Shown: positions 1 through 64,000 of the stretch, one piece after another
How positions within the stretch are numbered: the first letter of the stretch is position 1
How the letters are laid out: every line of letters begins with the position of its first letter
NCBI GenBank assembly: GCA_036722335.1
Contig: DAIMJI010000001.1
Location: 61,915 to 125,914, forward strand
Length of the DNA stretch: 64,000 nucleotides
Origin: Synergistales bacterium
GTDB taxonomy: Bacteria > Synergistota > Synergistia > Synergistales > 79-D21
Direction: 5' to 3'
Translations under genes and position numbers: made by a program
Notes under the pieces: model-generated
The model's database searches: none
Seen by the model: the letters and a program-made list of their open reading frames with translations, nothing else
What the model was told of the DNA's origin: nothing

Positions 1-153
1 TTCCTGGGGCCGGACCACGAGAAGCCCATGTTCCCTCCTCGTATTCGCCCCTGCAACCGTCGAGAAGCCATAGCTCCCGCGACCGTTAGAGACGAGGAAT
101 TCACGTCCGGCCCCTTTTTCGTAGGTGTTGACATCAACTTTCCCAAGGTACAT
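1..153 (-). CDS. Glycogen debranching enzyme family protein, N-terminal fragment (continues beyond window start)
   Basis: Absent from the ORF track because it runs off the edge. Manual minus-strand translation from ATG at 153 gives MYLGKVDVNTYEKGAGREFLVSNGRGSYGFSTVAGANTRREHGLLVVRPQE. The G.Y....V.G.NTRR.HGLL block matches the N-terminal signature I recall for bacterial/archaeal amylo-alpha-1,6-glucosidase (GDE_N). It overlaps the whiA 3' end by 20 nt. Confidence 0.55.
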   Translation of the reverse strand, partial: MYLGKVDVNTYEKGAGREFLVSNGRGSYGFSTVAGANTRREHGLLVVRPQE

Positions 154-1057
154 GGCAACCATCCCCCTTCATGGCGTTTTCCACAAGTCTCCCCAAACGG
201 CTCCACCTATATTCTACTGTACTTTTCGTGACAGGTTTCGAAAGAAGCTGGCCCAATTCACGGAGAGAAATGCTCGGATTATCCAGCCGGACCTGCACCA
301 TTTCCCTGAAAACGGCGGGCAACCTATCCAGGAGCCCGCAGGAACGCACCCTTTCCGCCAGTTCCACCTGCCTTTCAGCTGCATCAAGGCTTTTCCGGAT
401 ATTTGCCGAATCGCAGTTGACCAGCTTGTTTGCCCTGTTCCTCATCGAACGCATCACGGATCTTTCTTCCAGCAATAAACCGGTCCTGAACAACCCCAGT
501 CCTGTGAGGAAAGACACGATTTGTCCTTGATCGCGGATCAGGAGGTCGGTCTGGTTCAAGCGGAAACGTTCCGAAAACCGGACCCCGGATTGCCTGAGGA
601 GAGAGCGCGTCGTCTCCCTTACAAGGCTTTTTCTTTCCTCCATCCGAAGGACGAGGTGATATCCGGTCTGCGGGAGGTAGAGGGACCCTAGGACACCCCA
701 TACTCCCCTGAGCCAGGCCCAACGAGCCTTGGGATTCCTCTCGGGCATTTCACGGCTTGTGCGTAAGGCTTTCTCGAACAAACCCGCTCCCCCTGAAAGC
801 AACGGGCGGCCTTTAAGGTCTGGAGGGACTTTCAGGAATGACCCCAGATCCCCGAGATCCTTCCAGCTCCCGGCGTTCCAAAGGCGGTGAAGGCGCCTGA
901 AAACAAAAAAACGCCGAGTCGAAAGAAGAATCGTCTCCCCTTCAGTCTTTTCCTTCATCGACAGGAGGAGTGCGGCCGCCTCCAGGTCAGACTCTACAGA
1001 ACCTTCAAGGGGGCATTGGAGCCACTCGTCCCAAAGGGCCTCTGGAATCGATCTCAT
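134..1057 (-). CDS. whiA: DNA-binding protein WhiA
   Basis: 307-aa ORF with the C-terminal HTH block LRELGQLLSKPVTKSTVEYRWSRL. It lies in the conserved rapZ-yvcK-whiA arrangement. Confidence 0.9.
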   Translation of the reverse strand: MRSIPEALWDEWLQCPLEGSVESDLEAAALLLSMKEKTEGETILLSTRRFFVFRRLHRLWNAGSWKDLGDLGSFLKVPPDLKGRPLLSGGAGLFEKALRTSREMPERNPKARWAWLRGVWGVLGSLYLPQTGYHLVLRMEERKSLVRETTRSLLRQSGVRFSERFRLNQTDLLIRDQGQIVSFLTGLGLFRTGLLLEERSVMRSMRNRANKLVNCDSANIRKSLDAAERQVELAERVRSCGLLDRLPAVFREMVQVRLDNPSISLRELGQLLSKPVTKSTVEYRWSRLGRLVENAMKGDGCHVPWES

Positions 1058-2160
1058 CTGCCGAATTCTTTCGTATCCCGTGCAACCTTCATGATCGCTT
1101 CGGAAACCCGCTGGGCCTGGTGCCTGACGTGTCCTCCAGGGGTAATCTCAAGGAAGTCCCCGCGGATGACCTGGACATGTGCGCGGGTTAGCCTGTTTTC
1201 TTCCCTCTCATTGATGAGGACCGGTTCCGACCCCGCCTCCCCGTACTTGCTCAGGATTTCCCCCGGGACTTCCGTTTCGTTCACGAGGACGATATCGGGG
1301 TATTGACCCAGAACGTCCCTTATCCACTTGACATGGTCGTATACTGTGAAGCCTTCGGTCTCGCCCGGCTGTGTCATGACGTTTGCCACGTAAATCCTGG
1401 GAGCGTCCGCCTGACGAATCGCCTCGGAGACTCCAGGGACTAGAAGGTTCGGCAGGATGCTCGTGAAAAGGCTTCCGGGGCCAAGTACAATCGCTTCCGA
1501 ATCTGCGATCGCTTCGACCACTTCATTTAATGGCTTGGCATCCGCAGGCTCGAGCCGGACTTCCTTCAATTCCTTCCCATGCCTCGCAACTTCGAGTTCT
1601 CCTCGAAAATGGTTCCCCCTGGAATCCACTCCCGCTATAGTCACAGCTTCCGTCGTCACCGGGAGAACCCTTCCCCGGATTGCGAGCAGTTTGTTCATTT
1701 CTTCCACCGCAAGCCTGAAATCACCTGCCAGTTCAGTAACCGCCAGCAAAACGAGGTTGCCGAGGCTATGGCCTGCAAGATCCCCCTTGTCGAATCGAAA
1801 ATTCAGGATGCTGTTCAGAGCGCTGTCGTTCTCCGCAAGCGCGATGATACAGTTCCTGACATCGCCCGGGGGTAAGACTCCCCATTCGGTCCTCAGTCGT
1901 CCCGAACTTCCTCCTTCGTCCGTCACGGTGACGATTGCCGTGATGTTCCGGGTATACCCCTTCAGTCCCCTAAGGAGCGTCGACAGGCCTGTTCCGCCAC
2001 CCAGGGCGACAACACGGGGTCCTGTTGCCAGGCGGATGCCTATCGCGCTGGACATGATTTCCCTCAGGCCCCGTCGTTTCCTTCCCAAACGTTGCGTCCA
2101 GAGAAGCGCCCCGATCCCGCCCAGAAGGATACCCATACCGAAAGGCAGCAACCACTCCAT
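1054..2160 (-). CDS. yvcK: YvcK/CofD-family gluconeogenesis (cell-shape) factor
   Basis: Carries the LGGGTGLSTLLRGLK motif of the UPF0052/CofD family. I moved the start to ATG 2160 (MEWLLPFGMGILLGG, a TM helix), 2 nt after the rapZ stop. The track start at 2244 would overlap rapZ. Confidence 0.9.
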   Translation of the reverse strand: MEWLLPFGMGILLGGIGALLWTQRLGRKRRGLREIMSSAIGIRLATGPRVVALGGGTGLSTLLRGLKGYTRNITAIVTVTDEGGSSGRLRTEWGVLPPGDVRNCIIALAENDSALNSILNFRFDKGDLAGHSLGNLVLLAVTELAGDFRLAVEEMNKLLAIRGRVLPVTTEAVTIAGVDSRGNHFRGELEVARHGKELKEVRLEPADAKPLNEVVEAIADSEAIVLGPGSLFTSILPNLLVPGVSEAIRQADAPRIYVANVMTQPGETEGFTVYDHVKWIRDVLGQYPDIVLVNETEVPGEILSKYGEAGSEPVLINEREENRLTRAHVQVIRGDFLEITPGGHVRHQAQRVSEAIMKVARDTKEFGR

Positions 2161-2162
2161 CT

Positions 2163-3056
2163 TTACCACACCTGCTCCTTGTCGATATCTCGATGCCTGA
2201 TGACACAGGCATGGCCGGATCGGCCAAGATGCTCGGCAAACCACTCGGCCACCGCCACGGACCTGTGCCTCCCGCCCGTGCAGCCGACCGCGATATGGAT
2301 CTGTGTCTTTCCAGTCCCCTCGTAAAGGGGAATGATAAACTCGAAAAGATCCTTCTGTTTCCTGAGGAATTCCTTTGCGTCAGGCAAAGCTTTCAGGATG
2401 AATTCGACAACCTCCGGATCTCGCCCGCTCAAACCCCTTAACCCCGGCTCGTAATACGGGTTAACTAGGAAACGGACATCCACGAGGTAATCGCAGTCCT
2501 GCGGAATCCCGTGCTTGTACCCGAAAGAGGTCAGGAAGACGGTCAATCTGCCGGGTGGAGTTCCAAGGCTTTCCAGCATTCGCCCCCTCAACTCCGATAG
2601 GTTAAGTCCCGTCGTATCCAAAACGATGTCGGCCGCTTCCTTTAGGGGTGCCAGGCTCTCCCTTTCCCTCTGGATGCCCTCAAGGACCGAAAGGTCGGGG
2701 CCTAGAGGATGTCGCCTCCGAGTGCTTTCAAAACGCCTGATAAGAGCCGCGTCCGAGGCATCGATAAAAATAAGGGCAACACTGGCCAGGCGTCGCTTCA
2801 GGCTTTCCATTACAGCCTCGAGATCCCTCAGGAGATCGTCACCCCGAATATCGACAACGGCCACGACTCCATGGAGCACCGCTGCCCTGTGCCTTCCAAG
2901 GACTTCAACTAATTGAGGCAAAAGCGAGGGCGGGATATTGTCGATGGCGAAAAAACCCTGGTCTTCAAGGATGTGCAGGGCCGTAGATTTTCCCCCGCCA
3001 GACATCCCGGTTATGATCACGATCTTTTCCACACCAGCGTTTCCTGTTCCAGACAT
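2163..3056 (-). CDS. rapZ: RNase adapter / nucleotide-binding protein RapZ (YvcJ)
   Basis: Has Walker A GMSGGGKST and the C-terminal GCTGGRHRSV motif. The internal ATG at 3056 (MSGTGNAG) is preferred over the track start at 3104, which overlaps the upstream gene. Confidence 0.9.
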   Translation of the reverse strand: MSGTGNAGVEKIVIITGMSGGGKSTALHILEDQGFFAIDNIPPSLLPQLVEVLGRHRAAVLHGVVAVVDIRGDDLLRDLEAVMESLKRRLASVALIFIDASDAALIRRFESTRRRHPLGPDLSVLEGIQRERESLAPLKEAADIVLDTTGLNLSELRGRMLESLGTPPGRLTVFLTSFGYKHGIPQDCDYLVDVRFLVNPYYEPGLRGLSGRDPEVVEFILKALPDAKEFLRKQKDLFEFIIPLYEGTGKTQIHIAVGCTGGRHRSVAVAEWFAEHLGRSGHACVIRHRDIDKEQVW

Positions 3057-3066
3057 TTCTTTCCCC

Positions 3067-3906
3067 TTATCCGTGCGAGTGCGCGTGTCCCCGGTGCCCC
3101 GCACACTCGCCTTCCCACCCGTTCAGGATTTCGACGGCATGGCGAAGGACCCCCGCGATGGACTCGAAACATTGCCGGGCTCCCCTCTCACTTCCAGGGA
3201 AAGCGATCACCAGGCACTTCCCTCTCGTTACGGCTAACCCGCGACTCAAGATTGACCTGTCCAGCAAGGGTTCGGTCTTCCTTCGCATGGCCTCGCCAAG
3301 ACCCGGCACGATCCTGTCCGCCACGTCATTCAAAGCCTCCGGGGTCACGTCACGGTTCGAAAGACCGGTTCCCCCCGTCACCAGGGCCAAATGCAGGCCT
3401 TCCTCATCCGCCCAACCCCTGACCATTTCAGCAATCGCCGAACGGTCATCCGGAATGATGTCCCGTTTTACGACAACGGCCCCCAAAGGCTTCACCAACT
3501 CCACAAGAGCCGGCCCGGCAGTATCCTTTCTTTCTCCCCTGCTTCCCTTGTCGCTCACGGTCAGGACCCCGACCCTCATAGGCCTGAGTAATGAGGCCTG
3601 TTGCGAAAGGGCAACGAATCCCCCTCTTACGGGGACAAGCCGGAAAGTCCGCTCCCCTCGAGTCTCGACTGAAAAAACCGGCCCATCTGGACCAATTGAT
3701 ATAAAAGTCCCTGGTTCCATGGAACAGTCCATTGAAAAGACGAATTCCCATTGACCCTCTTGCGGGCTTTCGGTTTCACCCGGGCCCGAGGCTGTGATTT
3801 CGGCTGGTTTTCCGTTGACCAGCCATTCGCCTTTCTTGCCGGAGTGCAGGTAAGCCATCGGAAGATCCGAAAGGCTTGAGCCATCCAGGATCCGGATGAT
3901 CCTCAT
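3067..3906 (-). CDS. MogA/MoaB-domain molybdenum cofactor biosynthesis protein with about 110-aa N-terminal extension
   Basis: The C-terminal roughly 165 aa (MRVGVLTVSDKGSRGERKDTAGP...LVTGGTGLSNRDVTPEA) are a MoaB/MogA MoCF_biosynth domain. The N-terminal part is unassigned and may be a MOSC-like beta-barrel. The tail is His-rich (HRGHAHSHG). The start overlaps the moaC stop as ATGA. Confidence 0.75.
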   Translation of the reverse strand: MRIIRILDGSSLSDLPMAYLHSGKKGEWLVNGKPAEITASGPGETESPQEGQWEFVFSMDCSMEPGTFISIGPDGPVFSVETRGERTFRLVPVRGGFVALSQQASLLRPMRVGVLTVSDKGSRGERKDTAGPALVELVKPLGAVVVKRDIIPDDRSAIAEMVRGWADEEGLHLALVTGGTGLSNRDVTPEALNDVADRIVPGLGEAMRRKTEPLLDRSILSRGLAVTRGKCLVIAFPGSERGARQCFESIAGVLRHAVEILNGWEGECAGHRGHAHSHG

Positions 3907-4394
3907 CGTCCCTCTCCTCCCTCAGCCCTGTATTCCCCGCTTTTTCCACCTTTTTTCATGATAAGCCGGACGGTCCCTATTTCCATTCCCTTGTCAATTG
4001 CCTTGCACATATCGTAAATCGTCAGCGCAGCAACGGAAACACCGGTAAGGGCTTCCATTTCGACTCCTGTCACCTCACGAGCCTTGACTTTGCATTCTAT
4101 CCTTACCGCCGATTTTTCAGGCACCAGTTCACATATCACGAAAGCGTTGTCAAGCCGAATGCCATGGCAAAGAGGAATCAGCCGGGCAGTCTCCTTGGTC
4201 GCCTGGATCCCTGCCAGCTCCGCTATTCGAAGGACATCCCCCTTCTTCACGGAATTCTCGGAAACCGCTTTGTAAACCTGGACCGGCAGGAGAACCCATC
4301 CCTCGGCAACCGCTTCCCTTTGGCTTTCATGCTTACCTGAGACATCGACCATCACCGGATGTCCATCCCGGTCGATGTGGGTAAAATCGGGCAT
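3903..4394 (-). CDS. moaC: Cyclic pyranopterin monophosphate synthase MoaC
   Basis: 163 aa with the TKETARLIPLCHGI and TGVEMEALTGVSVAALTIYDMCKA blocks typical of MoaC. Confidence 0.92.
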   Translation of the reverse strand: MPDFTHIDRDGHPVMVDVSGKHESQREAVAEGWVLLPVQVYKAVSENSVKKGDVLRIAELAGIQATKETARLIPLCHGIRLDNAFVICELVPEKSAVRIECKVKAREVTGVEMEALTGVSVAALTIYDMCKAIDKGMEIGTVRLIMKKGGKSGEYRAEGGEGR

Positions 4395-4397
4395 ATC

Positions 4398-5390
4398 TCA
4401 TCCTCCTAACTGGGACATGTGCTGTGGAGACAGCACGACGTCCTTCCAACATCTCGGCTTTCTCCCCGCTTCCGCGATGATGAGCCTGCGTGCGGCACCG
4501 AGATCCTTTTTTCTGAGCGCTTCCCGCAGGGAAACACCTTCGGCGCTGAAAAGGCAGCTTCTCAACTCTCCCGCGGCGGTTACCCTCAAACGGTTGCAGT
4601 TCTCGCAAAAATGATGCGAAACAGCCGCTATGATCCCAAGCCTTTGGCCCGTTTCAACATTCACGAGGTAACGCGCCGGCCCCTCAGGTATCCCATGGTT
4701 GGGATTGCGCCTGCCCGATGTTTCCGGGATCCATTTTTCCCTGTCCGGCAACCGGTCGACTATCTCGTCGGCCGAGATGAAGCGATTCCTGTTCCAGACC
4801 GATTCGTCAAGGGGCATGAATTCGATGAGCCTCAAGACCGCGTTGCAGGATCCCGCAAACCTTAACAGCTCTGTAATCTCGTCGTCATTGAAATCCCTGA
4901 TGAGGACGGTGTTGATCTTGAGGGGGACACCGGACGCAGCCCTAAGCGCGCGGATCCCCTCCAGGACTTCTTCCAGGCTGCCTCGTCTCGTGAGGGAACG
5001 GAACTTTTCCGGGTTCATCGTGTCGAGGCTGACGTTGATTCCAGACAGCGGAATCTTTGAGAGCTCCTCCGCCGTCTGGAGGAGAAGTGAACCATTCGTG
5101 GTAAGGGCAACGTGAAGATCAGGAAGTTTCTCCACAAGAAGTCTTAAAAAACCGAGCAGCCCTTTTCTTACCATCGGCTCTCCGCCGGTTATCCTGACCT
5201 TCCTGACGCCGAGCTCATGCAACACAAGGCAAAGATCCATGATTTCCTCGTAGCTCAGGATTTCCTCGTGTCCCATGCAAGGGATTCCCTCTTCCGGCAT
5301 GCAATACTGGCATCGATAATTGCATCGGTCTGTGATGGAAATCCTCACATAATCAAGTGTTCGGGCAAAAGAACCCTTCAGTTCGGCCAT
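4398..5390 (-). CDS. moaA: GTP 3',8-cyclase MoaA (radical SAM)
   Basis: Has the YVRISITDRCNYRCQYCMP radical-SAM cluster motif and the C-terminal CENCNRLRVTAAG second cluster. Start taken at ATG 5390 (MAELKGSF); the track start at 5426 is also possible. Confidence 0.9.
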   Translation of the reverse strand: MAELKGSFARTLDYVRISITDRCNYRCQYCMPEEGIPCMGHEEILSYEEIMDLCLVLHELGVRKVRITGGEPMVRKGLLGFLRLLVEKLPDLHVALTTNGSLLLQTAEELSKIPLSGINVSLDTMNPEKFRSLTRRGSLEEVLEGIRALRAASGVPLKINTVLIRDFNDDEITELLRFAGSCNAVLRLIEFMPLDESVWNRNRFISADEIVDRLPDREKWIPETSGRRNPNHGIPEGPARYLVNVETGQRLGIIAAVSHHFCENCNRLRVTAAGELRSCLFSAEGVSLREALRKKDLGAARRLIIAEAGRKPRCWKDVVLSPQHMSQLGG

Positions 5391-7303
5391 TTGTACCCAC
5401 CCATTGTTTCCACTGCTTTCCTCCACGCCGGGTCATCGACGGCTTCAAGGACAGCCTCGATTCCAGGATGAGCGAGAAATTTTTCAGGGATGACCAGTTC
5501 AAAAGGTTCCCATGCCATCGTCACGAAATCCAGCCCAAAGGCATCCGCTGCAGCCCTGATTCCAAGCGCCGTGTCTACAATGCCCGACGCGACCCTGCTC
5601 GCCGCATCCAGATGGGTGATGGCCTGCCCTGAGTAACCAGCGATCCTGGAACGGTCAATGCCCGCTTCCCCGATGAACCAATCCAAAAGGACCCTGGTTC
5701 CTGCCCCGGGTTGGCGGTTCACGATACGAATGCCTTTTTCAACGAGGTCATGAATCCCGGCAAGCCCCTTGGGGTTTCCCCTGGCGACAAGGAATCCCTG
5801 CTCCCTGTAATAGAGAAGGTAGCGGACCCATTTCTCACCGTTTGCCAGTTCCTGTATAAAGGGCTCGTTATACCGGCCTGTTTTCCCGTCGAGGAGATGG
5901 CAGGCAGCCAGGTGCCCCTCTCCCCGGGCAAGGGCAGCGAGCCCCCCCAGGCTCCCGACAGCCCGTATCGAAAGGTCAGCACCTCTTTGGCGGACAGGCG
6001 TCACGATTCTTGAAAAAGCCGGGTCGTCTGAACCTTGGAAGAGGGCTCTTCCCCTCCAGTTGACCTTGCGGGTAAACCACACCGTCAGCCCTGTTCCTTT
6101 AGGGCATTCGACCGTTTCCGGAGGCAAAAGGCAATAGCCGTCTGCCTCATGCATTGCCCACATCGTCGAAGCGCCCGAGGAGAGAGGCCACGTTACCTTT
6201 TTCCCTTCTATTTCGGCGGCCTTCACCCGGAGCCACTCCTCTACCCCGGGCGGCGAAGAGTGCGGGAGCATCAGTTCACATTCCACCACCTCGGAAGCAC
6301 CCACGGCCTGGCGCACCAGGGAATCGTCGTCCGCTTCGAGAAGTGTTCCCGACATGGCATTGACTGCCGGATAAGCCAGGCTCCACACCGCGACTGTAGT
6401 CGACATGGGAAAGCCCGGTATCCCCAGCACGAGGGCCCCCTTGACCTTTCCCAGCATCGCTGGTCTTCCCGGCTTCATCCTCAGCCACCTGAAAAGGAGC
6501 TTGCCCTGCGAGGCAATGACTTCCGCGGTGTGGTCCTTTTTGCCTTTTGCCGTTCCCGCGCCTATCAGGACAAGATCGTACCGTCCGGCTGTCGCGTCGA
6601 GTGTCTTTTCAATCAATTCCGCAGAGTCCGGAAGAATGGGGTGAATATCCAGGGCAATCCCCCACCCCCTGAAGATCCCTTTCAGGAGTGCTGAGTTGCT
6701 CTCCGGCACTTTGCCGCTCACAGCTTCGCCAGTTTCCAGCCACTCCTCCATGGGGCAGATTTCGTCCCCGGTAGGGATAAAAAGGCATTTCGGTTTTTTG
6801 AAAACAGGGACAGCTCCAACTCCAGCGCTCAGCAAAAGGGCGACAAGGGCAGGCCCTACCCGTTCTCCCTTGCGTGCGAGGATCTGTCCTTTCATGACAT
6901 CCTCACCTACGGGCCTGACGTTCGCTCCGGGGGGCAGGCCCCTGGAAAGAAGCACCTCCCCGTTTTCAGTGAGAGCCGTATCCTCCACCATGGCGACCGC
7001 ATCCGCCCAGTCCGGCAGAGGACCTCCCGTATTCACCCACAGGCACCTGTCCCGTCCCATCCTTACAATTGTCGCAGGCGTAGCCCCGCTCGTTTCTCCC
7101 GAAACGACCGCATACCCGTCAACTGCCGAAGCCACGTAGTGAGGCACGTTCCGGTTCGACAGCACATCTTCCGCCAGGAGCAGTTCCAGCGCCTGCTCGG
7201 TGGGAACCAACAGGGGCTTGGGATAGCCGAGTTCCGTGACCGCCTCGAGTATCAGCTTTCTTGCTTCCAGGGTGGATACATGTTCTTTGGCCTGATTCAC
7301 CAT
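5378..7303 (-). CDS. moeA: Molybdopterin molybdenumtransferase MoeA fused to a C-terminal periplasmic-binding-protein-like (molybdate/tungstate-binding type) domain
   Basis: The N-terminal roughly 400 aa have the MoeA fold (PHYVASAVDGYAV, IPTGDE, LIGAGTAKGKKDH). The C-terminal roughly 230 aa (FQGSDDPAF...GSLGGLAALARGEGHLAACHLLD...NRQPGAGTRVLLD) resemble the PBP-like domain known to be fused to MoeA. Confidence 0.85.
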   Translation of the reverse strand: MVNQAKEHVSTLEARKLILEAVTELGYPKPLLVPTEQALELLLAEDVLSNRNVPHYVASAVDGYAVVSGETSGATPATIVRMGRDRCLWVNTGGPLPDWADAVAMVEDTALTENGEVLLSRGLPPGANVRPVGEDVMKGQILARKGERVGPALVALLLSAGVGAVPVFKKPKCLFIPTGDEICPMEEWLETGEAVSGKVPESNSALLKGIFRGWGIALDIHPILPDSAELIEKTLDATAGRYDLVLIGAGTAKGKKDHTAEVIASQGKLLFRWLRMKPGRPAMLGKVKGALVLGIPGFPMSTTVAVWSLAYPAVNAMSGTLLEADDDSLVRQAVGASEVVECELMLPHSSPPGVEEWLRVKAAEIEGKKVTWPLSSGASTMWAMHEADGYCLLPPETVECPKGTGLTVWFTRKVNWRGRALFQGSDDPAFSRIVTPVRQRGADLSIRAVGSLGGLAALARGEGHLAACHLLDGKTGRYNEPFIQELANGEKWVRYLLYYREQGFLVARGNPKGLAGIHDLVEKGIRIVNRQPGAGTRVLLDWFIGEAGIDRSRIAGYSGQAITHLDAASRVASGIVDTALGIRAAADAFGLDFVTMAWEPFELVIPEKFLAHPGIEAVLEAVDDPAWRKAVETMGGYKWPN

Positions 7304-8526
7304 TCCAATACCTCCACGGTTTCTCCCTTGCGCCGTGTTTCTTCATTCTGCGGGAGTCTCACGAGCCCGACAGCCTCCCGCAGGATCGATACATATCCCG
7401 ATTTCCCCGGCAAAGGCACGGCTTTCCCTTCCGAGACGAGTACCGGGATGAATTCCTCCACGCCAGTCCTGCCGAAAATATCGCGGGCCAATGGAAAGCG
7501 GTGGCTCTTCAAGGGAGTTCCCCTTGTCCCTGCCAAGGCGTAAAGAAGGGGCAAGAGCACGGTAAGGGCCACAATCGAGCAGGAAAGTGGGTGTCCCGGC
7601 AACCCGACGACCAGTCTCCTCTCGGGTAGGCAACCGGCGATGAGCACGGGTTTTCCTGGGCTCATGTTGATTCCTCTGACCAGCAACCCCGGTGAGGGCA
7701 GTCCTTCCAGTATCTCTGAACAATAATCCCTTACGCTGACGGAAGATCCACCGCTAATGAGAAGGACCTCATGCCTCACCAGTCCCTCCCGCACAGCCTT
7801 CTCGAGGTCGTCTTTTCGATCCGGCGCAATCCCGAGGCGGGACGAGGAAAAACCATGCTCAGAAAGCAGGTATTCGAGGAACCAGGAGTTCGCGTCCCGG
7901 ATCTTGCCGGACGGTAGTTTCCTTGTCTCAGCCGGTACGATCTCGTCCCCTGTCGAGAGAATGCCTATCCTAAGGTTCATCAGGTCCGCCTCGCAAATTC
8001 CGAGGGTCGCCAGAATCCCGACATTCCTTTGGTCAAGCCTCTCCCCGGTTTCCAGGATCATTTGTCCCTTGCCAATCTCTTCTCCCTTGAAGATCACGTT
8101 CTCTCCGGACTGCAGCGATTTCCTGACTTCAAGCCAATCTCCCGCCTTAAGCGTGTCTTCCAGCATCACAACCGCATCGGAGCCCTCCGGAATCATCCCT
8201 CCGGTATGAACTCCCAGGCATTCCCCTTCGTTTACGCATGCGTCCGAAGGTTCCCCCATGAGGACTTCTCCCTTGATCCGGAGAAAGACCGGAGCGCTGT
8301 CGGAAGCTCCCGCGATATCCTGGGACCTCAGCGCATACCCGTCACGGGTACTGCGTGAAAAAGGCGGGTAATCCGAAAGGGAAGAAAGGGGGACCCCGAT
8401 TCTCCTTCCGAAAGACTCTCCAAGGGTTTTCGTTTGTGTTTCCAGCCGCCAGGGGAATCCAAGGGTTTTCGAAACATAATCCAGTGCCTCGGTTCTCCCC
8501 GCGAGCTCCCTTACAAAACCTGACAT
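7297..8526 (-). CDS. moeA: Molybdopterin molybdenumtransferase MoeA (second paralog)
   Basis: 409 aa with FSRSTRDGYALRS, VHTGGMIPEG, ILSTGDE and LISGGSSVSVRDY motifs of MoeA. Confidence 0.88.
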   Translation of the reverse strand: MSGFVRELAGRTEALDYVSKTLGFPWRLETQTKTLGESFGRRIGVPLSSLSDYPPFSRSTRDGYALRSQDIAGASDSAPVFLRIKGEVLMGEPSDACVNEGECLGVHTGGMIPEGSDAVVMLEDTLKAGDWLEVRKSLQSGENVIFKGEEIGKGQMILETGERLDQRNVGILATLGICEADLMNLRIGILSTGDEIVPAETRKLPSGKIRDANSWFLEYLLSEHGFSSSRLGIAPDRKDDLEKAVREGLVRHEVLLISGGSSVSVRDYCSEILEGLPSPGLLVRGINMSPGKPVLIAGCLPERRLVVGLPGHPLSCSIVALTVLLPLLYALAGTRGTPLKSHRFPLARDIFGRTGVEEFIPVLVSEGKAVPLPGKSGYVSILREAVGLVRLPQNEETRRKGETVEVLEW

Positions 8527-8552
8527 TCCGGTCCCTTCCCTCTCTATGTTGT

Positions 8553-9317
8553 TCAGGGCAACTTGACGACCAGCACGGGATACCCCTTCTCAATCAATTT
8601 TTTCGCAAGCGTGTCCGCGGATTCCCTATCCTCACCCGCCCTGACGAGGACTTTTGACAGGACCGATTCTCCGGCCCTTGCATCCACAAGAAACGCCGAG
8701 TAGCCCTCCTGCCTCAATTTTTGCAGGAGGCTTTCGGCATTTGCCCGGTCTTTGAACGCGCCTACCTGCACGTTCCATTGGACTTTCCCCGAGGATTGGA
8801 TCTCAGCCCTGGACTGGGCCGTCACCGTTTTTTGAGGCTGGCTAGCTCCCGGCTTGGCCGATGGCGAGGGATCAACCGCCTTCTCTCCCGTTTTCGCTGT
8901 TTCCGTCCTGGGCTTCGCTGTTTCCACCTTGGGTTTAACGGCTTCGGCCTTGGGTGGTTGATTCGGCTCGGCGGGCGTGCTCCCTTCCGGGACTGCGATG
9001 ACTTGTGCATCGGTGCTCGCAGCCATTTCATCCGGTGTTTCGGCAGCGGGTGCGGTTACCTGGACTGGTTCGTCAACTTTCTCCTGCGCCATATTCCCGG
9101 GTGAAGGAAAGAAAAACATCCTGACGCCGAGGACAAGTATCCCCACCGCGACAAGGCCGACGATCGGAAGCATGAAATGACCGAAGCCAAAACTTGGCTT
9201 CCGGCCTCGGCTTCGCCGACTCCTCCTTGATGGAAGGCGCCGTTGAGGGCGCGAGCGCTCTCCCATGGGATCTTCTCCCTCTTCCTCCAGCTCCCATTCG
9301 TCGGGTTCAGATCGCAT
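8553..9317 (-). CDS. SPOR domain-containing membrane protein
   Basis: One TM helix (FMLPIVGLVAVGILVLGV), a low-complexity P/A/K/T linker, and a C-terminal SPOR domain (WNVQVGAFKDRANAESLLQKLRQEGYSAFLV). The ATG at 9317 has a strong SD (AAGGAGGAAGGAAA) 7 nt upstream. Confidence 0.72.
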   Translation of the reverse strand: MRSEPDEWELEEEGEDPMGERSRPQRRLPSRRSRRSRGRKPSFGFGHFMLPIVGLVAVGILVLGVRMFFFPSPGNMAQEKVDEPVQVTAPAAETPDEMAASTDAQVIAVPEGSTPAEPNQPPKAEAVKPKVETAKPRTETAKTGEKAVDPSPSAKPGASQPQKTVTAQSRAEIQSSGKVQWNVQVGAFKDRANAESLLQKLRQEGYSAFLVDARAGESVLSKVLVRAGEDRESADTLAKKLIEKGYPVLVVKLP

Positions 9318-10713
9318 TTTCCTTCCTCCTTCTTCTGCCTTCCAACAGGGTTTCAAGCAACTCGACGGCTTGAGGCCCGGCCCAGGAAAGGCGGTATTCC
9401 AAATCAGCTTCCCTTGGGCTGGAAAAACGCGCTTCGAGCCCTTTCCCCATTCCTCCCGACATCGTGCGCTTTATTAGCCGGTATTTCTTCTCGGTCTCCC
9501 TTATGCCGATGAACGGCTGTGTTCTCCACGGGGTTTGCGGCTTGGGAACGAAGGGGTTGACCGAAAGGGAAACCTGCAAACCCAATTCCTTTCTGATTTG
9601 CCCGGCGAGCACTCCAATGGCGGCGACATCTTCTTCCGCCTCCCCTGGAAGGCCGACCATAAAGTAAAGCTTTACTCTTTTCATACCCTGGGAACGGGCC
9701 ATCTCCAGCTTATCCAGGATCAAGGCGTTGGTGAAAGGTTTGCCGCACCCGAAACGGAGTCGGTCTGTCCCAGCTTCGGGTGCGATCGTGAGACTTTCCC
9801 TCCCGGAGAGTCGAAGCGCCCGGATCATCCTCGGGGTCAGGCCGTCAATCCTTAGAGAGGCGAAAGACACCCCTTTCCCAAGGGCCTCAAGGTGATCCAG
9901 GAGCGTTTCTAGTTCCGGATAATCACCCGCTTCAGGAGTGACAAGGCCGACTTGCCGGAACTGAACGGAAGCCGCCGCTTTCCCCAGCGCTTCCAGCACG
10001 GCCTTGAGGGGCCGCTGCCGTAATGGGGAAAAGCAGGCCGGAAGAACACAATAGGGACATCCTCTCGCGCAACCTCTCTGCAATTCGAGCAGCAGCGTAT
10101 CCCCAAAAACCGATTTCGGGCTGATCCAGATCCCGTGTCCCAGCGACTCTCCCTCTTTGGTTATTGAGCAAGATTTCCTTCCGCTTGCAAGCAAATCCAG
10201 GGTTTCTTGCTCTCCAGTACCGGGGACAAGGATCGACGGATGCTCGCCAAGTCTTTCCAAAAGTTTCCCCCGGTTCGACAATCCCGGGTACAGCCGGATG
10301 TTTTCAACCAGGAACGGGATTACGGGTTCTCCATCTCCCATCACGATGAAATCCGCAACGCCAAGGAGCATTGAAGGATTGATGGAAGAAAACGCTCCGG
10401 CGGCTCCGATCAGCGGGTATGCCTCCCCCTCCCGTTGCCTCCTTCTGGAGGGTATGCCCGCTTTCGACAGCATATCCAGGAAATTCAGCGCATCCGGCTC
10501 ATAGGCGATGCTGGCTGTTATGGTCGGGAAGTCCTGGAGGGGGCGACGGCTTTCAATAGAAATATTGGGGATTGGCGAATGAAAGAAGCGTTCAACGCCA
10601 ACCCCCAGTTTCTTCAACTGGTAAAAGACATAATGAAAACCCAGGTTTGAGATCCCGGTCCCGTAATCCGACGGGAAAAGAAGAGCCCACGAGGGGTCTC
10701 CTCCTTGCGACAT
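9307..10713 (-). CDS. Radical SAM protein (B12-binding-like N-domain; resembles the TIGR03960 family)
   Basis: Has the CARGCPYCVLP CX3CX2C motif and the N-terminal LLFPSDYGTGISNLGFHYVFYQL block typical of that family. The start is ambiguous: ATG 10713, GTG 10719 or the track TTG at 10809. Confidence 0.78.
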   Translation of the reverse strand: MSQGGDPSWALLFPSDYGTGISNLGFHYVFYQLKKLGVGVERFFHSPIPNISIESRRPLQDFPTITASIAYEPDALNFLDMLSKAGIPSRRRQREGEAYPLIGAAGAFSSINPSMLLGVADFIVMGDGEPVIPFLVENIRLYPGLSNRGKLLERLGEHPSILVPGTGEQETLDLLASGRKSCSITKEGESLGHGIWISPKSVFGDTLLLELQRGCARGCPYCVLPACFSPLRQRPLKAVLEALGKAAASVQFRQVGLVTPEAGDYPELETLLDHLEALGKGVSFASLRIDGLTPRMIRALRLSGRESLTIAPEAGTDRLRFGCGKPFTNALILDKLEMARSQGMKRVKLYFMVGLPGEAEEDVAAIGVLAGQIRKELGLQVSLSVNPFVPKPQTPWRTQPFIGIRETEKKYRLIKRTMSGGMGKGLEARFSSPREADLEYRLSWAGPQAVELLETLLEGRRRRKENAI

Positions 10714-10835
10714 TGAAACCACGGCCTCCTCCTGGAGGGTGACACTCTCCCATTCCTTGCCGATCCGGGAAGAGCCCCTGTTCGCGGGGATCGATATTCT
10801 TCCCCTCAAAAGACGGACGCCTCCCGCCCCTTCGC

Positions 10836-12035
10836 TCAGTCTCCAGCCTTCCGTCGGCGGATAACCGAGGGAATGTCAAGGTGATTCGTCGGCACCCCGC
10901 TGATCTTGAAGAGATCCTCTTCCTGGGAGGAGGACCTGACCTCTGCTTCCTCCAGGTCGATCCTGTTTTTCCTCACTCGCGGAACGGGCTGGATCGGCTG
11001 GACCGGCTGCGGGGAGACGGCTTTCCGGACGGTATCCACCTTCCTGATTATCGGGGAGGAACCCGCTGCCTGCTCGGAAAATCCAGTCGCGATCACTGTA
11101 ATCTGGATTTTTTCTCCCATGGAAGGATCGACGACATTTCCCCATATGATCGTTGCGTCTTCGTCCGCCGCCTCGGTTATCACATTTGCCGCCTCGTAAA
11201 TTTCGTGGATCCCGAGGCTAGGACCGCCGGTCACGTTGAAAAGGACCCCCTTGGCACCGATCATCTGTGTTTCCATCAAGGGGCTGTTGATTGCCGCCCT
11301 GGCGGCAGCCTCAGCCCGGGCTTCACCTTCGGCTTCACCTATCCCCATGATCGCCGATCCCGCATTGCTCATGACCGTACGAACATCAGCGAAATCAACG
11401 TTTACGAGGCCGGGGCGGAAAATGAGGTCTGTCACGCCCTGTACCGCCTGCCGCAAAACATCATCCGCAAGGCGGAACGCATCACAAAGCGCTGTCTTGC
11501 AGTCCGAAATTTCCAATAGCTTGTCATTAGGAATGACGATGAGGGCGTCAACCTTGTCCTTCAGGTTCTCGATGCCTGTTTTCGCCTGTAAAAGGCGTTT
11601 CCTGCCCTCGAACGAAAAGGGACGCGTAACGACCGCGACCACGAGGACACCCATTTCCTTGGCTACTTCGGCTATCACGGGGGTTGATCCAGTACCCGTC
11701 CCTCCCCCCATGCCCGCGGTCAGGAAGACCATGTCTGCCCCTTCCAGGAGTTGCCGCATCTCTTCCCTGGATTCCTTGGCAGCCTTCATGCCCACTTCGG
11801 GATCCGCCCCAGCGCCGAGGCCCCTGGTCAATTCCTTGCCGAGAACGACCCTGACATCCGCTTCCGAGGTCTGGAGGTGAGCCATGTCGGTATTGGCCCC
11901 CACGAACTCGACGCCGACAAGGCCACTGCGGGCGATATGGTTTAGTGCGTTGTTTCCGCCTCCGCCAATACCCATGACCTTGATAACTTCCCTGAATGGA
12001 CGGCTTGCTTTCTCAATTTCAAAAACATCGGCCAT
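10836..12035 (-). CDS. ftsZ: Cell division GTPase FtsZ
   Basis: Tubulin signature GGGTGTGSTPVIA, N-terminal VMGIGGGGNNALN, and the C-terminal conserved peptide DIPSVIRRR. Confidence 0.97.
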   Translation of the reverse strand: MADVFEIEKASRPFREVIKVMGIGGGGNNALNHIARSGLVGVEFVGANTDMAHLQTSEADVRVVLGKELTRGLGAGADPEVGMKAAKESREEMRQLLEGADMVFLTAGMGGGTGTGSTPVIAEVAKEMGVLVVAVVTRPFSFEGRKRLLQAKTGIENLKDKVDALIVIPNDKLLEISDCKTALCDAFRLADDVLRQAVQGVTDLIFRPGLVNVDFADVRTVMSNAGSAIMGIGEAEGEARAEAAARAAINSPLMETQMIGAKGVLFNVTGGPSLGIHEIYEAANVITEAADEDATIIWGNVVDPSMGEKIQITVIATGFSEQAAGSSPIIRKVDTVRKAVSPQPVQPIQPVPRVRKNRIDLEEAEVRSSSQEEDLFKISGVPTNHLDIPSVIRRRKAGD

Positions 12036-12065
12036 GCCGTTCGCCTCCTGCAGGATCCAGAATGG

Positions 12066-13388
12066 TCAAAACAGGTCCTTCACTGATTTTCGGATGTTTT
12101 CCATCACCGTCTTGAACGCCCCGTCACTGGCTTTCTTCCTTCCATTCCCCGTGACGGCCCCGCCCCTGGCCTTCCTCGAGCGGGAAGCGTTGGAACCCCC
12201 CTCGGAGGGCAAGTCTGATTCCATATACCGATAGGGATTACGTTCTTTCTCTAAAATGTAACGGATGATACCGGCTCCGCTCGTATACTCCTCACTGTTC
12301 ATGCCCGGGGGCATCCTGCCTGCGTCCAGCGGCCCCGCTACCCGTACGGGCATGTCAAGCAGCCGTGAAACGTAGGCGTCGAGCCCGGGAAGACGTGAGA
12401 CTCCCCCGGTGAGAACGATCCCACCCGGCATCATCGGGATGCCCGATTCCTTCAGTTCAGCCTGGACGAGAGAGCCAAAAAGTTCGTCCATTCGGCAGGC
12501 GATGACCTCCACGATTTCCCTCACGCTGAAAGAAAGCGTTTTTCCAAGGCTCTCTACTTCGATCTTTTCGTTCTGGCCGACGCTGTCCGGAGAAAGTGAA
12601 ACGCTCTTCTTCAAGGCGTCCGCCCTGCTTATCGGGATGCGGAGCACGCAGGCGAGATCATTGGTGACATGGTCCCCGCCAACGGGGATAACGGACAGCC
12701 TTTTAGGCCTTCCTTCCGAAAAGACGGACACTCCCGTTGTCCCGCCGCCGAGGTCGACCACCGCCACCCCAGCCATCGCCTCTTCGTTCGACAGGCAACC
12801 CAGGGAACTGGCCAGCGGCTTCATGACGAGCCCCGAAACCTCGAGTCCAGCCTTGCCGACGCAATTCACGACATTCTGTATGACCGCGCTGGGCACGATA
12901 ATAGACTGCAGTTCCACTTCAAGCCTAACCCCGGTCATGTCGAGGGGGTCATCTATGCCCGTATGACCGTCGAGAGCGTATTCCACGGGGATCGTGTGCA
13001 GGATGCATCGGTTGACAGGAACCGCGATCTCCGACTGGGCAGCTTCGATGATCCTGTCCACGTCGTCGAGCGACACCTGCCTGGCCGAACGTCCAAGGGA
13101 AATCATCCCCTTTGTGCGGATACTGGTCGTCTCCGCGCCTGAAAAAGCGACAGTGACGTTGTCTATGCCCAGCCCAACCATGCTTTCCGCGTCTTCAACG
13201 GCTGCCTGGATTGAACGGGTGGCCTGTTCGAGGTTCACGATCATTCCCTTGCGAATCCCCATGGACGGGGCTTCCCCTACCCCGATGATCTGGGCCTCCC
13301 CTGAGCGAGCATCCATTTCCGCCACGGTGACTGCAATTTTCGTCGTTCCCAAATCCAAACCGACCAAAAGATCGGGTTCGTCCTTCAA
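12066..13388 (-). CDS. ftsA: Cell division protein FtsA
   Basis: Actin-like ATPase blocks VGLDLGTTKIAV and VVDLGGGTTGVSVF. It lies immediately upstream of ftsZ. Confidence 0.95.
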   Translation of the reverse strand: MKDEPDLLVGLDLGTTKIAVTVAEMDARSGEAQIIGVGEAPSMGIRKGMIVNLEQATRSIQAAVEDAESMVGLGIDNVTVAFSGAETTSIRTKGMISLGRSARQVSLDDVDRIIEAAQSEIAVPVNRCILHTIPVEYALDGHTGIDDPLDMTGVRLEVELQSIIVPSAVIQNVVNCVGKAGLEVSGLVMKPLASSLGCLSNEEAMAGVAVVDLGGGTTGVSVFSEGRPKRLSVIPVGGDHVTNDLACVLRIPISRADALKKSVSLSPDSVGQNEKIEVESLGKTLSFSVREIVEVIACRMDELFGSLVQAELKESGIPMMPGGIVLTGGVSRLPGLDAYVSRLLDMPVRVAGPLDAGRMPPGMNSEEYTSGAGIIRYILEKERNPYRYMESDLPSEGGSNASRSRKARGGAVTGNGRKKASDGAFKTVMENIRKSVKDLF

Positions 13389-14245
13389 TTCGACTCGCTC
13401 CCTTCCGGCCTCCGCCCGTTTCCGTCCGTTCCGTCAGGAGGGACATTGCCAACGACGATCTTTCCCTCGTATGTCGCATCGACCAGGAGGGTTGCCCCTC
13501 CTGCATCTGGTTGCCCTGAAAGGATCTTCCGGGTCGCAGAAAAAATCGTATCCCATTTCTCGATATCGTCATCCAATTCCAATTGTATCCTCTGTTTGTT
13601 CCTTTGCGCAACGACTTTCAAGAATCGCTCCCCTCCCCGAACCGAGACCGCTACGGAGATCGGTTTGCCAATCCATCCTTGGGCCGAAAGCTTTTCCTGC
13701 CAGGCCATAACATCCTTGATCGGCAAGGTGGATTTCTGCACGACATTTTCACGCTTTCCAGGATCTTCGAAAGGAGCCTGCAGGTCCTTGTCCCAATCCC
13801 AGTGCGGCAGCTTGGCCAGCTTGCCAGCCCTTTGCCCAACCCCTTTCCAGCCCATCGAAAGAGATTCCGGCCAGATATAGCCGTCGGTTGAAACCACGAA
13901 TTCCTGCCCCTTGTATCCCAGTTCGATCCATGGAAGGCGGGGAACGGCCGAAATGGATATCCGGCCCCAACCGGAAACTGAAACATTAATCCCTGCGGGG
14001 TACCGTTCCTCCAGTTCCCTTGTTATGGCCCCGCGCCGAAGAACCGGAATAACCCAGATTCTCCTGGACAGGCTCCCGATGGATTTCCACAGGACCGGGT
14101 CAGGAAGGCTTCCGGCAGGAACGATTTTCAGTTCTACAAGCCTCAGGACCTGGTAATGGTTTTCAAAGCCGCAAAGGACACCAAGCAAAAGGGCGATCCA
14201 AAGGACCGCGCGCCCAGGACGGGCACTCCTAATCCCACGGGCCAC
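13385..14245 (-). CDS. ftsQ: Cell division protein FtsQ/DivIB (POTRA)
   Basis: N-terminal TM helix (AVLWIALLLGVLCGF) followed by POTRA-like and FtsQ-type domains. It occupies the canonical slot between murB and ftsA. Confidence 0.75.
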   Translation of the reverse strand: MARGIRSARPGRAVLWIALLLGVLCGFENHYQVLRLVELKIVPAGSLPDPVLWKSIGSLSRRIWVIPVLRRGAITRELEERYPAGINVSVSGWGRISISAVPRLPWIELGYKGQEFVVSTDGYIWPESLSMGWKGVGQRAGKLAKLPHWDWDKDLQAPFEDPGKRENVVQKSTLPIKDVMAWQEKLSAQGWIGKPISVAVSVRGGERFLKVVAQRNKQRIQLELDDDIEKWDTIFSATRKILSGQPDAGGATLLVDATYEGKIVVGNVPPDGTDGNGRRPEGSESN

Positions 14246-15158
14246 CTAGGAGTGTCACCTCCAGTTCCAGCCAAACGCCGCTCGCATCGAAAACCTTTTT
14301 CCTGCAGAGGCGGATCAGCTCCCAAATCTGTCCAGCCGTGGCCTTGCCTCGATTTTCAATGAAATTGGCATGAAGTCTTGAAACCACCGCATCGCCTATT
14401 GCCATCCCCTTGCAGCCGCAACGGTCTAGGAGAAGTCCCGCCGGTTCATTGCCGAATCCCGGGTTCTTGAAAACGCATCCCGCGGTCTTGGCGCCGTGAG
14501 GCTGACCTTTCCGCCTAGACCAGAAGTCCAGTACCCTGTTTCGGACAATAGCCTTGTCCATCTCTGCCACTCTCAGGCCACAACGCGTAACCAGCCTCGG
14601 CTCGGAAGCAAGGGAACTGTATCGATACCCCGAATGGATTTCGGTCCCCTTCCAACGCATTGTCGTTCCGTCCGCTTCTACGCTTTCTACCCATTCAACG
14701 ACCGACCCCATCGCCTCAGGACCAGCCCCTGCGTTGCATACCAGCGCTCCACCGATACTCCCATGGATGCCCGTTGCGAATTCCAACCCAGAAAAACCAT
14801 TGGAAAGGCAAAAATTAAGCAGACGCCGTGTCGGACAACCGGCATCTGCTTCGATCAAGCAACTCCCCTCAGGCCCACGCACAAGGGAAAATCCTTTCAT
14901 TTCCGCCATCCAGAGAGTCATGCCTTCAAGCCCCTGGGGATGAACAAGGACATTGCTCCCGCCACCGATTGTCCAGACGGGTACACCCGCCGTCCTGCAA
15001 AATGCGAAAGCCCCGCGCGCTTGATCAGTATTCCGCGGGGCGAGCAGGAACTCGGCTGTTCCCCCTGCTTCCCAGGTTGTAAGGGAAGCCAGGGGAAACC
15101 CTTCCTGCAAGGTCAGATTAAGTTGCCTTTCAAGCGCTGCATGCCATGGCATTGGCAA
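14229..15158 (-). CDS. murB: UDP-N-acetylenolpyruvoylglucosamine reductase MurB
   Basis: Contains TTWEAGGTAEFL, VWTIGGGSNVLV, and the C-terminal GAKTAGCVFKNP and RLHANFIEN blocks. Confidence 0.92.
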   Translation of the reverse strand: MPMPWHAALERQLNLTLQEGFPLASLTTWEAGGTAEFLLAPRNTDQARGAFAFCRTAGVPVWTIGGGSNVLVHPQGLEGMTLWMAEMKGFSLVRGPEGSCLIEADAGCPTRRLLNFCLSNGFSGLEFATGIHGSIGGALVCNAGAGPEAMGSVVEWVESVEADGTTMRWKGTEIHSGYRYSSLASEPRLVTRCGLRVAEMDKAIVRNRVLDFWSRRKGQPHGAKTAGCVFKNPGFGNEPAGLLLDRCGCKGMAIGDAVVSRLHANFIENRGKATAGQIWELIRLCRKKVFDASGVWLELEVTLLGGPWD

Positions 15159-16581
15159 CGGACTCTTGTTGTTCGAGTCGGCTCATCAGCTGTTCACAAG
15201 CCGCGTTGACGTTACCCGCCCCAAGCGTCAGGATGAGGTCATCCCGCCGGGCCTCTCCTCCGATACGGTCGACAGCCTCTCCAATGTCCTTGCAAAGGGT
15301 AACCTGGCTGGCTCCCTTTTCTTCCATGGTTCGTACGATCAGGTCGGAGCAAATGCCGGGGATGGGGCGTTCGTCAGCCCCGTAAATGGGAACAAGGAAA
15401 AGGCGGTCAGCCTGCATCAGTACCTCCGCGAATTCCTTGTAAAGGGCAGCCGTCCTGGTGTAGCGGTGAGGCTGGAAGAGGGTGACGACCCTTCTTCCGG
15501 GGAAGACTGACTTGACCGCGCGCAACGTTGCCGCCACTTCCCTCGGGTGGTGTCCGTAATCATCATACAGGTCGATTTCACCGATTGAGCCCATATACTG
15601 AAGGCGGCGCTTAGCCCCTTTGAACCCCTTCAGGGCATCGGTTGCCGTTTCGAACGGGACATTCATGCAGGAAGCCGCGGCACAGGCCGCCAGGGCGTTA
15701 AGGACATTGTGGTCCCCTGATACTTTCAGGGTAACCGTTCCCTTGACCTTCCCCTGGTGAAGAACGGTGAAAGAGACACCGCCTCCCGGAATGTATTCGA
15801 CATCAAACGCACCCCAGTCCCAGCCCGCTCCCCAACCGTAGGTCGTATAGGGCGTCTCCCCTAAGGTTGCCTTGCTGCGTTCTATCAACCGTGCAGCCCC
15901 CGGGTCTTCGCCGCAGATGACAACGGACGAATCCTTCTTCCGGTTTTCGAGGAAACGCAAAAATGCCAGCTCGACCTCCTGGCGGGTCGGGTAATGGTCG
16001 ACATGATCCCAATCCACGTTGGTGACGACCGCCACGTTTGTCCTGAACAGTTCGAAGGACCCGTCGCTTTCATCCAGCTCGGCCACCATGGGGAGGCCCG
16101 CCCCCAGCCTCGCGTTCGCCCCGATATCACACAACTCGCCGCCTATGGCGACGGTCGGCTTCAATCCAGCCCGGTCCAGTATAAGGGCCGTCATCGACGA
16201 TGTCGTTGTTTTTCCGTGCGTTCCCGCGATCCCAACGCCAAAACGTTCGTTGAAGAGAGCGCTAAGGACTTCCGCGCGCCTTGCCACGGATATCCCTCTT
16301 TTCCTCGCTTCAAGCAGTTCTTCGTTATGATCGGGGATCGCGCTGCTGTAAACCAGAAGGTCTGGATTATAACGATCAAGGTGCGCAGAGTCGTGCCCCA
16401 GCACGCAATCCACCCTCCGGGCAATCAGTTTTTCCATGTAGTAAGAGTGAGCCATATCACACCCGGAGACTTCGAACCCGAGTTCGGAAAGAAGCGCTGC
16501 CAACCCGCTCATTCCTGACCCTCCAATCCCGAGCAGGTGGACGTTCCTGATCCTGTCATGGCTCAGCTTTAATCCGTCCAA
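15130..16581 (-). CDS. murC: UDP-N-acetylmuramate--L-alanine ligase MurC
   Basis: Contains HLLGIGGSGMSGLA and the Mur ligase P-loop GIAGTHGKTTTSSM. Confidence 0.95.
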   Translation of the reverse strand: MDGLKLSHDRIRNVHLLGIGGSGMSGLAALLSELGFEVSGCDMAHSYYMEKLIARRVDCVLGHDSAHLDRYNPDLLVYSSAIPDHNEELLEARKRGISVARRAEVLSALFNERFGVGIAGTHGKTTTSSMTALILDRAGLKPTVAIGGELCDIGANARLGAGLPMVAELDESDGSFELFRTNVAVVTNVDWDHVDHYPTRQEVELAFLRFLENRKKDSSVVICGEDPGAARLIERSKATLGETPYTTYGWGAGWDWGAFDVEYIPGGGVSFTVLHQGKVKGTVTLKVSGDHNVLNALAACAAASCMNVPFETATDALKGFKGAKRRLQYMGSIGEIDLYDDYGHHPREVAATLRAVKSVFPGRRVVTLFQPHRYTRTAALYKEFAEVLMQADRLFLVPIYGADERPIPGICSDLIVRTMEEKGASQVTLCKDIGEAVDRIGGEARRDDLILTLGAGNVNAACEQLMSRLEQQESVANAMACSA

Positions 16582-17675
16582 CTTCCGTCTCTCCCTTCAA
16601 GAGTCCTGAGGATTTCCCTGAAAAAGTCCTGATTTGTCTGCTCTGCCGCGATTCCTGGATCAACGGGATGGCCTTCTCCCGCATCGCCGGCTGGCCCCAG
16701 TCCATTCAACCTGGCTACAAATTCAGCCACGCTATCCCGCGCCTCGTCCCAGACGAGCCCGTTGCCGCCTTCGCTGAAAACAAGCGCGTTGGCCAACTGG
16801 TGATCGTCCCTCGACTTCGGCCAGGGAACTACCAGGGCCGGAATCGCCCAAGCCCGCAGTTCCGACAGGGTTGAAGCTCCTCCCCTGACAACAGCGATAT
16901 CCGCAAGGGAGTAAAGCGTTTCCATATCCCAACGCCGCGGGATCCCCCAGACTCTTTCCGACAGGCGATTATCCCCCGTTTTCGTTCCCATGACAAGAAA
17001 GGACCATCCCTGAAAATCTTCCCTTCCCGAAACATCCAGGACCCTTTCCGCAAGGGAATGGCTTCCTAACGAACCGCCAAGCACAAGGCACGTTTTTCCA
17101 CCGGGAAACTCACCCAAACCTAGTTTATTCCAAGCTTCCCGGCGAGGCAAACGCCTCATGCGGCGAACCGGCGTTCCCACGTTTACGAAGCTGCCTCGCG
17201 CAAAAGGCCTGCAATCCGCCCATCCTGTCAGGAGCTTTGCGCCCCACTTAACCCCCAGTTTCGTCACCATTCCTGCAACCGCGTTTTGCTCGTGTACCGC
17301 GATAGGAATCCCCCGCAGGCGGCCTGCCGCCAAGGCCGGGAAAGAAATATACCCGCCGAACAGGACACAGGCCTGGGGTTTCATCTTCCTGACCAACCGG
17401 CTCATTCCTGCAGTGGCCTTTAGGACCTGGACCCAGCGAGCTGCCGATGAAATCCCCCCTGTTCCCAGAGGTGAACCCTCGCAGGGAAGGATCACCGGAT
17501 CGATCCCGGAACTTCCGTAAATCTCTCGCTCAAGGGGACGGCTGCCCGAAACATAGGTGATTTCAAGCCCCTTAACCTTGGAAGCCATCCACTCCCCAAG
17601 GGCTATCGCCGGGCAAATATGCCCCCCTGTTCCTCCCGCGACAAGAAAAAGGCGCTTCAGGCGAGGCTGCGGCAT
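16569..17675 (-). CDS. murG: Undecaprenyldiphospho-muramoylpentapeptide beta-N-acetylglucosaminyltransferase MurG
   Basis: N-terminal motif LVAGGTGGHICPAIALGE. Start taken at ATG 17675 (MPQPRLKRLF), which has a GAGG SD 8 nt upstream; the track start at 17711 is possible. Confidence 0.92.
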   Translation of the reverse strand: MPQPRLKRLFLVAGGTGGHICPAIALGEWMASKVKGLEITYVSGSRPLEREIYGSSGIDPVILPCEGSPLGTGGISSAARWVQVLKATAGMSRLVRKMKPQACVLFGGYISFPALAAGRLRGIPIAVHEQNAVAGMVTKLGVKWGAKLLTGWADCRPFARGSFVNVGTPVRRMRRLPRREAWNKLGLGEFPGGKTCLVLGGSLGSHSLAERVLDVSGREDFQGWSFLVMGTKTGDNRLSERVWGIPRRWDMETLYSLADIAVVRGGASTLSELRAWAIPALVVPWPKSRDDHQLANALVFSEGGNGLVWDEARDSVAEFVARLNGLGPAGDAGEGHPVDPGIAAEQTNQDFFREILRTLEGRDGSWTD

Positions 17676-18793
17676 CGGCTTAACCTCAGGAGAAGCCCAA
17701 CCCTCGCCCACATCATCACCAGGGAGCTTCCCCCATAGCTCAGGAATGGCAGGGGCATCCCCGTGAGGGGAATCAGGTTGGTCACACCCCCGACATTAAT
17801 GGCCATCTGGGTGAAAACGTTCAGGCACAATCCCCAGACCAGGCATGCCTCTAGAGAACCTTCAAGGCGGCGGTAATGCGAAAACAAGCGGTAAAACCAG
17901 ATCCCGAAAAGGGCAAGGACCGATATCGTGCCTGCCAAGCCAAGTTCTTCCCCTACTGCCGCCAAGATGAAATCCGTGTGGGACGCCGGTAAATATTTAA
18001 GTTTTTGCAGACCTTGACCAAGTCCCATTCCCCAGGCTCCCCCATTCGAGAAGGCCACGAGGCCCTGTATCGCCTGGAACCCGCTTCCCAGAGGCTCCTC
18101 CCATGGATCCAGAAAAGCCTTGAGGCGTCTTAACCGATACCCGTGCGTAAAAATAAACGGAAAGCCCAGGGCCAACACTCCACCACCGCAAACCAGCGGC
18201 AATCCCCACCCGAAAAGCGGGATAAAAACACCCATCCCCAGGATAAAAACAAGGATCGTACTTCCCATATCAGGCTGAAGTAGCAAGGGAATCACGGAAA
18301 TCCCGGCCAATAGACAGACTTTGCAAAATGCCGCAAACGGGGTTGACTTCCGCTGGTCCTCGAAAAGTTTCCGGCTTGCATGGATCGTGAAGGCCAGGAA
18401 GAGGACATCTGCGGCCTGGACCGTTACCAGCCCAAGGTTTACCCAACGCCTGGCTCCACCGGCGGAAACTCCCAAAACAGGAAATAACGGCAGGAAACAG
18501 AAACCTACCGCTAGTATCCAGAAAAACCCGCTGTGCCTCTTCCATGTTTCCAAGGGTACGGAATAGGTGATAAGCATTCCCGCAAAGCCCAGCAGCAGCC
18601 AGATAGCCTGCCTGATCCCCAGCGTTTGCGGAGACCCGAACCGGGCCATCGAAATCGGGCTCGAGGAGGAACTGATCATGATGACCCCGATCCCGCTAAG
18701 GAGAAGAGGGATCAGCCAGAGTAGGGGGTCGGCAATTCCATCCTCACGTACAGGTCCCGAGTTGGACTCAAGCCCGCTCCGGGCATTCCCCAT
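17657..18793 (-). CDS. ftsW: Peptidoglycan glycosyltransferase FtsW (SEDS family)
   Basis: Polytopic membrane protein with SEDS blocks (PASHTDFILAAVGEELG, PLTGMPLPFLSYGGSS). ATG 18793 lies 9 nt after the murD stop and has a GAGGA SD. Confidence 0.9.
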   Translation of the reverse strand: MGNARSGLESNSGPVREDGIADPLLWLIPLLLSGIGVIMISSSSSPISMARFGSPQTLGIRQAIWLLLGFAGMLITYSVPLETWKRHSGFFWILAVGFCFLPLFPVLGVSAGGARRWVNLGLVTVQAADVLFLAFTIHASRKLFEDQRKSTPFAAFCKVCLLAGISVIPLLLQPDMGSTILVFILGMGVFIPLFGWGLPLVCGGGVLALGFPFIFTHGYRLRRLKAFLDPWEEPLGSGFQAIQGLVAFSNGGAWGMGLGQGLQKLKYLPASHTDFILAAVGEELGLAGTISVLALFGIWFYRLFSHYRRLEGSLEACLVWGLCLNVFTQMAINVGGVTNLIPLTGMPLPFLSYGGSSLVMMWARVGLLLRLSRCRSLA

Positions 18794-18801
18794 CGAATTC
18801 C

Positions 18802-20160
18802 TCACCCCCCGATGGCACGGACAATTCTCTGGAAATGCTTTCCCCGCTCCTTGTAGTTGGGATAGGCGTCCCAACTCGTGCACGCAGGCGAGAGGAGGAC
18901 CGTTTCACCCGCCCTTGCCTCTTTATGGGCTTTTTCCACGGCCTCTTCCATGCAGCCAACCTGGATGATTCCCTCGAAGCCTTCCTTCTCGAGCGCTTTG
19001 ACGATTTTCTCCCTTTCGGTCCCTAATACGATGGCAACACGGGCATGTTCCTTCACGGCAGCCGCCAATGGACCGTAATCCTCCCCTTTTCCCTGTCCCC
19101 CGAGGATAACGATCTTGACGCCGGGAAGGGATGAAAGGGCCGTTACGCTCGCGGCAACGTTGGTTCCTTTTGAATCATCGACATAACTCACCCCGTCGAT
19201 CACCGCAACCGCCTCGCACCTGTGGGGAAGGGCAAGAAAAGTCGACAACGCCGGTTCAGCCTGTACCGGCTCGAACCCCAGCAAGGCAATGACCGCCATG
19301 GCCATCGCGGCGTTCTCCAGATTGTGCCTTCCCAGGAGGGAGAGGCTTTCATACCGGAACAGCCTTTCAGGTCTTCCTTCTCTCCAAAAGACCGCCTCGA
19401 CGCCTCCCATTTCGATCCTGCACTCCGCTCCGCCACTTTCTAGTTCCCACTCAAGGACACACTTTTTTACAGAGGGAACATTCGTAAAATGCCCGAGTTC
19501 CCTGGCCTGTAGGATGGCCCATTTCCCTGCTTCCTGCATTTTTAGAAGGTTCGCCTTCGCTTCGACGTACTTCTCGTAGGAACCGTGCCAATCCAGGTGA
19601 TCCGGGTCCAGGTTGGTCACTATGGAAACTTCCACTGGAAGATTCGATGCCCAATGAAGCTGGAAACTGCTCAACTCCATTACGAGGAAATCCAGTTCCG
19701 CATCTGCATAATCCGCTATCGGCCGCCCGATGTTGCCGATCGATTCCGCATTCTTCCCCATAGACTTGAGAAGGTGTCCCAGAAGTGCCGTCGTGGTGGA
19801 CTTTCCGTTGCTTCCGGTAACCCCCACGAGTTTCCCTTTAAGGAAAGGTGCCACGAAATCGAGTTCCCCGATGACCGGGATACCTCTTTTTTCCGCTTCC
19901 TTTACGGGTGCGGCGGTCGGGGAAATCCCCGAACTGAGGACAATCATGTCCGATTCCCAAAGCCGGGACCCGTGCCCTCCAAATTCGAACGCTATACCCA
20001 GGGATGACAGCTGTTCCACCGCATTGGGCTTGCAGGGCCCGTTGTCGGAAACAAAGGGACAAGCCTTCTTCCTTGCCGCAAGAGAGGCTAGGGAGATTCC
20101 GCTTAATCCGGAACCGACCACTCCGATCTTTTTTCCTTCAAGTGATTCCATGACTCGCAT
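18802..20160 (-). CDS. murD: UDP-N-acetylmuramoylalanine--D-glutamate ligase MurD
   Basis: Contains IGVVGSGLSGISLA and the P-loop GVTGSNGKSTTTAL. ATG 20160 lies just after the mraY stop; the track start at 20226 overlaps mraY. Confidence 0.93.
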   Translation of the reverse strand: MRVMESLEGKKIGVVGSGLSGISLASLAARKKACPFVSDNGPCKPNAVEQLSSLGIAFEFGGHGSRLWESDMIVLSSGISPTAAPVKEAEKRGIPVIGELDFVAPFLKGKLVGVTGSNGKSTTTALLGHLLKSMGKNAESIGNIGRPIADYADAELDFLVMELSSFQLHWASNLPVEVSIVTNLDPDHLDWHGSYEKYVEAKANLLKMQEAGKWAILQARELGHFTNVPSVKKCVLEWELESGGAECRIEMGGVEAVFWREGRPERLFRYESLSLLGRHNLENAAMAMAVIALLGFEPVQAEPALSTFLALPHRCEAVAVIDGVSYVDDSKGTNVAASVTALSSLPGVKIVILGGQGKGEDYGPLAAAVKEHARVAIVLGTEREKIVKALEKEGFEGIIQVGCMEEAVEKAHKEARAGETVLLSPACTSWDAYPNYKERGKHFQRIVRAIGG

Positions 20161-20164
20161 GTGT

Positions 20165-21130
20165 TTACCCCCAGACTCTAAAGGCCTTTCCCAGGAAAAA
20201 GACCGTTCCGGCCATTCCAAAGGCATGGACGAGCCAGAACCTCACGACAACCTGCGTTTCCGCCCATCCCAGGATCTCGAAATGATGATGGAGCGGGCTC
20301 ATCAGGAATACTTTCCTGTTCAGGCTCCGGATCGCGAATATCTGGACCGCTACGCTCACCAGTTCAATGCCGAAAAGAAATCCGAAAGGGATGAGAAAGG
20401 GCAATCCCCCGCCGAGTACACAAACACTGGTCAGGAGTCCTCCAAGGAAGTGTGAGCCCCCGTCCCCCATAAAAACCTTGGCAGGGTAGGCATTGTACCA
20501 AAGAAACCCGCCACAGACTCCCAGCCCGATGCATGCGGCTTGCCCTGCCACTGCGGTCCCCACGCCCAGCACGAGGATAACTCCCAGGAAGCTGATCGCC
20601 GCTGCTCCCGCTGCGAGTCCGTCCAGTCCGTCCGTGACATTCACTGCGTTCATCATTCCGACAGCGAAAAAAGCCAACACGCAGACCGCCGGTATCCCGG
20701 ATATGGGCATCCCGGGCAGAAGAGGCACTCGATCCACAAGCACAACGTAAGCGCTCCACGGCACTGCGACAAGAACCTGGAGGGCGAGTTTTTCCATTGA
20801 TTTCAGGCCTTCGCTGGATCTCTTGGCGTACTTCAGCCAGTCATCCGTAAAACCAACCGCAAACGCGCCGAGGGGCAATCCCCAAACGCCCGGTATCGAA
20901 CCCCAGTGGCCCCCCCCCAGAACGAGGCCCACCAGGCAAGCCAGGGGAAAGACAACCCCTCCCATAGTCGGGGTCCCGCTCTTTTGCTGCAGGTGACTCG
21001 CAAGGCCATAGGATTTCTCGACTTGCCCCACTTCCCACTTCCTGACAAGGGCAATCCAGCCACCCTCCAGAAGGATAGCGGCCAACCCCACCAACGCGGA
21101 AACCCAGAGTGCTCCCAGAGTCTCGATCAT
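20165..21130 (-). CDS. mraY: Phospho-N-acetylmuramoyl-pentapeptide transferase MraY
   Basis: Contains KSGTPTMGGVVF, NAVNVTDGLDGLAAG and MGDGGSHFLGG motifs. The start overlaps the murF stop as ATGA. Confidence 0.95.
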   Translation of the reverse strand: MIETLGALWVSALVGLAAILLEGGWIALVRKWEVGQVEKSYGLASHLQQKSGTPTMGGVVFPLACLVGLVLGGGHWGSIPGVWGLPLGAFAVGFTDDWLKYAKRSSEGLKSMEKLALQVLVAVPWSAYVVLVDRVPLLPGMPISGIPAVCVLAFFAVGMMNAVNVTDGLDGLAAGAAAISFLGVILVLGVGTAVAGQAACIGLGVCGGFLWYNAYPAKVFMGDGGSHFLGGLLTSVCVLGGGLPFLIPFGFLFGIELVSVAVQIFAIRSLNRKVFLMSPLHHHFEILGWAETQVVVRFWLVHAFGMAGTVFFLGKAFRVWG

Positions 21131-22521
21131 GATCCGGCCAGCCTTTCGACAACCCGTTCAAGGCCATAAAACCTTGACCCTTTGACCAGCACGGTATCCC
21201 TTTTCCCAACCAGCCCTTCCAGCAATTCAGAGGCGGATCCCGCGTCCTCTGCCCACCACATCGGAATGCCGCCGGGATGCCCTTCGGCAAGGAAGGGTTC
21301 CCACTCTTTCCCAACCAGGACCAATCCGTCAAGGAATCCCGTTTTATCGAGGATTTCCCTGTGAAGTTCCCCGGATCTTTCCCCCAACTCTTTCATCCCG
21401 CCAAGAACCGCCCATCTTTTTCCAGGAGATTCAAGGCTGGAAATCACTTCCAGGGCTGCCGCCACGGAAGATGGGTTGGCATTATACGACTCGTCTATAA
21501 CCAGGTGGACCCGTCCGTCCCTAAACCACATTCCCCTTCCTTTAAGGGGAGCCACCTTCGTCATACCCTGCAGGATAACTTCAGGTGAAACCCCTATGGC
21601 CACCCCTGTCATGAAGGCAAAACCAAGGTTATAAGCATGATGGGGCCCTTTCAGGAGAGATTCGCAAACCCAGCTCTGGCCGCCGTATGACAACCCGACC
21701 CTGAGCACCCCTCCCATGCTTTCCGTCGCTTCCGTGAGGAGCAGGGTGCTTCCCCGCCCAAAACCGACTCCAGCCATCCGGAAGGGGAAATCCGCCTTTT
21801 CCAGCGCCATGGATAAACGCTCGTCGTCCGAGTTGTAAATCAGCAAATCCAGCCCGTTCTTTGGAATGATCTCCAGTTTTGCCGCAAGAACCCCCTCGAG
21901 GCTGCCAAGTCCCTCCAGATGCACCGGGGCAATTGCCGTTATGACAGCGATCGTAGGCGGGAACTTCTCGACGATCGCGGCAATTTCACCAGGATGATTC
22001 GTTCCCATCTCGAAAACAAGGATTTCGGTTTCGGGCGGCATGGACAACACGGTCAGGGCACAGCCGATCAGGGTATTGTGGCTTCTCCTGGCCGCGTGGA
22101 CGTGAAGTGGGCCAGCGAGTGCCGACCTGATGAGTTCCCGGGTGGTCGTCTTTCCCATGCTTCCGGTTACGGCGATTTGCTGTCGGGGTTTAACCTCCTC
22201 AAGATACTTTTCCGCTATGGTAAGCAAGGCTTTTTCGGTGTCTTCGACAAGAAGGAGTGATGCTCCGCTTGCCTTCGCTTGTCCAATCCAGGAGGCCTCT
22301 CCCTCCGCCCTGCAAATGATGACACGGGCACCTCTCGCAAGCGATTCTCCTATGAACGCATGGCCATCCGAATGGCCTCCAGGAAGGGCGACAAATCCGT
22401 CGCCGACCTGGACATCCCTGCTGTCGGTCCAAATGCGCTCAGGCAGGATCCCTTCTGATCCGACCAGGCGTCCGCTGCACCAGCCAGCCGATTCTCCAAG
22501 TCCCGGCCTGTCCCTACGCAT
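21127..22521 (-). CDS. murF: UDP-N-acetylmuramoyl-tripeptide--D-alanyl-D-alanine ligase MurF
   Basis: P-loop AVTGSMGKTTTREL and Mur ligase C-domain blocks, in the canonical position after murE. Confidence 0.92.
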   Translation of the reverse strand: MRRDRPGLGESAGWCSGRLVGSEGILPERIWTDSRDVQVGDGFVALPGGHSDGHAFIGESLARGARVIICRAEGEASWIGQAKASGASLLLVEDTEKALLTIAEKYLEEVKPRQQIAVTGSMGKTTTRELIRSALAGPLHVHAARRSHNTLIGCALTVLSMPPETEILVFEMGTNHPGEIAAIVEKFPPTIAVITAIAPVHLEGLGSLEGVLAAKLEIIPKNGLDLLIYNSDDERLSMALEKADFPFRMAGVGFGRGSTLLLTEATESMGGVLRVGLSYGGQSWVCESLLKGPHHAYNLGFAFMTGVAIGVSPEVILQGMTKVAPLKGRGMWFRDGRVHLVIDESYNANPSSVAAALEVISSLESPGKRWAVLGGMKELGERSGELHREILDKTGFLDGLVLVGKEWEPFLAEGHPGGIPMWWAEDAGSASELLEGLVGKRDTVLVKGSRFYGLERVVERLAGS

Positions 22522-24037
22522 ACGGCCACTCCAGTCCCCGGGCTTTGGCCCAGTCCTTCACCGTTTGCTTGTCGCTGTAGGGGAGGGTCTTGTCACCGAT
22601 GATGATGTAAGGTTCGGGACCTTTCCCGGAAACAAGCACGATGTCGCCCGGCGCAGCATGATCAAGCGCGAAACGGATCGCTTCGGGGCGATCGAGCAGG
22701 ACACTGTGTCCTCCAAGGCGTTTGCCGTGCAAGAGGCCGGAAGCAATATCGAGGGCTATCGCCGCGGGATCCTCGCTCCTCGGGTTGTCCATCGTGATGA
22801 CAAGCTCATCGGCAAGCTCCGAAGCCACTTCTCCCATGAGAGGGCGGTTAGGAGCATATCTCTCCCCTCCCATTCCGAAAACGGACCATATCTTTTGCTT
22901 ACCGTTAACCAGTTCCCTTAGGGTTTGCAACACATTTCGGAGGGCATCGGGGCTATGGGCGTAATCGATAATGCAGCAGACTCCGTTTTCGAAAAGGTAT
23001 CTCTCGAGCCGTCCAGGAACCTGCGGAGACTTTTCCAGCCCGGTTGCGATTGCGTCTTCACCTATGCCGAGTCCCCACGCAAGGGCGGCTGCCGATAGAG
23101 AGTTGTAGACATTGTAGCGCCCGGTGAGCGGAATGTTCAGTTTTCGGACTTCTTTTCCTCCTGGGAAAAGGATATCTAGCGCAATACCCCTCAGCGACAT
23201 CGCCAGGAGTCTTGCCCGGACAGTCTCCAGGCCCTCATCATTCAACCCGTAGGGGATCACCCTTCCCCCGAATTCCGCGATCAATCGCTTCCCGAAAGGA
23301 TCATCGGCATTCGCCGCTCCCACCCATTCCCCTCTCGTGAATTCGGTAAAAAGCTTCCTTTTTGCCTGGAAATAGGTTTCCATCTCCCCGTGAAAATCCA
23401 GGTGTTCGGGAGTGAGGTTGGTGAAACCGACCGCATCAAACAGGCATCCCCATAGACGCCCTTGCTCAAGCCCATGCGATGAGGCTTCCATCACGCAGGC
23501 CTTGCATCCGTTTGCCACCATCCTGGCAAGCCATTCCTGGATCTCGTCACTTTCAGGCGTGGTCCTGTCAGCCAGTGTTTCTCCCGCACCATCGTGGTAG
23601 ACGATCGTGCCGAGGAGGCCCGAAGGGATGCCGGCCTTTTCAAGGACCGAACGCATAAGGTAGGTCGTCGTGCTCTTGCCGTTTGTTCCCGTCAGGGCCA
23701 ACATTTTGAGCTTATCCCCTGGAAACCCGTTATGGAACGATGCTAGGCAAGCCATGGCCCGTCTTGCGTCGGTGACCAGGATCTGTGGAATTTCGATATC
23801 CAGGGCTCTTTCGCACAGGAGAGCAACCGCCCCATTTCCAAGTGCGGCCTGGGCAAAATCATGGCCGTCATGACGGGTTCCAGGAAGGCAACAGAAAAGC
23901 GCCCCATCCGAGACCCTTGATGTGTGATGCGTGATTCTTTTTATTTCCAGGCCACAACAAGGATCCTGCCTGCCCCACGTCGCGGAACAAAGCAGGCCTT
24001 TTTCGTCAAGGAAGCGAATTCCTTCGTTGAACTCCAT
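22514..24037 (-). CDS. murE: UDP-N-acetylmuramoyl-L-alanyl-D-glutamate--2,6-diaminopimelate (or L-lysine) ligase MurE
   Basis: P-loop LTGTNGKSTTTYL and the IIDYAHSPDAL block. Amino-acid specificity was not resolved from the sequence by eye. Confidence 0.93.
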   Translation of the reverse strand: MEFNEGIRFLDEKGLLCSATWGRQDPCCGLEIKRITHHTSRVSDGALFCCLPGTRHDGHDFAQAALGNGAVALLCERALDIEIPQILVTDARRAMACLASFHNGFPGDKLKMLALTGTNGKSTTTYLMRSVLEKAGIPSGLLGTIVYHDGAGETLADRTTPESDEIQEWLARMVANGCKACVMEASSHGLEQGRLWGCLFDAVGFTNLTPEHLDFHGEMETYFQAKRKLFTEFTRGEWVGAANADDPFGKRLIAEFGGRVIPYGLNDEGLETVRARLLAMSLRGIALDILFPGGKEVRKLNIPLTGRYNVYNSLSAAALAWGLGIGEDAIATGLEKSPQVPGRLERYLFENGVCCIIDYAHSPDALRNVLQTLRELVNGKQKIWSVFGMGGERYAPNRPLMGEVASELADELVITMDNPRSEDPAAIALDIASGLLHGKRLGGHSVLLDRPEAIRFALDHAAPGDIVLVSGKGPEPYIIIGDKTLPYSDKQTVKDWAKARGLEWPYA

Positions 24038-24059
24038 CCGCCCTACCCCCTCTCCCGCC

Positions 24060-25718
24060 CTACCTGGCTAGCAGGAGAAAATCTTCCAGTATCGCCCTGA
24101 ATGTCGGAGCCGCTATCGCACCGCCGAGGTGCCCCTTTTGCGAGGGTTCCCCCAGGACGATCAGAAGCAGGTGATCAGGGTGCTCAACCGGCCAAAACCC
24201 GACAAAGGAAGCCACGAACCTTCCCTTCACATACTTGCCGTGTTCAGCGACTTGCGCGGTTCCCGTCTTTCCTCCTACGGCGACATTTCCCGAATTCGCC
24301 GCTTTGCCCGTTCCGCGGATGACGACCTGACTCATGACATTCCTTATCCAATCACTTGTATTCCTGGAAATGACGACATTTTTCTCGAATTCCTTGCCTC
24401 GGTAAACGATCTTCCCCTCTCCGTCCTTCGCCTCTTTTACGATAAACGGCCTCAGGCAACGACCGCCGTTCACGACTGCGGAAAGGGCGGTCGCAAGTTG
24501 CAGCGGGGTAACCCCGATTCCCTGCCCAATGGCGATGTTGGCCGGCACGACACCTCTCCATTGCTCAGGGGTGCTGACCAATCCTTCTTCTTCGGCGGGA
24601 AGCTCAATGCCGCTGGAGAATGAAAACCCCCACTGCCTCAGGTTGTCATAGGCGAACCGCGGCTTGAACCGGATACCGATCTGTGCCATGCCCACGTTAC
24701 AGCTATTGATGAGCAAATCGGGCAAGACCTGTCGCCCGTGAGCCTTGATGTCTGTGACAACCCCGTCAGCGATTCGAATCCTTCCCGCACAGTTGAAGGT
24801 TTCGTTCTTGCGGACCAGTCCCTGGTCCATAGCGACGGCCATGATGACGGGCTTCAAGGTGGACCCAGGCTCATATACCCGCCCAATCACGTTGTTAAGG
24901 CGTGCGGCAGGGTCCAGAAGGGTTTCCCTGCGATTAGGGTCAAAAGCGGGCCATGATGCCAAAGCCAGCACTTTTCCATCTCCGGGGTCGAGACAAACGG
25001 CCGCCGCCCATTTGGGCTTGTAAACATCCGTGGCTTCCCTCAGCCTCTTTTCCACCACCATTTGCAGGACCGGGTCAATGGTCAGCGTCATTTCCCCTGG
25101 ACCCAGCGCCTTCGGTGCTCTCTGGAGAGATAAAAGGTCAATTCCCTGGCCCGCCGCGTCGCGGGCCAGGATCTTGGTCTGAGGCGGAGAGTAGAGGATG
25201 TCCTGCCAAGACTGTTCCAATCCCGCCAAGCCTTCATCATCGATATCGCAGAATCCCAGGACGTGGGCAAGAAGCTCCCCTTGGGGATAGACCCTTTTCC
25301 TTTCTTTAAGGGCATAGAGGCCGGGAAGCTTTCTCGAAAGGAGCCGGGTGGCCAGCTCGGGTTGGACCTTTCTCGCAACCCAAACGAAACGGCCCTTCAT
25401 TGGCCTTGAAAATTTTTCAAGATCCCCTTTTGGAAGAAGATTTTTTAGAACTTCCTTCAATTCGTGGGCATTAGCGGGGTCCCAGTATTGGGGATCGATG
25501 AAAAGACTTGTGGCCGGGACTGACATCGCCAGGGCAGCCCCTCGGCTATCCCTGATGACTCCCCGGTTTGTGCTGATCGAAATCTGGGTCCAGTATTGAC
25601 TGCTTGCCTGGTTGACTGTCCTGGGATCAGGCCAGACCTGCACGATGGCAAGCCGAACGACGAGAACGGCTAAGGCCAGGAATAGCCAGGTCCAGACATT
25701 TCTGATTATTCGAAACAA
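24060..25718 (-). CDS. ftsI: Penicillin-binding protein (FtsI-type class B transpeptidase)
   Basis: N-terminal TM helix, a dimerisation domain, and the transpeptidase motifs EPGSTLKP (SxxK) and GGKTGTA (KTG). Confidence 0.9.
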   Translation of the reverse strand: MFRIIRNVWTWLFLALAVLVVRLAIVQVWPDPRTVNQASSQYWTQISISTNRGVIRDSRGAALAMSVPATSLFIDPQYWDPANAHELKEVLKNLLPKGDLEKFSRPMKGRFVWVARKVQPELATRLLSRKLPGLYALKERKRVYPQGELLAHVLGFCDIDDEGLAGLEQSWQDILYSPPQTKILARDAAGQGIDLLSLQRAPKALGPGEMTLTIDPVLQMVVEKRLREATDVYKPKWAAAVCLDPGDGKVLALASWPAFDPNRRETLLDPAARLNNVIGRVYEPGSTLKPVIMAVAMDQGLVRKNETFNCAGRIRIADGVVTDIKAHGRQVLPDLLINSCNVGMAQIGIRFKPRFAYDNLRQWGFSFSSGIELPAEEEGLVSTPEQWRGVVPANIAIGQGIGVTPLQLATALSAVVNGGRCLRPFIVKEAKDGEGKIVYRGKEFEKNVVISRNTSDWIRNVMSQVVIRGTGKAANSGNVAVGGKTGTAQVAEHGKYVKGRFVASFVGFWPVEHPDHLLLIVLGEPSQKGHLGGAIAAPTFRAILEDFLLLAR

Positions 25719-25760
25719 CCCTATCCCGCCTATCCCCTTGCCGTTCCAGCGCTCTCCGGC

Positions 25761-26189
25761 TCAATCCTGGGCGTGTGCCTCTCCCTGGAAAAACCCCAGG
25801 AGACTGAACCCCGCAGTCGACTTCCCTTCGGGGCTTCTTGGCCGGGAAGCCACCGCCATACGGTTCGTAACAGACACCGGGACAGAAATGACCGCGACCT
25901 TTTCTCCATTCGCCATGCCCATTTTTGCACTCGCCACACTATACACTCTTGAGGGAGATAGTAAAGAAGCCATATTGTTTCTCAAATCAAGCTCAATTTC
26001 CTGGTAGTTTTCAATCGTTTCGTTGAGCCGCGTCAGGCGCTGCTCCAGACTCATGTTGAAAAGCCGGATACCGCCCAGTCCCATGACGAGGAAGCCTATA
26101 AGGACGGCAATTGCTGCAAAGGCCGAGTGTGTACGGCTACCGCACTGCTTTCTTCCTCGAGCCCTAGAAACGGATGCCATCACCCTCAC
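25761..26189 (-). CDS. ftsL: FtsL-like cell division protein (single TM helix plus coiled coil)
   Basis: 142 aa with TM helix FAAIAVLIGFLVMGLGGI followed by a heptad-rich segment. It occupies the slot between rsmH and ftsI, and its start overlaps the rsmH stop. The call rests on position and topology only. Confidence 0.55.
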   Translation of the reverse strand: MRVMASVSRARGRKQCGSRTHSAFAAIAVLIGFLVMGLGGIRLFNMSLEQRLTRLNETIENYQEIELDLRNNMASLLSPSRVYSVASAKMGMANGEKVAVISVPVSVTNRMAVASRPRSPEGKSTAGFSLLGFFQGEAHAQD

Positions 26190-27106
26190 CTGCCCTTCCT
26201 GATCGCTGATCCTGCCATTCTGAAAACCCTCAACATGGCACTTCTGGACTTGTAGTTTCTCTGGACTTCTTCATCGCTGGGCATGATCGCCTTTCGGGGA
26301 AACCTGCGCCCCATGCCTGATTTCTCCCAGTCGTTGAAAGAGTGCTTGACGATCCTGTCCTCAAGGGAGTGGTAACTGATAACGATGATGCATCCCTTGT
26401 GATCGACTGAACCTGAAGCTTCTTCCAATCCTTCCCGCAAAGCCCCTATTTCGTCATTCACGGCAATCCGCAAAGCCTGGAAGGTCCTTCGGGCCGGATG
26501 CCGGTTCATTTTCCTCTGGAGAGGAGACGGCAGGGTTTTCCGTATGACTTCAACCAACTCCCCTGTCGTTTCGATCGGCCCTTTTCGCTGCCTGTAGGCA
26601 ACAATTCCTTTCGCGATTTGCCCTGCGTAAGGTTCCTCTCCGAAGTCCCGGATAAGCCGTCTCAAATCGTCCAGAGAAAGTGTGTTCAGCAAATTGGCTG
26701 CTGTCTGGCCTTCGACTCCCATCCGCATGTCGAGGGGCCCGTCCTCCTGGAAGGAAAAACCTCTTTCGGCTATAGAAAGCTGGAGGTTCGAGACGCCAAG
26801 GTCAAAAACAACCGCGTCGGGCTTCCCCCAGCCAATTTCTTCCAAGACGGCCCCGATCCGTCGAAAATTGCTTTCACACGCAACGAAACGCCCTTGCCGG
26901 GATGCCTCTGAAAGCCTTTTTTGAGATTGCTCCAAAGCCATGGCATCCTGGTCTATCCCTAGAACCCTACAGGACTCCCACTGGTTGAGGAACCGCTCGG
27001 AGTAGCCACCTAGGCCGAGGGTTGCGTCCACGATGAATGCCGGAGGGCCCCCGGCTTCGATCTGGCTGACGACTTCTTCAAGGAGAACGGGAACGTGCTC
27101 GATCAA
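26186..27106 (-). CDS. rsmH: 16S rRNA (cytosine1402-N4)-methyltransferase RsmH (MraW)
   Basis: Contains HVPVLLEEV, DATLGLGGYS, DLGVSNLQL and SYHSLEDRIVK blocks. Confidence 0.95.
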   Translation of the reverse strand: MIEHVPVLLEEVVSQIEAGGPPAFIVDATLGLGGYSERFLNQWESCRVLGIDQDAMALEQSQKRLSEASRQGRFVACESNFRRIGAVLEEIGWGKPDAVVFDLGVSNLQLSIAERGFSFQEDGPLDMRMGVEGQTAANLLNTLSLDDLRRLIRDFGEEPYAGQIAKGIVAYRQRKGPIETTGELVEVIRKTLPSPLQRKMNRHPARRTFQALRIAVNDEIGALREGLEEASGSVDHKGCIIVISYHSLEDRIVKHSFNDWEKSGMGRRFPRKAIMPSDEEVQRNYKSRSAMLRVFRMAGSAIRKGR

Positions 27107-27528
27107 AACCCGTCCACCTCCTCAGCTATTTCGGGCAGGGTTTCCATGACACGTGACCGGTAGTCGTTCCATTTCGCGGCGTTCCAGACTTCGATATGGT
27201 CAAGGACACCGTTGATGCTGACTTCAGACTCAACGTCCGCCTGCTCGCGCAGGGGCTGGGGCAACAAGATCCGGCCGGCAGGATCGATTGGGACTTCGTG
27301 GGCCGAGGCAAGCAGGACTCTCACCAGGTCCCTCGTCTTCCCTTTCGAGTACGGAAGGCCATGTAGGCGCTCCAGTACGCCTTCCCAGCTTTTCTGCGAA
27401 TAGATCGAAATGCAACGGTCGATACCAAAGGACGCGACGACGCTGCTCCCGAGTTCCTCCCGGAACCGGGCAGGGATGACAAGTCGTCCTTTTGAGTCCA
27501 ACTTGTGCTCATATGTCCCCACCAGCAT
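27103..27528 (-). CDS. mraZ: Transcriptional regulator MraZ
   Basis: Two SpoVT/AbrB-like halves, each with the LDSKGRLVIPARFR / IDPAGRILLP DxxGR motif. ATG 27528 (MLVGTYEHKLDSKGR) has a GGAGG SD 8 nt upstream; the track start at 27564 adds 12 unsupported residues. Confidence 0.92.
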   Translation of the reverse strand: MLVGTYEHKLDSKGRLVIPARFREELGSSVVASFGIDRCISIYSQKSWEGVLERLHGLPYSKGKTRDLVRVLLASAHEVPIDPAGRILLPQPLREQADVESEVSINGVLDHIEVWNAAKWNDYRSRVMETLPEIAEEVDGF

Positions 27529-27539
27529 CGCATTTTCCT

Positions 27540-27596
27540 CCCACGTTATGACACTTTTTCCCACCTAGACCCACTTTATCACTTCACTCACCCCAC
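27540..27596 (-). promoter_or_regulatory. Four GTGGG direct repeats upstream of mraZ (candidate MraZ operator)
   Basis: Minus-strand GTGGG occurs at 27596-27592, 27574-27570, 27564-27560 and 27544-27540, spaced 22, 10 and 20 bp apart. MraZ operators in other bacteria are TGGG-containing direct repeats with roughly 10-bp phasing in the dcw promoter region. The last copy overlaps the mraZ SD. Confidence 0.4.
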
Positions 27597-27703
27597 GGGT
27601 GATTCGTTAGCCTCAAATGGTAATAGACTTTTTGGGTATAAAGCCCCATCTTTATTCCGAATTCATCTAACTGCCACCATGTTCTGGACTCAGGGACAAG
27701 GAC

Positions 27704-27737
27704 AAAAAAAAAGAAGACCCTCAAAAAGGGTCTTCTT
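27704..27737 (-). terminator. Rho-independent terminator downstream of rnpB
   Basis: The minus strand carries a 9-bp stem AGAAGACCC/GGGUCUUCU with a 7-nt loop, followed by a U8-9 run (plus-strand A-run 27705-27713). Confidence 0.75.
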
Positions 27738-27741
27738 TAGG

Positions 27742-28087
27742 GGAGCATCCCATAAGCCGGGTTCTGTCATGAACGACCATTTATCTAGGCTTTGGCTTAC
27801 GCCAAAGCTCAAGCGACCGTACCCGGGGGTCAGCGGGCCGCCTCATCCCCCCCTATTCGGTCTTGCTCCGGACGGGGTTTACCTAGCCCGCAGGTCACCC
27901 TGCGGCTGGTGGGCTCTTACCCCACCTTTTCACCCTTACCGGCTTTAGGCCGGCGGTTTGTTTCTGTGGCACTCGCCTGAGGTTCGCACCTACTGGACGT
28001 TATCCAGCGTCCTGCCCTGCGGAGCCCGGACTTTCCTCCCCCGCTGGCCTGGAGGCTCTGCGGCGGCGGTCGTTTGTGATACTCCCG
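27742..28087 (-). ncRNA. rnpB: RNase P RNA, bacterial type A
   Basis: The reverse complement contains the universal blocks:
- GAGGAAAGTCCGGGCTCC (28022-28037)
- CCACAGAAAC
- GGTAAGGGTGAAAAGGTGGGGTAAGAGCCCACC
- GGTAAACCCC
- GCAAGACCGAATAGG
- AGATAAATGG
- ACAGAACCCGGCTTA
A P1 helix pairs 5' GGGAGUAUC with 3' GAUGCUCCC. A TAAAAT -10-like hexamer at 28094-28099 sits 7 nt upstream of the predicted 5' end. Confidence 0.93.
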
Positions 28088-28113
28088 CCCCTATTTTACA
28101 TCAGGGAGTCGAA

Positions 28114-28635
28114 CTATGTGCCTGCCTTTCTCGAATGTGCCTTCGCAAGGTCTATATAAACTTTTGCAAGCTTTAATATCCGTTCCCTTTCCTCAGCACT
28201 CACGCACCTGACGATTCGCGCTGGAGTCCCCATCAGCAGGCTGCCTGGCGGGAACTCCTTCCCCTCCGGGACCAGGCTTCCCGCGGCCACGACCGAACCT
28301 TCCCCGATCTTCGCTCCGTCCAGAACGATGGCACCCATCCCGATCAGGCATCCGCTTTCAACGACACAGCCGTGCAGGATTGCACCATGGCCAACAGTCA
28401 CGCGCTCCCCCAGAGAAACCCCAAGTTCATGGGTAACGTGGAGAATGGCACCATCCTGTATGTTGCTTCCCGGACCAATGCGAATCTCCTTCAAGTCGCC
28501 CCTGATCACGGCTCCGTACCAGACACTGGCGTCCTTTCCCAACAAAACATCCCCAAGAACGACGGCAGAGCCGGCCACGAAGGCCGCCTCTGCCGTCCTC
28601 GGTTCTGCGTCTATCTTTTCAAAACGGTCCTTCAT
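28114..28635 (-). CDS. Gamma-class carbonic anhydrase-like / left-handed beta-helix (hexapeptide repeat) protein
   Basis: 173 aa with SVWYGAVIRGD, IGPGSNIQDGAILH and VTVGHGAILHGC blocks of the YrdA/PaaY/CaiE family. Confidence 0.85.
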   Translation of the reverse strand: MKDRFEKIDAEPRTAEAAFVAGSAVVLGDVLLGKDASVWYGAVIRGDLKEIRIGPGSNIQDGAILHVTHELGVSLGERVTVGHGAILHGCVVESGCLIGMGAIVLDGAKIGEGSVVAAGSLVPEGKEFPPGSLLMGTPARIVRCVSAEERERILKLAKVYIDLAKAHSRKAGT

Positions 28636-28645
28636 AGCCCTTTCC

Positions 28646-29272
28646 CTAATGTGACCTGACGATTTCCTTGATGACCATCAACCGGCTCTGGCTTGAACGC
28701 TCCATTTCGTCAAGCTTCATCGTGATGTCCCGGATTGTTTCCTTGAAAGAAGGAATCATCACATGCTCCAGGGCGTTCACCCTGCGGCGGGTCCGTTCGA
28801 TTTCAGAGGCCATCAGCTTCAGGGCTTTCTCATCGGCTGCAAGCCGTATCAACCTTGCAATCAGCTTGGAAAACCGTTCAAGGGCCACGTCCAGGCTTCC
28901 GGGCGAGGTCGCGAGGCCGTAGCTGAGGCTTTCACCGCTTTGGGCGACCGTATATACGGGAACAATGACGCTCATGACGTTACGGTAGGCAACCTCGAGG
29001 CTGCAAGAAGCCCCGGAAATCATGAGGGATTGCTCCAGCATTGCCGGCAGGGTCTGGGCCCTCGCTAGCAGGAAGCTACGATAGCAATCTGCAAGTTCTT
29101 TCTCAAGCTGCTCTCGGAGAAGCTTGATCGCTCGTGCCCTTCCCAGAAACTCCTTGATCAGGGCATCCTGTTTGTCCTTTAAGAGCTTGTGTCCCCTTTT
29201 CGCCACGACCAGGCGCTTCTTCAGCCTGGAAAGCTCCATGCGATTAGGGTTCACGTTCAGTCGCTTCGCCAT
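28646..29272 (-). CDS. ntpD: V-type ATP synthase subunit D
   Basis: 208 aa beginning NPNRMELSRLKKRLVVAKRGHKLLKDKQDAL, typical of V/A-ATPase subunit D. It is the last gene of the operon. Confidence 0.93.
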   Translation of the reverse strand: MAKRLNVNPNRMELSRLKKRLVVAKRGHKLLKDKQDALIKEFLGRARAIKLLREQLEKELADCYRSFLLARAQTLPAMLEQSLMISGASCSLEVAYRNVMSVIVPVYTVAQSGESLSYGLATSPGSLDVALERFSKLIARLIRLAADEKALKLMASEIERTRRRVNALEHVMIPSFKETIRDITMKLDEMERSSQSRLMVIKEIVRSH

Positions 29273-29286
29273 GGGTTTGCCCCTCC

Positions 29287-30714
29287 CTACTGCTTCACCA
29301 TTTCAGGATTGGCGACCTCCTGCTTATCCAGAAGCGGCTTAAGGTACTTCTCGACGTAGGCGTCGCGTACACGTTTCAGTTCCCGGACGGGAATCATGGT
29401 CAACAACTCCCAACCGAGTTTCAGGGTTTCCTCGACCGTGCGATTCTCGTATTCACCCTGGCGTACATAGCGGTCCTCGAACGCGTCGGAGAAACGGGCA
29501 AAGGCCTTGTCTTCCTCGGTCAGTGCGCCCTCTCCCAGAATGATCGCGAGTTCCTTTGCTTCCTTGCCCCGCGCATAGGCCGCGAAAAGCTGGTTCATCA
29601 GGTCTGCATGGTCTTCACGAGTCTTCCCTTTGCCAATCCCCTTGTCCTTCAGTCGGGACAGGGAGGGCATGACGTCCACAGGCGGATAGATCCCCTTCCT
29701 GTGCAATCCGCGGCTGAGGATGATCTGTCCCTCCGTAATGTACCCGGTAAGGTCCGGGATCGGGTGAGTCTTGTCGTCCTCCGGCATCGTCAGGATCGGG
29801 AACTGAGTGATGGACCCTTTCCTTCCCCTCAAGCGTCCCGCACGTTCATACATGGTTGCAAGGTCGGTGTAGAGATAGCCGGGATAGCCTCGGCGCCCAG
29901 GCACTTCCTTTCGAGCGGCTGAAATCTCTCGAAGGGCTTCGCAGTAGTTCGTCAGGTCTGTCAGGATGACCAGGACGTGCATGTCGCACTCGAAAGCGAG
30001 GTACTCTGCCGCAGTCAGGGCCAGGCGAGGAGTTGTGATACGCTCGATCGCAGGATCGTCAGCAAGGTTCACGAACATGACCGTTCGTTCGATGGCTCCG
30101 GTCTTCCGGAAATCTTCCATGAAGAATGAAGCTTCCTCAAAGGTGATCCCCATTGCGGCGAATACGACCGCAAAAGCCTCATGCCCGCTGATAACCGAAG
30201 CTTGCCTTGCGATTTGGGCGGCCATCCGGTTATGCGGGAGTCCGCTTCCCGAGAAAATGGGGAGCTTCTGTCCCCTGACCAGGGGATTCATGCCGTCGAT
30301 TGTCGATATGCCGGTCTGGATGAATTCCGACGGGAAATCCCGGGAGTACGGGTTAATCGGGTTGCCGTTGATATCCAGCAGCGCATCGGGGATGACTCCG
30401 GTTCCCCCGTCCAGGGGCTCGCCCCTGCCGTTGAAAATCCGTCCCAGCATCGACTTGCTGACGGGAAGGGTAAGGACTTTCCCAAGGAAACGCACTTTCG
30501 TCTCCTGGACGTCGATCCCCGTCGTGCCTTCAAAAACCTGCACCAACGCCTTGTCCGTCGTGATCTCGAGAACTCGGCCCCTTCTTCTTTCGCCGGAGGC
30601 CAGCTCGATCTCCACGAGTTCGTCGTAACGGACTTCGTTGACCTTCTCGACAACCATCAGCGGGCCTGAAAGGTTGGTGATGGTTCGATACTCCCTAGGC
30701 AACATGGACCTCAC
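29287..30714 (-). CDS. ntpB: V-type ATP synthase subunit B
   Basis: 475 aa with [15 protein letters not shown] and [22 protein letters not shown] blocks. Confidence 0.96.
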
Positions 30715-32488
30715 CCCCTGCCGGCATCAGATTGCCGATTTGTTTCTTGATGTCCTCTTCCAGGCTGTCCAGAGTATTCAATTCCTTCTCGTCAACGTAC
30801 CTCATCCGGGTGATCAGGTCCCGGATTTCCATCTCGGTTACGTCCTTGAGGGCAGCTCCCCTTTTCAGGGCTTCCATCGCCAGGTGATGGAAGGTCAGTA
30901 TATTCCGCAACATCTTGAACTGCTTGTCCATCGAAGCGTAGGTATCGACTTCGTGGAACGCGTTCTGGTGAAGGAAGTCTTCCCGCAGGGATTTTGCGGT
31001 CTCAAGGATCATCCGCTCATCCTTTGAGAGGGAATCGATACCGACCAGGCGAACGATCTCCTTCAACCGATCCTCGTCTTCCAACAGAGACATAGCCTCG
31101 ATACGACTCTTGGCCCATTCCCCGTCGTAAACGCCATCCCAGTATTCGCCAAGCTTTTCGGCGTACAGGGAGTAGCTGCTGAGCCAGTTAATCGCCGGGA
31201 AGTGCCTTTGGTAGGCAAGGCTCGCATCGAGACCCCAGAAAACCTTCGTGACCCGCAGCGTATTCTGTGTGACGGGTTCGGAAAGGTCACCCCCGGGAGG
31301 GGAAACAGCCCCGATAACGCTGACGGCTCCTTCGGCCTGGCTTTTACCGAGGCAGATGGCACGTCCGGCTCTTTCATAGAAGGAAGCAAGCCTTGTTCCA
31401 AGGTAGGCGGGATACCCTTCTTCACCCGGCATTTCCTCAAGCCTGCCCGAGATCTCCCGCAGGGCCTCCGCCCAGCGGCTCGTGGAGTCGGCCATCAGGG
31501 CAACCGAGTACCCCATGTCTCGATAGTATTCAGCAATCGTGATACCCGTATAGATTGAAGCTTCCCTGGCAGCAACGGGCATGTTCGACGTGTTCGCGAT
31601 CAGGACGGTCCGTTTCATCAAGGGCTGCCCGGACCTGGGGTCCTCGAGTTCCGGGAACTCGAGGAGAACGTCGGTCATCTCGTTCCCGCGCTCACCGCAA
31701 CCAATGTAAACGACGATCTCGGCATCGGCCCACTTTGCCAGCTGATGCTGGATGACCGTCTTTCCGGACCCGAAAGGCCCAGGAACACAGGCAGTCCCGC
31801 CTCTGGCGATGAGAAAGAACATATCCACGACCCGCTGGCCCGTCGTGAGAGGAACCACCGGCGGAAGGCGCTTCGCCACAGGCCTTGGGGTTCGGACAGG
31901 CCAGCGCTGGAGCATCTGGACCTCGTGGCGGTCCTCTCCATCGACGAGGACGGCTATCGTCTCCTCGACCGTGAACTCGCCTTCTTTAATCTCTTCAACC
32001 TTCCCCTTGACCCCAGGCGGAACCATGATCCTGTGCTCGACAAGGATGGTTTCCTGGACGATTCCCAGGACGTCCCCCGGCCCCACGAAGTCTCCCTGCT
32101 TAACCTTCGCTGAAAAACCCCACTTCCGATTCCGGTCAATTGCGGGGACGTTGATTCCGCGAGAGATGAAAGGGCTTTTCGCCTTGTCCTCGATGGCGTT
32201 CAGCGGGCGCTGGACACCGTCATAGAACTGCTCGATCATTCCCGGACCGAGTTCAACGCTCAGCGGGGCGCCGGTGCTGACGACCGGTTCCCCGGGCATC
32301 AGGCCGGATGTCTCCTCGTAAACCTGGACTGAAGCCAGGTCTCCCTTAAGTTCGATAATCTCTCCGACCAGGCCAAGGTTTCCCACCCTGACCACGTCGT
32401 ACATCCCGGAGCCCGTCATGCCGCTCGCAACGACAAGAGGTCCGGAGATCTTGCTGATCTTACCTTTTGCTGTTTTACCTACGGCCAC
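30695..32488 (-). CDS. ntpA: V-type ATP synthase catalytic subunit A
   Basis: Walker [10 protein letters not shown] and a [11 protein letters not shown] block. I moved the start to GTG 32488 ([20 protein letters not shown]), which has a GGAGG SD 8 nt upstream. The track start at 32701 would overlap the whole subunit F 3' region. Confidence 0.95.
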
Positions 32489-32538
32489 ATGGATCGCCTC
32501 CAACCTGTTCGCATCGTTTTCCGTCCAGCCGGGTCGGA

Positions 32539-32880
32539 CTACTTCACAGAGAAGATGTCCATCCCGACCGCCCGTTCGACGCTCGACTTGATCGACTTGA
32601 AGCCCAGGCCCTTCGACCCCCTGAGTCCAGGGATAGGGACGATGCTCGTTTCTTCCTTTTCGTTGATTTCCTCTATAAGCTCTCTCATGCGTTCGTACCA
32701 TTCTTCAACGATGAAAACAACGGCGTATTTTCGCTGCACGAGTTTGTTTAAAGTTTCTCTTGCCTCACCTTCCGCTCCTTCCTCCAGGACGTGCGGTTCG
32801 ATGCCGACAGCCTGGAAGGGAAGAACGCTTTCGTAGTCGCCCAGCGCCGCCATTGCCCGGTTCAGGTTAGCCGTTGACAT
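32539..32880 (-). CDS. ntpG: V-type ATP synthase subunit F
   Basis: 113 aa ([22 protein letters not shown]...[10 protein letters not shown]), resembling V/A-ATPase subunit F. It occupies the position before A, as in Enterococcus hirae ntpFIKECGABD. Confidence 0.85.
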
Positions 32881-33901
32881 GACGCAGCAACCCCCTCAGC
32901 ACGTCCCTGTCGGCAGCGTTCGCCTTTCCGACAAGGATGATCCGGACATTCTTCGCTTCAATTTCCTTCGACCACAGGTAGTAAAGGACATTTTCCGGCG
33001 CCGTCGAGCTGAACCTGGCCTCTTCGACCACCCTCAGGACGTATTCATCCAGGGCTTTTTCGACTTCCACGATCAGGGTATCGAAGTCTGTCACTTCCTG
33101 GAGTCCTGACAGAGCCCCGGTAAGGTCGGTGTAGGACAGAAGCCTTCCCCAGCTTTCAAGCGGCTCACCCATCAGTGAGATCAGCCTCTCAGTCGAGATG
33201 ACCCCCCCGTCGTGAAGGAAGCCTGAAACCCTCGAAGCTTCGGTCTGGGTCCTCCTTAACCTGAGCAGGTTGCGGATATTTTCAGCATCGACCCTTCCCC
33301 TGACCCATTCGGCGGCGCCCTTATGATCAAGTTTTGCCGCGAGAGCCGTCATCTGAGTGAAAAGCAGGTCGTCCAGCTGCCTTTCGATTTCAAGGATATC
33401 GTGGTTCTGGTCCCACTGGGCAAGGCAGAGAGGGATTGCCGACCTCAGGCCAAACGGAAGCAGTCGGTAATCTTCCGATTCGAGAGATTCGATCAGGCTC
33501 TCCGGTGATATATTCCCGAGCTGAGTCAGGAGATCCCACCTTCGGCTTCCCCCGGACTTCTGGAGGAACGAACTCTTCAAAAGGACCTTGACGTTGTGGA
33601 AGTCGTAAGGCATTTTGCATAGCGTGACCAGGGCCTTGTCGGGAACGAATTGCTCGATTTCCCTGTAGACATATCGAAGTTCAGCTTCTATGGCCTCGTC
33701 GAAAGCCCCCTCGCCCTTCATTTCTACAAGCCAGGAGGCATAGCATGTTTCGTTAAGGACCTTCAAAGCCCCTTGCAGATCCTCTGCATCGAGCATCCGC
33801 TGAAAGACAGCAGGGTCCAGGAGGCGATGTCCCATCGCCCTCAGGCGTGCGACCGTATAACCATAACCTTCCGCCCGGGCCATTCCCTCACCTCCCGTCA
33901 A
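32867..33901 (-). CDS. ntpC: V-type ATP synthase subunit C (d-like)
   Basis: 344-aa helical protein in the slot between E and F. N-terminal YGYTVARLRAMGHRLL is typical of the subunit C/d family. Confidence 0.85.
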   Translation of the reverse strand: MTGGEGMARAEGYGYTVARLRAMGHRLLDPAVFQRMLDAEDLQGALKVLNETCYASWLVEMKGEGAFDEAIEAELRYVYREIEQFVPDKALVTLCKMPYDFHNVKVLLKSSFLQKSGGSRRWDLLTQLGNISPESLIESLESEDYRLLPFGLRSAIPLCLAQWDQNHDILEIERQLDDLLFTQMTALAAKLDHKGAAEWVRGRVDAENIRNLLRLRRTQTEASRVSGFLHDGGVISTERLISLMGEPLESWGRLLSYTDLTGALSGLQEVTDFDTLIVEVEKALDEYVLRVVEEARFSSTAPENVLYYLWSKEIEAKNVRIILVGKANAADRDVLRGLLRHVNG

Positions 33902-34488
33902 TTGGAGAAAAGCCTCTTGACTGTCTCCGCCTCAAGTTCTTCCCGGGCAGTCCTGATCAACATCTCCCAGGAGCAGTTCACATCGACCAAACCGCGCCGC
34001 AGGATGAATCCGCCGGCAATGGGAGCCTTCTCTTCCGCCATCTTGAGGTTCGAACCATTCTTCTCGTTGAAGGCCTTTAGCCAGGCTTCGTCAAGAGTTT
34101 TCTCCGCTTTCCCGACAAGAAGGATTTCTTCCTTGGTCTCAATCGCCTGGGAAAGCAAGGCCTCGGCAAACTTCCTGACCGATTCCCCTTCCATCGCCGC
34201 CATCTTGTTCTTGGCAGCCTCGAACGCTTCGTCGATCAGGTTCCTGCGCGCAGAGAGGTCATCCTTGTTCACGTCAAGCCTGGCGACAATCTCCCGCCTC
34301 CGCAGGATTTCGGGGGTTTCCTTCTCAAGCCTGGCCTTTTGGGCCTCCCCCATACGGGAGATCTCCTCTTCTGTTCCCTGCCTGATCTCCTCCACCTGCC
34401 CCCGGGCAGCGGCCAGGATTTCACCGGCTTCGGCTCGGGCATCCGCCTCGATCTTAGCCTTGATATCCGACAGCGACATACCAGACAC
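33898..34488 (-). CDS. ntpE: V-type ATP synthase subunit E
   Basis: 196 aa with an N-terminal charged coiled coil (IKAKIEADARAEAGEILAAARGQVEEI) and a globular C-terminus, in the E position of the operon. Confidence 0.8.
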   Translation of the reverse strand: MSGMSLSDIKAKIEADARAEAGEILAAARGQVEEIRQGTEEEISRMGEAQKARLEKETPEILRRREIVARLDVNKDDLSARRNLIDEAFEAAKNKMAAMEGESVRKFAEALLSQAIETKEEILLVGKAEKTLDEAWLKAFNEKNGSNLKMAEEKAPIAGGFILRRGLVDVNCSWEMLIRTAREELEAETVKRLFSN

Positions 34489-34494
34489 CCCGGC

Positions 34495-35016
34495 CTACAA
34501 CTTGATGCTGTTCATGAGAATGATGCTGAGCAGAAGAGCAAGAACCGCGTAGGTTTCAACCATGGCCGGAAGAATGACGGCTTTCCCGATCTCCTCCGGG
34601 CGCTTGGAAATCAGCAGGATCGCGCCTGCCGAAGCCTTTCCCTGGGCGACCGCCGAGTAATAACAGGCGATGGCGATAGGCATGAGTGAGCCGAAGATCC
34701 CTATCCCCTGCCAAATTGTCACTTTCACGGCAGCACCGCCAAGGAGCCCAACCTTAAGAATGGCGAAAAAGGCCGCGAGAAGCCCGTAAATCCCCTGGGT
34801 ACCCGGAAGCGCCAGGAGAAGGAGTGCCAGGCCGAACTTGCCCGGATCCTCTGTCATGATGCCCGAAGCCGCCTCATCTGCGATGGCGATCCCGATAGCG
34901 GAACCTGAACCTGCGAAACCTGCCGCAATGCCGGCCCCCAGCACGGCTATCATGGCTCCCAGCTGCTCCGACATGGTGGTCAAAAGGGTTGTGACGACCT
35001 GATCCATAAGAAACAT
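34495..35016 (-). CDS. ntpK: V-type ATP synthase proteolipid subunit K (4-TM c subunit)
   Basis: 173 aa with four TM helices. The blocks LPGTQGIYG, AVAQGKASAGAILLISKRPE and PAMVETYAVLALL are near-identical in pattern to E. hirae NtpK as I recall it. Confidence 0.92.
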   Translation of the reverse strand: MFLMDQVVTTLLTTMSEQLGAMIAVLGAGIAAGFAGSGSAIGIAIADEAASGIMTEDPGKFGLALLLLALPGTQGIYGLLAAFFAILKVGLLGGAAVKVTIWQGIGIFGSLMPIAIACYYSAVAQGKASAGAILLISKRPEEIGKAVILPAMVETYAVLALLLSIILMNSIKL

Positions 35017-35049
35017 TCCTCCTTAAATATGGATATGTCCTGTTGGTTT

Positions 35050-37083
35050 TCAGCGGCCTTCGTTCGTATCGGCCGGTTCAACGATTTTCACGAACTGGGT
35101 TTCATACCCGAAGGGGGAGAAAATTCTTCCGTTCGCCTCGTAAAACTTGCTGAAGAACTCGACATACTGAAGCCTGAGGGAGTGGACAAAAGCCCCCAGG
35201 ACATTGATCGCGAGGCTGAAAATGTTGCCGACCACGAAAAGGATGATCGCAAGGATCCATCCCACGTAAGGCACTCCGTCCGAGATCATCCTGGCCAGGA
35301 GATTGATGATCAGGCCTATTGCCGCTCCTGAAAGTCCCAAGGCAAGGAGACGGCTGTAACTCAGGGTATCTCCCAGGTACGAAGTGATGCCATAAAGACT
35401 CAGGGCTCCAGAAAAGGCTTTGCTCAGTATTCCCTTCTTGCTGCGCCCCTGGGTGAGGAAGAGGACAACCGCCCCCACACCGGCCATCGATTTCGCGAGC
35501 AGGCCAAGCGAAGCAGGAGCCTTCCCTATGGATACGAGGAAATAAAGGGCAACTCCCACCAGGAGAGCAATCCAGCCTCCCCGGTCCGCAAAAGCTTCCA
35601 TGTAGGACTTCCGCCTCAGGGCATCCCAGAAGGCGATCCCCAGGCCGAAGATCAACTGCCCGAAACCGAGGGTTAGGCAGACGCCGAGGTAGGTCATCGG
35701 GTCATTCATCGGATCCCAGACGACAAGGCGATCTCTTAGCGGGCGCAGGAAGTTCATGAACCCGAAACTGTCTATCGTGTTCGCCAGCCAGGAACCCGTC
35801 AAGGCCCCCATCAGGATCGTCGTCAGGCTGCAGATGAACATGACAACAAGGAATTTCCTCAGGTTGCCGGCTATGGGGAACTTCAGCAGGATCCCGCCGA
35901 GCATGAGAGCCAGTATGATCCCAAATCCCGCGTCCCCAAGGCACATGCCGAAAAAGAGATAAAAGAAGGGGGCCATCATCGTAGTGGGGTCGACTCCGCC
36001 GTAGGTCGGGACACCGAACATGTTGGTAAGGGGCTCACAGGGTGACGCCCACCCGGGATTCCTGAGCAGGGACGGAACGACCTCCCCTTCTCCAGGAGCC
36101 TTGACCGCCCTATCCGAAAGGGCGCTATAGGGTTCCAGTTCTTTTTCTATCTTCTCCAGTGCGTCCGAAGGGGCCCAGAACCTTAGGAAATTGATCTGTT
36201 CCGTACTTTCACTGGCCTCCAGCGCTTCGTAACGGCCCTTCATCACGGTCCAGAAATCAGATAGCGCCTGTACCCTTTCCAGCCAATCGCCCGAAAGGTT
36301 CCCGGCTTCTCCCTGAAGGGCGTTTTCTTTTTCCGACAGTGCCGCCTTGCGTTCACCGATCCGGATGACCTCCTCCGCTGCCGTTCCGGAAAGTTCCCTG
36401 GGCAATTCGATGCGGTTGAAGGAGACTTCCGCGCAAAGCGCCGTGACCTTTTCTTCGACTTCCTTCAGGAAAAGCAGGGCGACCTTGGCATCCTTGTCCT
36501 TTTCAGGATCCCCGATCCTCACGAAAAGTTCCCCGTCCTGGCCAACCTGGGATTTGAAAGCCAACTCCAGCCTGCTGACCTGGTCCACCGGGATGGTACC
36601 AAGGACACCTTTGACTTTTTCTGTTCCGGTCGTGAATAAGAGGAGAGAGTGAGGAAGGTCCTGGAAATTTCCGAGGATCGTCTCCAACCCGGCCAGTTGC
36701 GACATCTCGGTGCGGATTTCAACGAACTGCCTTTCCAGTCCCCTGAGTTTGGAAACGAGAACCTGAAAATCCGTTTCCTCAGAGAGGGATTCCAATTCAG
36801 CCATATTTCGTTTTGGCTTTTCTGATAGGACCTTGGTCAGGAAGCCCACCTTGTCCCGCCGGTAATTCTCGAGGAAGCGCAGGACAAAACGTGCATCGGC
36901 AAGTAAATTCTCAAAGCGCTTGAGGTGCTCCGATACGGGCTCACTCTTCGTCTCACCCGAAGCGGCCTCGTTCCCGCACCTGATAATCTCGCAACATCCC
37001 AGGCGCTGCAGGGAAGCGATAACCTTGTCGGTTACAGACCTGTGAAGGGCAAGCTCGACCTTTTTCATCTCAACTAAGGCCAT
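35050..37083 (-). CDS. ntpI: V-type ATP synthase subunit I (a subunit)
   Basis: 677 aa with a cytoplasmic N-terminal coiled-coil domain and a polytopic C-terminal domain containing SYSRLLALGL (the conserved stator Arg). Confidence 0.9.
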   Translation of the reverse strand: MALVEMKKVELALHRSVTDKVIASLQRLGCCEIIRCGNEAASGETKSEPVSEHLKRFENLLADARFVLRFLENYRRDKVGFLTKVLSEKPKRNMAELESLSEETDFQVLVSKLRGLERQFVEIRTEMSQLAGLETILGNFQDLPHSLLLFTTGTEKVKGVLGTIPVDQVSRLELAFKSQVGQDGELFVRIGDPEKDKDAKVALLFLKEVEEKVTALCAEVSFNRIELPRELSGTAAEEVIRIGERKAALSEKENALQGEAGNLSGDWLERVQALSDFWTVMKGRYEALEASESTEQINFLRFWAPSDALEKIEKELEPYSALSDRAVKAPGEGEVVPSLLRNPGWASPCEPLTNMFGVPTYGGVDPTTMMAPFFYLFFGMCLGDAGFGIILALMLGGILLKFPIAGNLRKFLVVMFICSLTTILMGALTGSWLANTIDSFGFMNFLRPLRDRLVVWDPMNDPMTYLGVCLTLGFGQLIFGLGIAFWDALRRKSYMEAFADRGGWIALLVGVALYFLVSIGKAPASLGLLAKSMAGVGAVVLFLTQGRSKKGILSKAFSGALSLYGITSYLGDTLSYSRLLALGLSGAAIGLIINLLARMISDGVPYVGWILAIILFVVGNIFSLAINVLGAFVHSLRLQYVEFFSKFYEANGRIFSPFGYETQFVKIVEPADTNEGR

Positions 37084-37396
37084 ATTTTGCCGTCACCTCT
37101 TCCACGAGCCATGAGGCCACTTCTTCGACACGGTCTTTTCGTGCCTGGACGAAAGCCTCCGTTTCCATTTTTCCTTCCGACTTTATCGCGTCTGCCCGCT
37201 TTTCAGCCTCAGCTTCCGCCTTCGTAATTTCCTGGCGAAATAGCTGGTGCAACTCCTGCTTGGCTTCCTTGACGCGTTTTTCCCCATCGGAACGAGCTTC
37301 TGCAACTAAGCGAGCCGCTTCCACTTTCGCATCCTGGATGATCTTCCTGGAACTTTCTTCCGCCTGCCTGATCTCCTCGGCCAGGTTAGCCGCCAT
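37070..37396 (-). CDS. ntpF: V-type ATP synthase subunit G/H-like (NtpF-type peripheral stalk)
   Basis: About 108-aa E/K/A-rich coiled coil, first gene of the operon. ATG 37396 has a GAGGGGGG SD 8 nt upstream; the track uses GTG 37405. Confidence 0.6.
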   Translation of the reverse strand: MAANLAEEIRQAEESSRKIIQDAKVEAARLVAEARSDGEKRVKEAKQELHQLFRQEITKAEAEAEKRADAIKSEGKMETEAFVQARKDRVEEVASWLVEEVTAKYGLS

Positions 37397-37464
37397 TGTT
37401 TTCACCCCCCTCGCTTACCGTTTAAAAATGCAATCCACAATACACAAGATTTTCCACCCCGTGT

Positions 37465-37494
37465 ATTCTAATGTGCAACGGAATATTGTGTCAA
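37465..37494 (-). promoter_or_regulatory. Sigma-70-type promoter of the V-ATPase operon
   Basis: The minus strand reads TTGACA (37494-37489), 18 nt of spacer, then TAGAAT (37470-37465), about 60 nt upstream of the first start codon. Confidence 0.5.
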
Positions 37495-37504
37495 TTGTCA
37501 CAAT
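37485..37504. promoter_or_regulatory. 20-bp near-perfect palindrome overlapping the V-ATPase -35 element (candidate operator)
   Basis: ATTGTGTCAATTGTCACAAT matches its own reverse complement at 18 of 20 positions. It overlaps the TTGACA -35 hexamer. Confidence 0.4.
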
Positions 37505-37541
37505 CCACGATAAAAATGTGATACTAGGGCTGCCCCCCCCC

Positions 37542-37569
37542 AAAAAAAAAGGAGGCCTTTTCGGCCTCC
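37542..37569 (-). terminator. Rho-independent terminator downstream of tRNA-Gly
   Basis: Minus-strand stem GGAGGCC/GGCCUCC with a 5-nt loop, followed by U9 (plus-strand A9 at 37542-37550). Confidence 0.75.
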
Positions 37570-37580
37570 TTTTATTCCCA

Positions 37581-37656
37581 TGGAGCGGACAACGGGATTC
37601 GAACCCGCGACCCTCGGCTTGGGAAGCCGATGCTCTACCAGCTGAGCTATGTCCGC
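37581..37656 (-). tRNA. tRNA-Gly (anticodon CCC)
   Basis: The reverse complement is GCGGACATAGCTCAGCTGGTAGAGCATCGGCTTCCCAAGCCGAGGGTCGCGGGTTCGAATCCCGTTGTCCGCTCCA. It has a 7-bp acceptor stem, the D-loop AGCTCAGCTGGTAGAGC, anticodon loop TTCCCAA, the T-arm GGTTCGAATCC, and an encoded CCA. Confidence 0.95.
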
Positions 37657-37669
37657 ATCTGCGGGGCAT

Positions 37670-37698
37670 ATTATATCGGTGAGCCCGAGCTTTGGCAA
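37670..37698 (-). promoter_or_regulatory. Sigma-70-type promoter for tRNA-Gly
   Basis: The minus strand reads TTGCCA (37698-37693), 17 nt of spacer, then TATAAT (37675-37670). The -10 element ends 13 nt upstream of the mature tRNA 5' end. Confidence 0.5.
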
Positions 37699-37831
37699 GG
37701 CAGTTTAAGGGATCCTTCGCCCAAGATCCTGGGGGAGGCCGGAGAGCCTAAAAGCGGAGGCGTGTAAAAAGCATTGTCACCGGCCCTGTTTTCTTCCCTG
37801 GAAACACCTGCTTTTTCATTCGCGGCGAATC

Positions 37832-37860
37832 TTGTCATTAAGACTAATAAGGATTATTAT
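37832..37860 (+). promoter_or_regulatory. Sigma-70-type promoter of the fur-family operon with an embedded 7-1-7 Fur-box-like palindrome
   Basis: TTGTCA (37832-37837), 17 nt of spacer, then TATTAT (37855-37860). The palindrome TAATAAG-G-ATTATTA (37845-37859) covers the spacer and the -10 element. It has the 7-1-7 AT-rich architecture of Fur/PerR/Zur boxes. Confidence 0.5.
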
Positions 37861-37892
37861 ATGAGAAAGTTGTTGAACTGGAGGGCCAGACC

Positions 37893-38309
37893 ATGTGGAC
37901 ACTCGATGAAGGCATTTCACGCCTCAAGGAATCTGGAACAAAGATCACGGCACAAAGAATTGCCATATTGAAAAGACTTGAGGGCCGAAAAGACCATCCG
38001 TCCGCCGAACAGATATACCAGGAACTGAAGCGTGATTTCCCGACGATTTCCTTCGCAACGATATACAGTACAGCCCAACTTCTCGCAGAAAAGAAACTTA
38101 TACAAATCCTGACCGTCGACGACAAGAGGGTCAATTACGACCCAAGCCCTGAACCTCATGGGCACTTCCGCTGCACGGCCTGCGGACATATCGAAGACAT
38201 CCCGATAACGGAATCCCTCCTTGAAATGCTGAAAATGGGCCAGGATTCCACCATTTCGAGCATACAGCTTTACATGTACGGGCTCTGCCCGAGTTGCAAC
38301 GTGAGGTAA
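37893..38309 (+). CDS. Fur-family transcriptional regulator (Fur/PerR/Zur subtype not resolvable)
   Basis: 138 aa with an N-terminal winged helix (ITAQRIAILKRLEGRKDHPSAEQIYQEL...FATIYSTAQLL) and two CxxC pairs (CTACGH, CPSC) forming the structural Zn site. GGAGGG SD 8 nt upstream. Confidence 0.88.
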   Translation: MWTLDEGISRLKESGTKITAQRIAILKRLEGRKDHPSAEQIYQELKRDFPTISFATIYSTAQLLAEKKLIQILTVDDKRVNYDPSPEPHGHFRCTACGHIEDIPITESLLEMLKMGQDSTISSIQLYMYGLCPSCNVR

Positions 38310-38318
38310 TCCGGATCG

Positions 38319-38675
38319 ATGGCTCTATTCCTGCCAGCCGTTTTTTTCCTTGTTGCGGCAATGGCTTTTGGGCTTTACGCAAGAAAGTCGGCGAACTTCA
38401 AGGTTCGCCGTTTTTTCTGGCTTTCACTCGTCCTGGGACTTGTTGCTTCCGCGATGGCCCTTGGCATTCTGGGCGAGTGGTGGCTCATGCTAGGGCCAAG
38501 CATCCCCCTTACCCTCATCTTGCTGCTCCGCCTAAAGTTCCCCTTCATCTTTGGGGTCATGGAAAAAAACACCTCCGGCAATGAGGAGGACAGCCCGCCC
38601 GCTAGCGCCTATAATGACGGCCATGAGGATATCGACGAAGAAAAAATCGCAACGAAAAGAAACGGCCCGCCATAG
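38319..38675 (+). CDS. Hypothetical small membrane protein (three predicted TM helices plus an acidic tail)
   Basis: 118-aa ORF starting 10 nt after the fur-family stop. It has hydrophobic segments LFLPAVFFLVAAMAFGLY, FFWLSLVLGLVASAMALGIL and LMLGPSIPLTLILLLRL, then the tail NEEDSPPASAYNDGHEDIDEE. I recognise no family. Confidence 0.5.
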   Translation: MALFLPAVFFLVAAMAFGLYARKSANFKVRRFFWLSLVLGLVASAMALGILGEWWLMLGPSIPLTLILLLRLKFPFIFGVMEKNTSGNEEDSPPASAYNDGHEDIDEEKIATKRNGPP

Positions 38676-39762
38676 GACCTTTCTGTCCCTTCTGCCCGCA
38701 ATCGCGATCCTGCTCGGGGGATTGTTTTCCTTTCCCTCACCTTCTTCGTCTTCACAGGGAGACACGCTCTACTCCATTCTCATTCCTTTCGAGGAAGGGG
38801 GAATAGTCAGGGCCGTTCTGCCGGATCAATCAACCTTCCCTATCGGGACAGTCCGCACCCTTCCGGAAAAAGCAAAATGGCCAGCCTATACGGCCAGCAA
38901 ATGGGGTGTTCCGGGAACAGTGGCGGCTTCTGCTGTCAATGCAATCCACCTTCTCATTTCCGTGGATGGAGGTAAGGGAAAGATCCTGAGCTTGATTCCT
39001 TCTGAGACAATTGCCCCTGCGGCAGGGGCGCACAGCAGCCTTGTGATAGATGGAAAGGGAGGGCATGCCCTTTTCGGAGGCTGGGCTCCCCCCGTAGGAA
39101 CCCCCGTAACGATTGTCAACCCTTCAGGGAGCGAACGGCCTCTTTCCAGTGCTCCTCTTCCCGGTCCAGGAGAGATTCTAAGGATGGACGTGAGCAGGCA
39201 ATGCTCTCCTTACATGATCGAAATTGAAAACCGCCCGGGAGGACGGGTTTTCTCCTGGTCGAGAAAATACGGCCAAACCGGGGTGATTGCAAGAGTCATT
39301 CGCCCCGTAAGGGGAACTGGGCGCTTCGAGGGGACGCTGTTCCAGTCCGTTGGGCGAATACGGGCCAACCATCCTGGCGTGATCGACATCAGCACCTCAT
39401 CGGAAGGAGCGGTGGGAGGATTCCAGATCATCCCGTTTAACCATGCCCGTTCTCCAGAAATGGCAGGCGCCTGGAACATGACACAGTGGCTTATTCTCGA
39501 TTCGCCTGACGGAAAAACCTCCCTTGCAGGCCAGCCCCCCCTTTTTGGGGGAGCCCTCGTGCCAGGAACAGGAGAAACGGAACATCTCTGGGATCTGTGG
39601 TCGACCTACGGCCGAAAACCGCTTGTGCTTTGCCGCCTTGACGGAGGCAAGTGGGAACGCCTTCCCGAGGTTTCCGGGCGCCAGGATCACGCCCTGGAGA
39701 GGTTAACGCATCTCCGGATCTATTTCCCCATCGCGGAAGAACCCATCAAGCTGGAGCCCTGA
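38623..39762 (+). CDS. Hypothetical secreted/anchored protein, no recognisable domain
   Basis: Long ORF with plausible coding character. ATG 38623 gives a basic N-region plus hydrophobic core (MRISTKKKSQRKETARHRTFLSLLPAIAILLGGLFSF), consistent with a signal peptide or anchor. The track start at 38551 is less likely. The ORF overlaps the preceding one in another frame. Confidence 0.6.
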   Translation: MRISTKKKSQRKETARHRTFLSLLPAIAILLGGLFSFPSPSSSSQGDTLYSILIPFEEGGIVRAVLPDQSTFPIGTVRTLPEKAKWPAYTASKWGVPGTVAASAVNAIHLLISVDGGKGKILSLIPSETIAPAAGAHSSLVIDGKGGHALFGGWAPPVGTPVTIVNPSGSERPLSSAPLPGPGEILRMDVSRQCSPYMIEIENRPGGRVFSWSRKYGQTGVIARVIRPVRGTGRFEGTLFQSVGRIRANHPGVIDISTSSEGAVGGFQIIPFNHARSPEMAGAWNMTQWLILDSPDGKTSLAGQPPLFGGALVPGTGETEHLWDLWSTYGRKPLVLCRLDGGKWERLPEVSGRQDHALERLTHLRIYFPIAEEPIKLEP

Positions 39763-39764
39763 TG

Positions 39765-39830
39765 AAGGCAGGCGGACGCCCGGCGGGACGAGGGAGTTCC
39801 CCCGTCCCGCCGGGCGTCCGCCTGTGCCTT
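39765..39830. terminator. Long GC-rich hairpin between convergent genes (bidirectional terminator candidate, no clear U-tract)
   Basis: AAGGCAGGCGGACGCCCGGCGGGACG (39765-39790) pairs with CGTCCCGCCGGGCGTCCGCCTG(TG)CCTT (39803-39830). The stem is about 26 bp with one 2-nt bulge. It fills the 71-nt gap between the hypothetical gene and glmS. Confidence 0.55.
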
Positions 39831-39833
39831 ATG

Positions 39834-41660
39834 CTACTCCACGGTCACGCTCTTTGCCAGGTTCCTGGGCTGGTCGATCTCGCAACCCCTTTGCTTTGCC
39901 ATGTGGTAGGCGAACATTTGAAGCGGGATGACTGTAAGGAAGGGAGTCAGGTCTTCGTCGGTCCATGGGACCCTGACGACGTCGTTCGCATGCTTCGAGA
40001 TCAACTCGTCCCCATCGTTTGCCAACGCCAGGATCGGTGAGCGACGAGCCTTGGCTTCCTGTATGTTCGAAAGCGTTTTCTCGTAAAGGCTGTCTCTCGG
40101 GATGATCGTCATGACCGGCACACCGGGTTCAAGAAGCGCGATCGGTCCATGTTTCATCTCCCCCGCCGCGTAGGCCTCAGCGTGGATATAGGAAATTTCC
40201 TTCAGTTTCAACGCTCCCTCGAGGGCTACGGGGAAGGAAATGCCCCTACCGAGGAACAGGAAATCCTTACGGTCCGAATATTTCTCCGCAAGCTCACGGA
40301 TCCTGTCTTCGCGCTCAAGCGTGATTTCCACCTTGTAGGGAAGCCTCAACAACTCTTCGAGGAGGCGGTTCTCCTCCGCAGCAGAAAGGGATTCCCTCAA
40401 CCTGCCGAGATAGAGGGCCAAAAGGTAAAGGGCCGCTATCTGCCCCATGAAAGTCTTGGTCGCCGCAACACCTATTTCGGGTCCGGCCTTCAGCAGCAGG
40501 ACATCGTGAACTTCCCTGGCCAGGGTCGCACCTCGCACGTTGGTGACGGCCATGCAGTGAGCGCCCTGAGTGCGCGCCAGCCTCTGGGCAGCGATCGTAT
40601 CTGCCGTTTCTCCCGATTGGGACACAAAAACGGCCAGGGTTTCCGCATCTGCCCTCGAATGGCGGTAGCGATATTCCGAAGCGATATCGACCTTGACTTC
40701 CAGGTCGGTCCATTTTTCAAGGACTCTTTCTGCCACAAGGGCCGCGTAGTAGGAAGTCCCGCACGCCACGATATGCAATTTCTTCCAAGACTTGACCAGT
40801 TCCGGCTCCCACCCAAGCTCCGCGGATAAATCAACCTTGCCGTTTTCCACACGCCCCTTGAGAGTCGTCCGCAGGACAGCCCCCTGCTCGTGGATTTCCT
40901 TGAGCATGAAATGAGGGTAGGCAGCCTTCTCGGTCATCGAGATGTCCCAATCGATGACGGAAAGGGTTTTATCCACTGGCATGCCTTCACTCGTCCAAAC
41001 CCGCAGACTCCCTTTGGAAACCGCCGCGATTTCTCCTTCTTCCAGGTACGCGATCTGGCGGGTATAGGGCAATAGGGCAGGAACGTCAGACGCGCAAAAA
41101 CCTTCCCCCTCCCCCACCCCAAGGATCAGGGGAGAGCCTTTCCTCAGGCAGAAGAAAGTATCTTCTATCTCGCGGTTCATGATGGCCAAGGCATACGATC
41201 CACGCAGCTTTTCCACCAGCTTGAGGAGAGCTTCAAGCATGTCCCCCTGGTAAAGACGCGCCAACAGCTGGACGATAACCTCCGTGTCCGTTTCGGAACA
41301 GAAGGGAACTCCTGCCGCTTCCAGTTCCTCCCTGAGATCCATGTAATTCTCGATGATCCCGTTGTGGACAAGGACAAAATTCCCGCAATCGTCACAATGC
41401 GGGTGCGCGTTGTCCACTGACACCCCTCCGTGGGTCGCCCACCGTGTGTGACCGATTCCCTGGTTGCCTACCAGGTTTCTTTCCCCCGCAAGCCGTTCCA
41501 GGTCCGAGACCTTTCCAACCTCCTTGATGACCTCGAGGCGCCCGTCGTTTCTAACGGCCATGCCTGCCGAGTCATACCCGCGGTATTCCAGTCTCTTCAG
41601 GCCTTCCAGGAGGACCTCCGGAGCGTTTCGCATGCCCACGTAGCCCACTATTCCACACAT
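39834..41660 (-). CDS. glmS: Glutamine--fructose-6-phosphate aminotransferase GlmS
   Basis: 608 aa from ATG 41660 (MCGIVGYVG, with the Cys2 nucleophile), two SIS domains, and the C-terminal NLAKSVTVE. The track start (GTG 41819) would read through the ribozyme. Confidence 0.96.
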   Translation of the reverse strand: MCGIVGYVGMRNAPEVLLEGLKRLEYRGYDSAGMAVRNDGRLEVIKEVGKVSDLERLAGERNLVGNQGIGHTRWATHGGVSVDNAHPHCDDCGNFVLVHNGIIENYMDLREELEAAGVPFCSETDTEVIVQLLARLYQGDMLEALLKLVEKLRGSYALAIMNREIEDTFFCLRKGSPLILGVGEGEGFCASDVPALLPYTRQIAYLEEGEIAAVSKGSLRVWTSEGMPVDKTLSVIDWDISMTEKAAYPHFMLKEIHEQGAVLRTTLKGRVENGKVDLSAELGWEPELVKSWKKLHIVACGTSYYAALVAERVLEKWTDLEVKVDIASEYRYRHSRADAETLAVFVSQSGETADTIAAQRLARTQGAHCMAVTNVRGATLAREVHDVLLLKAGPEIGVAATKTFMGQIAALYLLALYLGRLRESLSAAEENRLLEELLRLPYKVEITLEREDRIRELAEKYSDRKDFLFLGRGISFPVALEGALKLKEISYIHAEAYAAGEMKHGPIALLEPGVPVMTIIPRDSLYEKTLSNIQEAKARRSPILALANDGDELISKHANDVVRVPWTDEDLTPFLTVIPLQMFAYHMAKQRGCEIDQPRNLAKSVTVE

Positions 41661-41664
41661 TTCT

Positions 41665-41836
41665 TTCTTCGCCCCTTTGCTTTCCAGCAAGAGACCCGGC
41701 CTTTGTCCCGGGAATCGCTTCCCGTATTTGTAGCCGGGTTTTAACGGGCCTCTCCTGCAAAGGCCCCAGGGGTATCCGCCGAATTTTCGATTGCCCCCGT
41801 CCTCGTCAACTGGTTTCACCAGTTCAGGCGCTTGAC
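41665..41836 (-). promoter_or_regulatory. glmS ribozyme (GlcN6P-activated self-cleaving riboswitch) in the glmS 5' leader
   Basis: The minus-strand RNA reads UCA-AGCGCCUGAACUGGUGAAACCAGUUGACGAGGACGGGGGCAAUCGAAAAUUCGGCGGAUACCCCUGGGGCC. This matches the conserved glmS core (A/GCGCC.GAACU ... GACGAGGA.GG.GG.. AUCGAA.UUUCGGCGGAU.CC). The predicted cleavage site is 5' of G 41831. The element fills the galU-glmS intergenic region. Confidence 0.9.
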
Positions 41837-41851
41837 CATATCCGCGTTATT

Positions 41852-42739
41852 TCACCGTCTCCCGCCTTCTGAAACCTCCTTTCTGACGATGTCCATAACG
41901 AACCCGTTCAACTCGGGGTCGCGAAGGGCCATCGTGATCGTGGCTTTCAGCCATCCTTTCTTTGTCCCGCAATCCAGCCTTTCTCCCTTGTATAGCAAGC
42001 CGAAGACCGGTTCCTCCGCAAGAAGTTCACGAATCGCGTCCGTCAGTTGGATTTCTCCCCCCACCCCTACCCTGCCCGAATGGAGATGTTTGAAAATCGA
42101 AGGACTCAGGAGATACCGCCCTATTATGGCCAGACGGCTTGGCGCCTCTCCAGAAGCGGGCTTTTCCACAAGGTTCGAGATCCTGAAGACCCCGTCGGCA
42201 CATTCCTCTCCCTCGATGATCCCGTAGCGCGAAGTTTCGTCCCAGGGTACTTCCTCCAGGGCCAACACGGATCCCCCAAAGGTGGAGTGTACTTCAGCCA
42301 GTTGTCCCAGGACCGGCTTTTCGGAGAGAATGACGTCGTCAGGAAGGATCAATCCGAAATATGAATCGTTTAGGCACGGTTCGCCGCACGCGACAGCATG
42401 CCCAAGGCCAAGGGGCTCAGACTGCCTGACGTAGGCAAAGTTGGCCATTTCCGAGATCCTGACCAGTTCGTCCCTTAATACGGCTTTCCCTCTACTCGCA
42501 AGTAAATGCTCGAGCTCCATCGAGCGATCGAAATAATCCTCGATGGATCGCTTGCTTCTGCCGGTAACAAAGACGATATCCCTGCATCCCGAAGAGACGG
42601 CTTCATCAACTCCGTAATGGATGATCGGGCGGTCGATGAGGGGAAGCATTTCCTTCGGGATATCCTTGGTCGCTGGCAGAAAGCGCGTTCCTAGTCCCGC
42701 CACCGGAAACAGGCACTTCTGGAGAGGATTCCTGTCCAT
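41852..42739 (-). CDS. galU: UTP--glucose-1-phosphate uridylyltransferase GalU
   Basis: N-terminal KCLFPVAGLGTRFLPATKDIPKEMLP and a VEKP block. Confidence 0.93.
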   Translation of the reverse strand: MDRNPLQKCLFPVAGLGTRFLPATKDIPKEMLPLIDRPIIHYGVDEAVSSGCRDIVFVTGRSKRSIEDYFDRSMELEHLLASRGKAVLRDELVRISEMANFAYVRQSEPLGLGHAVACGEPCLNDSYFGLILPDDVILSEKPVLGQLAEVHSTFGGSVLALEEVPWDETSRYGIIEGEECADGVFRISNLVEKPASGEAPSRLAIIGRYLLSPSIFKHLHSGRVGVGGEIQLTDAIRELLAEEPVFGLLYKGERLDCGTKKGWLKATITMALRDPELNGFVMDIVRKEVSEGGRR

Positions 42740-42744
42740 GGGAT

Positions 42745-44133
42745 TTAGCGCCTCCCTTCAAAGGGCACACCCGTCGCGGCAGTCCGTATGCTATCCAGGA
42801 TGTACTCCGAGACCTCAAACAGGAGGGACTCGTCCCTCGCCTCCACAAGAACGCGCACAAGCGGTTCCGTCCCTGACATCCTGACGAACACTCTTCCTTG
42901 GTCCCCCAGTTTTGACTCGCTATTCCTGATGGCCTTCTGGACGCCCTCGTTTTCAAGGATGCCCATCTTCGTCTCGACTCTCAAGTTTTTCAGGACTTGC
43001 GGGAATCTCCCGAAACGGTCAACCAGGGTGTCCATTTCTTCGCCAAGTTCCTGGCATGCCTTCAGGAAATTCAGTGCTGTGCAAAGACCGTCGCCCGTGT
43101 GAACATGCTGGTGCAGGATAATATGGCCGGACTGTTCACCCCCCAGCCTCGAACTGCTTCTTCTCATCGCCTCGAGCACGTAGCGGTCTCCCACTGGGCA
43201 CCGCACCATGTTAATCCCTTTTTCCGCCAGTCTCTCCTCGAGGGCGAGGTTGCTCATGACGGTCGAAACGACACATGCCCCCAGCGCCCCTTTCCCATGA
43301 AGCCACCGGGCCAGGACCCAGAGCATGATATCCCCGTCCAGCACCCTGCCGCGAGAATCGGCCAGTAGGACCCTGTCTGCGTCTCCATCCAGGGCAATTC
43401 CGAAGTGGGCCTCGTTCGCGGCGATTGCGGAAGCCAGGTGGGGCATATGCATGACCCCCACGCCTTCATTGATGTTCAGCCCGTCGGGGGTGTTTCCAAC
43501 GAGTCGGACATCCAGGCCGCACGAAGTGAAAACATCGCCCGCGATCGGGCTTGCGGCACCGTTCGCGCAGTCGACGACAGTCCTATGCCCGGAAAGCCAG
43601 CCCTCGCCGAAAAGCCCTTTCAGCCAGTCGGAATAACGTGCCGCTTCTTCGCACGACTGCCTCACTACGCCGATGGAAGCCCCTGACGGGCGCCATTCGT
43701 CCATTAGAGGATCCCCGAGGTAATCCTCGATCGAAGCCTCGTCATCGTCGCTCAGCTTATAACCTTTGGCATCGAGGAACTTGATGCCGTTGTATTCCGC
43801 GGGGTTGTGTGAGGCACTTATGACAGCGCCTCCGTTGATCCCGGTGTGGCGAACCGAAAAACTCACTCCGGGTGTCGGAATGACCCCAAGCGAAAGGACG
43901 TCGGCACCGGCAGACGTCAAGCCTGCAGACAACGCAGCCTCCAGCATGTTCCCCGATCGGCGCGTGTCCCGGCCCACTGCCACTGTCGGCCGCGGAATCC
44001 CCCTCTCGGTCATGAAAAGCACGAAAGCCCGTCCCAGGCTCATCGCCATTTCCGGGGTCATCAGCCCTCTGTTCGCAACATCCCTAACCCCGTCCGTACC
44101 AAAAAGACACCTGATTTTGCTGGTCTCGGGCAT
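42745..44133 (-). CDS. glmM: Phosphoglucosamine mutase GlmM
   Basis: FGTDGVRD, the active-site GAVISASHNPAEYNGIKF (phosphoserine loop), and GIALDGDADR. Confidence 0.95.
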   Translation of the reverse strand: MPETSKIRCLFGTDGVRDVANRGLMTPEMAMSLGRAFVLFMTERGIPRPTVAVGRDTRRSGNMLEAALSAGLTSAGADVLSLGVIPTPGVSFSVRHTGINGGAVISASHNPAEYNGIKFLDAKGYKLSDDDEASIEDYLGDPLMDEWRPSGASIGVVRQSCEEAARYSDWLKGLFGEGWLSGHRTVVDCANGAASPIAGDVFTSCGLDVRLVGNTPDGLNINEGVGVMHMPHLASAIAANEAHFGIALDGDADRVLLADSRGRVLDGDIMLWVLARWLHGKGALGACVVSTVMSNLALEERLAEKGINMVRCPVGDRYVLEAMRRSSSRLGGEQSGHIILHQHVHTGDGLCTALNFLKACQELGEEMDTLVDRFGRFPQVLKNLRVETKMGILENEGVQKAIRNSESKLGDQGRVFVRMSGTEPLVRVLVEARDESLLFEVSEYILDSIRTAATGVPFEGRR

Positions 44134-44159
44134 CAGCCTTCACCTCGTCCTTTTCTCTA

Positions 44160-45389
44160 TTACTGGCTGATCGCGTGCAAGGTGACGCGTTCAGGCTCCA
44201 CTTTCAACACGCGGATCTCCTTTGAGTTGATACGAACCTGGACCGGAACGACAATCTTCCTGGAAACAAGGTTCGTTACATCGACGTAGACTTCAACTAG
44301 GCTTTCCTCAAGATCGGGGAGCCTTGACTCCCCCGAGGCTGAACCCAGCTGGACGCTGACCGTGGAGGGCACCGGTTTCCAGGAAGGATAAACGCTCTTT
44401 CCCTCAACTTTCACCGGCAGTTTCAGCCTGACAAATCCCGTCCCATTGTCTACAGGGCGAACCACCAGGGAAACCTTGACCTTGCCCGAGCCAAGCACTC
44501 TCACTTGTCCAGATGGAAGGATCGGTTCAACGTCCACCGTCCTGTCCTCGGCAAGCCCCGATACATCCACCGGTGAGGTTTGAAGGTGGTCCACCATGCC
44601 CAGGGCGGAACTTGCTCCGACTACCTGCACAGACTGGGGTATGACCACCGCTTCTTCTATCCGGTAGCCCGGTTCGGGAGTCCCCGTCAAGTTTGCGACG
44701 ACCGGGAGATCTTTCTTCTCCACATCTTTCACCATCTTCGCCTGCAGCCTTATCTCCTTTGGATAGAGATCGACTCCGCCGGAAACGGCAAGACCTTTGT
44801 CGGTCTTCAGCTTGACCTCAAGGGTGATCTCCTCGCCTGCGAGGATCTGGGCAGGGTTAGGGGTGATTTGCGCTTCCGAAATGGTCGCAAGAAGGTTTTC
44901 AGCCCCCCTGACCGTCACTTCCGAGGGGGTAAGGGATAATGTATCAACAAGCGCCCCTTCAGGGAAAGGCCCTGACCAGGCAATCTTGACCGGGAGGACC
45001 TTCTCGATGAGGCGGACAAGTTCAACCGTAACCTGTTCGGGAGAAACCGAAACAAGCCTGACCCCTGGCGGGAGAAGAACCCTGGCGGGAAGCCTGTATT
45101 TCCCGCCTTCGAGCCCCTTGAGATCCACTTCGCAAGAAAGCTTGTCAAGTTCAAGGTTCTCGAAAAGCTTACGGTTTGCCGCGATCCTGACCTGGACGTC
45201 CCGGACGCTGTGGGTCATCGAAAAACCCGGAGAAGCGTTCCTGTAGTCAACCCTAAGGCGCAAAGTCTTGTTGACTTCGGATCCCCTGTCCCCCGCGACA
45301 TAAAGCCAGACTAGCAAAGCTACGCCAAGAGCGACGCCCCTGAGGAAAAGTCTCGAGGAGAGAAGTGCGTCAAGGCGTTTAAGCGCCAT
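44160..45389 (-). CDS. cdaR: YbbR-domain protein CdaR (diadenylate cyclase regulator)
   Basis: N-terminal TM helix followed by four repeated beta-rich roughly 85-aa YbbR-like modules. It lies immediately downstream of, and overlaps, cdaA. Confidence 0.85.
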   Translation of the reverse strand: MALKRLDALLSSRLFLRGVALGVALLVWLYVAGDRGSEVNKTLRLRVDYRNASPGFSMTHSVRDVQVRIAANRKLFENLELDKLSCEVDLKGLEGGKYRLPARVLLPPGVRLVSVSPEQVTVELVRLIEKVLPVKIAWSGPFPEGALVDTLSLTPSEVTVRGAENLLATISEAQITPNPAQILAGEEITLEVKLKTDKGLAVSGGVDLYPKEIRLQAKMVKDVEKKDLPVVANLTGTPEPGYRIEEAVVIPQSVQVVGASSALGMVDHLQTSPVDVSGLAEDRTVDVEPILPSGQVRVLGSGKVKVSLVVRPVDNGTGFVRLKLPVKVEGKSVYPSWKPVPSTVSVQLGSASGESRLPDLEESLVEVYVDVTNLVSRKIVVPVQVRINSKEIRVLKVEPERVTLHAISQ

Positions 45390-46206
45390 CTCGCTCTTCC
45401 TCCCTCCACATCGACTTTATCTCCTCCCTGAGTTGGTCCCATAACCCCTTGGGACCTTCCTTCGCCATGAAATAATGGTAAACCAGGCGGCGTACCTGCT
45501 CTTCCTTAAGGCCTCTTGAAAGATGCCCGTTGGTCGCAAGGGCGACCTCTCCGCGCTCTTCCGAAACCACAAGCGCGATCGCATCAGAGACTTCCGTAAC
45601 CCCAAGGGCCGCCCGATGCCTGGTGCCATACCACCTGGAAAGATCCGTATTCGAAGTCAAGGGCAGGTAGCAGGCAGCGGCCACGATGAGGCTCCTGTCG
45701 ATGATGGCCGCGCCGTCGTGCAAGGGATTGTTGGGCCAGAAAATCGACACGATCAACTCCTGGGTGATTTCGGCGTTCAATTTTACTGCAGAGCGCCAGA
45801 CATCCGCCAATCCCGTCTCACGCTGAAAAACGAGGATAGCCCCGAGGCGCTGGCCCTGCAAATAGCTGATGGCCCTCGTCACGTCATCCGCCATTTGCTC
45901 GGCGTGCTCTATCGCCTGGCGCCTTTTCCAGATCCTGCCCCTCCCGAGTTCTTCAAGCATGCGCCGCAATTCGGGCTGGAAAACGATCGGGATCGCAATG
46001 AATATCGCGCCTAAAGCTCTCTCGAGGATCCAGGACAGGGCCTTCAGGTCGAGGTACTTCGAAGCGGCTGCGGTAGCGATGAGGATAAGGATCCCTTTGA
46101 CAAGCTGCATGGCCCGGGTATCGACCATGAGGAGCAAAACCCGGTAAAGGATAAAGGCCACGATGAAAATGTCAAGCAGATCCTGCCATCGGAAGTTTTC
46201 AAGCAT
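45379..46206 (-). CDS. cdaA: Diadenylate cyclase CdaA (DisA_N/DAC domain, membrane-anchored)
   Basis: Three N-terminal TM helices and the DAC motifs PLHDGAAIID and YGTRHRAALGVTE. Confidence 0.93.
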   Translation of the reverse strand: MLENFRWQDLLDIFIVAFILYRVLLLMVDTRAMQLVKGILILIATAAASKYLDLKALSWILERALGAIFIAIPIVFQPELRRMLEELGRGRIWKRRQAIEHAEQMADDVTRAISYLQGQRLGAILVFQRETGLADVWRSAVKLNAEITQELIVSIFWPNNPLHDGAAIIDRSLIVAAACYLPLTSNTDLSRWYGTRHRAALGVTEVSDAIALVVSEERGEVALATNGHLSRGLKEEQVRRLVYHYFMAKEGPKGLWDQLREEIKSMWREEERDGA

Positions 46207-46473
46207 CCCTTGCCTCCGTCGTGATTCTTGGCGTTTCAGGCGTGGCGCTTCCCCGAAAAAGGGAATCAGCCCGGGTCATTGAAGAGCGTGAGAGGGAAGT
46301 CACCTTCGGTCACTCCGGGGCAAATGCTTGAAATCCGCCAGCCTGCGGTGCGCGTTGCCGATGGGTCGGCGAAAAAAAATCCCCTGCCTCGACGAAAAAC
46401 CCCTGGTTGTCATACAAGACCTCCCGATGAAGCCACGAGTTCTAGTTTATCCCAAATTTAGGGACTATTGGCG

Positions 46474-47316
46474 CTAATGACCTCTTAATTTTCTTAGGAG
46501 GGCCATGTTTCCCGCATCTCCAATTCCTCCCTTGGGCGTTTCGAGGATATGGGGGATATTTTCCCAACGCTCGTCGCTGAGCAACATCGAAAAGAAACGC
46601 AGCCCCAATTCCCCCTCCCCAAGGTGCTGGTGACGGTCCTTCTGGCTTCCCTTTCCGGCCTTGGAGTCGTTGAGGTGCCAGCAGCCAACTCTCTCGAGGC
46701 CGAAATGCTTTGCAAGGTACCTGACGAATTGGTCGTAGGACCCCTTTCCCCTTAACTCGTATCCCGCCGCGAAAAGGTGGCATGTGTCGAGGCAAAGCCC
46801 GACACGGGGGGTCCATTCAAGCCCCTGGAAAACGTCCTGGAAAAGGTCCAGCCTGGAGCCAAGGACGGTCCCCTGCCCGGCCATCGTTTCAAGCAATATC
46901 CGGACCTTTAGGCCGGTAGTCCTGTCGAATGCCGTACGGAGCGCTTCCCCCAGGTTCTCGATGCCTTTCTCTGGCCCTTGCCCCAGGTGCGCCCCGGGAT
47001 GCAGGACCAAATCGTCTATCCCGAGATGATCGCATCGCTCCATTTCGTCTATGAGCGCTTCCAGGCTCTTCTCTCTTTGGCTTGGCTCGCCGGCGAGGTT
47101 AATCAGGTAGGAAGCATGAGCGACGACGCGCCTTACGCAGCTTCCCCTCTGGGCTTTAAGGAAGGCAATTCCCTGGTTCGGGGAAATAGGGGGGGCCTTC
47201 CATTGCAGCTGGTTCTTGGTGAAGATCTGGATCGCCTCGCACCCATAGGCTTCCCCCCTTTCGACCGCCTTGATGATTCCCCCGGAAATGGAAACGTGAA
47301 GCCCGATCATTGACAT
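46474..47316 (-). CDS. nfo: Deoxyribonuclease IV (endonuclease IV, Nfo)
   Basis: IGLHVSISGG, VLHPGAHLG, ETMAGQG and CLDTCHLFAAGY blocks of the AP endonuclease 2 family. Confidence 0.92.
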   Translation of the reverse strand: MSMIGLHVSISGGIIKAVERGEAYGCEAIQIFTKNQLQWKAPPISPNQGIAFLKAQRGSCVRRVVAHASYLINLAGEPSQREKSLEALIDEMERCDHLGIDDLVLHPGAHLGQGPEKGIENLGEALRTAFDRTTGLKVRILLETMAGQGTVLGSRLDLFQDVFQGLEWTPRVGLCLDTCHLFAAGYELRGKGSYDQFVRYLAKHFGLERVGCWHLNDSKAGKGSQKDRHQHLGEGELGLRFFSMLLSDERWENIPHILETPKGGIGDAGNMALLRKLRGH

Positions 47317-47903
47317 GCTTTCATCCCCAGGACCGGCGCCAGGATTCGGCCTAACTGCCAGAGGATGCGGGCCGTAGCACCCCAGATACGGCAGTCGGCG
47401 GACGGTTCAAAAACCGGGAAGAGGAACTCGACGCTTCCGTGACGCGACCATTCGAGCCTCGTTGGGCGAAGGCAATCGGTCACAGGCAAGGAAAAGACCT
47501 CTTCCACTTCGTTCCCGTCAATGAGGACGCGGGGAGGTTCGGTCGAACCCGACAGGGCCAGCACCGGAAGTATCTCGAAATCGCTCGAGTAGGCGTATTC
47601 TTTTTCCAGCAGCCTGCAGGGGAAGACGCTTTGCGGGTCAACGCCAAGCTCTTCCCTCGCTTCCCTCAACGCGGTTTCCACCGGCCCCCTGTCGCCCGGT
47701 TCCCTTTTCCCCCCGGGAAAAGCAATTTCTCCGGCATGGCGGTTCAAGTGCTTAGGCCTCCGAATCAGGATGGTCCTGAGATATTCAGGTTCCCCCCATA
47801 GAAGGACCAGCACCGCGCTGCGCCTGAAACCGCTTTCGGGGAAATCATCCCAGGCCGGAAAGGGCCCCGAAAATCCCCGACACCCCAGCTTTTCCCGGAT
47901 CAT
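47307..47903 (-). CDS. Nudix hydrolase (CoA pyrophosphatase-like)
   Basis: Nudix box GGKREPGDRGPVETALREAREELGV. Confidence 0.85.
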   Translation of the reverse strand: MIREKLGCRGFSGPFPAWDDFPESGFRRSAVLVLLWGEPEYLRTILIRRPKHLNRHAGEIAFPGGKREPGDRGPVETALREAREELGVDPQSVFPCRLLEKEYAYSSDFEILPVLALSGSTEPPRVLIDGNEVEEVFSLPVTDCLRPTRLEWSRHGSVEFLFPVFEPSADCRIWGATARILWQLGRILAPVLGMKACQ

Positions 47904-47927
47904 TTCTCCCCGCCGTTCCTCAGTTCC

Positions 47928-49685
47928 TTAGCGGATCCGGACCTTGCCCTGGTAAACCAGTCCCCTGGAACCGTCGACGGTGACCATCATCCCGTCGTCA
48001 AGCATTTTCATCGCGTCTGTCGCCGAAACGACACAAGGGATTCCCATTTCGAGCGCCAGGATTGCCGCATGGCTTGTCAAACCACCCTCTTCGCAGATGA
48101 TCGCTGATGCCTGGCGGATCACATCCACGAAATCGCGGTCAGTTTGTCTTGCGACAAGCACGGCCCCCGGCTTCATCTTGCCGCGGGCCTCCGCAGCCGT
48201 CACCCCTTTGACGACAGGCCCGAAAGCTTCCTTTCTTACAAGGGAAATCCCCTTCACGACAATTCGGCCGACCGTATGGACCTTCACCATATCTGTCGTG
48301 CCGGCAATACCTGTCGGTATCCCGGAAGTCACGACGACGATGTCCCCTTCTGCTGCCAACCCCTCAGCGAGTGTTGCCAGCAGGCCGGATTCAACCATTT
48401 CCTGTTCGTCCTCGTGTTTTTTCCCGGTCAGGAGCGGGACGACGCCCCAGACCAGGGCCAGCTCCCGCCAGGTGCCGGGCTCTACGGTCACACCCGCTAT
48501 CGGGCATCCGGGCCTGTACTTGCTCACCATCCTGGCCGTGCTGCCGCTCTGGGTCAGTGAGAGGATGACCTTGGCCTGCATTTGTTCGGCAATCGTCACA
48601 GCCGCATGGCTAACTGCATCAGGAACGGTCTGGGAAGCCACAGGCGGCAGGGAAGAGGGTCTCTGCCAGACCCTGATTTCCCTTTCGGTCCTGGTGATGA
48701 TGCGGGCCATTGTTTCCACAGCCTGAACCGGATACGTTCCCTTCGCGGTCTCTCCGGAAAGCATGACCGCGTCCGCCCCGTCCAGGACTGCGTTGGCAAC
48801 ATCGTTAACCTCCGCCCTGGTTGGGCGTGGGTTCCTTATCATCGAGTCCAGCATCTGCGTCGCGACGATAACGGGTTTCCCTTGTGAACGTCCCAGGTCG
48901 ACCATCCTCTTCTGGATCAGCGGCACTTCCTCTGCAGGCAGCTCAACACCAAGGTCACCACGGGCAACCATCAGGCCGTCGACCACATCGACGATCTCAT
49001 CAAGCGAAGCGACCGCTTCGCTTGTCTCGATCTTCGCGATGATCTTCATGGCCCCTCCCAGCTCTTCCATGACCCTGCGGACTTCCATGATGTCATCCCG
49101 GCTCCGGACAAAAGAAACGGCGATATAGTCAAGCCCGTTGTCCAGCCCCCAGCGGATGTCCTCCCGGTCCTTCCTGGTCAGGGTCGGGATCTTCAGCTTC
49201 GCCCCGGGTATGCTGACGCCTTTCCTCTCTCCCAGTTCGCCCCCGACCAAAACCCTCATCAAGAGACTTGTCCCCTGAACCTCCAGGACCTTTAGCTGGA
49301 GCGTCCCATCATCGATGAACACGTCCTGGCCCGGCTCAAGTTCCGAACAGATCCCTGGATGGCTAATGCTCACCTGTTTTTCGTCCCCTTCAATCTCTTC
49401 CGAGACGAAGGAGAAGGCCGCGCCCTGGACAAGCTTTACCGGCCTGCCCTCTTTCAAGGTGCCCGTGCGAATTTCCGGGCCTTTCGTATCCAGCACGGTC
49501 GCCAGTGGGACTCCGAGCTGTTTTTCGACCGCCCTGATGTTTTCAAGGTTCTTTCCGTGGCTTTCATAGGAACCGTGGCTGAAATTCAACCGGGCGACAT
49601 TCATCCCCGCTTTGACCATTTCCGCCAGGATTTCTCTCGACCCGCAGGCAGGGCCAAGCGTGCAGACGATCTTAACCTTTTTCAT
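47928..49685 (-). CDS. pyk: Pyruvate kinase with C-terminal PEP-utilising-enzyme mobile domain
   Basis: KIVCTLGPA, MNVARLNFSHG and MVARGDLGVE motifs. The C-terminal roughly 100 aa contain GGLTSHAAILALEMGIPCVV. Confidence 0.96.
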   Translation of the reverse strand: MKKVKIVCTLGPACGSREILAEMVKAGMNVARLNFSHGSYESHGKNLENIRAVEKQLGVPLATVLDTKGPEIRTGTLKEGRPVKLVQGAAFSFVSEEIEGDEKQVSISHPGICSELEPGQDVFIDDGTLQLKVLEVQGTSLLMRVLVGGELGERKGVSIPGAKLKIPTLTRKDREDIRWGLDNGLDYIAVSFVRSRDDIMEVRRVMEELGGAMKIIAKIETSEAVASLDEIVDVVDGLMVARGDLGVELPAEEVPLIQKRMVDLGRSQGKPVIVATQMLDSMIRNPRPTRAEVNDVANAVLDGADAVMLSGETAKGTYPVQAVETMARIITRTEREIRVWQRPSSLPPVASQTVPDAVSHAAVTIAEQMQAKVILSLTQSGSTARMVSKYRPGCPIAGVTVEPGTWRELALVWGVVPLLTGKKHEDEQEMVESGLLATLAEGLAAEGDIVVVTSGIPTGIAGTTDMVKVHTVGRIVVKGISLVRKEAFGPVVKGVTAAEARGKMKPGAVLVARQTDRDFVDVIRQASAIICEEGGLTSHAAILALEMGIPCVVSATDAMKMLDDGMMVTVDGSRGLVYQGKVRIR

Positions 49686-49932
49686 TTTGTGACCTCCCGC
49701 AAAGAATCTTCCCGTGTTTTGTGTAAACCTCCGCCATGCCCCTGATTTTCATGGCGGACGTATGCTCTGTGAATTGGGAAATCCACAATTCTCCAGCATC
49801 CAGTTTTTCTGTATGGCTGAACTTGGTTTCCTGGCCCCGGGTCAACCCTATCACCGTCACCCCGTTTTCCAGTGCCCGAACCACGATGTAGTCGCTCAGG
49901 ACGGAACACACCTCACCAGGTTCTTCTCTCAT
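49672..49932 (-). CDS. mtrB: trp RNA-binding attenuation protein (TRAP, MtrB) homolog
   Basis: The 86-aa ORF reads [62 protein letters not shown]. It aligns by eye, without gaps, to B. subtilis MtrB as I recall it: [62 protein letters not shown]. The 3' end overlaps the pyk start by 14 nt. Confidence 0.85.
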   Translation of the reverse strand: [86 protein letters not shown]

Positions 49933-49955
49933 GACTACCCCTCCCCTTCGAGGAA

Positions 49956-52900
49956 CTAGAGGATCACTTCAACAGCCCCTCCCGACAATTCAGCCAGCCT
50001 GTCCGAGAGGGAAGTCTCCGGTTTTACCCTGATATCCCTGAGACGGACGACCGCGGTCGAGGCTTCGTCCACATACTCGACAAGAACGGGACACGATCCC
50101 GGATGCCCTTTCAATTCCCTGCACATGGCCTTGAAAGGCAAATCGCAATCCTTTGCACGCAGTCTTATCCTGACGAAAGGATCCTGCCGGGAATCGATTT
50201 CGGCAAGGGGGATGATCTCCTCCGCTATGAGGGTCACACCTCCACGATCCTGGACTTTTCCTCGGGCGAAAAACACCTTGCCCGGGTCGAGGATTCCTTT
50301 TACGGCCGGCCAGCTCTTCGGGAAACACACGACCTCAACCTTGGACTCCGTGTCTTCGAACTCAAGGATCCCCATGAGGTCGCCCCGCTTGGTCGTTTTT
50401 TCCCTAAAGCCGAGAAGAAGCCCTCCGATGATCGCCGGCGTCTCCGCAGCCTTCCAGAAAGAAAGGTCCGAAATCCTGCAGGTCGTAAACCTTGAAATTC
50501 GCTCCTCTTCCCGTTCGAGCGGGTGTCCCGATATGAAAAGACCCAGAACTTCCTTTTCCAGGTCGAGAAGTTCGAGAAGGGAAAAATCCTCGCTGGGATC
50601 TAGCCTGGGCTCCTCTTCCGGCAGGTCGTCCACGAGAGCCAGGAGTGAGCGTTGCGCGCCTTCACATTGTTTCTTCTGCGCCCGGTCCACAAGCATGGGG
50701 AGGTTTTCGAGAAGCTGTCTCCTGTTCGGATGAAGGCTGTCGAAGGCTGCTGACTTCACAAGGTTCTCGAGGACCCCCCTGTTCACGGTCCTGAGGTCAA
50801 CCTTGTTCAGGAAATCCCAGAGGGATTGGAAGGTCCCCTTTGACTGGCGGGCTTTCAGTATTGCCTCTACTGCGGTTTCTCCCGCCTTTGCCACCGCTTT
50901 CAAACCGAAGCGTATCACCTTCCCCACCGCGGAGAAAGAGGCGCCCGACTCGTTGACATCCGGCGGCAGCACCTGAGTCCCGGCATTCCGGACCTCCCTG
51001 ACGTACCGGGCTAGGACGTCCATCCTGGATCCGATCTGGCTTGACAGGAACGCGGCAAGGAACTCGGCCTTGTAATGAGCTTTCAGGTAGGCGGTCTGGT
51101 AGCTGATAAGGGCGTATGCCGCGCTGTGGGATTTGTTGAAGCCATAGCCGGCGAACTCCTGGATAAGGTCGAAAATCGATTCGGCGGTGGACTCTTCCAC
51201 TCCGTTATTCAGGCAACCCTCTACGAATTTTTTCCGTTGCTGCTCCATAACTTCCACTTTTTTCTTGCCCATCGCCCGCCTTAGGAGATCGGCTTCGCCG
51301 AGCGAGAACCCTCCCAGGGTCGCTGCTATTTGCATGACCTGCTCCTGGTAAAGGACCACCCCGTAAGTCTCCCTGAGGCATGGCTCCAGGGAAGGATGGG
51401 GATAAACCACTTCGGAGCGGCCATGCTTGCAGTTGATGAACTGGTCCACCATTCCGCTTCCCAGTGGGCCGGGACGGTAAAGAGCCAGGATAGCCACGAG
51501 ATCCTCGAACGAATCCGGCACCATCCGCTTCAGGAGTTGCCTCATCCCCGGCGATTCGAGCTGGAACACCCCCAGGGTATCTGCCCCCTGGAGGAGGCCA
51601 AATGTAAGTGGATCACCGAGCGGAATTGCGTTTATGTCCGGGACTTCCTTCCCGTTAAGCCTGATGTTCTCCAGCGTGTCTTCTATCATCGAAAGGGTCC
51701 TGAGGCCAAGGAAATCCATCTTTACCAGCCCAAGTTTTTCGATCGCTTCCATTCCGAACTGCGTGACGACCTGCCCATCCCCTATTTTCCTGACCGGGAC
51801 GAGCTCCGTCACCTCCACGGGTGAGATCACGACACCTGCCGCGTGCTGGGAACAATGCCTGGCGAGCCCCTCGATGCTCCCCGCCACCTCCAGGAGGTTC
51901 CTGATGGCCGGTTCCTTTTTCCGGAACTCGGCGAGGTCCGGGGAAGCCTCGATGGCTTCATGAATACTCGCGGCCCCTTCCGGCACGCTCTTGGCCACCC
52001 GGTTCACGTCCGCGAGGGGAACTCCCAGGGCCCTTCCCACATCGCGGATCGCCCCCTTGCTCTTCATCCGGTCGAACGTGATGATCTGGGCTACATGGGT
52101 ACGCCCGTATTTTTCGACGACGTATTCCAGGACTTCATCGCGCCTCTTGTCCGAGATATCCGTATCGATATCGGGCATGCTTATCCGCTCCGGGTTGAGG
52201 AAGCGCTCGAAAAGCAGGTGGTAGCGAATAGGATCGAGTTCGGTAATCCGAAGCGCCCAGGCCGCGAGCGACCCCGCGGCGGAACCCCGGCCGGGTCCAA
52301 CGGGAATGCCGCGTGATTTCGCCGCCCGTATGAAATCGGAAACCACCAGGAAGTACCCGGAAAACCCCATCTTCCTGATGACGCCTAGCTCATAGGCCAT
52401 CCTTTCGCGGTATTCGCCTGGGACGGACCCGTTCATCCTCTCTTCCAGGCCCTCCCATGCCAACTTCTCAAGGTAACTCTCCAGGTTCTCTCCCTCGGGG
52501 ACCTCGTAACGGGGAAGACGGTAGACGTTGAAATCCAGCTTCACATCGCATTTTTCGGCAACCTCGACCGTGTTGGTGAGGGCCTCGGGAAGCTCTCGGC
52601 CGAAAAGGGTCCACATTTCGGAAGGGGAGCGCAAATAAAAGTCTGAAGAACCGAACCGATACCGGTTGGGTTCGTCCACGGTCGCGTTCGTCTGGACACA
52701 AAGAAGCACGTCGTGCCAGGAAGCGTCGGATGCATTCAGGTAATGGGCATCGTTCGTCGCAACAAGAGGAATCCCTGTCCTTCTTGAAATCCTGATAATT
52801 CCCTTGTTCACCAGTGCCTGCTCGGGCAAGGCGTTATGCATGATTTCGAGGTAGAAATTCCCCTTGCCCATAATGTCCTGGTACAGGGTCGCCCGCTCTT

Positions 52901-53363
52901 CCGCTCCTTTTTCGTTGCCTTCGAGTATCATCGAAGGGATTTCACCCGCAAGGCAGGCGGAAGATGCGATCAACCCCTTCGAATAACGCGCAAGGAGATC
53001 ATGATCGATACGGGGCTTGTAGTAGAAACCCTCCGTGTTTGCGATCGAGACCAGTTTGACGAGGTTGTGGTAACCTTCAAGGTCACGTGCCAGCAGGACA
53101 AGGTGATTGTTTCCCCCCTTCCTGTCCCTGCAGGTATGTCCGAGCGGATCGATATAGGTTTCGCACCCAAGCAGGGGTTTGACACCGGCAGAAAGGCACT
53201 TTTCATAGAATTCCACGATGCCGTACATGGCCCCATGATCCGTAAGGGCCACGGCGGGTGATCCCCACTCAGCCGCCTTGGCGGCCAGCGCCGAGCAACG
53301 GATGGCTCCGTCGAGAAGGCTGTACTCGCTGTGGACGTGAAGGTGGACAAAAGGTTCCGTCAC
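49956..53363 (-). CDS. dnaE: DNA polymerase III subunit alpha DnaE
   Basis: 1135 aa with an N-terminal PHP domain (FVHLHVHSEYSLLDGA), polymerase core blocks (PDIDTDI, GLVKMDFLGL, FNKSHSAAYA) and a C-terminal OB fold. Confidence 0.97.
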   Translation of the reverse strand: MTEPFVHLHVHSEYSLLDGAIRCSALAAKAAEWGSPAVALTDHGAMYGIVEFYEKCLSAGVKPLLGCETYIDPLGHTCRDRKGGNNHLVLLARDLEGYHNLVKLVSIANTEGFYYKPRIDHDLLARYSKGLIASSACLAGEIPSMILEGNEKGAEERATLYQDIMGKGNFYLEIMHNALPEQALVNKGIIRISRRTGIPLVATNDAHYLNASDASWHDVLLCVQTNATVDEPNRYRFGSSDFYLRSPSEMWTLFGRELPEALTNTVEVAEKCDVKLDFNVYRLPRYEVPEGENLESYLEKLAWEGLEERMNGSVPGEYRERMAYELGVIRKMGFSGYFLVVSDFIRAAKSRGIPVGPGRGSAAGSLAAWALRITELDPIRYHLLFERFLNPERISMPDIDTDISDKRRDEVLEYVVEKYGRTHVAQIITFDRMKSKGAIRDVGRALGVPLADVNRVAKSVPEGAASIHEAIEASPDLAEFRKKEPAIRNLLEVAGSIEGLARHCSQHAAGVVISPVEVTELVPVRKIGDGQVVTQFGMEAIEKLGLVKMDFLGLRTLSMIEDTLENIRLNGKEVPDINAIPLGDPLTFGLLQGADTLGVFQLESPGMRQLLKRMVPDSFEDLVAILALYRPGPLGSGMVDQFINCKHGRSEVVYPHPSLEPCLRETYGVVLYQEQVMQIAATLGGFSLGEADLLRRAMGKKKVEVMEQQRKKFVEGCLNNGVEESTAESIFDLIQEFAGYGFNKSHSAAYALISYQTAYLKAHYKAEFLAAFLSSQIGSRMDVLARYVREVRNAGTQVLPPDVNESGASFSAVGKVIRFGLKAVAKAGETAVEAILKARQSKGTFQSLWDFLNKVDLRTVNRGVLENLVKSAAFDSLHPNRRQLLENLPMLVDRAQKKQCEGAQRSLLALVDDLPEEEPRLDPSEDFSLLELLDLEKEVLGLFISGHPLEREEERISRFTTCRISDLSFWKAAETPAIIGGLLLGFREKTTKRGDLMGILEFEDTESKVEVVCFPKSWPAVKGILDPGKVFFARGKVQDRGGVTLIAEEIIPLAEIDSRQDPFVRIRLRAKDCDLPFKAMCRELKGHPGSCPVLVEYVDEASTAVVRLRDIRVKPETSLSDRLAELSGGAVEVIL

Positions 53364-55144
53364 TCCGCAGCGCTCCCTTCCTCGAAGCTTCCGGAACCGC
53401 CCTCCCGCTCATCCTGCCGAACGAGAAGGACTTCCCCCCCAAACCACCCTATCATTTCATCCAGCGGAGAAGCGGTCGTCTCGGCATCCTGCCCCTTCGC
53501 TTCTTCCTGGTGGTGAGTTTCATCCCGTTTTTCTTTCCCGGCCTTTCCTGAAATGTTCCTCCGTCGCTCCCACGGGGCAGCGCCCGTGGGCTCCTTCGAG
53601 GGACCAGGCTCAATGATGGCCGCGCTTTCGGCCCGGATGCACTCGTCCTTCCAGCAAAACGTTACCGGAAGAAGGCCCAGCGCCTCTTCCTTCAGTGAAG
53701 TGAACCTCTTAAGGTTCCTTTCGAGGCGGATCAGCTCGAAGCCGACCCTGTCCTTCTCCCTGAAATCAACGATGATCCCGCCTTCCCCCTCACGAACCCG
53801 GGCACCGGAAAGAGCTGCGGCCACTTGCCGGTCCGCGGGATTCGCGCTTTCCAGCAGCCCGGACCAGAAACGAACCAAAGAATCGGCATCGACCGGGACC
53901 TTCATGCCTTCTTCGGTCTTGGGCAAGGCCTGGCAAGGAGTAGGGCTCTTTTCCTCGCGGGGGAGAGGATGCGTCCCATCCGTGGAAAGCGATGGCCTTT
54001 CAACCATGGGCCTATGCCGCCTCTCGCCGATCCCCGTGGATAGTCCCTGCAAGAGAAGTCCGGCCAAGACATCCGTCCTGATCCCCCACCTCAATCTTCC
54101 CAGCATCCTGGAGAGGTTTTCCAGGCAAGATCGCAGCCCCTCGGAAGACCAGAAAGGGGATTCCTCAAGAAGGAACTCCTTTTCTTCGGCGGAAAGCTCG
54201 ATACCCTCGAGAGTCTTCTCACCCCACGCGTTAAGGATCCAGAGATCGCGAAAAATCATGAACAGGCTCTCGACAAGCCTCTCCACCGAGGCTCCCCTGT
54301 GCAAAGATTCCATCAGGATCCCGATGGCCTCCTCAGGGTTCGACCTGACGCCCCTGACGAAGGTCTCCATTTCGGCACGGCTGCCTCCGCCTACGAGCGT
54401 GCGAACCGACTCCACCGTGACAGAGCCCGCCCCGACAGGGATAGCCTGCTCGAGTAGAGAAAGCGCATCCCTCATCGCTCCATCCGCCTGCCTGGCCAAT
54501 TCCCAGAGGGCCGCCTCCTCGGAAGGAATTTCCTCCTTCTCGCACACGAGGGCCAGTCGTGACGCGATGTCCTTCCCCGGAATCCGCCTGAACGGAATGT
54601 GCTGGCAGCGCGAACGTATAGTGACCGGCACCTTCTGGGGCTCTGTAGTCGCAAGGATGAAAACCGCATGCGATGGCGGCTCCTCCAAAGTCTTGAGAAG
54701 CGCGTTAAAAGCAGGCTCAGTCAACATATGGACTTCGTCTACGATGTAAACCTTCCTCCGAGAGGAGAACGGCGCGAGAGACACATGCGCCTTGAGTTCG
54801 CGGACCTCGTCAATACCCCGGTTGGAAGCGCCGTCTATCTCAACGACGTCGAGGCTTTCCCCGGCTGTGATCGCCCTGCAGCTTGGGCAGCCGCCGCAGG
54901 GTTCGGCTCCCGTCCGTTCATCCGTGCAGTTCAAGGCCTTGGAAAGGATCCTGGCCAGCGATGTCTTGCCGCAACCTCTCGGCCCCGAGAAAAGGTAGGC
55001 ATGAACCGTTTTCCCCCCTTCAATCGAGTGAAGGAGAACGGTGACCGCGGCTTCCTGCCCGACCACTTCCTCGAACCGAAGCGGCCTGTAGCGCCGGTAT
55101 AAGGACACATAACGGCCCTGTGAGGACAAAATCTCGTTGTTCAT
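53360..55144 (-). CDS. dnaX: DNA polymerase III subunits gamma/tau DnaX
   Basis: YRRYRPLRFEEVVGQ, Walker A GPRGCGKTS, a zinc module CGGCPSC, and the SRC motif TIRSRCQ. The C-terminal half is long and low-complexity (tau). Confidence 0.95.
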   Translation of the reverse strand: MNNEILSSQGRYVSLYRRYRPLRFEEVVGQEAAVTVLLHSIEGGKTVHAYLFSGPRGCGKTSLARILSKALNCTDERTGAEPCGGCPSCRAITAGESLDVVEIDGASNRGIDEVRELKAHVSLAPFSSRRKVYIVDEVHMLTEPAFNALLKTLEEPPSHAVFILATTEPQKVPVTIRSRCQHIPFRRIPGKDIASRLALVCEKEEIPSEEAALWELARQADGAMRDALSLLEQAIPVGAGSVTVESVRTLVGGGSRAEMETFVRGVRSNPEEAIGILMESLHRGASVERLVESLFMIFRDLWILNAWGEKTLEGIELSAEEKEFLLEESPFWSSEGLRSCLENLSRMLGRLRWGIRTDVLAGLLLQGLSTGIGERRHRPMVERPSLSTDGTHPLPREEKSPTPCQALPKTEEGMKVPVDADSLVRFWSGLLESANPADRQVAAALSGARVREGEGGIIVDFREKDRVGFELIRLERNLKRFTSLKEEALGLLPVTFCWKDECIRAESAAIIEPGPSKEPTGAAPWERRRNISGKAGKEKRDETHHQEEAKGQDAETTASPLDEMIGWFGGEVLLVRQDEREGGSGSFEEGSAAE

Positions 55145-55162
55145 CCCGGGATGGCCCCTTTC

Positions 55163-56263
55163 CTAAAGGAGATAATGCCCCATCGGGTGCGTGCGTTTGG
55201 CATCGATAATGGCTTTCCGCAGGTTTCCGGCGAGTTCTTCGAGGGGACCCATCCCGTCCGGCAGGTCACGCCCTCTCACGATGACCTGCGGACCGACCCG
55301 AACGGACACGTCCCCTGCTTCCCGGAAAAGAGCGATGTCGTTCGGCAGGAGTTCCATCTGCAGGGACTGATCCAGTTTTCGCCTTATTCCCTCCAGGAAC
55401 GACCGTGTCCCGTCATTCCTTTGCCCGCTCCAGGCGGGTTTTCCGTCAACCGTCAGGAGAAGCAGGGAACCCGATTCAGCGACAGCCGTCCTGAGCAGGT
55501 GAAGCGGTTCCTTCCTGTTGAGGGGCCATCCCGAATCCTTGATCTTCCTGATCAGGTAGTCGATCCTCTCGGGCAGGTCGGGGTGGTCCATGAACACGCC
55601 CGGATCGACGTATGGATGCTTGAGGCGCTCCTCCGCAAGCCTTTCCATAACCGTAACGGCAGAAGCAACCGGGAACCCGGTGTCATGGAGGATTTCCAGC
55701 GCCCCATAGTCGGCTTCCTTTTCGAGGTCGCGGCTATAGGCGTTCAGGACTGCTACCTGTACAACATTCGCCATGATCACCGCCGCAGCCTCTCCCTTGC
55801 TCGCAACGGCGACCGCAAGGGCAATGAGGGACAGGCGCTCGTTTCGTGCGGATTGGATCATGACGTGTTTCTTCTCTGCATGGACCATCTCGTGGGCCAT
55901 GATCGCGGCTAACTCGGCATCGCTCTTTGCAAATTGGATCATACCGGTAGTGAAATAAATAAAACCTCCGGGCAGCGAAAAAGCGTTTGGCTGGTCATCC
56001 TCAATCAACCTGACCTCGTACTCGAGGGGCCTCTTCGCCTCCGGAAGAATGCGTTGCAGGATGGCTTGCAGGCGTGCGACCCGGACAGGATCCGCCACTC
56101 TCTGCCACTTCTCCTCGACCTGCTCGCAGACTTTCTTCCCCAAGGCAATCTCTTTTTCGTCTTCCTTTGAGGGAGTCCCTGCGAAAGCCGGAGGAAACGG
56201 AAGGACAGAAAAAAAGAGAAAAGAAATCGCCAAAAAGGCCCGTACCTTTTTGCGCAAAGTCAT
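55163..56263 (-). CDS. M48-family zinc metalloprotease, secreted or membrane-associated
   Basis: HEMVHAEKKH (HExxH) motif. ATG 56263 gives a signal-peptide-like N-terminus (MTLRKKVRAFLAISFLFFSVLPFPPAFA). The track start at 56326 adds 21 residues. Confidence 0.82.
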   Translation of the reverse strand: MTLRKKVRAFLAISFLFFSVLPFPPAFAGTPSKEDEKEIALGKKVCEQVEEKWQRVADPVRVARLQAILQRILPEAKRPLEYEVRLIEDDQPNAFSLPGGFIYFTTGMIQFAKSDAELAAIMAHEMVHAEKKHVMIQSARNERLSLIALAVAVASKGEAAAVIMANVVQVAVLNAYSRDLEKEADYGALEILHDTGFPVASAVTVMERLAEERLKHPYVDPGVFMDHPDLPERIDYLIRKIKDSGWPLNRKEPLHLLRTAVAESGSLLLLTVDGKPAWSGQRNDGTRSFLEGIRRKLDQSLQMELLPNDIALFREAGDVSVRVGPQVIVRGRDLPDGMGPLEELAGNLRKAIIDAKRTHPMGHYLL

Positions 56264-56369
56264 GCCTCCTTCCCGGTCATCCTCCAGGGAAAGGACTTTC
56301 ATTCCGGGGCTCGGGAACAAGCCCATTTTACCATCAGGTGAAACGCCCTTATGCTGGCGTAGCCAGCCT

Positions 56370-56819
56370 TTACCTCATGGGCGCGGCGCTTTCGGAGAGG
56401 CAGTCCAGCAATGTGCGGCTCCAATCGAGGAGCAAGTCACGAACTGCCCTATAGGTCTCCAGGCCGTTTCCGAAAGGATCAGGGATATCTGGGAGGGGAA
56501 AGGAGCAAATGCGGGGAGCGTGTTCCGGGTATCGGTCAAGCAAAATCTCGACGTGCCGGCGTGAAATTCCCACAACGTGGTCAGATGCCTTTATCAGCTG
56601 TTCATTGACCTGGCGCGTACGATGCATGGAAATATCGATTCCCACTTCCTTCATCGCCTCGACTGCGAAAGAAGTCGCGGGCAAGTCTTCCAAAGTGAAA
56701 AGTCCTGCCGAGGAAACCTTGCCGGCAATTTCACCCTCTTCGAGAAGGCGCTTGATCAAGCCCTCTGCCATGGGGCTGCGGCAAGTGTTCCCCGTACAGA
56801 CGACCAGGATGCCCCCTAT
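56370..56819 (-). CDS. Low-molecular-weight phosphatase, YwlE-like (protein-arginine/tyrosine phosphatase); start codon non-canonical or unresolved
   Basis: The track ORF (56370..56771) starts at a Met that lies inside the catalytic loop. Manual in-frame translation upstream gives IGGILVVCTGNTCRSP-MAEGL, i.e. the CX5R(S) P-loop, and the DPFG general-acid motif lies downstream. No ATG, GTG or TTG exists in frame between the upstream stop (56921) and 56771. The 5' end given here (ATA at 56819) is a guess. Confidence 0.75.
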   Translation of the reverse strand: MGGILVVCTGNTCRSPMAEGLIKRLLEEGEIAGKVSSAGLFTLEDLPATSFAVEAMKEVGIDISMHRTRQVNEQLIKASDHVVGISRRHVEILLDRYPEHAPRICSFPLPDIPDPFGNGLETYRAVRDLLLDWSRTLLDCLSESAAPMR

Positions 56820-56836
56820 CGGGGTTCTCTTGGCGG

Positions 56837-57295
56837 TCAGGCAAACGATGGCGGTTCCTCCTCCATCATGATGCGCTCGAGTAGGTCGGCACGATTCACC
56901 ACTCCGACAAGGATTCCATCACGGACCACCGGCGCCCTTTTAAGGTGGTTCCTTATCAGGGTGATGGCCACGTAGAAATCGCTGTCCTCCTCGGAAAAGC
57001 TGACAACGTCCTTGGCCATGACCTTGCTTATGGGATCCTTCCCGATTTTCTTCAGCCTTTTCTGGAATTGTCCGTAGTCAGGTATAAACGAGGGATCCTG
57101 AAGGTAATCGAAATACCCCGGGAGAGCCGCCTTCACGATATCCTTTTCACTGACAAAACCCTGCACACGCCCGGAGGGGTCGACTACCGGGATCCCCGAA
57201 ACCCTGTGCCTAGTCAGGACCTCGATTGCCTCCGACAGGCTTGTGTCAGGAGAAAGAGCGGTAAGGTCCCGATCCATCACTTCGCAAATCCTCAT
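56837..57295 (-). CDS. CBS domain pair protein
   Basis: 152 aa with two CBS motifs (HRVSGIPVVDPSGRVQGFVSEKDI; LKRAPVVRDGILVGVVNRADLL). Confidence 0.85.
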   Translation of the reverse strand: MRICEVMDRDLTALSPDTSLSEAIEVLTRHRVSGIPVVDPSGRVQGFVSEKDIVKAALPGYFDYLQDPSFIPDYGQFQKRLKKIGKDPISKVMAKDVVSFSEEDSDFYVAITLIRNHLKRAPVVRDGILVGVVNRADLLERIMMEEEPPSFA

Positions 57296-57310
57296 GCCCC
57301 TCTCCCCCTT

Positions 57311-58243
57311 TTATGAGAGTTTCTCGAGACGGACGCGCGGGATGAGCTTTTCCACCGATGCCCTGTCCCTGACGCCTTTTTCAACGTGAAGAGCGTTTTC
57401 GAGAGCGGCAGCCATTCCAAACAGAATTCTTTCCCTCGTCTCCATCCCTTCCTGCCCTGAAAGAATCAAGCCCGCCACGAGGGATTCTCCCGATCCGAAC
57501 ATCGAGACAATGCCCTTGCGATCGAACTCGGCCAGGAATATTCCATCTGGAGTGAAAAAGACGTTCCCGTAAGTCCTGTACGAGGCGATGACCCATTCGA
57601 CTCCAAGCCCGTGTACCCTCGTAACGGCTTCTATCAGGTTATCGAGGCTGTTCAGGGTGACCCCCTCGTAGGTTGCCATGAAGCGCTGGTCCACCTTGGC
57701 ATATGTCGGGCCTTCGTCCAGCGCCGCCAGAAGCGGTGCCCCTGCGGCGTCTATGAAGGTGGGGATTTCCCTGTGCCTTGCAAGACGGATCATTTCCGAG
57801 TAGAAATCCTGGGGGATGCCGGGAGGAAGGGATCCTCCCAGCACCACCAGGCTTGCCCTCTTCAGGATGCGTTCGTAATTGGAAACAAACCGCGCGATCT
57901 CGTCTTCCTTTATGTAGGGACCGGGTTCTGCAAGCCCGGTTTCCACCCTTCCGACCTCATCGACAATGTAGACGTTGGTCCGGGTCTCTCCCCTAACGTG
58001 GAGGAAATTCGTGGTTATCTGGGCCTTTCTCAGGACATCCCTGATATACTCCCCGCTAAAGCCGGCGAGAAATCCCATGGCAGCAGTTTCCTGCCCCAGT
58101 TGCTTCAGGACAAGCGAAACATTGATGCCTTTTCCCCCGGGGGAACGCTGGACCTTGCTCGCTCGGAACCATCCCCCTGGGCGGAATTCCGGAACGATAT
58201 ACTCCTCGTCGACTGCAGGGTTCAAGGTTACGGTGACGATCAA
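57311..58243 (-). CDS. PfkB-family hexose-phosphate kinase (1-phosphofructokinase / tagatose-6-phosphate kinase type)
   Basis: N-terminal MIVTVTLNPAVD, GGKGINVS, and the C-terminal GSGESLVAG anion-hole region. Confidence 0.85.
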   Translation of the reverse strand: MIVTVTLNPAVDEEYIVPEFRPGGWFRASKVQRSPGGKGINVSLVLKQLGQETAAMGFLAGFSGEYIRDVLRKAQITTNFLHVRGETRTNVYIVDEVGRVETGLAEPGPYIKEDEIARFVSNYERILKRASLVVLGGSLPPGIPQDFYSEMIRLARHREIPTFIDAAGAPLLAALDEGPTYAKVDQRFMATYEGVTLNSLDNLIEAVTRVHGLGVEWVIASYRTYGNVFFTPDGIFLAEFDRKGIVSMFGSGESLVAGLILSGQEGMETRERILFGMAAALENALHVEKGVRDRASVEKLIPRVRLEKLS

Positions 58244-58273
58244 GGAGATTTCCCCCTTCCCGCTGTATAGGGC

Positions 58274-59464
58274 CTAGAGGCCCTGAAGTTCCGCCGCTGA
58301 GGAAATGTCGAGCCGCTTGACGACCGTTCCTTTCCTTATTTTCAGGGCACAGGGCAAAGACAGGACCTGCAGTTTTTCCGCCATCCTGGAGTTCTTGTAG
58401 GCATCGACCAGAACGGTGCCCTTCCATTGATCCCCCGTCTCCAATTCTCCCGCCATCCTTACCTGTGCTTCGTCGACACTTGAATAGAAAACGGCAGTCA
58501 CTTCTTCAGGTTCAAGGAGTTTCCCCTCGAGGTGCACCTGTTCCGAAATATAGGCATAGGCAGCCATCGCGGCGGTCGCGCCATCTCCCGCTGCCGTAAC
58601 GACCTGCCTCAAGTATTTCTCGATAAGGTCTCCCGCGGCGAAAACACCCTCTATGGAGGTCTCCATCCGCTCGTTTACCTTTATCCATCCTCCCTTTGCC
58701 GTTTTCAGGATCCCGGAATCGATTACGGGTTTCAGGAAACCGACGTTGGGCTCGTTGCCGATGAAAACGAACACGCCAGAAACGGGAAGCTCGGTCAGTT
58801 CTCCCGTCTTGACGTTCTTCAGCGAGAGGCTTTCCACCATATCAGTCCCGCAAATTTCCTCAACCACCGTGTCCCAGATCGGCTGTACCTTTGGGTTGGC
58901 CAGGGCTCTTTCCACCGCGATCTTGTCCGCACGGAAGGAGTCCCTCCGGTGGATGATAAAGACTTTCGAGGCAAACTGGGTCAGGTATACCCCCTCTTCC
59001 ACTGCGGTATTCCCTCCGCCGATCACCGCGACTTCCTGTTCCTCGAAAAATGCCCCGTCACAGACAGCGCAGTAGCTCACTCCCCTGCCCGTGAACTCCG
59101 CTTCTCCGGGACATCCCTGCTTCTTGAAACTGGCCCCCATTGCCAGGAGAATCGCCGAGGCTTCAATTGATCCCTTGTCCGTTACGACGATTTTCTTGCC
59201 TTCCTTGAATTCGATGCCCTGTACTTCCGTTTCCCGGAATTCCGGCTTGAACTTTTCAGCATGCTCCCTGAACGTTTCCGCAAGTTCCTGGCCACTTGCG
59301 TGCTGGACGCCCGGCCAGTTTTCTATTTCGTCAGTCGTGTTGATCTGCCCTCCAGGAAGTCCTTTTTCCAGGATAAGCACATCGAGTCCGGATCTTCTTC
59401 CGTAAATCGCTGCAGTCAGGCCGGCAGGCCCCGCGCCGATGATGACCAGTTCCCTCTTTTCCAT
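58274..59464 (-). CDS. trxB: Thioredoxin-disulfide reductase (TrxB) with a roughly 90-aa C-terminal extension
   Basis: FAD motif VIIGAGPAGLTAAIYG, redox-active CAVCDG, NADPH motif VIGGGNTAVEEG, and GVFAAGD. An extra C-terminal segment follows the normal TrxB end. Start taken at ATG 59464 (MEKRELVIIG). Confidence 0.9.
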   Translation of the reverse strand: MEKRELVIIGAGPAGLTAAIYGRRSGLDVLILEKGLPGGQINTTDEIENWPGVQHASGQELAETFREHAEKFKPEFRETEVQGIEFKEGKKIVVTDKGSIEASAILLAMGASFKKQGCPGEAEFTGRGVSYCAVCDGAFFEEQEVAVIGGGNTAVEEGVYLTQFASKVFIIHRRDSFRADKIAVERALANPKVQPIWDTVVEEICGTDMVESLSLKNVKTGELTELPVSGVFVFIGNEPNVGFLKPVIDSGILKTAKGGWIKVNERMETSIEGVFAAGDLIEKYLRQVVTAAGDGATAAMAAYAYISEQVHLEGKLLEPEEVTAVFYSSVDEAQVRMAGELETGDQWKGTVLVDAYKNSRMAEKLQVLSLPCALKIRKGTVVKRLDISSAAELQGL

Positions 59465-59529
59465 CCGAATTTCGCCTCCCCGAAGAATACGGCCGATCAT
59501 GGCCCGTCTTTTCTTATTCTAAGCAAATC

Positions 59530-60372
59530 CTAACGCTGACGCCAGACGACAATACGGTCGGTTCCCGCCAAGTCTTTCCTAACCCTGACCAGTTCCAGCC
59601 CTTCCGTTTCCAGGGCTGCAAGGCTCGCGACCTGCTCAGGGCCGCCGATCTCGAGAAGAAGATACCCGTCCTTTGCCAGGAAGTCTCCCGCCCTGGAAAG
59701 GATCTGCCGGACATCCTGAAGCCCATCATGCCCCCCGTCAAGGGCCTCTAAAGGTTCGTAATGCCTGACATCAGGCATCAGGGTTCCCATATCGCGGGAA
59801 GGGATATAGGGCGGGTTCCCCACGATCAGGTCGAATGGGGTCCATTCCGAGGGAATCGATCCGAGACCGGAACCGTGCCACAGGAGGGCTCGATCGAAGA
59901 GCGACATAAGTTTAAGGTTTCTCCAGGCCCACCGAATGGCTGAAGGGCTCTTTTCCAGCATGAGGCAACTCGAATCCGGCCTCTCCCCCAGGATTGACAG
60001 GCCGACGCACCCGCTGCCGGTTCCCCAGTCCAGGAAACGTCCGCGTGTGAACAAACCAAGGGCCTCTTCAACAAGCAGTTCCGTTTCGGGCCTGGGGACC
60101 AGGCAGCCGGGCCCGACAACGAAATCCATCCCCCAGAAAGAAACCCGTCCTCTGATGTAGGCCATGGGTTTCCTGGATTCCCTTGCCTCGGCAAGGGAAA
60201 GAAGACTCGTTTCCTCCTCGGGGGTTACGTTTTCGTCAAGGTGTGCCCTCAGGGCCTCCCTTGAGCACCCGAAAGCCTCCATGCAGAGAAGGTCCGCTTC
60301 CAGGGAGAGGCTCTCAAGCCCAAGCTTTTTCAGCTTTTCGATGACGACAAGCCTGGCTTCACTTCGGTTCAT
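59530..60372 (-). CDS. prmC: Release factor glutamine methyltransferase PrmC (HemK)
   Basis: SAM-binding DWGTGSGCVG and catalytic NPPY (VGNPPYI). It lies immediately downstream of prfA. Confidence 0.93.
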   Translation of the reverse strand: MNRSEARLVVIEKLKKLGLESLSLEADLLCMEAFGCSREALRAHLDENVTPEEETSLLSLAEARESRKPMAYIRGRVSFWGMDFVVGPGCLVPRPETELLVEEALGLFTRGRFLDWGTGSGCVGLSILGERPDSSCLMLEKSPSAIRWAWRNLKLMSLFDRALLWHGSGLGSIPSEWTPFDLIVGNPPYIPSRDMGTLMPDVRHYEPLEALDGGHDGLQDVRQILSRAGDFLAKDGYLLLEIGGPEQVASLAALETEGLELVRVRKDLAGTDRIVVWRQR

Positions 60373-60387
60373 CAGCCAGGTTACCTT

Positions 60388-61461
60388 CTAGCTTTCAAGG
60401 TTCTTCAGCTTCTCCGCCTGGTCCGCGAGGTTTAAGGCATCGATCAGTTCCCTTAGATCTCCATCCATCACCTGGTCCAGCTTGTAGAGCGTCAGACCGA
60501 TCCTGTGGTCGGTCAGCCGGTTTTGCGGGAAGTTGTATGTCCTTATCCTCTCCGAGCGATCCGCCGTGCCGATTTGCCCCCTGCGCTCGGAAGCCAGCGC
60601 TTCCTGCTGCTTTTGGAGTTCGCTGTCATAGAGTTTGGCCCGAAGCATAGTCATCGCCTTAACCCTGTTTTTGAGCTGGGAACGTTCATCCTGGCAGGAA
60701 ACGACCACTCCGCTCGGTATATGAGTAATCCGGACTGCCGAATCCGTCATGTTCACATACTGCCCCCCAGCCCCGCTTGCCCTGTAGGTGTCGATCTTGA
60801 GGTCTTCGGTGTTAATCTGTACGTCCACTTCGTCCGCTTCCGGCAGCACGGCCACCGTTGCCGTCGAGGTGTGAATCCGGCCGCTCGCTTCCGTTAGGGG
60901 AACCCGTTGGACCCGATGGACACCGCTTTCGTATTTCAGCTGGCTGTAGGCCCCTTCGTTCGGGATCCGGAAGGCGACTTCCTTGAAGCCCCCGATCCCC
61001 GTTTCGTTCATCGTCATCAGTTCGGTGCTCCAGCCCTGGCGTTCCGCGAACCTCACGTACATCCTGTAAAGGTTGGCCGCAAAGAGGGCTGCTTCCTCTC
61101 CACCCGCACCGCCCCTTATTTCAACGATGACGCTCCTGTCGTCGTTCGGGTCCTTGGGAATGAGGAGCACCCCAATTTGGTTCTCAAGGTCCGATATGAC
61201 GTTTTCAAGGCGGCCGATCTCCTCCCTGGCCATCTCCTTCATCTCACTATCGTCCGTATCGAAAATCTCCCGGGCTCCCTTGAGGTCCACCAGGGCAGCC
61301 TGGTAAAGCCGCCACGCGTCAACAATCGGCGCCAAGTCGGAGTGTTTTTTCGCGGTCCTCTGCAGCTCATGCGGATTTCCAACGACCTCCGGAAGAGTCA
61401 GTAGCCTTTCAAGTTCAACATAGGTCTTTTCCACATCTTCAAGTTTTCTGCCGAAATCCAT
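60388..61461 (-). CDS. prfA: Peptide chain release factor 1
   Basis: GGQ motif ([19 protein letters not shown]) and an RF1-type PxT tripeptide context ([17 protein letters not shown]). Confidence 0.97.
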
Positions 61462-61464
61462 AAA

Positions 61465-62388
61465 CTATCCCTCCAAGGCACCCTGGACAGGTGCCGTTTC
61501 CGTCTTGACATCGAGTGCAAGCTCAAGGGCCCGGACTGCGACCCGAAGCTGGCTTTCGTCCGGCTCCCGGGTCGTCAGGTACTGGAGCCACAATGTGGGG
61601 CACATGATCCATTTGCCGGCTCTAGGGAATCGTGAGGCCGCCCTGATGATTTCGTATGAAATTCCCACCACAAAGGGCAGGAGGAGAATACGGCTGCCGA
61701 CGCGCCACCACAAGGTGCCGTCCCCGGCCAGCGAGAAGACCACGATGCTGACACCAACGACAACTAGGAGGAAGGAGGTTCCGCAACGCGTGTGGAAACG
61801 TGAAAATCCCTTAAGGGATCCCATGTCATCCAGGGGCAAGCCTGACTCGTAGGCGTTGATCGTCTTGTGCTCGGCCCCGTGATACTCGAAAACTCGCCGC
61901 ATATCCTTCCACATCCCGATGATCCCGATATAGGCGACAAAGACTGCTGCCCGGAAAAACCCTTCTATGGAACGCCCCCCCCACGTCTTTCCCCAGTCCG
62001 GCCCAACGATCCTGTCAGTCATCCAGACCGGGAAAGCCACGAAAAGCCCCGCGACAAGAAGGAGGGCAATGACAACCGTCAAGACCATCTCCCACCATGA
62101 AACCTTTTCTTCCTGTCCAAGGGAGACCTCCGCGGAAAGGCTCAGGGCCCTAAAACCAACGACCATCATTTCCGCCATCGTGGCAAGCCCTCGCAAAACG
62201 GGGTATTTCCAGACACCTACCGAAGCCCATGGCCGATTGGGCCAAACCTTCTCGAAAAGAGTGCCCGCCTCTTCCCTCACGGCAAGGCCCCAGCTTGCCG
62301 GGCCACGCATCAGGACCCCCTCTATCACGGCCTGCCCCCCCACCGGGAGTTTCTCAGGCTCAAGGGCAAGAAAGGAAAGGGAAGCCAC
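61465..62388 (-). CDS. DUF1385 family membrane protein
   Basis: VGGQAVIEGVLMRG near the N-terminus, EYHGAEHKTINAYE, and several TM helices. I moved the start to GTG 62388, the first canonical start after the thyX stop. The track start at 62637 overlaps thyX by 221 nt. Confidence 0.78.
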   Translation of the reverse strand: MASLSFLALEPEKLPVGGQAVIEGVLMRGPASWGLAVREEAGTLFEKVWPNRPWASVGVWKYPVLRGLATMAEMMVVGFRALSLSAEVSLGQEEKVSWWEMVLTVVIALLLVAGLFVAFPVWMTDRIVGPDWGKTWGGRSIEGFFRAAVFVAYIGIIGMWKDMRRVFEYHGAEHKTINAYESGLPLDDMGSLKGFSRFHTRCGTSFLLVVVGVSIVVFSLAGDGTLWWRVGSRILLLPFVVGISYEIIRAASRFPRAGKWIMCPTLWLQYLTTREPDESQLRVAVRALELALDVKTETAPVQGALEG

Positions 62389-62416
62389 GTCTTTGAAGAT
62401 TCGCGACAGGCGGGTT

Positions 62417-63112
62417 CTAGTGGGCAGCAAGGAGGTCCTCCAGCCCTGAATAGGGGGCACCACAAGGTTTTGCTTCTGAGCAGACACCCTCGGTAACGCA
62501 GGACGGGCCGGCTTTTGCGAAAAGGGCAGGGGCTTTTTCCCTGGAAAGCAAAAGCATCTGCCTGGCGACGTCCCTGATTTCCCACTGGGCCCTCTTGCAT
62601 AGCCTAAGAGCGAAAAAATGCAGGAGTTCCCTGGCATTCATCGTCACCACCAGGTGCGTCTCGCAGGCGTTGGGCAGGACAAACCTCGCATCCTCCTGCG
62701 GAATACCCAGATCCAGGAGGGATGCGTAAGCTTCATAGGATTTCTCCATGGCCTCCTTGAATAGGCCGCTCGCTTCGGGTAAGGACTCGATCGTGCCTGG
62801 AACGACATATTCCGGCCTGTCCGCCCTGACGTAGCGTTGGCTCTGCTGGCTGAAGCTGGCTATCCTGTGCCGCACCAGCTGGTGCGAACATGCCCGGCTA
62901 ATGCCATCGACGGCAAAAACGAAGGATGCGTGCTCGAAAGGGGAAAGGTGTCCGCTTCGCCTAAGGTGCTTCAAAAGGCGCTCGGCCTCCTCAGCGGTCA
63001 CTTCCCCCGCAAGGTCCGCAGCCGAACCCGGGCTGTAGCAAAGACGGGCCGCAGCTGCGACAAGCCTGTCGGGTTCCGGCGTAGATGAAATGAGTCTAAC
63101 CAGGGCAGCCAT
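62417..63112 (-). CDS. thyX: FAD-dependent thymidylate synthase ThyX
   Basis: ThyX signature RHRIASFSQQSQRY (RHRxxSxxxxSxR). Confidence 0.95.
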   Translation of the reverse strand: MAALVRLISSTPEPDRLVAAAARLCYSPGSAADLAGEVTAEEAERLLKHLRRSGHLSPFEHASFVFAVDGISRACSHQLVRHRIASFSQQSQRYVRADRPEYVVPGTIESLPEASGLFKEAMEKSYEAYASLLDLGIPQEDARFVLPNACETHLVVTMNARELLHFFALRLCKRAQWEIRDVARQMLLLSREKAPALFAKAGPSCVTEGVCSEAKPCGAPYSGLEDLLAAH

Positions 63113-63141
63113 GTTATTCCTACCCCCCCGTTAAATTGTTA

Positions 63142-63167
63142 TAAAAAAAGGGAGCTTGCGCTCCCCC
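63142..63167 (-). terminator. Rho-independent terminator downstream of rpmE
   Basis: Minus-strand stem GGGAGC/GCUCCC with loop GCAA, followed by U7 (plus-strand A-run 63143-63149). Confidence 0.75.
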
Positions 63168-63404
63168 CTAGTTCTCTTCTGTTTCTTTCCTCTGGCCGTA
63201 ATCCATCCCGGCGTATTTCTTCTGGAATTTTTCCAGCCGGCCGGCTTCTGAAACTACGCGCCCTTTCTTTCCCGTGTAGAAGGGATGACAGGCGTTGCAG
63301 ACCACAACCTTTAGTTCTTTGCTCGTTGAGCGGGTTTCGAAAGTATTGCCGCAAGCACAAACAACTTTGCAATCTTCATAACGCGGATGGATATCCTTTT
63401 TCAT
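63168..63404 (-). CDS. rpmE: 50S ribosomal protein L31 (Zn-ribbon type)
   Basis: MKKDIHPRY...[12 protein letters not shown]...[11 protein letters not shown], with two Cys pairs. Confidence 0.96.
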
Positions 63405-63452
63405 GATGGTGCACCTCCATAGGAACTTTTCTCAGATCACACACAGAAGCAA

Positions 63453-63481
63453 ACTTTAGCACAGACGGTGTCTCATGACAA
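63453..63481 (-). promoter_or_regulatory. Sigma-70-type promoter for rpmE
   Basis: The minus strand reads TTGTCA (63481-63476), 17 nt of spacer, then TAAAGT (63458-63453), in the 84-nt gap between the HutP-family gene and rpmE. Confidence 0.45.
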
Positions 63482-63488
63482 GAGAGTT

Positions 63489-64000
63489 TCAGATATGCAT
63501 GACCCCCAGGCCGCATCTCTCATGATGGGCGACCGCATGATAGGCCGTGTCGCCGACCATGGACACCGCGATCCAGCTCGAATTCCTGACAATCGCAAGC
63601 TTTGCGCCTATGCTCGCTTCAAGTGTCCCAAGCGAAATGAATCCGTTGATCGCTTCAAGTGCCGCGTGCATCAGGGCGTGCATTTCCCGAGGCTTCTTGT
63701 CCACTACGCCGGCATTGAGCGCCGCCCCGACAAGGGCTCGCGTGATCTTTTGGGGTAGATCACTTGCCACTCCCCCCACTTCTGTAGCCACAGCTTTCCA
63801 GCCTTCACCCACCAGGCAGGATTTCAACTCCTCTTCCGAATTTTTATCGGTTGTACAGGAAAGCAGCAGGGCTGCACGGCCAACCTGGCTTTCCTCCGTG
63901 AACCTTAGCCTGACATTGAGCTCGAAACCGCCAGGGTGCCGCTCGTGTCCTCTTTGCGTTTCTTCCCTCGTCCGTTGAGTCTCCTCCGGGGTGGGGACCG
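63489..64000 (-). CDS. HutP-family RNA-binding antiterminator-like protein (5' end outside the window or non-canonical)
   Basis: The C-terminal part (MHALMHAALEAINGF...WIAVSMVGDTAYHAVAHHERCGLGVMHI) parallels B. subtilis HutP as I recall it (SHALYHATMEALHGV...WIAVSLYGTIG...HETFGVGINHI). The same frame stays open to nt 64000 and encodes VGRAALLLSCTTDKNSEEELKSCLVGEGWKAV, which parallels IGRLSVLLLLNEAE...ERDGWKV. The protein therefore starts upstream of the track TTG at 63827. Confidence 0.72.
   Translation of the reverse strand, partial: VPTPEETQRTREETQRGHERHPGGFELNVRLRFTEESQVGRAALLLSCTTDKNSEEELKSCLVGEGWKAVATEVGGVASDLPQKITRALVGAALNAGVVDKKPREMHALMHAALEAINGFISLGTLEASIGAKLAIVRNSSWIAVSMVGDTAYHAVAHHERCGLGVMHI

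Follow-up and report, generated by a model that had tools for sequence, protein, structure and literature searches.

The 86-residue open reading frame situated between dnaE and pyk in the 64-kb stretch of Synergistales DNA analysed here (hereafter, the window) is, as judged by sequence and predicted fold, a genuine and well-conserved tryptophan-activated RNA-binding attenuation protein (TRAP, MtrB). In our favoured reading, to which we assign a probability of about three in four, the gene encodes a functional TRAP ortholog that would be constitutively co-expressed with its neighbours, would assemble into a tryptophan-activated ring and would act on RNA targets located elsewhere in the genome, a regulon proposed from residue conservation only.

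A first-pass annotation had proposed a TRAP homolog that aligns without gaps over the core, and had named the TrpBP/MtrB Pfam model as a check. Both family models bear this out: with a score of 125.7 bits (E = 6.3e-37) the protein far exceeds the Pfam TrpBP (PF02081) cut-off of 21.3, covering profile positions 3-66 of 69, and it scores 127 bits against a cut-off of 117 with the NCBIfam equivalog NF009724 (“trp RNA-binding attenuation protein MtrB”). In a phmmer comparison, residues 13-76 aligned without gaps to TRAP from G. stearothermophilus (PDB: 1C9S; E = 2.3e-24); all 15 PDB sequence matches are TRAP (E about 1e-24), and identity to crystallised TRAP is 63% over the 65-residue core. The sequence blocks that had been picked out by eye are all found, namely GLTRG (residues 29-33), EKLD (42-45), QFTEHTSA (53-60) and KIRG (62-65). 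The AlphaFold model (37 homologs, pLDDT 82) contains seven beta-strands, and the subunit is predicted to form the seven-stranded antiparallel beta-sandwich of the TRAP fold. When this model was compared with the PDB in Foldseek, 41 of 41 significant matches were TRAP, the best being the TRAP-RNA complex 1C9S (TM-score 0.93, normalised to the target; rmsd 1.0 Å). Alignment with a 95%-identical ortholog (locus L001) shows 49 nucleotide differences, 42 of them in third codon positions; of the altered codons, 40 are synonymous and 4 non-synonymous (about 10:1), a pattern that points to strong purifying selection on mtrB. Because the differences fall mostly at third positions and are mostly synonymous, a chance open reading frame is ruled out.

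Conservation extends to the positions that contact the ligand and the RNA. In TRAP, the side chains of T30, T49, T52 and S53 form hydrogen bonds with tryptophan, as does the main chain at T25, G27, D29 and Q47 (PMC1474065, PMC11725872); the RNA triplets are contacted by F32, E36, K37, D39, K56 and R58 (PMC3184956, PMC1474065). Given as B. subtilis/window residues, the tryptophan contacts T25/T31, G27/G33, T30/T36, Q47/Q53, T49/T55, T52/T58 and S53/S59 are all identical, and the RNA contacts F32/F38, E36/E42, K37/K43, D39/D45, K56/K62 and R58/R64 are all kept. B. subtilis D29 corresponds to E35 in the window protein, a conservative replacement at a main-chain contact where D and E alternate in the family. 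In an alignment of 123 family members, each tryptophan- or RNA-contact column except position 29 is either invariant or conserved to at least 93%. In this alignment every one of the tryptophan-binding and RNA-contacting residues was found, as had been claimed from the letters of the DNA. A sister Synergistaceae subclade carries the tryptophan-pocket changes T30N, H33L and T52I.

Nearly all genes of the window lie on the minus strand, and the positions of those around mtrB are collected in Table 1. Pfam recognises nothing but housekeeping genes in the window: a dcw cluster, in which both mraY and ftsW are intact, moa genes, a V-type ATPase, glmS/glmM, cdaA, dnaX/dnaE, prfA and similar genes.

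Table 1. Position of mtrB, its signals and its neighbours in the window.
Feature	Coordinates	Strand	Evidence and remarks
dnaX	53360-55144	-	End overlapped 4 nt by dnaE start
dnaE (DNA polymerase III alpha, 1135 aa)	49956-53363	-	Adjoins mtrB upstream; Pfam PHP, DNA_pol3_alpha, finger, HHH_6
mtrB Shine-Dalgarno, GGGGAGGGG	49938-49946	-	Consensus only; GGAGG core 49940-49944, 7 nt before ATG
mtrB (TRAP subunit, 86 aa)	49672-49932	-	ATG-started open reading frame; Pfam, NCBIfam, PDB, model and codon evidence
mtrB protein parts			Core beta-sandwich, residues 13-78; low-confidence tails, residues 1-12 (N-terminal) and 79-86 (C-terminal)
mtrB/pyk junction	49672-49698	-	pyk Shine-Dalgarno GGGAGG 49693-49698, 7-nt spacer, pyk ATG 49683-49685
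pyk (pyruvate kinase + C-terminal PEP-utilizer domain, 585 aa)	47928-49685	-	Adjoins mtrB downstream; Pfam PK, PK_C, PEP-utilizers

The gene is tightly packed between its neighbours. Between the dnaE stop codon (TAG, 49956-49958) and mtrB lies a spacer of 23 nt (49933-49955) that holds the mtrB Shine-Dalgarno sequence, and the mtrB stop codon (TAA, 49672-49674) lies inside pyk, giving an overlap of 14 nt (49672-49685). Both distances are exactly those reported by the first-pass annotation, whose coordinates are all correct. The GGGAGG and ATG of pyk fall within the final codons of mtrB, and these bases also specify the end of the protein, G-R-S-Q-N-E-K-G; the C-terminal extension of this TRAP is therefore a product of the overlap, the tail GRSQNEKG being the translated ribosome-binding site and first codons of pyk. 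No promoter- or terminator-like match was found at the dnaE-mtrB or mtrB-pyk junctions, and across 47000-57000 such matches did not exceed shuffled expectation. From spacing alone we reasonably infer that mtrB is probably co-transcribed with dnaX, dnaE and pyk and that translation of pyk is probably coupled to that of mtrB. Both had been suggested on first reading and are plausible in view of the tight packing, the lack of any terminator or promoter above chance and the conservation of the junction as far as Aminomonas.

The same neighbourhood recurs in many genomes. In 34 of the 36 retrieved genome loci dnaE lies upstream of mtrB, the exceptions being one contig of 2.7 kb and one whose sequence begins within mtrB. 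The next gene after mtrB is pyk in 23 of 24 Synergistota loci (locus L025 has no pyk there), and most Synergistota loci also share dnaX upstream and NUDIX, nfo, cdaA, ybbR and glmM downstream. The order dnaX-dnaE-mtrB-pyk is present in about 25 Synergistota genomes, and the isolate Aminomonas paucivorans DSM 12260 also has it. Bacillota MAGs and Metallumcola ferriviriculae carry (ytrH-ytrI)/dnaE-(pgpA, malic enzyme or CTP-transferase)-mtrB-(accD-accA)-pfkA-pyk, which is the B. subtilis backbone, dnaE-ytsJ-accD-accA-pfkA-pyk, but with mtrB inside it. Where accDA and pfkA are missing from the spot, as in Synergistota, mtrB abuts pyk. Since dnaE-mtrB-pyk recurs across Synergistota and, in a related order, in Clostridia-type Bacillota, it represents inherited synteny and no peculiarity of this genome. 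Outside Bacilli, dnaE-mtrB-(accDA-pfkA-)pyk is thus the usual neighbourhood of mtrB in the surveyed loci, in which other genes may intervene, and every one of these loci is unlike the Bacillus mtrA(folE)-mtrB arrangement. The context had been called unusual: it does differ from mtrA-mtrB of Bacillus, and the tight packing is real, but dnaE-mtrB-pyk is common in Synergistota, with a related order in Clostridia-type Bacillota. The 14-nt overlap itself is clade-specific. The junction GGGAGG-N7-ATGAxAAxGGTTAA is conserved in the window clade (L001-L008) and in A. paucivorans (L041), and L009 and the Acetomicrobium locus L010 have a 14-nt overlap by coordinates as well; another Synergistaceae subclade has a gap of 11-34 nt between mtrB and pyk.

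Among the matches listed, the nearest proteins come from Synergistaceae and Synergistales MAGs (85-99% identical), and orthologs are found in Synergistota and Clostridia at 66-99% identity (A. paucivorans DSM 12260, Aminiphilus circumscriptus, M. ferriviriculae and many MAGs). MtrB of the A. paucivorans isolate is 71% identical to the window protein. JGI and NCBI label these proteins tryptophan RNA-binding attenuator or MtrB. At 90% identity the family comprises 1149 clusters, many of them named MtrB (Synergistaceae, Aminomonas, Aminiphilus, Clostridia), and at 50% identity 107 clusters among 1.84 billion representatives. A neighbour-joining tree based on the 65-residue core, drawn without support values, places the Synergistota TRAPs in one clade beside the Clostridia-type proteins and sets the three Bacilli proteins apart; core identity of the window protein is 68-77% to Clostridia-type TRAPs versus 57-63% to those of Bacilli. 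Two proteins of about 1090 aa (P0208 and P0220), considered as single-chain TRAP rings, were rejected as unrelated repeat proteins that share only a “GLTRGQxYRF”-like motif.

In the literature, TRAP is described as occurring “in Bacilli” (PMC11725872), and another passage has it “present in several Bacilli”. Our literature searches for TRAP in Synergistota, in Clostridia or outside Bacilli found no study, and they likewise returned no experimental study of Synergistota or Clostridia MtrB proteins. That TRAP would be unexpected in this lineage, as had been proposed, is true only in relation to this Bacillus-centred literature; the databases already name many Synergistota and Clostridia MtrB proteins. 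The gene is real and ordinary, and current annotation pipelines already name such proteins correctly. What it illustrates is that TRAP, a textbook example of an RNA-binding attenuator and a tiny family with a literature centred on Bacilli, reaches Clostridia and the phylum Synergistota in canonical form; mtrB of the window is of modest evolutionary interest and points to a regulon still to be characterised, and it offers no new mechanism.

Pfam annotation of essentially all open reading frames revealed neither trp nor folE nor anti-TRAP genes in the window. A tblastn search of the window with anti-TRAP and FolE gave no match, and E. coli TrpA and TrpB likewise had none in the window or in 40 mtrB loci. 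The two approaches agree with the earlier statement that the window holds none of these genes. TRAP targets carry about 9-11 (G/U)AG repeats, separated by spacers of 2-3 nt, in their leaders. We searched for such arrays on both strands of the window and of 42 mtrB loci, with a strict scan (GAG/TAG, optionally AAG/CAG, spacers of 2-3 nt) and with a relaxed scan by dynamic programming that allowed skips and spacers of 1-4 nt and was compared with Markov-shuffle nulls. The B. subtilis trp leader served as a positive control, and each of its 11 repeats was recovered. The 64-kb window contains no GAG/TAG chain of at least 5 repeats with spacers of 2-3 nt, and the 473 kb around the 42 mtrB loci, including the starts of pyk, pfkA and accD, contain no array of at least 5 repeats and none above the nulls. 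The best relaxed site (63155-63192, minus strand, at the 3' end of rpmE) scored 5.0 against a null maximum of 5.3 and was rejected. With no array in the window or in these 473 kb, there is therefore no sign of TRAP acting on the pyk, dnaE, pfkA or accD mRNAs, and nothing supports a recruitment of the protein to other targets such as pyk, no array lying near any mtrB locus surveyed. In Bacillus, the targets of TRAP are unlinked to mtrB. Given that this is so in B. subtilis, the lack of trp linkage or of a local array says nothing about a regulon elsewhere in the genome.

In the reading that we favour, mtrB would be transcribed with its neighbours and have neither promoter nor terminator of its own, and translation of pyk would be coupled to termination on mtrB through the 14-nt overlap, which would also dictate the C-terminal tail of the protein. 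Such co-transcription, with no promoter of its own, would make TRAP a constitutive product whose control is allosteric. When tryptophan is abundant, it would be bound between the subunits of an 11- or 12-mer ring, and the loaded ring would then wrap mRNAs that carry about 9-11 (G/U)AG triplets 2-3 nt apart, leading to transcription attenuation or to a block of translation. The targets would be genes for tryptophan biosynthesis, transport or both, located elsewhere in the genome, and not pyk or dnaE.

Other explanations of the gene differ mainly in what the ring would act upon. One of them holds that TRAP binds the dnaE-mtrB-pyk transcript itself and so ties pyruvate kinase, and with it the use of PEP, to tryptophan status, which would account for the fusion of the genes. 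The shikimate pathway draws on PEP as a precursor, the pyk Shine-Dalgarno sequence lies inside mtrB at the 14-nt overlap, and linkage of mtrB-(pfkA)-pyk is conserved across two phyla, all of which would suit such local action. Against it stand the scans of the window and the orthologous loci, the Synergistaceae subclade in which mtrB and pyk are separated by 11-34 nt, the locus L025 with no pyk after mtrB, and the 1-3 kb of other genes that lie between mtrB and pyk in Bacillota, and we consider it very improbable. Even less can be said for a decaying relic, a chance frame or a gene recently acquired by horizontal transfer from a Bacillus-like donor: mtrB is small, without a promoter of its own and far from any trp gene, but its scores are far above the curated cut-offs, its changes against the L001 ortholog are largely synonymous, its functional residues are all conserved, dozens of genomes from two phyla carry it at the same place, and Clostridia-type TRAPs resemble it more closely than do those of Bacilli. 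This possibility is hardly credible and is refuted by the conservation data.

A further possibility, which we regard as unlikely, is that TRAP has acquired other targets in Synergistota and Clostridia, still sensing tryptophan and binding NAG repeats, but acting on tryptophan uptake or catabolism or on other genes rather than on the trp operon. Many Synergistota are amino-acid fermenters, and retargeting would fit that lifestyle; it would also agree with the lack of trp genes near the surveyed mtrB loci (about 40), with the separate clade of Synergistota TRAPs (in a tree without support values) and with the altered tryptophan pocket of the sister Synergistaceae subclade. However, the missing linkage is uninformative in the light of B. 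subtilis, the canonical pocket and RNA residues are kept in the window protein, and neither the window nor the surveyed mtrB loci yielded a candidate target. Quite unlikely too, in our estimate, is a TRAP of non-Bacilli type that is hard-wired in the dnaE-(accDA-pfkA)-pyk cluster and would govern a non-canonical regulon in amino-acid-fermenting Synergistota, for example tryptophan import or degradation, or the flux of PEP and aromatic precursors, with the T30N/H33L/T52I subclade perhaps differing in its response to the ligand.

The functional ortholog that we favour can be set beside the characterised TRAPs. The proteins from B. subtilis and G. stearothermophilus (11-mers; PDB: 1WAP, 1QAW, 1C9S) belong to the same Pfam and NCBIfam families as the window protein, with 60-63% core identity in a gapless alignment, and have the predicted seven-stranded beta-sandwich and the tryptophan- and RNA-contact residues in common with it. 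Compared with them, the window protein is longer by 12 residues at the N-terminus and by about 8 at the C-terminus, where the start region of pyk dictates the sequence, and it shows the replacements H33S and I44W and, at the interface, C-G for S72-E73. Its host phylum, Synergistota, is also a different one. In genomic setting, mtrB of the window follows dnaE and overlaps pyk, whereas in Bacillus it is the second gene of the mtrA(folE)-mtrB operon. The Bacillus-type mtr operon and TRAP-anti-TRAP circuit were thus not found in the window, which has dnaE upstream of mtrB, shows no folE or anti-TRAP gene (rtpA), and contains no visible targets; mtrA(folE)-mtrB and rtpA define the Bacillus circuit, not the TRAP protein family.

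TRAP from Alkalihalobacillus halodurans (12-mer; PDB: 3ZZL, 9BDS) shares family and residues with the window protein at 57% core identity. Its switch to a 12-mer needs the pairing of Lys15 with Asp71; in the window protein, residue 15 is Leu, as it is in the 11-mer. Hints of ring size in the window protein conflict, with Leu15 as in the 11-mer of G. stearothermophilus on the one side and Cys-Gly in place of Ser72-Glu73 and the longer tail on the other. The A. halodurans protein shows that differences at the C-terminus alter the size of the ring and leave its function unchanged (PMC3184956). From the annotated MtrB proteins of Synergistota and Clostridia, the window protein differs in nothing of substance.

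The position of mtrB within a dnaE...pyk cluster is common to two phyla, Synergistota and Clostridia-type Bacillota, the latter displaying the order dnaE-(pgpA/malic enzyme)-mtrB-(accD-accA)-pfkA-pyk (loci L012–L014, L026–L029, L032, L034–L036 and L042).

The highest-ranking NAG-like cluster of the window, seven loose triplets including AAG and CAG (63155–63192, minus strand), maps to the 3′ end of the rpmE gene (L31) and was rejected as a TRAP target: its score of 5.0 falls inside the shuffled null (maximum 5.3), and the cluster is therefore probably due to chance. Two long proteins encoded outside the window (P0208 and P0220, ~1090 aa each) were matched weakly by TRAP through a recurring “GLTRGQxYRF”-like motif; they were rejected as concatenated TRAP domains, their repeats being CARDB/fibronectin-like.

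Four sizeable ORFs of the window had no Pfam match (38551–39762 and 37260–37682 on the plus strand, 13385–14245 and 25761–26189 on the minus strand). Two of them occupy the places expected for ftsQ and ftsL in the dcw cluster, and a Fur-family gene precedes the 403-aa plus-strand ORF. The longest-ORF call for glmS (39834–41819) is too long, as it runs into the glmS ribozyme.

Structured RNAs of the window and mtrB of the second Synergistaceae subclade (own locus coordinates)
Feature	Position	Strand	Remarks
glmS ribozyme	41684–41843	−	Rfam RF00234, 92 bits; upstream of glmS
RNase P RNA, bacterial class A	27738–28085	−	296 bits; between mraZ and hexapeptide-transferase gene
tRNA gene	37584–37656	−	
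mtrB, loci L011, L015–L025, L030	~6001–6260 in most loci		

The tryptophan pocket of a second subclade of Synergistaceae TRAPs is altered by T30N, H33L and T52I (residues numbered as in B. subtilis), with E36, K37, K56 and R58 retained; the mtrB genes of this subclade do not overlap pyk. These proteins could have a changed response to ligand. In B. subtilis TRAP, T30N keeps tryptophan binding and lowers RNA affinity ~70-fold, with weak constitutive binding (PMC1474065).

Follow-up and report, generated by a model that had tools for sequence, protein, structure and literature searches.

To our knowledge, work on HutP has been almost confined to Bacillus, where the protein was studied as a histidine-specific antiterminator. 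Three histidines of the B. subtilis protein (His73, His77 and His138) form what we take to be the divalent-metal site, while Arg88 and Arg98 presumably hold L-histidine; the roles of these five residues were reportedly worked out by Kumarevel and colleagues in 2004/2005. Several HutP structures of B. subtilis and Geobacillus are available (PDB 1VEA, 1WMQ, 4H4L and 4OK9). HutP recognises a UAG-N4-UAG-N4-UAG element on each face, and two such sites, 12–17 nt apart, flank the terminator (PMC2425495); the mechanism that we use for comparison follows this source and PMC12591593. A second point of reference is TRAP, a ligand-gated ring that reads repeated NAG triplets and controls several unlinked transcripts in trans. 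TRAP differs from HutP-like proteins in both fold and family, and serves here as a functional analogy only.

The HutP family is small. A HMMER search of 1.84 billion representative proteins returned 89 family members at E ≤ 1e-3 (89 cluster representatives in all), about five of which belong to the long form described below. Its members are found in catabolic operons for malonate, acyl-CoA and pyrimidines. A branch that is widespread in the Synergistota has left the operon context and has gained a conserved N-terminal peptide and an acidic disordered linker. Here we analyse a member of this branch at the end of a 64-kb stretch of Synergistales DNA (the whole 64,000 nucleotides are hereafter called the window).

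The gene lies on the minus strand and ends with a TGA at 63489–63491; its frame comprises 170 open codons that reach 63998, at the window edge (64000). It had been predicted from the letters alone to encode a HutP-family protein, with a search against the family model named as a check, and both the profile and structure searches bear this out. The Pfam HutP profile (PF09021) matches with E = 1.2e-38 (132.7 bits against a gathering cut-off of 25), and all its positions (1–128 of 128) align to fragment residues 39–167, leaving the 38 residues nearest the window edge outside the match. A phmmer search of PDB sequences finds only HutP chains (4ok9, 1vea and 1wmq; E from 8e-12 to 2e-10). In an AlphaFold2 model built with 63 homologues, the core has mostly pLDDT values >90, with three 10-residue blocks at 61–80, and adopts the HutP alpha/beta fold (a four-stranded antiparallel sheet with flanking helices). 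The top 11 matches in a Foldseek search of this model against the PDB are all HutP chains (E from 4e-9 to 4e-6; TM 0.72–0.80, normalised by target length). Profile matches and predicted structure alike identify the window protein as a genuine member of the HutP family that has the fold of this family. Public records annotate the gene as 'HutP family protein' or 'hut operon positive regulator'.

The remainder of the gene can be read from public contigs. A homology search retrieved a 188-aa protein (P0001) that is 100% identical to the window fragment over the full length of the fragment and is encoded in at least six independent public assemblies (L001–L006), whose DNA matches the tail of the window at 99.87–99.9% identity over 4–10.5 kb. 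Base 64000 of the window corresponds to base 1390 of L001, and an ATG lies at base 1335 of that contig; read from the six contigs, the start is thus placed 55 nt past the window end (virtual position 64055). In L001 this ATG is preceded by GGAGGGGAGAAAG, in which GGAGG is the Shine–Dalgarno sequence. We regard it as virtually certain that this is an intact protein-coding gene that starts at this ATG and is cut by the window edge. The original prediction had offered either an N-terminal extension that starts beyond 64000 or a non-standard start, and had proposed to extend the sequence: the extension is real, a non-standard start is not needed, and the upstream neighbour found in this way is a divergent TAXI solute-binding gene. 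The features that bear on the analysis are listed in Table 1.

Table 1. Features of the window considered in this study (positions refer to the 64,000-nt window).
Feature	Position	Strand	Remarks
MtrB/TRAP homologue	49672..49932	-	Pfam TrpBP 6e-37; NCBIfam MtrB equivalog 127 bits vs cut-off 117
thyX, flavin-dependent thymidylate synthase	62417..63112	-	Thy1 5e-77; TIGR02170 equivalog 208 bits vs cut-off 88
Intrinsic terminator directly 3' of rpmE	63148..63169	-	GGGGGAGC-GCAA-GCTCCC then T7
rpmE, ribosomal protein L31, CxC...CxxC zinc-ribbon type	63168..63404	-	Pfam Ribosomal_L31 E=1.1e-30
rpmE promoter	63453..63481	-	TTGTCA, 17 nt, TGcTAAAGT; extended -10 (consensus scan); starts 7 nt after the HutP-like stop
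Long-form HutP-family gene	63489..64000	-	3' 512 nt of a 567-nt gene (188 codons + stop); first 55 nt, including the ATG, beyond the window
HutP domain	63498..63884	-	Full-length PF09021 match; His triad H126/H130/H178; invariant C-terminal block GDTAYHAVAHHERCGLGVMHI
In-window N-terminal extension	63885..64000	-	Acidic, predicted disordered linker (residues 20 to ~44 of the full protein) and FELNVRLRF before the domain

Sequence comparison places the window gene, as the local member, in a long-form branch of the HutP family that is specific to the Synergistota. As read from the aligned proteins, the branch has three parts: a conserved N-terminal peptide, an acidic linker that is predicted to be disordered, and a HutP domain with the His triad. 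The N-terminal peptide (consensus M-I-W-K-K-I-F-(G/N)-x-P) stands behind a Shine–Dalgarno sequence in about 49 of 53 related loci. The linker after this peptide is variable in both length and sequence, and between it and the HutP domain lies a conserved segment of alternating hydrophobic residues (ELxVxIxI). Altogether, the extension before the QVGR motif comprises 43–79 aa, with a median net charge of -7 and a D+E content of 24%, and the same 43–79 residues are what the long form has in excess of Bacillus HutP at its N-terminus. The AlphaFold2 model leaves this end disordered (residues 1–36 with pLDDT <50), and no docking of the N-terminal motif onto the core is seen in it.

The best 120 homologues are 169–214 aa long, and every named one comes from the Synergistota, the cultured Aminivibrio pyruvatiphilus among them. 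When one genome per GTDB species was scanned, 55 loci were recovered. All of them are from the Synergistota, which is partly true by construction, as the peptide patterns for the scan had been taken from this clade. The HutP-like core is 55–82% identical across the related loci, compared to 57–92% for PrfA; conservation comparable to that of PrfA argues for a constrained, non-accessory role. A literature search on HutP in the Synergistota and on 'HutP-like' proteins returned nothing relevant. The long-form architecture, the lost histidine pocket (see below) and the housekeeping synteny together make this an undescribed variant of the HutP family.

We then compared the window protein with Bacillus HutP residue by residue. 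The two are 29–35% identical and have in common the Pfam family, the fold, the His triad and a series of conserved blocks (i.e. G-R, W, H-A-L-x-H-A and G-x-G-x-x-H-I). His73, His77 and His138 of the B. subtilis protein align to H126, H130 and H178 of the window protein, which are invariant in 63 clade sequences. By contrast, a 4-residue deletion relative to Bacillus HutP takes out the 'TRGE' segment that carries Arg88, and Arg98 aligns to Ala147, which is invariant in the same 63 sequences. The B. subtilis query used for this comparison agrees with the 1vea alignment, and the residue numbering was checked against it. The HutP domain of the branch, as aligned, has neither the Bacillus-specific 4-residue insertion nor the two arginines presumed to hold L-histidine. 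These differences indicate that the window protein is not an orthologue of the HutP of hut operons, and that its ligand is probably something other than histidine.

The overall explanation that we favour, and consider probable, is that the intact long-form gene of this synergistotal lineage encodes a ligand- and metal-gated RNA-binding hexamer that would act on unlinked targets. Like HutP, a homohexamer with two RNA-binding faces, the long-form protein would assemble into a hexamer, and binding of single-stranded RNA by this hexamer would require both a divalent metal and a small ligand, which would not be histidine. Its RNA targets would be unlinked: as with TRAP, the action would be in trans, and the neighbouring rpmE would not be a target. 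The acidic N-terminal tail could plausibly modulate access of RNA or recruit a partner; the only literature support for the relevance of the tail is the title of Oda et al. (2004), in which the N-terminus of HutP is implicated in RNA binding. Taken by itself, the trans-acting RNA-regulator mechanism, in which RNA binding is carried over from family membership only, has in our estimate somewhat less than an even chance of being right. If the long-form branch does bind RNA in this way, a phylum that has received little study would possess a second global regulator of the TRAP kind. A bolder version, which we put forward as an improbable extension, is that (i) the hexamer would be a phylum-wide housekeeping regulator that acts in trans on RNA; (ii) its gating ligand would be a pyrimidine or nucleoside, or else a transition metal bound with the help of its His/Cys-rich C-terminus; and (iii) the acidic tail would be an RNA-mimicking autoinhibitor or a tether for a partner. 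If all of this were true, the HutP scaffold would have given rise to a novel kind of global post-transcriptional regulator.

The nature of the ligand may be approached through relatives of the window protein. Short-form HutP-family proteins (L068, L073, L075, L062 and L070; all uncharacterised) are nearer to it in sequence than Bacillus HutP is: they are 142–157 aa long and 41–47% identical to it (E from 1e-25 to 1e-28), and they share with it the loop that is shorter by four residues and a C-terminus of the form F/Y-H...H-x-R-x-G-L-G-V-M-H-I. They differ from it in having no N-terminal motif and no acidic linker, and in being embedded in catabolic operons, whereas the Synergistota form stands alone at a housekeeping locus. 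On three unrelated contigs, a short-form gene of the group with 41–44% identity is flanked by madB and madA within a malonate decarboxylase operon, and another short-form gene lies in a cluster with CoA-transferase, CitMHS, acyl-CoA dehydrogenase and ETF genes. In two cases (L068 and L075), an AG-rich tract and a terminator hairpin occur downstream of the short-form gene. This is the classical hutP layout applied to another substrate, which supports the view of the family as ligand-gated antiterminators and makes an RNA-regulator function plausible for its members by analogy. In addition, the presence of shorter-loop relatives in malonate, acyl-CoA and pyrimidine operons makes it clear that ligand specificity in the family is not fixed on histidine.

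The closest relatives that are no longer at the rpmE locus give a weak hint of pyrimidines. In two deep long-form branches (L059 on the one hand, L066 and L067 on the other), ppnP, a pyrimidine/purine nucleoside phosphorylase gene, follows 15–35 nt downstream of the HutP-like gene, and in L066 and L067 the gene is also divergent from a pyrR-pyrB-pyrC-pyrK-pyrD cluster. A further relative (P0126, 47% identity) forms the end of a reductive pyrimidine operon with preT-like, preA and dihydropyrimidinase genes, and in the main clade thyX stands two genes downstream. A pyrimidine or nucleoside ligand, which would be compatible with the trans-acting explanation, is nevertheless unlikely in our view. 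These are only three or four contexts; the gene context of P0124 is unrelated; the ppnP assignment, though strong by Pfam (Ppnp, 2e-35), falls below the equivalog cut-off (74 vs 143 bits); and rpmE, together with its promoter and terminator, stands between the HutP-like gene and thyX.

It is more doubtful still that the protein is HutP proper, i.e. that it is activated by histidine and Mg2+ and serves in trans as the antiterminator of a hut operon at some other place in the genome. Such a function would agree with the HutP fold and the conserved His triad, with the public annotation of relatives as 'hut operon positive regulator' and with the habit of the Synergistota, which ferment amino acids. 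The protein scores only 58 bits, however, against the 155-bit cut-off of the NCBIfam HutP equivalog (NF002838), and it has neither the insertion that bears Arg88 nor Arg98, the latter being replaced by Ala (if the roles of these residues given above hold). Nor is there a hut gene among the 34 window ORFs scanned against Pfam (nearly all of the long ones) or in the 55 related loci, and the relatives that share the shorter loop serve malonate, acyl-CoA and pyrimidine operons. The gene is not the first of a hutPHUIGM-type operon, as it is in Bacillus, but is followed by rpmE, thyX, DUF1385, prfA and prmC, both in the window and in 54 of 55 related loci. That it would lie next to rpmE and not beside a hut operon had been anticipated correctly, with no hut gene among the scanned window ORFs.

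The position of the gene is strongly conserved. The full order is a TAXI-type TRAP solute-binding gene (divergent), the HutP-like gene and the rpmE-thyX-DUF1385-prfA-prmC string; rpmE directly follows the HutP-like gene in 54 of the 55 GTDB loci, and of the 52 loci whose flanking sequence reaches far enough, about 48 carry the TAXI gene upstream. In two further loci (L064 and L065, 56% identity) the upstream gene is different, yet the string from rpmE to prmC is kept. A TATAAT box about 40 nt before the start, followed by a short leader, shows that the HutP-like gene has its own promoter, and it sits alone at this conserved housekeeping position. The spacer between it and rpmE measures 61–232 nt across the loci. 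It contains a TTGnnn-17-TGnTAnnnT box in 53 of 55 Synergistota spacers, 42–70 nt before the rpmE ATG, and this promoter begins 3–159 nt after the HutP-like stop. Since its own promoter is conserved, rpmE is an independent transcription unit. In the loci with short spacers (group A), no terminator is found between the two genes, so some co-transcription or read-through from the HutP-like gene is likely there. The terminator behind rpmE is kept in most related loci; in the window, 55 nt separate the rpmE stop codon from the start of thyX, with which the thyX-DUF1385-prfA-prmC string begins.

This arrangement invites a cis model, in which the protein would control either the translation of rpmE or the passage of transcription through its terminator into thyX-DUF1385-prfA-prmC. 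The model would explain the phylum-wide adjacency (rpmE is next in 54/55 GTDB loci, and also in L064 and L065, where the upstream gene differs), and it would fit the likely co-transcription in group-A loci and the conserved rpmE/thyX terminator, after which many loci leave too little room for a promoter; the strict adjacency could also reflect a link that a search for NAG repeats misses. We nonetheless rate it as a poor prospect. The rpmE gene has a promoter of its own and shows no periodic NAG triplets in its leader or terminator region, ppnP stands where rpmE would be expected in two deep branches of the clade, and housekeeping synteny can persist without a functional link. An AG-rich tract before the rpmE terminator was considered as a binding site and rejected, because it follows the codon phase in the Lys/Glu/Gln-rich tail of L31 and has no regular AG triplets at periods of 5–8 nt in the window genome.

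A wider search for RNA targets of the HutP type gave a similar picture. NAG-N4-NAG-N4-NAG elements occur 22 times on both strands of the window, compared to 34 ± 7 in shuffled sequences. Neither dual sites of this type nor a strict threefold UAG element is found within the 64 kb, and the 527 kb of the 55 related loci contain no dual site against 2.2 expected; the paired NAG-triplet clusters that the original prediction had proposed to look for are thus absent from both data sets. Threefold AG repeats at periods of 4–10 show no excess in the HutP-like leader, in the TAXI leader or in the spacer between the HutP-like gene and rpmE, and no periodic AG triplets were found around the rpmE terminator. 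The HutP-like gene is not followed by a terminator with two triplet clusters, as Bacillus hutP is with its dual UAG-N4 sites; instead the rpmE promoter and leader take up the spacer. An Rfam scan of bases 1–3000 of L001 (E up to 10) gave no family above threshold, and one match to the L31-Actinobacteria family, at 19 bits against a threshold of 35 and inside the TAXI gene, was discarded as noise. No cis target for the HutP-like protein is detectable in the window or in the 55 related loci. The earlier view that rpmE is not the RNA target agrees with these results: nothing points to rpmE, which has its own conserved promoter, and the spacer contains neither a terminator nor a NAG-repeat site. 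To call the HutP-like protein a 'NAG-triplet RNA-binding regulator', however, went too far, given the missed equivalog cut-off, the absent arginines and the lack of a NAG-repeat site.

As to the start of the gene, a codon-by-codon check confirms that the frame, open to the window edge, contains no ATG, GTG or TTG within the window upstream of the TTG at 63827. This is so because the window boundary cuts the gene; the missing start is a window-edge effect and has no biological import. The only near-cognate codons upstream of this TTG are two CTG codons (63869 and 63866), both within the HutP domain, where they fall in helix 1, and a start at the TTG itself would remove the first 19 residues of the Pfam HutP domain, which begins 19 codons upstream. 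A non-canonical start inside the window, or a start-less pseudogene, although suggested by the absence of ATG, GTG and TTG between 63828 and 64000, can be dismissed as next to impossible, as the frame runs on in six 99.9%-identical contigs to the ATG with its GGAGG 55 nt past the edge, the N-terminal peptide encoded from there is kept across the clade, and each candidate codon in the window lies within the domain or truncates it. A stop just beyond 64000 with no start, the pseudogene scenario raised for this locus, is refuted by the same contigs. On the other side of this start, an alignment of the TAXI mRNA leaders shows conservation of the promoter and the Shine–Dalgarno sequence only.

The window also encodes a bona fide MtrB (TRAP) homologue, 14 kb away from the HutP-like gene. 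The suggestion that this genome holds two ring-shaped NAG-triplet regulators outside their textbook operons is sound as regards family membership, but not as regards NAG-triplet binding by the HutP-like protein. Nothing links the MtrB homologue to the latter. There are no trp or mtrA genes among the 34 window ORFs scanned against Pfam, and no arrays of at least five (G/U)AG triplets, as used by TRAP, within the window. The MtrB homologue is located between dnaE (49956–53363) and the pyruvate kinase gene (47928–49685).

We compared the window with the related loci L007–L060 and found that in many Synergistota thyX begins 15–55 nt past rpmE, with the rpmE terminator in between, which leaves too little space for a promoter. 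Expression of thyX–DUF1385–prfA–prmC, which includes the gene for the essential release factor RF1 (prfA), probably depends on read-through of the rpmE terminator. In one subgroup of loci (L015–L025 and L052), this terminator is followed by a second hairpin (TTTCAGCCGGAGCCGC...GCGACGCTGGCTGTTTTTT), which is also conserved.

Coordinates of the features discussed, in the window or in public contigs carrying related loci (L-handles)
Feature	Sequence	Position	Strand	Remark
Intrinsic terminator, strong	window	63148-63169	-	directly 3' of rpmE
Stretch between rpmE and thyX	window	63113-63167		noted with the terminator
rpmE promoter and leader	window	63405-63481	-	
DUF1385 ORF, mechanical call	window	61465-62637	-	390 aa
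MtrB/TRAP homologue	window	49672-49932	-	NCBIfam equivalog score over cut-off
TAXI-family TRAP solute-binding protein gene	L001	162-1124		past window end; divergent, upstream of HutP-like gene
TAXI gene region	L010	3059-5789		
ppnP	L059	2303-2611		3' of long-form HutP-like gene
ppnP	L066	~5320-5640		3' of long-form HutP-like gene
Short-form HutP-family gene	L068	4648-5112		malonate decarboxylase operon
Short-form HutP-family gene	L073	3392-3865		malonate decarboxylase operon
Short-form HutP-family gene	L075	3193-3645		malonate decarboxylase operon

The mechanically called DUF1385 ORF overlaps thyX by 221 nt. In public gene calls, the product is 321 aa long, starts inside this ORF and overlaps thyX by 14 nt; the extra length of the mechanical call probably arose because high GC content misled the ORF finder.

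Across the phylum, both the rpmE promoter and the ∼48-nt leader that follows it are conserved, and the leader contains pyrimidine-rich and GGAGGTG blocks that are also conserved. The leader matches none of the Rfam L31 leader families and may represent a type of L31 autoregulatory leader not yet described.

In two deep branches of the long-form clade (L059; L066/L067), ppnP, which encodes a pyrimidine/purine nucleoside phosphorylase, replaces rpmE and lies within 15–35 nt downstream of the HutP-like gene, and in L066/L067 pyrR–pyrBCKD is divergent from the HutP-like gene. The short-form genes on three unrelated contigs are bracketed by madB (OAD_beta) and madA. This position, together with an AG-rich tract followed by a terminator hairpin 3' of the gene in L068 and L075, suggests that the short-form protein of mad operons is a malonate-responsive HutP-type antiterminator.

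The MtrB/TRAP homologue is flanked by dnaE and pyruvate kinase, and neither trp genes nor (G/U)AG arrays are found within the 64-kb window.

The TAXI-family protein shares 93–96% identity among close relatives. At L010 and L042, the loci inspected for this, no permease gene adjoins the TAXI gene; in L010 the adjoining gene encodes formate–THF ligase. Of the six assemblies of the window's species, three (L001–L003) end about 110–160 nt past the TAXI gene and L006 about 200 nt past it, a pattern that may point to a repeat at this site, whereas the ends of L004 and L005 fall within the gene. In one Thermovirgaceae MAG (L040, 4218-5934), a 1.7-kb insertion with a transposase-like ORF separates the TAXI and HutP-like genes.
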